Origin: Candidatus Limivicinus sp.
Lineage (GTDB): Bacteria > Bacillota > Clostridia > Oscillospirales > Oscillospiraceae
Reading direction: 5' to 3'
DNA length: 28,674 nt
Assembly (NCBI GenBank): GCA_045642585.1
Contig: JAZUJF010000235.1
Location: 1 to 28,674, forward strand
The translations under genes and the position numbers were made by a program. The notes below the pieces were generated by a model that was not told the DNA's origin, searched no databases, and was given only the letters and a program-made list of their open reading frames with translations. Position 1 is the stretch's first letter. The number at the start of each line of letters is the position of its first letter. Shown piece by piece: positions 1-28,674 of this stretch.

Positions 1-120
1 AAGCCGTTCTTTTCCATCGCCGTTACACTTGTTTTCGGATTTCCTGCTTGATTTTTTCAACATCTGTACAACAAACCCGCTTTCGGCCTAAACCAAAAGT
101 GGGTTTGTCTACGGCCTGAA
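1..120 (+). mobile_element. Possible right end of an insertion sequence (IS1182-like), truncated by the window edge
   Basis: Subterminal inverted repeat ACAAACCCGCTTTCGG (71-86) / CCAAAAGTGGGTTTGT (93-108), 14 of 16 matching. It is followed by CTACGGCCTGAA and abuts a terminator hairpin. GGGTTTGTCxACxxxCTGA resembles Firmicute IS1182-family right ends as I recall them. No transposase catalytic motif is visible in the window. Confidence 0.35.
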
Positions 121-146
121 ACGGAGTCATTACCGACTCCGTTTTT
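119..146. terminator. Intrinsic terminator hairpin downstream of aroA
   Basis: ACGGAGTC-attacc-GACTCCGT stem-loop (121-142), flanked by AA and TTTT, about 20 nt after the aroA stop. Confidence 0.7.
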
Positions 147-162
147 GCTGTTCATACTGAAA

Positions 163-1380
163 TCAGATTAATTCTCCGTCAACATCAAACCGTGCGCCTA
201 ATTGCCGGAGAACAGTGAAATATTCGGGCCAGCTCTTGCTGACCGCCTCCGCGCCGCATATCTCTCCGCCGAGCCCGGTGAGGAGAAGACTGAGCGCCAT
301 GACGATCCGGTGGTCGTTGTGGCCGTCAAGGGCTGAACGGGGAGGACGGACAGAGGAGGGGAATAACCTGACACAGTTTGACCCCATATCCGTCTCAACG
401 CCCAGCTCCCACAGCTCCTCTGCCATGGCGGAGGCCCGGTCGCTCTCTTTGATCTTCAGTCTGCTCGTGCCGGTGAGGGTCAGCCCTTTTCCCGATCCGG
501 CAGATACAGCCATAAGGATCGGGGCAAGATCCGGACAGCCGGACACATCAATAACTGCATCCCCGGCAGAAATACGCTCATACAGGTCGGCACAGGCTCT
601 GTCAGGCTGGATACTGCTGCTGTCAAGTCCTTCGACGGTCACATGTCCGCCCAGCATATTCGCGGCAAGAAGAAAAGCGGCGTTGGACCAGTCACCCTCG
701 ACAGTGAGATCGGTGCCGGAATAGTGCTGAGAGGCGGGGATAAGGTACTCACGCTCCGCTATGCTGTCAGCCGTCACGCCAAAGCGGGAGAGCATTCCGA
801 GGGTCAGGTCTATATACGCCCCGCTCTCCACCGGCGGAAGCACCCGAAGGATACTGTCCTTCCCGAGAACGGGCAGGGCGAACAGGAGACCGGTCACATA
901 CTGGCTGCTGACATTTCCGCGGATATCGTACAGCCCGGGGCCGAGATGCCCGGAGACGGTGACGGATGTATCGCTTTTCTCAAAAACTATGCCTTTTCTG
1001 CTAAGTTGCTTTTCGTAGAGCTCCACACCCCGGGTCATCAGCCGCTCTGTGCCGGTGAGAGTCGCCCCGCCGGACAGCAGGGAGACGGGCAGCATGAAGC
1101 GCAGGGTACTGCCGCTCTCGTGGCAGGGGAGCAGGGGGGATGATTTCATCCAGCCCGAGGCCGCAGGGAAGCGGACGGTGCTGCCGTACATCTCATAGGG
1201 CCGGCCCAGAGCCTCAATGCAGCCCAGGGTGGCGCTGATGTCGCCGCTGAGGGACACATTTCGTATTATGCTCTCCTCATCCGACAGCATGGCGCAGATG
1301 AGGGCACGGTGGGCGCAGCTTTTTGAGGGAGGAGCCGTCACAGTGCCGGAAAGCACGGAGGGAGTAAAACTGAGCTTCAT
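163..1380 (-). CDS. aroA: 3-phosphoshikimate 1-carboxyvinyltransferase (EPSP synthase)
   Basis: Motifs PPSKS, CHESGSTLRF, SSQY, PDLAP, KESDR, NDHRIVM, KSWPEYF. The start overlaps the aroQ stop by 4 bp. Confidence 0.96.
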   Translation of the reverse strand: MKLSFTPSVLSGTVTAPPSKSCAHRALICAMLSDEESIIRNVSLSGDISATLGCIEALGRPYEMYGSTVRFPAASGWMKSSPLLPCHESGSTLRFMLPVSLLSGGATLTGTERLMTRGVELYEKQLSRKGIVFEKSDTSVTVSGHLGPGLYDIRGNVSSQYVTGLLFALPVLGKDSILRVLPPVESGAYIDLTLGMLSRFGVTADSIAEREYLIPASQHYSGTDLTVEGDWSNAAFLLAANMLGGHVTVEGLDSSSIQPDRACADLYERISAGDAVIDVSGCPDLAPILMAVSAGSGKGLTLTGTSRLKIKESDRASAMAEELWELGVETDMGSNCVRLFPSSVRPPRSALDGHNDHRIVMALSLLLTGLGGEICGAEAVSKSWPEYFTVLRQLGARFDVDGELI

Positions 1381-1811
1381 TTATTATACGACCTCAGATA
1401 GTCCATGGCTTCGGTATAGCTGTCAAAACCCAGCCCGGAAACGGTCTTCACGCAGGCGGAGCGCACAAAGCTCACCTTACGCCAGTCCTCTCTCGCGTCC
1501 ACATCGGAGATATGCACCTCCACTGTGGGGATGCCCACGGCTTTCACGGCGTCGGCGATGGCGACGCTTGTATGAGTGTAGGCGGCGGGATTAAAGACGA
1601 TCCCCTCTGTGCCGTTAAAATATGCCTCCTGAATTGCGTCCACAAGGCCGCCCTCATGGTTTGACTGGATAAATGTCACCTCCGCGCCGATTTTTTCGGC
1701 GTGGTCGGAGATGTACTTCACAAGGTCGTCGTATGTACGGTGGCCGTAAATATCCGGCTCCCGTATGCCGAGCATATTCATGTTCGGGCCGTTGAGAATA
1801 AGTATCTTCAT
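1377..1811 (-). CDS. aroQ: Type II 3-dehydroquinate dehydratase
   Basis: LNGPNMNMLGIREPDIYG, QSNHEG, NPAAYTHTSVAIADA, EVHISD. Confidence 0.97.
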   Translation of the reverse strand: MKILILNGPNMNMLGIREPDIYGHRTYDDLVKYISDHAEKIGAEVTFIQSNHEGGLVDAIQEAYFNGTEGIVFNPAAYTHTSVAIADAVKAVGIPTVEVHISDVDAREDWRKVSFVRSACVKTVSGLGFDSYTEAMDYLRSYNK

Positions 1812-3046
1812 TTTTCTATCTCCCTCAGTATGGCGTCGGCCACCTCAGAGGGTGTACCGTCACCGTCAACGCGCACATCGCCGGAGGCGATGTATCTGTC
1901 AATTCTCTCGTTATAGCGCCGCGCCAGAGCATCCCGGTCAGAGGAAAGCGGTCTGTCGGATGTGGCGATAAGCTTCTCCGGTGAGCGGTCGATAAATACG
2001 GTGATCCCGCTGCGGCGAAGGGCGTCCACATTGTCCTTCCGCAAAACGGCACCGCCGCCGGTTGAGATTATGACTCCGCACAGCCGAGCGGCCTCACGGA
2101 TGACCTGACTCTCCACATCCCGGAACGCACTTTCTCCGAATTTCTCAAAAAACTCTGAGATGGTCATGCCTATACGATCAGTAATCATACTGTCGGTATC
2201 AACCGGCTGTTTCCCGGTAATATCGGAAAGAATATTACTCACAGTTGTTTTTCCGCAGGAGGGCATACCCAGCAGCACAATGTTTCTCTTCCCGTCACGC
2301 ACGCCCCGGAAGGCTTTCCCGGTGTCAGCGGGATCGACTGTCTTCCCCAGAAACAGGGCGGAGGCATACACGGCCTGAGAGGAGAGCATATATAGTCCGC
2401 CGTCCGCGGGGATCCCCAGCTCCTGCGCCTGCAGCACAAGGCTTGTCCTCTGGGGATTATATACCACATCCAGAACGCCGCCGAGCTTGGAAAAATGACA
2501 GAGATCAACAGGAGCGGCGTCCGTATTTGGGTACATACCCACAGGGGTCGTATTTATGATATAGTCGGCATCACAGTGGAGGCTTACAGCCTCGTCATAG
2601 CTGACAGAGCCTTCTTTTCCGCTGCGCGAGACGGTGAGGACCTCCCCGGCGCCCTTGCTGCGTACTAAGAACTGCGCTGTTTTTGAAGTGCCGCCGGTGC
2701 CGAGTATAAGCACCTTCCTGCCCCGGAACTCCATGCCGATACGCTTTGCAAGGGCCGCCATGCCGTCAATATCCGTGTTGTAGCCCCAGAGCTCACCGCC
2801 CCTGTTCACAATAGTGTTCACGGCGCCGATGGCCATTGCCTCGGGGTCGATATGGCTTAGATAGGGGATGACCGCCTGCTTGTATGGGATGGTCACATTT
2901 ATGGCCCTGAAAGGGCGGGAACGCATAAAACAGTCCAGCTCCTCAGGGGCAATATCACATAGCTCATAGTCATAGTCCGCGATAAAGGAATGTATTTCCT
3001 TTGAATAGCTGTGACCCAGAGGATGGCCGATCAGTCCGTAGTCCAT
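1808..3046 (-). CDS. aroE: Bifunctional shikimate dehydrogenase / shikimate kinase (AroE-AroK fusion)
   Basis: N-terminal AroE motifs: GHPLGHSYS, NVTIPYK, GAVNT, NTD, GTGG. C-terminal AroK motifs: P-loop GMPSCGKTT, DTD, FRDVE, STGGG, RPL. Start reassigned to the ATG at 3046 (MDYGLIG), overlapping the aroC 3' end by 16 bp. Confidence 0.93.
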   Translation of the reverse strand: MDYGLIGHPLGHSYSKEIHSFIADYDYELCDIAPEELDCFMRSRPFRAINVTIPYKQAVIPYLSHIDPEAMAIGAVNTIVNRGGELWGYNTDIDGMAALAKRIGMEFRGRKVLILGTGGTSKTAQFLVRSKGAGEVLTVSRSGKEGSVSYDEAVSLHCDADYIINTTPVGMYPNTDAAPVDLCHFSKLGGVLDVVYNPQRTSLVLQAQELGIPADGGLYMLSSQAVYASALFLGKTVDPADTGKAFRGVRDGKRNIVLLGMPSCGKTTVSNILSDITGKQPVDTDSMITDRIGMTISEFFEKFGESAFRDVESQVIREAARLCGVIISTGGGAVLRKDNVDALRRSGITVFIDRSPEKLIATSDRPLSSDRDALARRYNERIDRYIASGDVRVDGDGTPSEVADAILREIEK

Positions 3047-4137
3047 TCTTTTATCCCTCTTGTAAAAACATCTGTGCCGCAGCGCATAGAGAGCATATCG
3101 CACAGCACCATTGCCGTGACAGCGTCTATCACCGGGCAGATCCGGCGGATAATGGCCGGATCATGGCGGCCGGTGAGGGAGAGATCAATGTCGGTGTTTG
3201 AAGTCAGGTCAACAGAACTCTGGGGGAGGGCGATGCTGGCAGTTGGCTTTACAGCGCAGGAGAACACCACCGGCATACCGTTTGTAATGCCTCCGTTGAT
3301 ACCGCCGTCGTGGTTCGTGGCGGTCACGACTCTGCCGGAGTCAATGCGGAGAGCGTCGTTATACTCTGAGCCCCGCATCCCCGAACACTCAAATCCAGAG
3401 CCGAAGGATACGCCCTTGATACCGCCGATGGAGAACAGGGCGTGGCTCAGAACACCCTCAACGCTGTCAAACCAGGGCTCACCCAATCCGGCGGGCAGAC
3501 CGATGACTGCGGTCTCGGTAATGCCGCCCACACTGTCGCCCTGAGCCTTTGCCGCCGAAACGACCGCGTCCATGCGCTTCGAGGCGTTGTCATCAAGCAC
3601 CGGGCGGGAGGAGGCGGACAGGTACTCTATATCCCCGGGAATGTTGTCAAATCCCCTGTCATTCACACCGCCGCAGGAGAGAATATGGCTGGCAAGCCTG
3701 ATCCCGAGACCCGCAAGAGCGTCGGTGAATATTGCGCCGGCGGCCACGATCGCCGAGGTGACACGGCCGGAGAAATGGCCGCCGCCGCGGTAATCCTCAA
3801 AGCCGTGGTATTTCATATGACCGGAGTAATCGGCATGAGAGGGGCGCAGAATACCGGGAGTGTAATCACCGGAACGGGCGTCCTCGTTGGGAATGAATAC
3901 GGTCAGGGGAGTACCGGTCGTCCTGCCCTGAAATACGCCGCTGAGTATACGGAAGCTGTCCTCCTCCCGGCGGGCGGTGGAGAGAGCGTCAGGACGGCGG
4001 CGGGAGAGAGAAGCGGCAATGCTGTCCTCACGCACAGGAAGCCCCGGGGCAAGGCCGTCGATCACACAGCCCACTCCCGCACCGTGGCTCTCGCCGAAGA
4101 CGGTGAGACAGACCGAATTCCCGAAGGTGTTTTTCAT
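3031..4137 (-). CDS. aroC: Chorismate synthase
   Basis: FGESHG, RPSHAD, GGGHFSGRVT, GDSVGG, GGINGGITNG, KPTASI, GRHDP. Confidence 0.97.
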   Translation of the reverse strand: MKNTFGNSVCLTVFGESHGAGVGCVIDGLAPGLPVREDSIAASLSRRRPDALSTARREEDSFRILSGVFQGRTTGTPLTVFIPNEDARSGDYTPGILRPSHADYSGHMKYHGFEDYRGGGHFSGRVTSAIVAAGAIFTDALAGLGIRLASHILSCGGVNDRGFDNIPGDIEYLSASSRPVLDDNASKRMDAVVSAAKAQGDSVGGITETAVIGLPAGLGEPWFDSVEGVLSHALFSIGGIKGVSFGSGFECSGMRGSEYNDALRIDSGRVVTATNHDGGINGGITNGMPVVFSCAVKPTASIALPQSSVDLTSNTDIDLSLTGRHDPAIIRRICPVIDAVTAMVLCDMLSMRCGTDVFTRGIKEWTTD

Positions 4138-4412
4138 CTCTTCTCCTCCCTCAGATGCTCCTGATACTCACAGCTCAGGTCGATCACCGACCGCAGGAAA
4201 CGGATATAATAGTCCTTATAATCCGGGGTGCCGATATATTCGCAGCTGCGCTCGCAGAGCTCCTTTTCACGCTCTTCATCCCGGACGGGCAGACCCCGGC
4301 GCCGCTTATATTCGCCGATGATACGGCTGTATTCCATCCTCCTGCAGAACAGCCGGGCCATCTCTTCGTCTATCCCGTTTATACCCGCCCTGGCGGAATT
4401 CAGTTCATCCAT
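4134..4412 (-). CDS. Monofunctional chorismate mutase (AroQ class)
   Basis: 92 aa with the R..I..ID..M..LF..R and K...GLPVRD..RE pattern. GGGAGG RBS upstream; 4-bp overlap with aroC. Confidence 0.88.
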   Translation of the reverse strand: MDELNSARAGINGIDEEMARLFCRRMEYSRIIGEYKRRRGLPVRDEEREKELCERSCEYIGTPDYKDYYIRFLRSVIDLSCEYQEHLREEKR

Positions 4413-4500
4413 GTCTCTGCCTCCCGGTATGATAATAATCTGCCCCGTGGCCGCGCACTGCTTTGATCTGCGCCGCTGGCGGTGGCTGTAAATAAATCAA

Positions 4501-5130
4501 TCAGTATATGATCGCCTTCAGTTTTGCTTTTACACCGATCAGATCGCTGCTTGTCAGTATAGGAATGAGCGTATTGATCTCCTCAACAGACTTGTCCCAC
4601 CATTTCCATTCCAGCATAAGCGCGATCAGTTCTTCATCAAAACGCTTGCGGATCGGCCTTGACGGATTACCGGCAACGATCGTATAAGGCTCCACATCAG
4701 AGCCGACTATACTGTTTGCTCCAATGATGGCTCCGCTCCCGATATGTACGCCCGGAAGAATAACAGCATTCTGTCCTATCCATACATCATTACCGATCAC
4801 GGTATCACCCTTATACGGCATATCCTCCGGTTTTGGCGGCTTCATATTCCAGCCGTCAAGCGTATAGAACGGATAGGTAGAAACAGAATTCATCTGATGG
4901 TTTGCATCATTCATAACAAATTCTACCCCGGCTGCGATCTGACAGAATTTGCCGATGATAAGCTTGTCTTTGCTCCAGGGATAGAAGTTCGTGACATGAC
5001 TCTCGAATTCAGAATCGGCGATATATGTAAAATCCCCTACGATAATACCGGGGTTTGTAAGTGTTGGCCTCACATATATTTCTTTTTCATATCCCGAAAT
5101 CGGGTACTTTTCATTTGGATCTGCTGTCAT
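4501..5130 (-). CDS. Vat/CatB-family (xenobiotic) O-acetyltransferase
   Basis: 209 aa from the ATG at 5130 (alternative ATG at 5160). IIVGDFTY, LIIGKFCQIA, ANH (catalytic His position), STYPF, hexapeptide repeats IGNDVWIGQNAVILPGVHIG..AIIGA, YTIVAGNP, KWWD. Confidence 0.9.
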   Translation of the reverse strand: MTADPNEKYPISGYEKEIYVRPTLTNPGIIVGDFTYIADSEFESHVTNFYPWSKDKLIIGKFCQIAAGVEFVMNDANHQMNSVSTYPFYTLDGWNMKPPKPEDMPYKGDTVIGNDVWIGQNAVILPGVHIGSGAIIGANSIVGSDVEPYTIVAGNPSRPIRKRFDEELIALMLEWKWWDKSVEEINTLIPILTSSDLIGVKAKLKAIIY

Positions 5131-5162
5131 GCTTTTGCCCCCGCATATTTTTGCTTTCATTG

Positions 5163-5202
5163 TTATAATCTTTACTGTGGAAGCGGAGCTTTCACAGTAA
5201 AA
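5163..5202. repeat. 40-bp palindromic repeat, copy 1
   Basis: TTATAATCTTTACTGTGGAAGCGGAGCTTTCACAGTAAAA. Its reverse complement matches 23655-23694 at 39 of 40 nt. Confidence 0.9.
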
Positions 5203-5265
5203 CCAGTATAACATATCTGCAATGAGATGAAAAGTGATGTTTATCTGCGGCGAAAAAAGGCGTTG

Positions 5266-5294
5266 TTGAAAAAGCAGGCCGAATCTGTTATGAT
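5266..5294 (+). promoter_or_regulatory. Sigma-A-type promoter for the Nif11-like gene
   Basis: TTGAAA-17 bp-TATGAT with an extended -10 TG, followed by an AAGGAG RBS before the ATG at 5331. Confidence 0.65.
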
Positions 5295-5330
5295 CAATAC
5301 ACAGATACGACAGTAACAAGGAGAAAAGCC

Positions 5331-5660
5331 ATGAACGGGAATGTTGAGAAGTTTTTTCAGCTGTATTATTCTGACCCGGCTCTGCGTCAGCGCGTTGCCG
5401 ATGCGGAGGCCGCATATCCCGGAAGCCTTGAGATAAGGGACGCGGTGGTCAGCGAGACCATTCTCCCCATCGCCGAAGAACTGGGACTGCCCTTCACTCT
5501 CATGGAGCTGAAGGTGTTTGAAACAAAGAGCAAGGCGGAGATCAATCAGGACATCGCCCTCACCGCGGAAGACCTGCGGGCGCCGGACAGCGACTTCGGC
5601 TTCTGGATGGTGGACAGGGGCTGGACCTATGATACCGACCCGTTCCAAAAGGAAGAATAA
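5331..5660 (+). CDS. Nif11-like leader peptide domain protein
   Basis: N-terminus NVEKFFQLYYSDPALRQRV ... AVV...I..IAEELGLPFT..EL fits the Nif11 leader pattern. It has its own promoter, RBS and terminator. Confidence 0.65.
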   Translation: MNGNVEKFFQLYYSDPALRQRVADAEAAYPGSLEIRDAVVSETILPIAEELGLPFTLMELKVFETKSKAEINQDIALTAEDLRAPDSDFGFWMVDRGWTYDTDPFQKEE

Positions 5661-5671
5661 CTCCGTATGAC

Positions 5672-5708
5672 AACAGCGTACCCCGTGAAAAACACAGGGT
5701 ACGCTGTT
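5672..5708. terminator. Probable bidirectional terminator between convergent genes
   Basis: AACAGCGTACCC(C)GTG-aaaaa-CAC(A)GGGTACGCTGTT hairpin. Confidence 0.75.
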
Positions 5709-5710
5709 TG

Positions 5711-6643
5711 TTATCGCACCACTAACTGGAAAAGATATATCATTATCGGCATTGAGACGATGCACAGCAGGGTGGTTACGGCGTTCACGCTGCCCGCATA
5801 CTCCGGCTCGTTATCGAATTTCACGCACAGCTGGACCAGAGACGCCCCCGAGGGCGATGCGGCGCCCAGATATGCGACCATGAGTATCTGTTTTGCGTCA
5901 GGCAGATCAATAAGCTTCGCCGCAAGGTACATAAACGGAAGAACTGCCAGAGGCACTATGATAAGGCGGAAAAGAGCTGTCCTGAGTATGGAGCGGATGC
6001 GCTCACGCAGGCCGGTGAGCCCTGCCAGCGTCATGCCTATGCACAGCATTGTCACAGGGCCGATCATGTCGGAAAAGCCTTCCACAACATCGCTGAAAAA
6101 TGCCGGGAGCCGGAAGCCTGTCACGAAGCAGAGGACCCCCGCATATACGGCCACAATATTGGGGTTTAAAAATATCTTCCGCAGAGAGATCTTTCTTTCG
6201 CCCGAAACCACACTTATGCAGTGAGTCCAGACCATCGCCGACTGCACGAGCACCATGCCGATGCCGTAGACCACATAGTCACGCCCTAGCATGGAGACTA
6301 TGATGGGCAGCAGGATATTGCCGCAGTTGAGATAGAACATAGGCAGATAGTCCTGATTACGAAGCTGCAGGGCTTTCCTGAAAATGCCGGACACGAAGTA
6401 CATCACGAGGTTAATGAGTATTGCCACCAGAACAGAGGCCACCACACTGCTGACCCTCTGGGGCGTATTCTCCATCATAAAGGCGCAGAATATCATGCAG
6501 GGCGTACACAGGTACAGGCACACCGCGGACAGCCCCTTGCTGTCCTCCGAGCGGCAGATATTCAGTTTTACCAGCAGGAAGCCCAGAAGAAGCATAAGGA
6601 ACATCTTCCCGATCTGGACCGCGAGGAGAATACTGGTTTCCAT
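5711..6643 (-). CDS. AEC (auxin efflux carrier / malate permease) family transporter
   Basis: 310 aa, highly hydrophobic. Motifs LYLCTPCMIF, NCGNILLPII, NPNIVA, GPVTMLCIG, L..ASPSG. Confidence 0.88.
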   Translation of the reverse strand: METSILLAVQIGKMFLMLLLGFLLVKLNICRSEDSKGLSAVCLYLCTPCMIFCAFMMENTPQRVSSVVASVLVAILINLVMYFVSGIFRKALQLRNQDYLPMFYLNCGNILLPIIVSMLGRDYVVYGIGMVLVQSAMVWTHCISVVSGERKISLRKIFLNPNIVAVYAGVLCFVTGFRLPAFFSDVVEGFSDMIGPVTMLCIGMTLAGLTGLRERIRSILRTALFRLIIVPLAVLPFMYLAAKLIDLPDAKQILMVAYLGAASPSGASLVQLCVKFDNEPEYAGSVNAVTTLLCIVSMPIMIYLFQLVVR

Positions 6644-6665
6644 ACTAAACCCTTCTTCTTAAGTC

Positions 6666-6700
6666 AAAACCGAGGCGCATACCTCACGGCTGCGCCCCGG
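6666..6700 (-). terminator. Terminator of the pyrR-uraA transcript
   Basis: Minus-strand CCGGGGCGCA...TGCGCCTCGG stem followed by TTTT, just after the uraA stop. Confidence 0.65.
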
Positions 6701-6722
6701 ATAATTATTTACGGATGGGATA

Positions 6723-8114
6723 TCAGAACTTGCCCAGAGAGCCGGAGTTCTCGGTGTTGGGCATATACTCATCGCGCTTGCCGGGAAGGACAGCGTTGAG
6801 GATGATGCCGATGATGGAGGCAACGGCCAGACCGGACAGAGCGATCCGCATGTCGCCGATCATGAAGGAGATAGCGCCGGTGGCATTGTTGCCGGCGGTG
6901 GTGATGTCCGCGCCCAGAGCGCCGGAGAAGTTGATGCCCAGAGCCAGACCCAGGATAACAGCGGCAACTATGACATTTCTGCTCTTCTGGAAGTCGGTGT
7001 GGTTCTCGACCATGTTGCGGACACCCACGGCGGAGATCATACCGTAGAGGATGATGGACACGCCGCCGACAGTTGCGGCGGGCATTGCGGTGATGAGAGC
7101 GGCGAACTTGGGGCAGAAGGAAAGGATTATCGCAAACACTGCCGCGATGCGGACGACCAGAGGATCGTAGACCTTGGTGAGCACCAGAACGCCGGTGTTC
7201 TCACCGTAGGTGGTGTTTGCGGGAGCGCCGAAGAGGGCGGCCAAAATGGTGCCGACGCCGTCACCGATGAGGGTCCTGTGGAGGCCGGGGTCTTCAATAA
7301 GGTTGCGCTCGATGGTGGAGCCGATGGCGGAGATGTCACCCACATGCTCCATCATGGTCGCAAAGCCGATAGGCATTATCATGATGATAGCGGACACCAG
7401 GAAGCCGGCGTCAAACTTGGGGTTGCCAATGAGAGAGAACACGGTGTTTTCCTTGAGGACGGGAAGGCCGATCCATGCGGCTTCCTTTACACCGGAGAAG
7501 TCAACATTTCCGGTGATGGCGGCGACCAGATAGGACGCGACAACACCGACCAGGATGGGAACGATCTTTATCATGCCCTTGCCCCAGATGTTGCAGACGA
7601 TGATGGCAACGATCGCAACGAGAGCGATACCCCAGTTAGTGGAGCAGGAATTGATCGCGGAGGGAGCCAGAATAAGGCCGATGGCGATAATGATGGGGCC
7701 GGTGACCACGGGGGGGAAGTATTTCATAACATTCTTGGAGCCGAATGCCTTGCAGATGGCGGCAAGGATCAGGTACAGGACACCTGCGCAGGCAACACCG
7801 ACACAGGCGTAGGGCAGGGACTCGGCCTGAGTAAGACCGATATCGGCACCGTTTGCGACCACGGTGAAGTAGCCTGCCAGAAAAGCAAAGGAGGAGCCCA
7901 GGAACACGGGAACCTTCTTCCCGGTGACAAAGTGCATGAACAGGGTCGCAAGACCTGCAAACAGCAGAGTCGCGGAGACGCTCAGGCCGGTGAGGATAGG
8001 GACCAGAACGGTGGAGCCGAACATTGCGAACATATGCTGGAGACCGAGGACAGCCATCTTGGGCTTGCCCAGAACCTTGGCGTCATAAATGGGACCGTTA
8101 ACGTTGTTGCTCAT
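6723..8114 (-). CDS. uraA: Uracil permease (NCS2 / UraA-PyrP family)
   Basis: LGLQHMFAMFGSTVLVP, FLGSSFAF, PPVVTGP, EHVGD, NTTYGENTGV NCS2 signature. Lies downstream of pyrR. Confidence 0.94.
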   Translation of the reverse strand: MSNNVNGPIYDAKVLGKPKMAVLGLQHMFAMFGSTVLVPILTGLSVSATLLFAGLATLFMHFVTGKKVPVFLGSSFAFLAGYFTVVANGADIGLTQAESLPYACVGVACAGVLYLILAAICKAFGSKNVMKYFPPVVTGPIIIAIGLILAPSAINSCSTNWGIALVAIVAIIVCNIWGKGMIKIVPILVGVVASYLVAAITGNVDFSGVKEAAWIGLPVLKENTVFSLIGNPKFDAGFLVSAIIMIMPIGFATMMEHVGDISAIGSTIERNLIEDPGLHRTLIGDGVGTILAALFGAPANTTYGENTGVLVLTKVYDPLVVRIAAVFAIILSFCPKFAALITAMPAATVGGVSIILYGMISAVGVRNMVENHTDFQKSRNVIVAAVILGLALGINFSGALGADITTAGNNATGAISFMIGDMRIALSGLAVASIIGIILNAVLPGKRDEYMPNTENSGSLGKF

Positions 8115-8182
8115 TCAATTTACCTCTCTCTGTAGATAATTTAATTGTATATAACAGACAGCGTTGGCTGTGAGTTAACCGA

Positions 8183-8725
8183 TCAGTCCGTCAGATCCAT
8201 GAGGTACACGCCGGTCTCTCCGTCATACCGGGGAAGCCGGACCTCTATCATTTCACTGCGGGATGTGGGGATGTTCTTGCCCACGAAATCAGCCCTGATG
8301 GGCAGCTCTCTGTGGCCGCGGTCTATGAGCACCGCAAACTGGATCGTATTAGGCCGACCCAGAGAAAAGATGGCCTCGATGGCGGCTCTGGCTGTGCGGC
8401 CGGTATAAAGCACATCGTCTACCAGCACTACATCTCTGCCGTTAATGTCAAACGGCAGCTCCGCATGGCGCACGAGAGGGTTTTCGGTATAGGTGGTGAG
8501 ATCGTCCCTGTAAAAACCGATGTCTATCGCGCCATAGGGTACATCAACATTTTCGATCTTCAGAATGTTCTCTCTGATGATCTGGGCTATGGACTCCCCC
8601 CGGCGGTAGATACCCACCAGAGCCACATTATCCACGCCCTTGTTCTTTTCGGTGATCTCATGGGAAATGCGCATAAGGGCACGGTGAAGCCCGGCCTCGT
8701 CCATTATCTGAGCTTTGTGCTTTAT
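8183..8725 (-). CDS. pyrR: Bifunctional pyr operon attenuator protein / uracil phosphoribosyltransferase
   Basis: [65 protein letters not shown]. The start is uncertain: ATA at 8725, GTG at 8734 or ATG at 8704. Confidence 0.95.
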
Positions 8726-8744
8726 GGCGCGCACCCCCTTGTAC

Positions 8745-8860
8745 AAAAAGAAAATGCCCTGCCGGCATTCCGACAAGACACGCAGACATACCCCCGCTGA
8801 TGTTGGGCGAAGGCACTGTATGAGCGATTTTGTCGGCATCTCTGTACCGGACTTAAAAAT
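8745..8860 (-). promoter_or_regulatory. PyrR-dependent transcription attenuator (binding loop plus terminator)
   Basis: Minus strand UUUAA-GUCCGGUA-CAGAGA-UGCCGAC-AAAA gives the CNGNGA hexaloop stem (8831-8860). Terminator AAUGCC-ggcag-GGCAUU-UUCUUUUU (8745-8769). The intervening UGCCUUCGCC could pair with the terminator arm as an antiterminator. Confidence 0.8.
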
Positions 8861-8877
8861 CTCTTTTGACCGTGGCT

Positions 8878-8906
8878 ATTATATAGCCGGGGCTGAACAT
8901 TTGCAA
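8878..8906 (-). promoter_or_regulatory. Sigma-A-type promoter of pyrR-uraA
   Basis: TTGCAA-17 bp-TATAAT directly upstream of the attenuator. Confidence 0.75.
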
Positions 8907-9019
8907 GAAGAATTTCATATTCGTGCTTTCCGGGCGAAATGCTGAAATAACACGGCTGTTTTTTGTGCGTTTTGACAGGAACAAACCGGCGGCCCGGAGC
9001 ATCATAATAACAGCAGAGC

Positions 9020-9047
9020 TTGACACACCGGAAATGAGGTATAAAAT
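9020..9047 (+). promoter_or_regulatory. Sigma-A-type promoter for the lipoprotein gene
   Basis: TTGACA-16 bp-TAAAAT; AAGGAG RBS before the ATG at 9078. Confidence 0.6.
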
Positions 9048-9077
9048 ACAGGAAAGAGCACTATCAAGGAGAACGAT

Positions 9078-9650
9078 ATGATAAAGAGAGTAATATGTTG
9101 TATATTGGTTACAGTCATGGCGGCCGGTATCTGCGCCTGCGGGGAGAAGCCGGGGGAAGTGGTGCGCGAGAATGAGACCCCGGCACCTGTATATGTACAG
9201 CCTGCATTTGCGCCTGCCGCCCAGCCCACGCCGGAGCCAACGGTCGAGCCCAGCCCTGTGCCGCTTATCCCCTCTTTCCCGCCTGTGTGGGACGAGAGCC
9301 TGAACTCCGTTCTGGACGAGATAACCGACGATGTGAGGCCGGGTTCCTCCGGAAGCAGTCTCAGGGCCGTCTGCTGTGCCGCCCATCTGCTTGACTGGGC
9401 TCACACTTCATCGCTCACTGATGATGAAGTGTACTCGGCGGTCCAGTGCTGGATGGAGACTCTGGATAACGAGAGACTCAACAATTTCCTGAACTCCGTT
9501 CTGGATGTGTATGATCGCTGCTATGATCTGCGCACAGACAGAGCGGACGAGCTGATGGAGGAGGCCGGGATAGATCATAGCTCATGGCCCTGGAGCGACC
9601 GGGCATTCAGAAAAGTGGAGATGGTCTGCTATGCCTGCGGCACAAGATGA
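9078..9650 (+). CDS. Hypothetical lipoprotein with a Pro-rich linker
   Basis: Basic N-terminus, hydrophobic core and lipobox-like ICAC. A linker (PAFAPAAQPTPEPTVEPSPVP) precedes a helical acidic domain. Confidence 0.75.
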   Translation: MIKRVICCILVTVMAAGICACGEKPGEVVRENETPAPVYVQPAFAPAAQPTPEPTVEPSPVPLIPSFPPVWDESLNSVLDEITDDVRPGSSGSSLRAVCCAAHLLDWAHTSSLTDDEVYSAVQCWMETLDNERLNNFLNSVLDVYDRCYDLRTDRADELMEEAGIDHSSWPWSDRAFRKVEMVCYACGTR

Positions 9651-9732
9651 TACATAGTATATTTTTATACATCGGGAAGCTGATCGATTTCGGCTTCCCG
9701 ACGCTTTTTTACAGCTTTTTATCCTTTTGCGA

Positions 9733-9761
9733 TTTACAAATTATCAGTGAAGGAGTAGAAT
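9733..9761 (+). promoter_or_regulatory. Sigma-A-type promoter for marR-MFS
   Basis: TTTACA-17 bp-TAGAAT. Confidence 0.5.
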
Positions 9762-9845
9762 ACATGGTAAAAGACGGTTAATTTGCCGGGAGTGAATTAT
9801 TCAGCGATCACCATATATAAAGAGCGCACTGCAGGAGGATATCCC

Positions 9846-10283
9846 ATGCTGGACAAAAATTTTAACGATGTATACGAAAAGTTCAAGCTCCGTTTTTATA
9901 AGGGGATATTTGAACTGGTGCGGGAGCGCCACGGCTCCCTGTCGGCAATGGAGGCATTCTCTCTGGAGGTCATACATATGCTGGGCAATCCCACCGTGGG
10001 GCAGTTCGCGGATTTCCTGAATATCTCCCAGTCCAATGCCACATATAAGGTCAATTCCCTTACAAGAAAGGGCTATATCAAGCGCGAGAACTCCAGGCTT
10101 GACCGCCGCGAGTACCACCTGACTCTGTCAGACAAGTATTATAACTATATATCTCTTCTCAGTGACTATCAGAAGACGGTAATGGATCGCATTCGCCAGA
10201 GGTTTTCCCCGGAGGATGTGGAAAAGTTCGATATGATGCTCAGTGTCATTTCCGACGAGCTGATGCCTGAGTGCAAGCTTTGA
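9846..10283 (+). CDS. MarR-family transcriptional regulator
   Basis: AGGAGG RBS before the ATG at 9846. Winged HTH pattern PTVGQFADFLNISQSNATYKVNSLTRKGYI.RE.S..DRRE..L.LS. Confidence 0.88.
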   Translation: MLDKNFNDVYEKFKLRFYKGIFELVRERHGSLSAMEAFSLEVIHMLGNPTVGQFADFLNISQSNATYKVNSLTRKGYIKRENSRLDRREYHLTLSDKYYNYISLLSDYQKTVMDRIRQRFSPEDVEKFDMMLSVISDELMPECKL

Positions 10284-10300
10284 GACAGGAGCGGACAGAT

Positions 10301-11749
10301 ATGAAAAAGACTGCGGCAGATAACGGCTTCCGGCTGAATTACAAGCGCACATTCCAGATCGGCTTTGCCTTCTTCGGCATACTGCTTCTCTGGCAGGTGT
10401 GGGACTCCTGGTGCCCCACCTTCCTCACCGATATTTTCGCAAGGAGAATGTACGGCATCTCCTCGGCGGAGCTCAAGGCAGGCGACCCGGAAAAGATACT
10501 CAATGTCCAGTGGCTGGTGGGTATAATCATGGCGGCCGACAATCTGGCGGCGCTGGTGCTCCTGCCTGTCTTCGGCAACCTCTCCGACAGGACCAAGACC
10601 CCTATCGGAAAGCGTATGCCCTATATTCTCACGGGTACCGCTGTCGTGGCGGTGACTTTCCCCTTTATCCCCCTGCTGTTCCATGCTAATAATATTGCCG
10701 GCATGATCGCCATTATGGTGGTAGTTCTGGTGTTCATGATGATGTACCGCAACCCCGCCGTCTCCCTCATGCCCGACATTACTCCCAAGCCGTTGCGGGC
10801 CAAGGCCAACGGCATTATCAACATCATGGGCTATATCGGCGGCGCGTTTGCCACCGTTCTGGGTATTTTCCTGAAGCTGTCCGACTACATCAACGCTCCC
10901 GATGCCGCGCGAAATGTCTGGATCATCGAGCTGCCCTTTATTATCGCCTCTGTGCTCATGGTCATCTCCGCTCTGGTGCTGTTCTTCTGCGTCAAGGAGA
11001 ACGAGATCGCGGAGGAAATGCACGACGAGATGGAGCGGGGCGAGCAGTATGCCGCTATCGCCACTCCGGTTGACGACGATAAGCCCATGTCCCCGGAGAA
11101 CAAAAAGATGCTGCTGGCCATTCTGGGCGCGGAGTTTTTATGGTTTATGGCAGATAACGCCATCGGAACATACATCGGCAACTATGTTATCTACTATCTG
11201 AACTCCTCCTCCGGCTCGACCATGTGGCTCACCATTCTGGGAGGTCTGGCCTCAGTTGTGGGCTTTGCCATCGCGGGCGGCATTGCCGAGAAGATAGGAA
11301 GAAAATGGACGATAGCCATAGGCCTTATGATAAGCTGTCTGGGTCTTGTGCTCATGTGCTTCATTTCTCCCACAGGTGTGGTGGCAGAAAAGAGTGCCCA
11401 CGGGGAATACACCTTCCCTGTGATCCTCTATGCCGTATGGGTCATCAAGGGCTTCGGCATGGCGCTGGTCCATAACTGCTCCTTCCCCATGGTGGTGGAG
11501 CTGTGTTCCTCCAACAAGATCGGCAAGTTCACCGGCTATTACTACACCGCTTCCATGTCGGCTCAGACCATTACCCCCATCCTGCTGGGTCTCGTTTTCA
11601 ACATGACCGGCGCATGGCGCGTTCTGCCGGTATATTCCACTGTCCTGCTGGTGCTCAGCTGCGCGGTCTTTACTCTGCTTGTCAAGAGCATCAGGGCCGT
11701 TAAGGTGGAAAATACCACCGGTATCGAGGCTCTGGGAGCGGACGACTGA
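10301..11749 (+). CDS. MFS transporter (SLC45 / sucrose-maltose-like glycoside:cation symporter group)
   Basis: About 12 TM segments. FG.LSDRTKTPIGKRMPYIL, YRNPAVSLMPDITPKPLRAKANGIINIMG and AEKIGRK motifs; AGGAG RBS. Confidence 0.85.
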   Translation: MKKTAADNGFRLNYKRTFQIGFAFFGILLLWQVWDSWCPTFLTDIFARRMYGISSAELKAGDPEKILNVQWLVGIIMAADNLAALVLLPVFGNLSDRTKTPIGKRMPYILTGTAVVAVTFPFIPLLFHANNIAGMIAIMVVVLVFMMMYRNPAVSLMPDITPKPLRAKANGIINIMGYIGGAFATVLGIFLKLSDYINAPDAARNVWIIELPFIIASVLMVISALVLFFCVKENEIAEEMHDEMERGEQYAAIATPVDDDKPMSPENKKMLLAILGAEFLWFMADNAIGTYIGNYVIYYLNSSSGSTMWLTILGGLASVVGFAIAGGIAEKIGRKWTIAIGLMISCLGLVLMCFISPTGVVAEKSAHGEYTFPVILYAVWVIKGFGMALVHNCSFPMVVELCSSNKIGKFTGYYYTASMSAQTITPILLGLVFNMTGAWRVLPVYSTVLLVLSCAVFTLLVKSIRAVKVENTTGIEALGADD

Positions 11750-11769
11750 GAATTAGGGATTTCAATAAT

Positions 11770-11934
11770 TAAGGAAACGCTGAATAATTCACTTTCGGCA
11801 TCTGCCGGAAAATTAGTGCTCTGATTTAGTCACTTTTTCTTGCAATACACAAAGTATTTCTGCAAAAAAGTGCCGTCATCAGAACCCGAATTATCTCGGC
11901 ATCTGCTCTCACCAAATTAATCAGCGTTTCCTTA
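11770..11934. mobile_element. 165-bp MITE-like palindromic element
   Basis: 20-bp terminal inverted repeats TAAGGAAACGCTGAATAATT / AATTAATCAGCGTTTCCTTA (19 of 20 matching). Internal palindrome CACTTTTT..TGCA..ATAC...GTAT..TGCA AAAAAGTG. No ORF; TA at both outer ends. Confidence 0.75.
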
Positions 11935-11938
11935 GCAT

Positions 11939-11974
11939 CAGACCCCCTGAGCCATTATCGGTTCAGGGGGTCTG
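11939..11974. terminator. Strong hairpin between the convergent MFS and DUF4867 genes (probable bidirectional terminator)
   Basis: 15-bp stem CAGACCCCCTGAGCC / GGTTCAGGGGGTCTG (one G.T pair) with a 6-nt loop. Confidence 0.75.
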
Positions 11975-11992
11975 TCAATTATGCTATCGTGA

Positions 11993-12661
11993 TCAGTCTA
12001 TGGGATTGATCTTCCAGTTCTCGCCGTAGATGCCGGAGAAGGCACCTCTGGCAACGAGACCGGTATTCTGCTCATGGGCGATGAGCCACTTGTTCCTGGC
12101 CCAGAGCTTGTCCTTACGCTGATCTTCGGTCAGGGGCAGGTTAGTGCCGCGCTGAAGGCCGACAATGCAGGAGAAGCCGGTTTTCCTGCTCACTTCGCAG
12201 GGGCAGAAGTGGAGAGTGTCGGAATACACCTCGATCATCTCTCCCTGTGCGAGATAAAAAGCCCTGACCCTGGAGGAATCCAGTCTGCCGTCGGCATCAA
12301 TATCATCACGCTTTGCCAGAAGCAGAACCAGCTCACGCACGGCGATATTGAACTCGTTGCAGGTGTGCCACTCAAGAGCGTTGAGAGTATCGGAGTGACC
12401 CCAGCACAGGCCGATCTGCTCGTCAAGACCGCCGCAATACACCTCACGGATAACATCGGCCTCGGGCGATACATCGATAGCCTCCAGAGAGGGCACATAT
12501 TTGCTGCCCTCCGCGGGGAACTCGGCCGCGGCCTCGGTCTTCTCGCAGATGCTCTTTGTGTCAGCTGTGATCACCCTGCCGTAGCGTCTGAACTCGGGAT
12601 CATTTACGGAGCATATCTCTATCTGAGGATTGACCTTGCGCAGTTCTTCAAGCTTATCCAT
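11993..12661 (-). CDS. DUF4867 family protein (cupin-like)
   Basis: SV.DPEFRRYGRVI, Y.PS...., QIG.CWGH...LNALEWH...E.NIA..ELVLLLA, EVYSDTLHFCPC, F..IVGL.RGTN, LWARNKWLIAHE. Confidence 0.8.
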   Translation of the reverse strand: MDKLEELRKVNPQIEICSVNDPEFRRYGRVITADTKSICEKTEAAAEFPAEGSKYVPSLEAIDVSPEADVIREVYCGGLDEQIGLCWGHSDTLNALEWHTCNEFNIAVRELVLLLAKRDDIDADGRLDSSRVRAFYLAQGEMIEVYSDTLHFCPCEVSRKTGFSCIVGLQRGTNLPLTEDQRKDKLWARNKWLIAHEQNTGLVARGAFSGIYGENWKINPID

Positions 12662-13574
12662 TGCGAACCTCTCTTTTATTTGTCTTCATAAACTCAATTA
12701 CTTCATCATAATAGGGGATGCCGTGCTGTGCGCCGAAGCGGGTACACTTGAGTGCCGCAGTGGCGGAGGCAAAGCAGCAGGCGTCGTAATCGCTCATGCC
12801 CTTGACCTTGGCGGCCACGAATGCGCCGTGGAAGGTATCGCCGGAGCCGTTGGTATCAACAGCCTCCACCGGGAACACGGGGTAGCGGACTTCCCTGCCG
12901 TCCTCGTAGATAAAGCCGCCCCGGGAGCCCTGAGTGATAACGAGAGTCTCGGGATGATAGCGGTCGTATATGACCCTTGCCGCATCCAGCGCGTTGCCGC
13001 AGCCGGTGAGCTTCAGGGTGTATTCCTCGGAGGGGATGAGAACATCCACCCAGGGCAGCAGATCTTCAATGCCCTTATAGTTGCCGCCGGCATCATAGCT
13101 GACCTTAACGCCCAGCTCTCTTGCTTTTTTTGCCGCCATGATGGCAAAATCTATCTGATTGCCGTCCACATGGAGGAACTTTGCCTTTTTAAGAGACTCA
13201 AGATCAAGATCTCTCTCGGTGGGCATGGGAGCCGTACCCCGGTCAACGATGCAGGTGCGGCTGGCGTTCTCGGAGTTCACATACACAAGGGCGAAGAAGC
13301 TCCGCGCGTCCTCCACCTTGCGTACCCTGCTCACATCCACGCCGAAGCCGCGAAGCTCCGACAGCACAAATTCGCCGGAGGCATCCGCGCCGATGGTGCC
13401 CAGATGCTGGGTGGAAACACCCATCTTGGTCATAGCTACCAGTGCCGTTGCCTCGGGGCCGCCGCACTGGGTCTTCATTTCGTTTACGATTATTTTGGTG
13501 TCTTCAGGTGGAAATCCGTCGCCGATGACCATGACATCATACACCACCGCACCTATTCCAAGTACTTCTGCCAT
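12654..13574 (-). CDS. PfkB/ribokinase-family carbohydrate kinase (YihV-like subgroup)
   Basis: Start at the ATG at 13574 (AGGAG RBS). GGPEATALVA, LGTIGAD..G, ITQGSRG, DTNGSGDTFHGA, AALKCTRFGAQHGIP. Confidence 0.92.
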   Translation of the reverse strand: MAEVLGIGAVVYDVMVIGDGFPPEDTKIIVNEMKTQCGGPEATALVAMTKMGVSTQHLGTIGADASGEFVLSELRGFGVDVSRVRKVEDARSFFALVYVNSENASRTCIVDRGTAPMPTERDLDLESLKKAKFLHVDGNQIDFAIMAAKKARELGVKVSYDAGGNYKGIEDLLPWVDVLIPSEEYTLKLTGCGNALDAARVIYDRYHPETLVITQGSRGGFIYEDGREVRYPVFPVEAVDTNGSGDTFHGAFVAAKVKGMSDYDACCFASATAALKCTRFGAQHGIPYYDEVIEFMKTNKREVRNG

Positions 13575-13595
13575 ATGCACTTTCTCCTGATACAG

Positions 13596-13619
13596 GTATC
13601 GCCGCAATAGCGGCGATAC
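13596..13619. other. Intercistronic perfect hairpin between the aldolase and the kinase
   Basis: GTATCGCCGC-AATA-GCGGCGATAC, 10-bp stem, with no U-tract on the coding strand. Confidence 0.7.
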
Positions 13620-13632
13620 TGTTATTATAAAA

Positions 13633-14454
13633 TTACCTGTCGGAGCCCAGGAGCCTGATGCGGTTGACAGCAAACTCCTTGACTGCCTTGGTGGGCTCAC
13701 GCATGAACAGATCCAGCGCGATGATGCTGGGATCAACTGCGCGGCAGCCGTCCAGAAAGCTGCAGCAGACATCGGTGCCGATATTGATCTTGCGGATACC
13801 GGCCTTGATCGCCTTGGTGATCTGATCGTCGGGAACGCCGGAGCCGCCGTGGAGCACCAGATGTGCGTCTGTGGCCTCGTGAATTTCCGCGATGCGGTCG
13901 ATAGCCAGAACGGGAGCCTTCTTGTAGTGACCGTGAGCGGTACCCACAGCGATAGCCAGAGCGTCAACGCCGGTCCTGTTCACGAACTCCACAGCCTCGG
14001 AGACCTTGGTGTACTCGGGCATGGTATCGTCCTTGGTGGAACCCACATGGCCGATCTCACCCTCCACGAACACGCCGCACTCTTTGCAGAGCTCAACAAC
14101 ATTCTTAGTGTAGGCGATGTTGTCCTCAAAGCTCTCGGTGGAGCGGTCGATCATAATGGAGCTTGCGCCCCAGTGGAGAGCGCGCATGACCTCGGGCAGA
14201 CCTGCGCCGTGATCCAGATGGAACGCGCAGGGGGTCTTCAGGTCGTCCATAGCCTGCCTGATGATGGGAGCAACATACTTTGCAATGTCGGAGTCGAACA
14301 GACGGGAGTACATCTGGAAGATGACAGGGGAGCCGGTCTCCTCGGCTGCCTGCTTTACGCCCATGACGGTCTCAAGATTGTAAACATTGAACGCGGGGAC
14401 AGCAAAGCCGCCCTTATCGCCCAGGTCAAGAACTTCTTTCAGGTTGCAGATCAT
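13633..14454 (-). CDS. Class II (metal-dependent) ketose-phosphate aldolase, FBA/TBP family
   Basis: AVPAFN, HLDHG, SIMID, EGEIGHVG, AIAVGTAHG, LVLHGGSG, KINIGT. Confidence 0.93.
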   Translation of the reverse strand: MICNLKEVLDLGDKGGFAVPAFNVYNLETVMGVKQAAEETGSPVIFQMYSRLFDSDIAKYVAPIIRQAMDDLKTPCAFHLDHGAGLPEVMRALHWGASSIMIDRSTESFEDNIAYTKNVVELCKECGVFVEGEIGHVGSTKDDTMPEYTKVSEAVEFVNRTGVDALAIAVGTAHGHYKKAPVLAIDRIAEIHEATDAHLVLHGGSGVPDDQITKAIKAGIRKINIGTDVCCSFLDGCRAVDPSIIALDLFMREPTKAVKEFAVNRIRLLGSDR

Positions 14455-14476
14455 TATATTTTCTCCTTATACTGTA

Positions 14477-15865
14477 TTAGCAGGTCTCAAAGCTCAGTGC
14501 GGGTATGTACTTGCAGAATTCCTTTATCTCCTCGGTGTAGCTGCCCTCGATCTCGGACATATGGTGGATGTAGGGACCCTCAATGAGCTTGCGCTCCCAC
14601 TTGTCCAGATCGTCGAACTCCGCCCACAGATAGGTGCCGAAGGTATAGGGGCCTTCGCAGCTCTTGCACTCGCCGGCGAGAACGGAGTAGTTCCCGTGCT
14701 CCTGATCGATGCGGGCCACGGTGTAGTGGCCGTCCTGTACATGGAAGTATTCGCGCATATTGACCATCTTGCAGGGCTCGTCCTTCTTGCGGAGGCTGTT
14801 TGCGAAGGGGCCGCAGTGCCACAGCAGCTCGGAGTTGGGATTCTGGGGATTGCGTGCGGTGAACTCGCCCAGGAAGGGCTTCTTCTCGCCCAGTGCGAGA
14901 CTCTTGAGCATGACCTGAGTGAGAGTGGCGTGCATATCGCTCTCGCAGCCGATGATATAGCCCTGATCGGCCAGGATACCGTATGCGGAGCAGGGCATTG
15001 CGCCCACCAGAAGCTGCATGGCTGTCCAGCACTCGGCAGAGATCGCGGAGACATTGAATTCCTCAAAGAGCTCCTTGTACATCAGAACAAAGGCGTAGAC
15101 CTTCTCCAGCACAGGCTCGGAGAGAGCGTCGATCTCATAGATGGAGCGGAACTCCTCTGCACCGGCAGCCAGCTCCTCCTTGCGCTCGGCAAGGATCCTG
15201 TTGTATCTGTCGTTTACGACGGCAAGGTTAATGGGGATCACATGGATGTCAAACTTGTCCATCAGCTCGCCCTCGTTGAAGATGACGGAGTTGAAGGGCT
15301 TGGGACGCATACCAACCTGTGCCACACGCAGACCTGTGAAGTTCTTCACGGCGCAGGCAACGCGGACAAACCTATCGAAGCCCTTTGCCAGTCTCTCATC
15401 ATCCACAGCGCAGTTCTCAACATAGGTGAAGGGAACATTCATGCGCTGGAGCATACGGCTCATACCGAACAGACCGCACTGGGAGTCGGTGTAACGCATA
15501 CCGTCGGCATCAAAGCGGTCATCCACAGGCCCCCAGAGAAGGACCGGCTTGCCGATGGCCTTGGCAACGGCGCCCGCCACCTCTTCCTGACCGAAGTTTG
15601 CGTTAATGAGGAATACCGCGTCCACCTTCTCGGCCTTGAAGCGCTCAACGACCTTCTCAACATCGCTGTCGCAGTAGAGAGTGTCAACGGCGTTGATGCC
15701 CTTCAGGTCAACAAAGCTCACATGCTCGGATGCAAAATTCTTCTCGATGTACTCAACGCACTTCCTGCCGCGCTCTTCGGCGATCTCCCAGTTGAAAATA
15801 CCGGGACGGGGGGTGACATCTCTGCGGATGGGAACCAGACCGATCTTCACTTCATAACTAAGCAT
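14477..15865 (-). CDS. L-fucose/L-arabinose isomerase-like aldose-ketose isomerase
   Basis: 462 aa. NFGQE, YTDSQCG, SAECW, GCESDMH (metal-ligand E/D pattern), LWHCGPF, GPYIHH. Confidence 0.85.
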   Translation of the reverse strand: MLSYEVKIGLVPIRRDVTPRPGIFNWEIAEERGRKCVEYIEKNFASEHVSFVDLKGINAVDTLYCDSDVEKVVERFKAEKVDAVFLINANFGQEEVAGAVAKAIGKPVLLWGPVDDRFDADGMRYTDSQCGLFGMSRMLQRMNVPFTYVENCAVDDERLAKGFDRFVRVACAVKNFTGLRVAQVGMRPKPFNSVIFNEGELMDKFDIHVIPINLAVVNDRYNRILAERKEELAAGAEEFRSIYEIDALSEPVLEKVYAFVLMYKELFEEFNVSAISAECWTAMQLLVGAMPCSAYGILADQGYIIGCESDMHATLTQVMLKSLALGEKKPFLGEFTARNPQNPNSELLWHCGPFANSLRKKDEPCKMVNMREYFHVQDGHYTVARIDQEHGNYSVLAGECKSCEGPYTFGTYLWAEFDDLDKWERKLIEGPYIHHMSEIEGSYTEEIKEFCKYIPALSFETC

Positions 15866-15928
15866 GATTTTTTCTCCTTAAAGAAAGCATTTTATGAAAA
15901 CAGGGTTGCTGTTATTAACCGAATATAG

Positions 15929-15957
15929 ATTATAGCCCTCAAAAGGCCGAAATGCTA
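15929..15957 (-). promoter_or_regulatory. Probable activator-dependent promoter of the isomerase operon
   Basis: Perfect TATAAT at 15929-15934 (minus strand) with a poor -35 (TAGCAT) 17 bp upstream. Confidence 0.45.
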
Positions 15958-16024
15958 TTTACCTAACTTACGATAATAAGGCCGAAGTGAGGAGGAATAT
16001 ATGTTTTTCTGAAAACAGGGTTTT

Positions 16025-17800
16025 CTATTCCAGATCAATGTCCCACTCATCATCCCCTGAAGCGGGCTCGCTGTATGTGAAGGGAATAATGATTCTGGCA
16101 ACGGCGCCTCCCTCGGGGCGATTATCAATGGAGAAGGAGGCGTTGTCTCCGTACAGGAGCTTCAGACGCTCACGGACATTCTCAAGGCCGATGCCGCTGT
16201 GCTCCCGGCTGGGGGAGGTCTGGCCGGCGTTTATGCGCCGGAGCTGTTCACTTGACAGGCCGTAGCCGCTGTCCTTGACGGAGATCACAAGCTTGTCGTT
16301 CTCCTGATAGGCGTGGACAATAAGCTCGGACTGCTCGTTCTGCCCGCGTATACCGTGCTTCAGGGCGTTCTCCACGATGGGCTGTACGATCATGGTGGGA
16401 AGCATCGCGCTCTTTGCCGCCTCCCGGGCGCTGAAGGTCACATGGAGAGTGTCGCCGTATATGAGACGGTATATCTCCGTATAGTCCTCCAGAGCGTCGA
16501 ATTCCTGCTTCGTGGTGATATACTGGCAGGTGGTGTTGACGGTGATGTTCCTGAAATAGCGGCTGATGCGCTGAACTATCTCGGCCATCTGCTCATCGCC
16601 CTTGACCTTGGCCATGGAATTGAGGACCTCAAGGGCGTTATAGATGAAATGGGGTCTGATCTGAGTCTCCAGAGAGCGGTACTTGTATTCAAGGATCTGG
16701 AACTCGGCGTCCTTTTTTGCCAGCTCCTTTTCAAGCAGCTCGTCAAGCAGCTCGCTTATTCTCTGGGTCATGTAGTTGAAGGTGTAGGCGATGCGGCTGA
16801 TATCGTCGCTGCCCTTGATCTGAGCCCTGTAGCCGAAGTCACCCTGCGCCACCTTCTGCATGGAGACATTCAGAACATTGAGCTTTTTGTGCAGGGAGAT
16901 TATGGGGAACAGACCCATGACTATGCCCAGAATAAGACCCAGAATGCCGTACTGTACGCCGAGACGGACGATATTGCTACGGCTCTCGTTATATATCTCC
17001 TTTGAGGAATAGCCCACGGTCACCCATCCGCCGGTCTCATATTTTGAGAGGAAGTAATTGTCGGTGGACCGTGCCCCGGAGATGGAGGCATCCAGAACCT
17101 CGGAGAGGACCGGAATACCGTGGGAGCCGGCGTGGCATATGTAGTTATAGTCGGAGTCGCAGAAAACAAAGCCGGTGTTCTTATAGCTCTCACTGACGGA
17201 AAACAGTTCATCCTTGAAGTGAAAAACCGCCCGGCCCACATGGCGCAGGGGACTGATGTCGTACATATCGCAGATATAAAACAGGCCGCGGCCATCGATG
17301 TATTTCCACCTGACGGACACGTGCTCTTCCTCACTGTGCTCCGCAAGAAGCCGCTTTGCGGTCTCGGCTGTAGGCATGAGCTTTTCGTTTCCGCGCACGG
17401 CGCTGTAGCCGGCGTCTGCGGTGGTCTTGTCAAGGGTCTCTATTATCACATAGTCATAGTCGCTACCCTCGGTGATCATCTGAGCCAGAGCGTAGCGAAT
17501 GGAGAATGTGCTGACATTGTCGTTGGAATTGAACTGATTCATAAGCCTCGGGACATCAAGGGCCCGGAGTCTAGAATATGTGTTCGCGGTGCAGGATTCC
17601 TGATAGTTTGCGAAGTTAAGGGAGATCTGCTCGGTCAGCATATCCAGATTCTGATAGCTCGACTGCTCTACCATGGTGATGGAGGCAGTTACCTGCTCAT
17701 ATGTGACAAGACCTATGACGATAAACAGGGAGAACAGATACACCGTCAGCAGCTTCAGCGAAAACGGCGCACTGCGTATGCGTTTTATTATGCTTTCCAT
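16025..17800 (-). CDS. Sensor histidine kinase, YesM/LytS-type (two TM segments, extracellular domain, HAMP, His_kinase, HATPase)
   Basis: HAMP (DDISRIAYTFNYM), LETQIRPHFIYNALE, QPIVENALKHG, DSGYG, GIGLENVRERL. Confidence 0.95.
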   Translation of the reverse strand: MESIIKRIRSAPFSLKLLTVYLFSLFIVIGLVTYEQVTASITMVEQSSYQNLDMLTEQISLNFANYQESCTANTYSRLRALDVPRLMNQFNSNDNVSTFSIRYALAQMITEGSDYDYVIIETLDKTTADAGYSAVRGNEKLMPTAETAKRLLAEHSEEEHVSVRWKYIDGRGLFYICDMYDISPLRHVGRAVFHFKDELFSVSESYKNTGFVFCDSDYNYICHAGSHGIPVLSEVLDASISGARSTDNYFLSKYETGGWVTVGYSSKEIYNESRSNIVRLGVQYGILGLILGIVMGLFPIISLHKKLNVLNVSMQKVAQGDFGYRAQIKGSDDISRIAYTFNYMTQRISELLDELLEKELAKKDAEFQILEYKYRSLETQIRPHFIYNALEVLNSMAKVKGDEQMAEIVQRISRYFRNITVNTTCQYITTKQEFDALEDYTEIYRLIYGDTLHVTFSAREAAKSAMLPTMIVQPIVENALKHGIRGQNEQSELIVHAYQENDKLVISVKDSGYGLSSEQLRRINAGQTSPSREHSGIGLENVRERLKLLYGDNASFSIDNRPEGGAVARIIIPFTYSEPASGDDEWDIDLE

Positions 17801-17829
17801 GGGTCTGACCTCTGCTGTCCCGGGGCGTA

Positions 17830-19335
17830 TCAGCCCTCGTGCTTATTGAGCCTGTACTCGGTGGGGCTCATCTTCTCGCTCTTTTTGAATATGTTGTAGA
17901 AGCTTATATAGTTCTCATAGCCTATGGCGTAGGCTATATCCTCAACACGCATTCTGGTGTCGTCAAGCATCTGCTTTGCAACGATCATTTTGGCGTTTAT
18001 GACATGCTGACGGTAGGTGATGCCCGTCTCTTTCTTTATGAGCATGGAGAGATAGTTGGGGCTCACGAAGAACTTCGCGGCCACATCCTCCAGCACAAGA
18101 CCGTCGGTGATGTGGGTGTTTATGTGTTCGAGAACATTTCCCACAAGGCTTGTGGATTGGGGAACGTTTATGCTGCGTATCTCATCAAAGAAGAGGAACA
18201 GCCATTGCTTTGCCCCCTCCACGCTCTGGAGCTTGGGCAGCTCGTACACCGTCATATCCGTGGAGTCGCCCCAGCAGGAGTGATTCATCTTGCTGCGGGT
18301 GACCTTGGTGCAGATGAACATGAGCATGACCTTGATCATCCTGATCTTGCCGTCGCTCTTCTCCATAATGGTGTCCCAGACTTCCTCCGGCTCCATTGTG
18401 TCGATGTTGGCGGCCAGCTTGCTGCACAGCTGCTCTATGTCCACAAGATGGGTGCGCTTGGCCGTACCCAGCTCAGAGGAGTCGAAGAAATCCACCTGAC
18501 TGTGCTTGCCGTAAATATTGTGCTGGAGCTGGGTGTGCATACTCTCCTCGTATGCCTTGCGAAGCTCCGAGATATCATAGTGATGGTCGCTGATGGAAAG
18601 AGTCACGTTCAGCATATTGTCAAGCAGGATGGTAGCCACCCTGCGGGCCTCAGAATGCCACTGCTCCAGGGGCTCCTTAAAGGCGCACAGCAGCACCAGA
18701 TCGCCCTCCACAACGGCAGAGATGACCTCTGCCCCGGCGGGAAAGGCGGCGTAGTCAAGCCTCTGGAGAGAGGGGCCGTTTATTACACCCTGCGTGCCCT
18801 GCACCAGTACTACGAAAAATTCGGCGGGGATGTCCTTCATAAAGGACAGAAAGTCCACCTGCTCGCCGCCGGCTGCGGGGGCATTGAGGGCGGCAATGAA
18901 ACGGGCTCTTCTGGCAACGGATTCAACGGTCTTTATATGGGCGCTCTCGCTTCGCTCATTGTCCAGCGACTCCACCGCACGCTTGAGAGAGGCGCACAGC
19001 TCGTTGTTGTCCACAGGCTTGAGTATGAAGTCAAAGGCCGAGAGCCTGATGGCGCGGGTGGCGTATTCTATCTTCTCATAGGCGGTGATGAAGATGACGC
19101 GGGAGCCGGACAGTTCATCGCCCAGCTGCTCTATCATGTTCAGACCGTCGAGCTCCGGCATATGGATATCGGACAGAATAATATCGGGCGCAAGCTCACG
19201 GATCATGAGGCTTCCCTGCTTGCCGTCGTATGCACAGCCCACAAGCTCCAGATCAAGATCATCCCAGGGGATGGTCTTTTTCAGCGCCTCAATGGCCATT
19301 CTGTTGTCGTCGATCAGTAAGGTTTTGTACTTCAC
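17830..19335 (-). CDS. Response regulator, YesN-type (REC plus AraC HTH)
   Basis: GTG start. LLIDD, SDIHMP, ITAY, FILKP. C-terminal VSPNYLSMLIKKETG and IAYAIGYEN..SF...FKK....SP.EYR. Confidence 0.95.
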   Translation of the reverse strand: MKYKTLLIDDNRMAIEALKKTIPWDDLDLELVGCAYDGKQGSLMIRELAPDIILSDIHMPELDGLNMIEQLGDELSGSRVIFITAYEKIEYATRAIRLSAFDFILKPVDNNELCASLKRAVESLDNERSESAHIKTVESVARRARFIAALNAPAAGGEQVDFLSFMKDIPAEFFVVLVQGTQGVINGPSLQRLDYAAFPAGAEVISAVVEGDLVLLCAFKEPLEQWHSEARRVATILLDNMLNVTLSISDHHYDISELRKAYEESMHTQLQHNIYGKHSQVDFFDSSELGTAKRTHLVDIEQLCSKLAANIDTMEPEEVWDTIMEKSDGKIRMIKVMLMFICTKVTRSKMNHSCWGDSTDMTVYELPKLQSVEGAKQWLFLFFDEIRSINVPQSTSLVGNVLEHINTHITDGLVLEDVAAKFFVSPNYLSMLIKKETGITYRQHVINAKMIVAKQMLDDTRMRVEDIAYAIGYENYISFYNIFKKSEKMSPTEYRLNKHEG

Positions 19336-19403
19336 GGATCATCTCTCCAATTTCATTGTTTCAGTATAAAACTGCGCCTGATTGAAAAAGCTTTGATCGG
19401 ATC

Positions 19404-20603
19404 TCAGTGCAGATCATCCTCGTGAATGACGACGCCGTTTTCTCTCAATCTGCTCTGAAGGGCGGAGACATCCAGAGCGGGAAAATCATCGGTCATGGCA
19501 GCGGCTATACCTGCCGCCTCGCCTGTCACGGCGCAGCATGGGATGACCCGCATGATGTCCCACATTGCGTCGGTGACGGAGGTATTGCGCCCGGCACAGA
19601 TGAGGTTTCTGCATTTGCCCGAATACAGAGTCCTGAAGGGCACCTCATACACAGGCCCGCGCTTTCTCCAGTCGGACACCATGCCGATGGAATCCTCAAA
19701 GCGGGTGTGCATCATCCGGGCGGAAAGATCAAATTCTCCCACGAGCTTTCTTGTCATTCTCAGCTGCGGAACGGTGGGAATAGTGACGGGCTGGAAGCTC
19801 CGGTCGGTCCTCTGACGCTTTTTCACATCGTTAAGGGTGGAGGCATGGGAATCTATGACAAACTGAGAGATCTCATCGGCATCAACGCCCTGATACCGCC
19901 TGTCCGAAAGCTTCTCCACCGTATCCCCCAGGATGGCCTTGTCCTCATCCGGAATGTCGGAGAAGCCGAGCTTGTTGAGATCATAGCCCTCATTTCCCAG
20001 GAAATAATACCATGAGGCCAGAATGTTGCCCTGCCCGAAAAGAGCCGTGGGGACGGCTGAAAATACTGCCAGATCGCAGTCACCGGTGGCGTCCACGAAG
20101 GACAGAGCCTCAATGGCCTGTCGGCCGCTTTTGCTCTCGATGATAACATGGCTTATCCTGTCGCCCTCCATTGCGCAGGCGGCGGCAGATGTGCCGTACA
20201 TTATCTCCACGCCCTCTTTCAGCAGAAGCTGTTCGGAGAGAATTGCCATGAGCTGGGGGTTATAGTTCATTTCAAAGCGGGTATCCTTCTCCGTCATCTT
20301 TCCGCCATCGAGCCACGCGGCACCGCGCTTGCCGTCATTATACATACTCACAGACAGCCGCAGAAGCTCCTCTGCGATTCCGAAGCTGACCTGAGTGCCG
20401 TAACCGTCGCATAGAGGGAGATAGATGGCGATAAGCCCGGCTGTGGCAAGACCGCCCAGCATGAAGCCCTTTTCCAGAAGAATAACCTTTTTGCCCTGTC
20501 TCGCCCCGGCAAGTGCCGCCGAGATACCGGCAATACCTCCCCCGCATACCAGTACATCGCAGCTCTTTACAACGGGAGTGGAGAGATTTTCGGTAATAGT
20601 CAT
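19404..20603 (-). CDS. FAD-dependent oxidoreductase (FAD_oxidored / PF12831-like)
   Basis: Start at the ATG at 20603. DVLVCGGGIAGISAA, LGGLATAG, FVDATGDCD, YEVPFRTL, NLICAGR, RVIPCC.VTGEAAG.AAA. Confidence 0.88.
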   Translation of the reverse strand: MTITENLSTPVVKSCDVLVCGGGIAGISAALAGARQGKKVILLEKGFMLGGLATAGLIAIYLPLCDGYGTQVSFGIAEELLRLSVSMYNDGKRGAAWLDGGKMTEKDTRFEMNYNPQLMAILSEQLLLKEGVEIMYGTSAAACAMEGDRISHVIIESKSGRQAIEALSFVDATGDCDLAVFSAVPTALFGQGNILASWYYFLGNEGYDLNKLGFSDIPDEDKAILGDTVEKLSDRRYQGVDADEISQFVIDSHASTLNDVKKRQRTDRSFQPVTIPTVPQLRMTRKLVGEFDLSARMMHTRFEDSIGMVSDWRKRGPVYEVPFRTLYSGKCRNLICAGRNTSVTDAMWDIMRVIPCCAVTGEAAGIAAAMTDDFPALDVSALQSRLRENGVVIHEDDLH

Positions 20604-20618
20604 GTCAGATGTCCTCTC

Positions 20619-20727
20619 TAAGTAAGCGATGATTAATTCACCGAGAGCAGATGGCGAGAAAATTCCCATGCGCCATCCGCTTCCATTTATCGTGGCGCAC
20701 ATTTTGCGCATTTGCGCATGGGGATTT
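20619..20727. repeat. Composite repeat: one arm of the 11.8-kb MITE fused to the 62-bp palindrome (copy 1)
   Basis: 20619-20665 matches the reverse complement of 11888-11934 at 38 of 47 nt. 20659-20727 matches 23743-23804 with a small TTTGCGCA-type duplication. Confidence 0.85.
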
Positions 20728-20732
20728 AAAAA

Positions 20733-21839
20733 TTAAAGCTCTGCCCATCTGTCCTCCGCCGCAGACAGGAGGCAGGCGGCAATAAATCTGTTGCCCATTA
20801 CGCCGTCTCTGAAGGTGGCATAGGGCACCTTGCCTGTTTTGTAGGAGCCGTCGGCGATAGAGGCGTAGAATGCCTTTACGGCGTTGAGCTGGCCGTCGGC
20901 CCAGCCCATGTTGTGGCCGGCGGGGGTGAGGATATAAGGAACAGTGCGCCCGTCAACGAACGCCTTGTCCATGAACACAGTCTCGTTTCCGCGCTCACGG
21001 CTGCCCACAAAGAGCCGGTCGCATTGCTCCTCCTCGAAGCGCAGCTCGCAGTTCTCGCCGCTGACGACCACCTGCAGGTCGTTTTTGTGACCCAGCATGA
21101 CCTTGGAGAAGATGGCGCTGCCGGGTGTGCCGTCGGCAAATTCCACCATGACGGCGGTGGTGTCGTCGGAATGTATCTCTATCCGGCTTCCGGTCTCCGG
21201 ATCAATACGGACAGGGTAGTGGGTGTACATTCTGGCGTACACCCTTTTAATGGGCATACCCACGGCGCAGACGGCGGCGTCTGCCCAGTGGACACCGATA
21301 TCCAGAAGAGCTCTGGCAGGGTTATCCTCCGGCATACGGCGTTTGGTGTAATCGGTATGCCGGGCGGCACTGTCCTGAATATACCTGCCGGACACATAGA
21401 GGAGCCTGCCCGCTTTGCCGCTTTCGATGCGGTTTCGCATCTCCTGAAAGGCGGCATTCATCCTGTAGGAATGGTTGACAGCGTTTGCAATGCCGGCCTT
21501 TTCTGCGGCAAGACACACTTTTTCCGCGCCCTCTGCCGTCTGGCTCAGGGGCTTTTCGGCGTAGATATGCTTGCCGGCGGCGATGGCATAGAGATTGACC
21601 TCGTCGTGGAGCCGGTTGGGGGTGCAGTTGTGGATAACGCTGATTTCAGGGTCGTCAACCACCTTTTTCCAGTCCGATGAGATGTAATCCACATCGTACT
21701 GTGAGGCGGCGGAGCCAACATCGGAGCCGGGGCTGAGGGCGATGGCTCTGATGTGGACATTGCCCAGACGCCTGAGACTGTCATAATGGAGCTTTCCGAT
21801 AAAGCCCATGCCGATTATTCCCACATTGATCTTTTCCAT
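20733..21839 (-). CDS. Gfo/Idh/MocA family NAD(P)-dependent oxidoreductase
   Basis: GIIGMGFIGKLH, NCTPNRLH, GKHIYAEKP, NHSYR, LDIGVHWAD, SDD. Confidence 0.93.
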   Translation of the reverse strand: MEKINVGIIGMGFIGKLHYDSLRRLGNVHIRAIALSPGSDVGSAASQYDVDYISSDWKKVVDDPEISVIHNCTPNRLHDEVNLYAIAAGKHIYAEKPLSQTAEGAEKVCLAAEKAGIANAVNHSYRMNAAFQEMRNRIESGKAGRLLYVSGRYIQDSAARHTDYTKRRMPEDNPARALLDIGVHWADAAVCAVGMPIKRVYARMYTHYPVRIDPETGSRIEIHSDDTTAVMVEFADGTPGSAIFSKVMLGHKNDLQVVVSGENCELRFEEEQCDRLFVGSRERGNETVFMDKAFVDGRTVPYILTPAGHNMGWADGQLNAVKAFYASIADGSYKTGKVPYATFRDGVMGNRFIAACLLSAAEDRWAEL

Positions 21840-21864
21840 AACCCCGTATCCTTTCTCTGCATTA

Positions 21865-22740
21865 TCATATTTTTCTCAGGAGGGCGTCCAGCACATCTCC
21901 GCAGTCCGCTATCAGCGAATAGTCGCTGTAATCATGGATAGGGGCGGAGGGGTCGATGTTCACGGCGGCAATAGTCCCGGCACCAAGAATACCGCTGAGA
22001 TGCTGGACAGCGCCGGATATGCCGAAGGCCACATAGAGCCTGGGCTGAACGCTCACACCGGTCTGCCCCACCTGCGAGCTGTAATCGGCATAGCCCGCGG
22101 CGACAGCCGCTCTGGAGGCACCCGCTCCGGCACCGATGCGCCGGGCCAGCTCCCGAAGCTTTCGGAAATTCTCTTTTCCTCCCATACCCAGACCTCCGGA
22201 GAGGATTATCTCCGAGCTCTGGAGGGACTTCTGCTCCTCTGTATGGGACAGATAGCCCAGAAGCTCAATGGGACTCAGACTCTCGCCCACATCCAGCTCC
22301 TCGACCGATATACCCTCAAGCCCGGTGGAGGCTCTGCCGAAGCAGCCCACGCGGACGGTGGCAATATAGGGCTTATCCATGCTGCGGTTGACGGCGATCT
22401 TCCTGCCGCCGAAGGTGGGGCGGATCTGCAGCAGACCGAAACGCCCGTCCCACTCCAGAGATGTGCAGTCGGCCGTAATGCCTCTCCCGATGGAGAAGGC
22501 GAAGGCCGGAGCCACCTCCGAGAAAAATCTGTCACATTCAAATATAATCGCATCCGGTCGGCGGAGGAGCCACTGCTTTTTCAGCGCCTCCACTGCGGCA
22601 TCCACCCAGAGGGGGCCGCTTTTTCGGACCAGAATTATTTTCAGGCTTAATCCTTTTTGCTCTGCCAGCTGACGGCATTTCTCCGCCAGAGCGGCGGAGG
22701 ACTCGGTAACGGCACCGGTGATGACCCAAAACTCGTTCAC
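21865..22740 (-). CDS. etfA: Electron transfer flavoprotein alpha subunit
   Basis: GITADCT, RPTFGG, ILSGGLGMG, GASRAAV, QVGQTG, GISGAVQHLSG, VNIDP.API. Confidence 0.93.
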   Translation of the reverse strand: MNEFWVITGAVTESSAALAEKCRQLAEQKGLSLKIILVRKSGPLWVDAAVEALKKQWLLRRPDAIIFECDRFFSEVAPAFAFSIGRGITADCTSLEWDGRFGLLQIRPTFGGRKIAVNRSMDKPYIATVRVGCFGRASTGLEGISVEELDVGESLSPIELLGYLSHTEEQKSLQSSEIILSGGLGMGGKENFRKLRELARRIGAGAGASRAAVAAGYADYSSQVGQTGVSVQPRLYVAFGISGAVQHLSGILGAGTIAAVNIDPSAPIHDYSDYSLIADCGDVLDALLRKI

Positions 22741-23486
22741 AGCAGTCCCACCAGCCCTTCCGTTCCGCGGGCAATGTCAGTCTCCCTGACACCGTGCCTG
22801 TGGGCAAAGCTCAGTTCATTGACCGATACGGTCTCTGTACCCGATTTCGCGGCGGGGACAGTATCGGAGGAAACCACCCGTATCCCGGCGTTTTTCGCCC
22901 TGCGAAGGCCGAATATGGTGGGTACGCGCACCATAGATGTACCGTTTATAACCGTGAGCAGAGCGGGATAGGGACAGCGGTATTCTGCCGTCCCGTCTGC
23001 CTGAGCCCGCAGAGCTCTGACAGCGCCGTCATCGGCAGAGAATGACAGCACATTTCCGATACAGGGAATACCGAGAGCCTGACCCAGCTGAGGACCTATG
23101 TGGCCGGTCTCGGAGTCAATGGCCTTTTTTCCGCAGAGAATGAGATCAGTATGGCCCAGAGTGCGTATTGCCCCGGCAAGGACTGCGGCGCTGGCGACGG
23201 TGTCCGACCCTGCATAGGCACGGTCCGACACATGGACGGCCTCATCCGCACCCATGGCAAGAGCGGTGCGCAGGATCTGTTCGCCCTGCTTCGGCGCCAT
23301 GGTGATGACGGTTATGTGAGTCCCGGGGGCTTTGTCTTTGATTCTAAGGGCCAGCTCCAGAGCGTAGGCGTCCGCAGGGTTCAGCTCCAGCTGACCGCCG
23401 GAGAGCCTGTCGGAGGATGCGCTTTCCGGAAACAGATCCGAATATGTGGAGCGGGAGACCATTTTCAGACAGACAATGATGTTCAT
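22737..23486 (-). CDS. etfB: Electron transfer flavoprotein beta subunit
   Basis: MNIIVCLK, NPADAYALE.AL, ITMAP, ALAMGAD, DRAYAGSDT, GKKAIDSETGHIGP. Confidence 0.93.
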   Translation of the reverse strand: MNIIVCLKMVSRSTYSDLFPESASSDRLSGGQLELNPADAYALELALRIKDKAPGTHITVITMAPKQGEQILRTALAMGADEAVHVSDRAYAGSDTVASAAVLAGAIRTLGHTDLILCGKKAIDSETGHIGPQLGQALGIPCIGNVLSFSADDGAVRALRAQADGTAEYRCPYPALLTVINGTSMVRVPTIFGLRRAKNAGIRVVSSDTVPAAKSGTETVSVNELSFAHRHGVRETDIARGTEGLVGLL

Positions 23487-23654
23487 TCAGCAATTCCTTT
23501 TCGGAGGGCACAAAACTGATCGGTATCAATACTATACCATAAATGCCGCATAACGGAAGTAAACAAATGAGGAAATTTGCTCTTTCACTATATTATGCGG
23601 CATTTTTGCTGTCACAGCCCCGCATGATCACGAAGCTGTGACAGCATATGTAGT

Positions 23655-23694
23655 TTTTACTGTGAAAGCTCTGCTTCCACAGTAAAGATTATAA
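23655..23694. repeat. 40-bp palindromic repeat, copy 2
   Basis: TTTTACTGTGAAAGCTCTGCTTCCACAGTAAAGATTATAA; 39 of 40 identical to the reverse complement of 5163-5202. Confidence 0.9.
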
Positions 23695-23742
23695 TAATCG
23701 CCCGTTTCTCGCCCCTGACGGGGCAACCAAAACGGATGCGAA

Positions 23743-23804
23743 AAAATTCCCATGCGCCATCCGCTTTCATTTATCGTGGCGCACATTTTGCGCATGGGAA
23801 TTTT
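23743..23804. repeat. 62-bp REP/MITE-like palindrome, copy 2
   Basis: Perfect 15-bp terminal inverted repeats AAAATTCCCATGCGC / GCGCATGGGAATTTT. The internal core is shared with 20659-20727. Confidence 0.88.
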
Positions 23805-23805
23805 A

Positions 23806-24897
23806 TCAGCAGTTTTCGTCGAGAAGCCTGAACAGGTCGATGATCTTAATATCGGAGGCATATTTGCCCATGATGTAGCTGTCATCGGCAGAGCAGGTGA
23901 TAATGGCAGGAGAGCCGATACGGCGGGCATCGTCGCAGCGGACCTCGACCATGCGTCTGGAGACGACGGCATCGAAGCATTCCATAAGAGGAGTGCTGAC
24001 GCAGCGGGACATCTTGCCGTGGAGGAACAGGGGGATGTAGTTCACGCCCAGAGCCTTGACTATCGCCATAACGGGCTCCTCTTCCTCCAGACCGCGGGTG
24101 AGCTTCACAGGCTCCTGAACGGAGGCGGTGAGGTCAACGGTCTTTGCCTTAAGCGCACCGTTTGCCAGGAGCTCTCCCACGAATGCGGTGGCGGTGGTCA
24201 TCTCTACGCCCTCAAGAAGCTTCCATTCGCTGAACTTCTCGCGGAACATGACCGCATCATAGGGAGCCAGAGCCACGACCTTTTTGGCACCGGTGGCGGC
24301 GACTGCCTCGGCGGCCTTGGCGGCAACAGCCTGCACATCGCCTGTGAAGCCCATGAGGTCACCGAGGAATGCGCCGGTGGGCTTCTCGTCTGCAAGAGCG
24401 GTGAAGCTGACGCCTGCCTTTCTGAGAAGGCTGATGACTGCCAGAGCGGTATCGGCACCGAAGGTGCGGCCGGTCTGACCGATGTAGAGGAGAGTGTCGG
24501 CCTTTGCGGGGAGCTTTTTGAGCTCCTCTGCCAGAGAAGCGTTTACATCCACGCCGTAGATGTTGCCCTTCTGCATGATATTGTCGATCTCGGTCATGAC
24601 AGCCGCGGGGGCGATGTCATTGACCACAGCGTGCATTCTTGCTTCGCGGGTGAAATCAGTGGGCCTCCAGCCGGTGACGCAGTCATTGGCACAGGCGTCG
24701 CACATGGTGCAGTGATACATCGCGTCGGCGACCTCCGCATCGTACTCGGTGCCGCGCTCGATCATGGACACCATGATGCCTCTTGCGCGGGGACCCCAGC
24801 CTTCGGAGCCGGTGGCACCTGCGACGGGGCAGATGTGACGGCACATCCAGCAGAAACGGCACATATCGGCCTGCTTAGAGTTGGCAGCAGAAAACAT
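23806..24897 (-). CDS. Fe-S binding protein, GlpC/GlcF/HdrD-like (2x[4Fe-4S] ferredoxin domain plus degenerate CCG domains)
   Basis: CRFCWMCRHICP and CTMCDACANDC motifs, P..R. The downstream fold is typical of CCG domains but lacks their cysteines. Confidence 0.85.
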   Translation of the reverse strand: MFSAANSKQADMCRFCWMCRHICPVAGATGSEGWGPRARGIMVSMIERGTEYDAEVADAMYHCTMCDACANDCVTGWRPTDFTREARMHAVVNDIAPAAVMTEIDNIMQKGNIYGVDVNASLAEELKKLPAKADTLLYIGQTGRTFGADTALAVISLLRKAGVSFTALADEKPTGAFLGDLMGFTGDVQAVAAKAAEAVAATGAKKVVALAPYDAVMFREKFSEWKLLEGVEMTTATAFVGELLANGALKAKTVDLTASVQEPVKLTRGLEEEEPVMAIVKALGVNYIPLFLHGKMSRCVSTPLMECFDAVVSRRMVEVRCDDARRIGSPAIITCSADDSYIMGKYASDIKIIDLFRLLDENC

Positions 24898-24918
24898 AGT
24901 CTTTTACCTCCTTATTGA

Positions 24919-26340
24919 TCAAAGGCCCATCTTGTACGGATTCATTATTCCGTTGGGGTCAAGCTGCTTCTTCAGACCTTCCAGCACCTGCATTGCAGGG
25001 CCGTAGCCTTCCTTCATGAGACGGGAGAGCTTCAGGCCGACACCGTGGTGGTCATTGATAACGCCGCCGTTTTCGATAGCGGCACGCACACCGTCGTTCC
25101 AGATCTTCTGGTGGAGACGGATGCACTCCTCCTCGTCCTCGGGAGGATTGTCAATGATGAAGCGGGAATAGTTCATGCAGCCCCAGTCATACCAGTGGGA
25201 GCTGTGGGAGATAAATCTGACGCCGGGGTACTTCTCAACGGCCTTCTTCATTGCCCAGTAGATCTTCTCGATATTGTCATAGGTACCGGTGGAGTCAATG
25301 GTACCGAACATCTTGGGGTTGTTCATCATGATGCCGGGATAAAAGAAGGTGATGCGGTTCTGGAACCACTTCTCGCCGTACTCTGTGCCCAGATACTGCG
25401 CACCGTACTTCTCGGCGATGGAGAGCATCAGCTCCTCCTCCGCGGCGACGATGGTCTTGTAGCCCTCAAGGGTCAGATTCATAAAGGAGCCCTTCTTCTC
25501 GAAGCCGATGACCTGCTTGATGATGGAAACGGTCTCAGCCTCGTCGAAAAGACGCACGATCGAGGGCTTCACAGCCTGAACGATCTCACGGCAGGCATTG
25601 TAGCCGGTGGTGATGTCGGGGAACAGGAAGGCGTGATGACGGCGGATCTCGGGCAGCTTCACGATCTTGAAGGTGACCTTGGTCATAACGCCGAGAGTGC
25701 CCTCGGAGCCCACAAAGATGTTGATGAGGTTGGGGCCGGAGGAGTGCTTGGGAACGGGCAGGGTGTTGATAATGTCACCGTTGGGGAGAACGACCTCCAG
25801 ATTGACTACCTGATCGTCGATCTTGCCGTACTTGGTGGAGAGGATACCGATGCCGTTGTGAGCCAGAGCGCCGCCCACGGTGCAGCAGGTCAGACAGGGG
25901 GGCAGATGCATCACACTGTAGCCCTGCTCGTTGGCGTACCACTCCAGAGTCTGGAAGATCATACCGGTCTCGCAGGTGATGTAGCCGGACTTGGTGTCGA
26001 TCTTGATAAGCTTGTCCATGCGCTTGATGTCAAGCAGAATACCGCCTGCCATGGGCAGAGCGCCGCCCTGAGAGCCGGAGCCGCCGCCCCAGGTCTGCAC
26101 GGGGATCTTATAGTAATTGGCGATCTTGAGGACCTTGGAAACCTCCTCTGCGCTGCCGGGACGAACGATATAATCGGGCAGAGGCGACTCGCCGCCCTTG
26201 TCAACGACCATTCTGGACACCCAGAAGTAGTCGGTAGCGTATGCCAGCTTGTCTCCCTTGAGAACGCTGACATTCTCTTCGCCCACAGCATCTTCAAGTT
26301 CCGCAAGAATGAACTGATTCATAAATCCACGGAATTCCAT
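24919..26340 (-). CDS. FAD-binding oxidoreductase, GlcD / alkyl-DHAP-synthase-like (VAO family)
   Basis: AGGAGG RBS. WGGGSGSQGG, TVGGALAHNG.G..S..YG, VLPNG, SSGP, GSEGTLGV.T, RLFDEAET, SHSSHWY, DHHGVG, DPNGIMNP.K. Confidence 0.92.
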   Translation of the reverse strand: MEFRGFMNQFILAELEDAVGEENVSVLKGDKLAYATDYFWVSRMVVDKGGESPLPDYIVRPGSAEEVSKVLKIANYYKIPVQTWGGGSGSQGGALPMAGGILLDIKRMDKLIKIDTKSGYITCETGMIFQTLEWYANEQGYSVMHLPPCLTCCTVGGALAHNGIGILSTKYGKIDDQVVNLEVVLPNGDIINTLPVPKHSSGPNLINIFVGSEGTLGVMTKVTFKIVKLPEIRRHHAFLFPDITTGYNACREIVQAVKPSIVRLFDEAETVSIIKQVIGFEKKGSFMNLTLEGYKTIVAAEEELMLSIAEKYGAQYLGTEYGEKWFQNRITFFYPGIMMNNPKMFGTIDSTGTYDNIEKIYWAMKKAVEKYPGVRFISHSSHWYDWGCMNYSRFIIDNPPEDEEECIRLHQKIWNDGVRAAIENGGVINDHHGVGLKLSRLMKEGYGPAMQVLEGLKKQLDPNGIMNPYKMGL

Positions 26341-26397
26341 GACTCATTTCCTCCTGAATTTCATAAACATTTTAACACGGACTTTGTCCACGGCTAT

Positions 26398-26426
26398 AAT
26401 ATACTCCTCACGAAATAATATTTCAA
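26398..26426 (-). promoter_or_regulatory. Sigma-A-type promoter of the FAD oxidoreductase / Fe-S operon
   Basis: Minus strand TTGAAA-17 bp-TATATT. A GAAATA-A-TATTTC palindrome (26412-26424) overlaps the -35. Confidence 0.6.
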
Positions 26427-26466
26427 TATATTTTTTCTGAAATCTGAAATAAAATTACAAAAACGA

Positions 26467-26495
26467 TTGAATTTTTTATGTACGGATGGTATAAT
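26467..26495 (+). promoter_or_regulatory. Sigma-A-type promoter of the kinase-iolB operon (divergent)
   Basis: TTGAAT-17 bp-TATAAT with an extended -10 TG. Confidence 0.75.
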
Positions 26496-26541
26496 GGTAT
26501 TTGCATCAGGATCATTGTGCGGTAATACCGCGGAGGTTTTT

Positions 26542-28053
26542 ATGGCACACAGATATACAATAGGTGTTGATTTCGGGGGCTCCTCCTCCAAGGCTACGCT
26601 CCTTGAGGATACCGGGCGTGTGGTCGCCACGGCATCTCTGGAATACCCCTCCTACTATCCCTTCCCCGGCTGGCTTGAACAGAACGCGGATGAGCTTTTT
26701 GAGGCCATGCACATCAATGTGCGCGCCTGTCTCGATAAGAGCGGGGTTGACCCCGCGGATATTGCGGCGCTCTCCATCGACGCGGCTACCCATATGGCCG
26801 TTCTCTGCGGCGAGGACGACAGGCCGGTGAGAAACTTCATCCACTGGTCGGACAAGCGCTGCACGAAACAGGTGCAGTATGTTAAGGAGAATTATGCCGG
26901 GCTTCTGAAAAAGCACTCGGTGAACTCCGTTTCCGCCGCCTGGACTCTGCCGCAGCTTATCTGGCTCAACGAGAATGAGCCCGAGACCATGGCAAAAGTG
27001 CGCCGGGTCTATTTCCTGAAGGACTATCTGCGCCACCGCATCACCGGAGACTTTTTCACCGACAACATCGAGGCCATGGGCGCGATGCTTGCCGATGACC
27101 GCACAGAGCAATGGGTCCCCGAATTGTGTGACATAGTGGGATTTACCGTGGATATGCTGCCGGAGATCAGAAAGCCCACGGATATTGCCGGCCTTGTGTC
27201 CGAGGATTTTGCCCGTATCAGCGGTCTTGCGGCAGGTACCCCGGTGCTTGTGGGCACAACCGATACCGTCATGGAGGTCTATGCCTCCGGTGCTGTCAGT
27301 GAGGGCTGCGCCACCGTTAAGCTTGCCACCGCCGGCAGAATATGCCCCATAACCACAGGGCCCATCCCCTCACATCAGTTCTTCAACTACAAGCACATTA
27401 TCCCCGGAATGTGGTATCCCGGTACCGGCACCCGCACCTGCGCCGCCTCCTACAAGTGGTACAGAGATGTACTGGGTCAGTATGAGCGTGAGCTCGGAAA
27501 GCACGACAAGGAGAGTGTCTATGAGATACTGAACCGGGCCGCCGAGCAGACACCTCCCGGGGCGGACGGTCTCATATTCCACCCCTATCTGCAGGGCGAG
27601 ATGACCCCCTACTATGACGATGAGCTCTGCGCCAGCTTTACGGGCGTTAAGATGCACCACACCAAGGGCTATTTCACCCGTGCCGTCATGGAGGGCGTTG
27701 CCTATTCCATGCGGGACAGCATAGAGGAGATAAAGGCCCAGAATATAGCGGTCGAACAGTTCCGCCTTATCGGCGGCGGAGCAAAGGGAAGACTCTGGCG
27801 TCAGATCCTGTGCGATGTGCTGGCAACACCTCTGACCTGCACCATGGATAACGACTCCTCTCTTGGCTCGGCCATGATGGCGGGCGTCACCGTCGGAATG
27901 TTCTCAGACTGGCAGGACAGCGTAGACAGGTGCGTGGTCGTGGCGGACACCGTCTGCCCGAAGGAAGAGAATATTCCCGTTTACGACAAAGGTTTTGAGA
28001 CTTACAGGAAGATCGTCAGGGCGCTTATGCCGGTTTACCACGGTCAGGGCTGA
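26542..28053 (+). CDS. FGGY-family carbohydrate kinase (xylulokinase-like; substrate unverified)
   Basis: GGAGG RBS and ATG at 26542. IGVDFGGSSSKATL, GWLEQ, WSDKR, KDYLR..ITG, GTTDT, PYLQGE..P, RAVMEGVAY, IGGGAK..LW.QILCDV, SLGSAM.AG. Confidence 0.93.
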   Translation: MAHRYTIGVDFGGSSSKATLLEDTGRVVATASLEYPSYYPFPGWLEQNADELFEAMHINVRACLDKSGVDPADIAALSIDAATHMAVLCGEDDRPVRNFIHWSDKRCTKQVQYVKENYAGLLKKHSVNSVSAAWTLPQLIWLNENEPETMAKVRRVYFLKDYLRHRITGDFFTDNIEAMGAMLADDRTEQWVPELCDIVGFTVDMLPEIRKPTDIAGLVSEDFARISGLAAGTPVLVGTTDTVMEVYASGAVSEGCATVKLATAGRICPITTGPIPSHQFFNYKHIIPGMWYPGTGTRTCAASYKWYRDVLGQYERELGKHDKESVYEILNRAAEQTPPGADGLIFHPYLQGEMTPYYDDELCASFTGVKMHHTKGYFTRAVMEGVAYSMRDSIEEIKAQNIAVEQFRLIGGGAKGRLWRQILCDVLATPLTCTMDNDSSLGSAMMAGVTVGMFSDWQDSVDRCVVVADTVCPKEENIPVYDKGFETYRKIVRALMPVYHGQG

Positions 28054-28143
28054 CGGAACAGGGCGATTTTTACACAGACACTTGTTTTTCCCGGTACTAT
28101 CCTTTAAAATAAACCCAGAATTTATATTTACGGAGGTATTATC

Positions 28144-28674
28144 ATGAATTTCAAGAAGCATTACACACCCGCTATCGGCTATACCAAGCTCTGCGAGATC
28201 GGCAAGTGCTCTCTGAGCCAGCTTGAGTTCGGCATCATCGAGCTCAACAAGGGCGACAGCGTCACCGTCGAGACCGAGGGCAAGGAATACGGCTTCATTT
28301 TCCTGGGCGGACATGCCGATGTTTCCGGCGCCGTCAACCAGAAGTATGTGGGCGGACGCAACGATGTTTTCGGCAATAAGAAGGCATGGAGCGTCTATGT
28401 GGGCCGCAACAGCTCCGTCACCTTTACCGGATGTGAGCATGTGAAGATCGCTGTATGCGATACTCCCGTTGAAGAGGACACCGAGGCTCAGATCCTTCCC
28501 GCCGACGGTGTACGCCTTATGACTCTGGGCGTAAAGCCCTGGGAGCGCGAGACCTCCTTCATCATTGACGGCACCACCAACGCCAAAAAGCTCACCATCG
28601 GTGAGGCTTACTGCACCCCCGGCAACTGGGCCGGCTTCCCCCCTCACAAGCATGACACCGACAATATGCCCTTT
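28144..28674 (+). CDS. iolB: 5-deoxy-glucuronate isomerase (IolB/KduI-like cupin), truncated at the window end
   Basis: Absent from the ORF track because it has no stop in the window. Read by hand: MNFKKHYTPAIGYTKLCEIG...GGRNDVF...SVYV...LTIGEAYCTPGNWAGFPPHKHDTDNMP, which contains the IolB GNWxxxPPHKHD signature. GGAGG RBS. Confidence 0.88.
   Translation, partial: MNFKKHYTPAIGYTKLCEIGKCSLSQLEFGIIELNKGDSVTVETEGKEYGFIFLGGHADVSGAVNQKYVGGRNDVFGNKKAWSVYVGRNSSVTFTGCEHVKIAVCDTPVEEDTEAQILPADGVRLMTLGVKPWERETSFIIDGTTNAKKLTIGEAYCTPGNWAGFPPHKHDTDNMPF

What the first reader, a model, noticed from the sequence alone, without database searches (positions are those of the whole stretch)
11993..15865. Candidate hybrid sulfoglycolysis-like (sulfo-EMP) operon: fucose-isomerase-like enzyme, class II aldolase, YihV-like PfkB kinase and DUF4867
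Seen: four tightly linked genes, with the kinase and DUF4867 overlapping by 8 bp. Together they supply isomerise, phosphorylate and cleave chemistry. The kinase carries GGPxATAxVA, DxFHGA and AALKCTRxG..GIP, matching the subgroup of E. coli sulfofructose kinase YihV, and lacks the IolC-type N-terminus. Established knowledge (recalled, please verify): DUF4867 (SftX/SqvB) and a fucose-isomerase-like SQ isomerase (SftI/SqvD) mark Firmicute sulfo-transaldolase clusters. The sulfo-EMP2 route uses SqvD, a PfkA-type kinase (SqiK) and a class II aldolase (SqiA), while the classical sulfo-EMP uses YihV with a class I aldolase. Inference: an SqvD-type isomerase plus YihV-type kinase plus class II aldolase would be a mixed-and-matched variant for sulfoquinovose or another C6-modified hexose in a gut or rumen anaerobe. 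Caveat: no GH31 sulfoquinovosidase, sulfolactaldehyde reductase/dehydrogenase or TauE-type exporter is visible in the window.
Basis: partly seen in the sequence, partly recalled or inferred. Interest (0 to 1): 0.8.

Follow-up and report, generated by a model that had tools for sequence, protein, structure and literature searches.

The report
Orphan sugar-splitting operon, not sulfoquinovose
These four genes are a real operon that isomerises, phosphorylates and splits a still unidentified sugar in uncultured gut and rumen Clostridia, but the tests that define sulfoquinovose enzymes and clusters fail, so it is not the proposed hybrid sulfoglycolysis route.

Summary
Four co-directional minus-strand genes encode an AraA/FucI-fold isomerase, a class II aldolase, a PfkB kinase and a DUF4867 cupin, and the last two overlap by 8 bp. 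The sulfoquinovose reading fails its tests:
- The kinase lacks two of the three residues of YihV's sulfonate triad.
- The isomerase scores 106 bits on the SftI model (cut-off 700) and is 22% identical to a genuine clostridial SQ isomerase.
- The DUF4867 does not group with SQ-context copies.
- No GH31 sulfoquinovosidase was found in this MAG or in 43 other genomes that carry the cluster.
- Hybrid sulfo-EMP clusters are already published.

The isomerase-aldolase core recurs in 47 other loci of gut, rumen and hindgut Clostridia, in three architectures. The window has the same gene set as locus L016: a two-component system, IolB, an FGGY kinase and an ETF-linked flavoenzyme related to E. coli YgcU.

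Best reading: an EMP-like upper module (aldose to 2-ketose to ketose-1-phosphate to DHAP plus a non-phosphorylated C3 aldehyde) for an unknown sugar that has no 6-phosphate.

This scan had already flagged the same operon family on other genomes. Interest is moderate.

The parts
14477..15865 (-). AraA/FucI-superfamily aldose-ketose isomerase, 462 aa, first gene of the operon
   Evidence: NCBIfam SftI 105.6 bits (cut-off 700) and AraA weak. AlphaFold pLDDT 92.9; Foldseek best matches are L-arabinose isomerases at TM 0.82-0.84. 57-75% identical across 47 related loci. E308, E334, H350, H434 and H435 are invariant; their correspondence to the AraA catalytic and Mn residues is my inference.
13633..14454 (-). 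Class II (metal-dependent) ketose-phosphate aldolase without the distal-phosphate arginine
   Evidence: PF01116 288 bits. The motifs that align with the catalytic Asp, the metal-binding His residues and the substrate- and 1-phosphate-binding residues of YaSqiA (HLDHG, TAHG, LHGGSG, N-x-G/A-T-D) are conserved in 43 orthologues. The Arg of the D-P-R motif is a conserved Asp.
12654..13574 (-). PfkB-family sugar kinase, 306 aa
   Evidence: PF00294 152 bits. Best solved relative is E. coli YihV at 113 bits, with ribokinase at 102. 30-31% identical to YihV; D13 and D244 are kept; the sulfonate triad reads K-V-N. RBS AGGAGA lies 9 nt upstream of the start.
11993..12661 (-). DUF4867 cupin metalloprotein, overlaps the kinase gene by 8 bp
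   Evidence: PF16161 222 bits. 137 bits to SqvB (PDB 9GYY), with all four metal ligands (2 Glu, 2 His) aligned. It falls in a starred clade of window-type copies.
15866..16024 (-). 159-nt intergenic region upstream of the isomerase, with a promoter-like site and an RBS
   Evidence: TTAATA-18-TAAAAT at 15918-15889, a TATAAT further upstream, and AAGGAG before the ATG. These are consensus matches only.
13595..13620 (-). 11-bp palindromic hairpin between the aldolase and kinase genes
   Evidence: role unknown
11939..11974 (.). 12-bp G+C-rich hairpin after the DUF4867 stop, between the convergent operon and the MFS gene
   Evidence: Read directly from the sequence.
16025..19335 (-). YesM-like histidine kinase (16025-17800) and YesN-like response regulator with an AraC output domain (17830-19335), directly upstream
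   Evidence: Pfam. The same pair precedes the isomerase in most window-type loci.
19404..21839 (-). FAD-dependent oxidoreductase (PF12831) and a Gfo/Idh/MocA dehydrogenase
   Evidence: Best solved relatives of the dehydrogenase are scyllo-inositol/L-glucose dehydrogenase and levoglucosan dehydrogenase; none of the best 60 is named a sulfoquinovosidase. Both genes also occur in locus L016.
21865..26340 (-). EtfA, EtfB, an Fe-S protein and a GlcD/AGPS-like flavoenzyme
   Evidence: Pfam. The flavoenzyme is 32% identical to E. coli YgcU. An orthologue of 53-76% identity is present in 32 of the 43 other isomerase-bearing genomes. In architecture C these genes are interleaved with the four core genes.
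26467..28674 (+). FGGY kinase (26467-28053) and IolB-type cupin isomerase (28144 onwards, cut by the contig end)
   Evidence: XylB model 332 bits (cut-off 380). The full-length IolB orthologue in L003 scores 213.5 against a cut-off of 205.

Best explanation
The four genes are the upper half of a conserved, uncharacterised sugar-catabolic regulon of uncultured gut, rumen and hindgut Clostridia.

Proposed mechanism, all steps inferred from the enzyme families and none assayed:
1. The AraA-like isomerase turns an aldose into its 2-ketose. The DUF4867 cupin probably helps by handling ring or anomer forms of the ketose.
2. The PfkB kinase phosphorylates the ketose at C1.
3. The class II aldolase cleaves the ketose-1-phosphate to DHAP plus a three-carbon aldehyde that is not glyceraldehyde-3-phosphate.
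4. That aldehyde is passed to the neighbouring module (IolB-type isomerase, FGGY kinase, YgcU-like flavoenzyme with Fe-S protein and ETF).

Expression is probably controlled by the YesM/YesN-type two-component pair directly upstream.

The substrate is unknown. It carries no 6-phosphate and is very unlikely to be sulfoquinovose. My odds within this explanation:
- neutral, perhaps galacto-configured, hexose giving glyceraldehyde: about 40%
- hexuronate giving tartronate semialdehyde: about 25%
- 6-deoxyhexose: about 10%
- 6-O-sulfated hexose: about 10%
- other: about 15%
For: - Families, spacing and translational coupling point to one operon.
- The isomerase model is confident and AraA-like, with invariant E308, E334, H350 and H434/H435.
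- The aldolase keeps the motifs that align with YaSqiA's catalytic Asp, metal-binding His residues and substrate-binding residues. The Arg that binds the 6-phosphate in FBP/TBP aldolases is a conserved Asp, as expected for a ketose monophosphate enzyme. SqiA and YdjI also lack this Arg.
- The kinase keeps the sugar-binding D13 and the catalytic D244.
- The isomerase (57-75% identity) and aldolase (55-71%, bar a few divergent or second copies) stay together in 47 other loci, in three architectures.
- In architecture C the four genes are interleaved with the flavoenzyme, Fe-S, IolB, mutarotase, FGGY and ETF genes in one operon. In L016 the whole gene set of this window is co-directional behind an ABC transporter.
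- The flavoenzyme orthologue is present in 32 of the 43 other cluster-bearing genomes.
- Architecture B adds an aldehyde dehydrogenase, a glycerate-2-kinase-like protein and an enolase paralogue, which fits a C3 aldehyde product.
- Small perfect-match contigs of the isomerase and aldolase genes occur in a horse-gut RNA library. This is weak evidence of transcription.
Against: - No enzyme of this family has been assayed and the substrate is not identified.
- The kinase's regiochemistry (C1 or C6) is inferred only from what the aldolase needs.
- The kinase is poorly conserved between architectures (about 31% identity in B, about 45% in C), so the phosphorylation step may differ between them.
- A conserved Ser/Thr-Arg in the loop that binds the sulfonate in SqiA, and the fact that most relatives of these enzymes act on acid sugars (YihV, IolC, YdjI, SqiA, IolB, GlcD), keep an anionic substrate quite possible.
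- The role of DUF4867 is unknown even in the characterised SQ pathways (PMC11968277).
- The window itself has no transporter clearly tied to the operon, and the contig ends inside IolB.
Confidence: 0.6

Rival explanations
1. One reading: a hybrid sulfo-EMP pathway. An SqvD-type isomerase, a YihV-type sulfofructose kinase, an SqiA-type aldolase and an SftX-type protein convert sulfoquinovose to DHAP plus sulfolactaldehyde.
For: - The best solved relatives are sulfoglycolytic enzymes, though by small margins: YihV 113 bits against ribokinase 102; HpSqiA 182 against a Bacillus-type FBA 174.
- The only solved DUF4867 is SqvB.
- The only clear NCBIfam match of the isomerase is SftI.
- The aldolase lacks the distal-phosphate Arg, as SqiA does.
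- Sister clusters of architecture B carry a GabD-like aldehyde dehydrogenase and an Ldh_2 protein whose top model, by about 1.5 bits, is sulfolactate dehydrogenase.
Against: - The KRN sulfonate triad is not met: N109 is V and R138 is N here, and R138 is never Arg in 42 cluster kinases.
- The isomerase scores 105.6 bits against a cut-off of 700. It is 22% identical to the SftI-like enzyme of a genuine GH31 + transaldolase + transketolase cluster, which itself scores 372 bits.
- SQ-context DUF4867 proteins do not group with it.
- No SQase-like GH31 was found in this MAG or in 43 other cluster-bearing genomes. The best matches there were 113 bits or less at 35% identity or less, while the control genome has three copies, two of them at about 640 bits.
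- No SLA reductase and no sulfonate exporter sit in any recurrent neighbourhood.
- The adjacent MFS gene shows no similarity to YihO or YihP.
- Most DUF4867 plus fucose-isomerase pairs are non-sulfo.
Confidence: 0.06
2. An inositol-type lower pathway: IolB makes the keto-acid sugar, which the PfkB kinase (IolC-like) and the class II aldolase (IolJ-like) turn into DHAP plus an acid semialdehyde. The AraA-like isomerase and DUF4867 would serve a separate entry branch.
For: - The IolB orthologue passes the curated cut-off (213.5 against 205).
- In architecture C the aldolase, kinase and IolB genes are adjacent.
- A Gfo/Idh/MocA dehydrogenase related to scyllo-inositol dehydrogenase is in the window.
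- Earlier first readers of this scan read sister loci in the same way.
Against: - The kinase scores 101 bits on the IolC model (cut-off 300).
- IolD, IolE and IolA are not in any of the loci.
- Architecture B has the isomerase, kinase and aldolase but no IolB in the locus.
- The isomerase and aldolase, not IolB, form the invariant core.
Confidence: 0.12
3. A tagatose/GalNAc-type bisphosphate route: the kinase phosphorylates a ketose-6-phosphate and the aldolase cleaves a ketose-1,6-bisphosphate, as in the Aga/Gat pathways.
For: - A NagA that passes its cut-off and NagB/AgaI-like genes flank the cluster in about 11 of 48 loci.
- The aldolase scores about equally on the GatY, tagatose-bisphosphate aldolase and FBA models.
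Against: - The 6-phosphate-binding Arg of AgaY and FBA is a conserved Asp.
- No PTS and no hexose 6-kinase is in the clusters; uptake is by an ABC transporter.
- The kinase scores only 43 bits on the hexose-kinase (1-PFK/LacC) subfamily model, cut-off 216.
Confidence: 0.07

Closest known systems
Sulfo-EMP2 and hybrid sulfo-EMP1/2 clusters (SqvD/SftI, SqiK or YihV, SqiA, SqvB/SftX; PMC10665668, PMC11968277)
   Same: The Pfam-level parts list matches: fucose/arabinose-isomerase superfamily, PfkB kinase as in sulfo-EMP1 and the hybrids, PF01116 aldolase without the distal-phosphate Arg, and DUF4867. The reaction logic is also the same (isomerise, 1-phosphorylate, retro-aldol).
   Different: The sulfonate triad of YihV is absent. 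The isomerase is only 22% identical to SftI-like enzymes. There is no sulfoquinovosidase, no SLA reductase and no exporter. The DUF4867 lies outside the SQ-context copies. The cluster is linked instead to IolB, an FGGY kinase and an ETF-dependent flavoenzyme.
myo-Inositol lower pathway IolB-IolC-IolJ (Bacillus subtilis)
   Same: A cupin isomerase that passes the IolB model, a PfkB kinase and a PF01116 aldolase acting on a monophosphate lie side by side in sister loci. The product would be DHAP plus a non-phosphorylated C3 aldehyde.
   Different: The kinase fails the IolC model. IolG, IolE, IolD and IolA are missing. An extra AraA-like isomerase and DUF4867 form the conserved core.
E. coli ydj cluster (YdjH PfkB ketose kinase plus YdjI class II ketose-1-phosphate aldolase)
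   Same: A PfkB kinase is paired with a PF01116 aldolase that lacks the D-P-R motif and cleaves a ketose-1-phosphate (YdjI 156 bits, YdjH 63 bits).
   Different: The ydj cluster has no isomerase of this family and no DUF4867. Its dehydrogenases and proposed substrate (an octuluronate, recalled from the literature) are different.
E. coli ygc cluster (YgcU, YgcQ/R, YgcE), function unknown
   Same: The neighbouring module of the window has the same make-up: an AGPS/GlcD-like flavoenzyme (32% identical to YgcU), ETF subunits and an FGGY kinase.
   Different: The ygc cluster has no AraA-like isomerase, class II aldolase, PfkB kinase, DUF4867 or IolB. Identities of the ETF and kinase proteins are only 23-24%.
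L-arabinose/D-galactose isomerase AraA and the L-fucose pathway FucI-FucK-FucA
   Same: The fold is shared (TM 0.82-0.84 to AraA, about 0.75 to FucI), as is the scheme aldose to ketose to ketose-1-phosphate to DHAP plus aldehyde.
   Different: Sequence identity is 12-17%. The kinase is PfkB rather than FGGY, and the aldolase is PF01116 rather than FucA-type.

Membership tests
YihV-type sulfofructose kinase | [quoted passage not shown] | tested here: not met
   In the alignment to E. coli YihV, K27 is K, N109 is V and R138 is N. In 42 cluster kinases position 138 is N/L/M/F/H/Y/A/V and position 109 is S/W/V/F.
YihV-type sulfofructose kinase | PfkB fold with the catalytic Asp of the GXGD motif and the sugar-binding Asp13 | tested here: met
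   D13 and D244 are invariant in all 42 kinases. PF00294 scores 152 bits. This feature is shared by the whole ribokinase family.
SftI/SqvD sulfoquinovose isomerase (NCBIfam NF048012, equivalog) | Score above the curated cut-off of 700 bits | tested here: not met
   105.6 bits. Clostridial SftI-like proteins score 372-426 bits and are 22% identical to the window protein.
Class II SFP aldolase SqiA | Loss of the partner-subunit Arg that binds the 6-phosphate in FBP aldolases (Ala257 in YaSqiA) | tested here: met
   The Arg is absent and replaced by a conserved Asp. YdjI lacks it too, so this is not specific to SqiA.
Class II SFP aldolase SqiA | Location in a sulfo-EMP gene grouping (the criterion used to curate the family in PMC10665668) | tested here: not met
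   No SQase, SLA reductase or exporter is in the window or in the 47 related loci.
DUF4867 (PF16161) cupin metalloproteins | Pfam gathering score and the 2His-2Glu metal site seen in SqvB | tested here: met
   221.7 bits against a cut-off of 28.7. Glu, His, Glu and His align with SqvB E97, H99, E103 and H150.
SftX/SqvB subgroup of DUF4867 (the sulfoglycolytic SSN cluster) | Groups with DUF4867 proteins from SQ gene clusters | tested here: not met
   In the tree the window protein sits in a starred clade of window-type copies. The two SQ- or transketolase-context proteins are long separate branches with no supported link to it. Only two such references were available.
Sulfoglycolysis gene cluster (system level) | A sulfoquinovosidase (GH31 YihQ/SftG, or GH188 SqgA) in the cluster or genome | tested here: not met
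   With a clostridial SQase as query there was no match in G000 (69% complete). The 43 other carrier genomes gave only generic GH31 matches of 113 bits or less. The control genome has three copies. GH188 could not be tested by sequence. The window's Gfo/Idh/MocA protein matches inositol, L-glucose and levoglucosan dehydrogenases.
Inositol lower pathway (IolB/IolC/IolJ) | IolB and IolC above their curated cut-offs | tested here: inconclusive
   IolB is met in the full-length orthologue (213.5 against 205); the window copy is cut by the contig end. IolC is not met (101 against 300).

The most novel reading that the evidence does not exclude
The conserved isomerase-aldolase core handles a hexose with an anionic C6 group other than phosphate: sulfonate, sulfate ester or carboxylate. 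The resulting 3-substituted C3 aldehyde would then be consumed by enzymes with no precedent in sugar catabolism. In this window that would be the IolB-type isomerase, the FGGY kinase and the AGPS/YgcU-like flavoenzyme with ETF. In sister clusters it would be an aldehyde dehydrogenase, a divergent glycerate-2-kinase-like enzyme and an enolase paralogue. That paralogue keeps the proton-abstracting Lys and the metal ligands but has lost the residues that canonical enolase uses to expel the 3-hydroxyl. Such a paralogue could eliminate a better leaving group, sulfite or sulfate, to give PEP. This would amount to complete, exporter-free use of a sulfo- or sulfated sugar by gut Firmicutes.
Probability: 0.12. 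Interest if true: 0.85.

Novelty: new variant of a known kind. Interest (0 to 1): 0.5.

Why it matters
The isomerase family is abundant. A search of 8000 candidates gave 3040 significant relatives, with single 90% clusters of up to 1679 member sequences. All 45 genome loci lie in MAGs or otherwise uncultured genomes from human, ruminant, deer and horse gut samples.

A well-conserved pathway in so many gut Clostridia with no known substrate is a gap in our picture of which dietary or host carbohydrates these organisms use. It also holds two protein families of unknown role (DUF4867 and the YgcU-like flavoenzyme), one of which is shared with an unexplained E. coli gene cluster.

Showing that this is not sulfoglycolysis also matters in practice. 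Surveys that count 'DUF4867 + fucose-isomerase + PF01116 + PfkB' as sulfoquinovose degraders would wrongly count these common bacteria.

Tried and rejected
1. Adjacent MFS gene (10271-11749) as a YihO/YihP-like sulfonate carrier: BLAST found no similarity, and the gene is present in only 2 of 48 loci.
2. Gfo/Idh/MocA protein as an NAD-dependent sulfoquinovosidase: its best solved relatives are inositol/L-glucose, levoglucosan and C-glycoside 3-dehydrogenases. No GH188 reference sequence was available, so this stays untested by direct comparison.
3. Reading the substrate from the ABC binding protein of sister loci: only weak, generic matches to maltose, chito-oligosaccharide and xylo-oligosaccharide binders.
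4. Literature search for the ygc genes: nothing relevant was returned.
5. RNA evidence for co-transcription: only contigs were available, with scattered short matches. This shows presence, not operon structure.
6. Authentic SftX from the SQ-positive control genome G203: it has no DUF4867 at all.
7. G040 locus L055 as a sulfo-EMP2 reference: it shares only the isomerase with the SQ cluster, so it was not used.
8. My first greedy ORF caller picked antisense frames. It was replaced by a conservation-guided caller.
9. A PfkB family tree with E. coli paralogues was not built. The residue test was judged more direct.

Full report
**1. What is in the window**

All four genes lie on the minus strand.
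- Isomerase: 14477-15865, 462 aa.
- Class II aldolase: 13633-14454, 273 aa, PF01116 at 288 bits.
- PfkB kinase: PF00294 at 152 bits.
- DUF4867 protein: 11993-12661, 222 aa, PF16161 at 222 bits.

The long TTG-initiated reading frame of the kinase is not the gene. Orthologues and an AGGAGA 9 nt upstream place the start at the ATG at 13574, so the gene is 12654-13574 and the protein has 306 aa.

The gaps are 22 nt and 58 nt, and the kinase and DUF4867 genes overlap by 8 bp.
- A promoter-like site and a good ribosome-binding site precede the isomerase.
- A 12-bp hairpin follows the DUF4867 stop.
- An 11-bp palindrome lies between the aldolase and the kinase.

**2. The isomerase**

It has no Pfam match and no sequence match in the PDB. 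It matches the NCBIfam SftI model at E 2.4e-30, but with 105.6 bits against a cut-off of 700.

An AlphaFold model built on 30 homologues has pLDDT 92.9. Its best structural matches are L-arabinose isomerases (TM 0.82-0.84), followed by D-arabinose and L-fucose isomerases (about 0.75). E308, E334, H350 and H434/H435 are invariant in the family. I take these to be the catalytic and Mn residues by analogy with AraA; this is inference.

'Fucose-isomerase-like' is therefore right at superfamily level. The protein is built more like AraA.

**3. Tests of the sulfoquinovose reading**

*Kinase.* E. coli YihV is the best solved relative, but only narrowly: 113 bits against 102 for ribokinase, at 30-31% identity. 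[quoted passage not shown] In the window kinase these positions read K, N and V. Across 42 kinases of related clusters, position 138 is never Arg and position 109 is never Asn.

*Isomerase.* I looked for real SftI-type enzymes in 300 genomes of the same class. The best two score 426 and 372 bits. The 372-bit one lies in a genuine SQ cluster with a GH31 enzyme, two transaldolase-family genes, split transketolase genes, an iron alcohol dehydrogenase and a TctA transporter (L056). The window isomerase is 22% identical to both.

*DUF4867.*
- The JBC 2025 study of this family (PMC11968277) found only 127 sequences in the sulfoglycolytic network cluster.
- Its two largest clusters (557 and 298 sequences) mostly sit beside fucose-isomerase-family and FGGY-kinase genes in non-sulfo contexts. 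The pair is therefore not a sulfo marker.
- My own sample agrees. Of 15 DUF4867 loci drawn from 401 genomes of the phylum, 8 have an FGGY kinase plus a divergent isomerase and one more has the FGGY kinase only. One is an operon of the present family, one lies beside a YihQ-like GH31 and one beside transketolase halves.
- In the tree the window protein falls in a starred clade of window-type copies. The two SQ-type references are long isolated branches.
- The four metal ligands of SqvB are conserved, so the protein is probably an active cupin metalloprotein.

*Aldolase.*
- The SFP aldolases HpSqiA and YaSqiA are among the best solved relatives (182 and 171 bits). A Bacillus-type FBA (174), AgaY (168) and YdjI (156) are close behind.
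- The Arg of the D-P-R motif, which binds the 6-phosphate from the partner subunit in FBP aldolases and is Ala257 in SqiA, is Asp here. It is Asp in all 43 orthologues.
- YdjI lacks the motif too. The feature says 'not a bisphosphate aldolase' rather than 'SFP aldolase'.

*System level.* I used the clostridial SQase of L056 as query against this MAG and 43 other genomes that carry the cluster.
- Only generic GH31 matches appeared: 113 bits or less, 35% identity or less.
- The control genome has three copies, two of them at about 640 bits.
- This MAG is only 69% complete, so absence from it alone would mean little. The consistent absence across 43 other genomes carries more weight.
- No SLA reductase or sulfonate exporter recurs in the neighbourhoods.
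- The adjacent MFS gene is unrelated to YihO/YihP.

*Novelty of the idea.* Mosaic sulfo-EMP1/2 clusters, including a PfkB kinase with a class II aldolase, are already published for Proteobacteria and Actinobacteria (PMC10665668).

**4. What it is instead**

The isomerase family is large and tightly conserved. I analysed 47 other loci with a conservation-guided gene caller and family clustering. Counting the window, that makes 48 loci. They fall into three architectures, with three loci left unclassified.

- **A (11 loci, including the window):** ABC transporter, response regulator, histidine kinase, then isomerase-aldolase-kinase-DUF4867. The flavoenzyme, Fe-S, ETF, IolB and FGGY genes often follow, and Gfo/Idh/MocA plus ThuA, or NagA plus NagB-like genes, often precede.
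- **B (26 loci):** Ldh_2, KDPG-type aldolase, SDR, aldo-keto reductase, glycerate-2-kinase-like protein, enolase paralogue, aldehyde dehydrogenase, then kinase-isomerase-aldolase-DUF4867 and an amidohydrolase.
- **C (8 loci):** isomerase, flavoenzyme, Fe-S, aldolase, kinase, IolB, mutarotase, DUF4867, FGGY and ETF in a single operon.

Other points:
- Locus L016 has exactly the gene content of this window in one co-directional array of 20 genes. The flagged four genes are therefore one part of a regulon that spans at least 11993-28674 here and is cut by the contig end.
- The isomerase (57-75% identity) and the aldolase (55-71%, apart from a few divergent or second copies in B loci) are the invariant core. 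The kinase is much less conserved (about 60% in A, 45% in C, 31% in B), and DUF4867 is intermediate.
- An orthologue of the flavoenzyme (53-76% identity) is present in 32 of the 43 other carrier genomes, in architecture B on other contigs.
- The flavoenzyme is 32% identical to E. coli YgcU.
- Earlier follow-ups of this scan reached the same view of sister loci: a conserved orphan operon with an ETF-linked flavoenzyme, closest to the E. coli ygc cluster.

**5. Mechanism**

*Shown:* the enzyme families, the conserved catalytic residues, the operon structure and the co-occurrence.

*Inferred:* aldose to 2-ketose (isomerase, with DUF4867 acting on ring or anomer forms as the JBC authors suggest), then 1-phosphorylation (PfkB kinase), then retro-aldol cleavage to DHAP plus a C3 aldehyde that carries no phosphate.

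The fate of the C3 product is the main open question.
- Architecture B points to aldehyde, then acid, then 2-phospho acid.
- Its enolase paralogue is an extra copy, 36-38% identical to the housekeeping enolase of the same genome. It keeps K345 and the metal ligands D246, E295 and D320 (yeast-enolase numbering, assigned from motifs recalled from the literature). It has replaced H159, E168, usually E211, H373 and R374, and has Arg in place of K396.
- The C3 acid is therefore probably not ordinary D-glycerate.

Several features keep an anionic or otherwise modified C6 group possible:
- the conserved Ser/Thr-Arg in the aldolase loop that binds the sulfonate in SqiA;
- the acid-sugar bias of the related enzyme families;
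- the NagA/NagB-like neighbours;
- a PL8 lyase in one locus.

Against that stand the conserved Asp at the aldolase's former phosphate-binding position and the missing Arg in the kinase. I therefore give odds rather than a substrate name.

**6. Verdict**

This is another member of an operon family that this scan has met before on other genomes. It is a new variant of the familiar isomerase-kinase-aldolase kind. The substrate is unknown and several component families are unexplained.

Noticed in passing
L023:4585-8795 (and 22 other architecture-B loci): Beside the same isomerase-aldolase core lie an aldehyde dehydrogenase, a very divergent glycerate-2-kinase-like protein (87 bits against a cut-off of 550) and an extra enolase paralogue, 36-38% identical to the housekeeping enolase of the same genome. 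The paralogue keeps K345 and the metal ligands but has lost H159, E168, usually E211, H373 and R374. It looks like an enolase-family enzyme with a new function.
   Followed up: partly
window 11770-11934: The palindromic MITE-like element has a word depth of 144-550 in four gut runs, against about 0-17 for its flanks. One DNA contig (run X1) joins 11749 to 11934 without it, with 34 other letters in its place. This fits a multi-copy mobile insertion.
   Followed up: partly
window 20619-20734: A DNA contig in run X1 skips 116 bases here (joint 20618 to 20735, with 5 other letters between). The repeat in front of the FAD-oxidoreductase gene is therefore also present or absent between strains.
   Followed up: no
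L001:239-877 (contig C250 of the same MAG): A second DUF4867 paralogue, 37% identical to the window copy. In the tree it groups with the copies from non-sulfo FGGY/isomerase contexts. It lies beside a convergent 447-aa ORF with no Pfam match, on a 2.4-kb contig.
   Followed up: partly
L005:513-1694 and 14181-15032; about 11 of 48 loci: A NagA that passes the curated GlcNAc-6-phosphate deacetylase cut-off (242 against 226 bits), and one or two divergent NagB/AgaI-like proteins (93 bits against 237), flank clusters of both architectures A and B. This hints at an amino-sugar entry into the same pathway.
   Followed up: partly
L023:15239-17821: A chondroitinase-AC/hyaluronate-lyase-like (PL8) gene follows one architecture-B cluster. 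GH2 and DHDPS-family genes follow the cluster in L040, L041 and L046. These are possible links to uronate-containing glycans. The PL8 gene was seen in one locus only.
   Followed up: no
L056:3708-14424 (genome G203): A genuine clostridial sulfoquinovose cluster carries both transaldolase-family genes and split transketolase genes, next to the GH31 enzyme and the SftI-like isomerase. It has no DUF4867 anywhere in the genome, and two further SQase paralogues lie on another contig.
   Followed up: no
window 13595-13620: A perfect 11-bp palindromic hairpin sits in the 58-nt gap between the aldolase stop and the kinase RBS. It may be an internal attenuator or an RNA processing or stability site.
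   Followed up: no
window 1808-3103: Within a compact shikimate-pathway operon (163-4412), one ORF fuses a shikimate dehydrogenase N-terminal domain to shikimate kinase.
   Followed up: no
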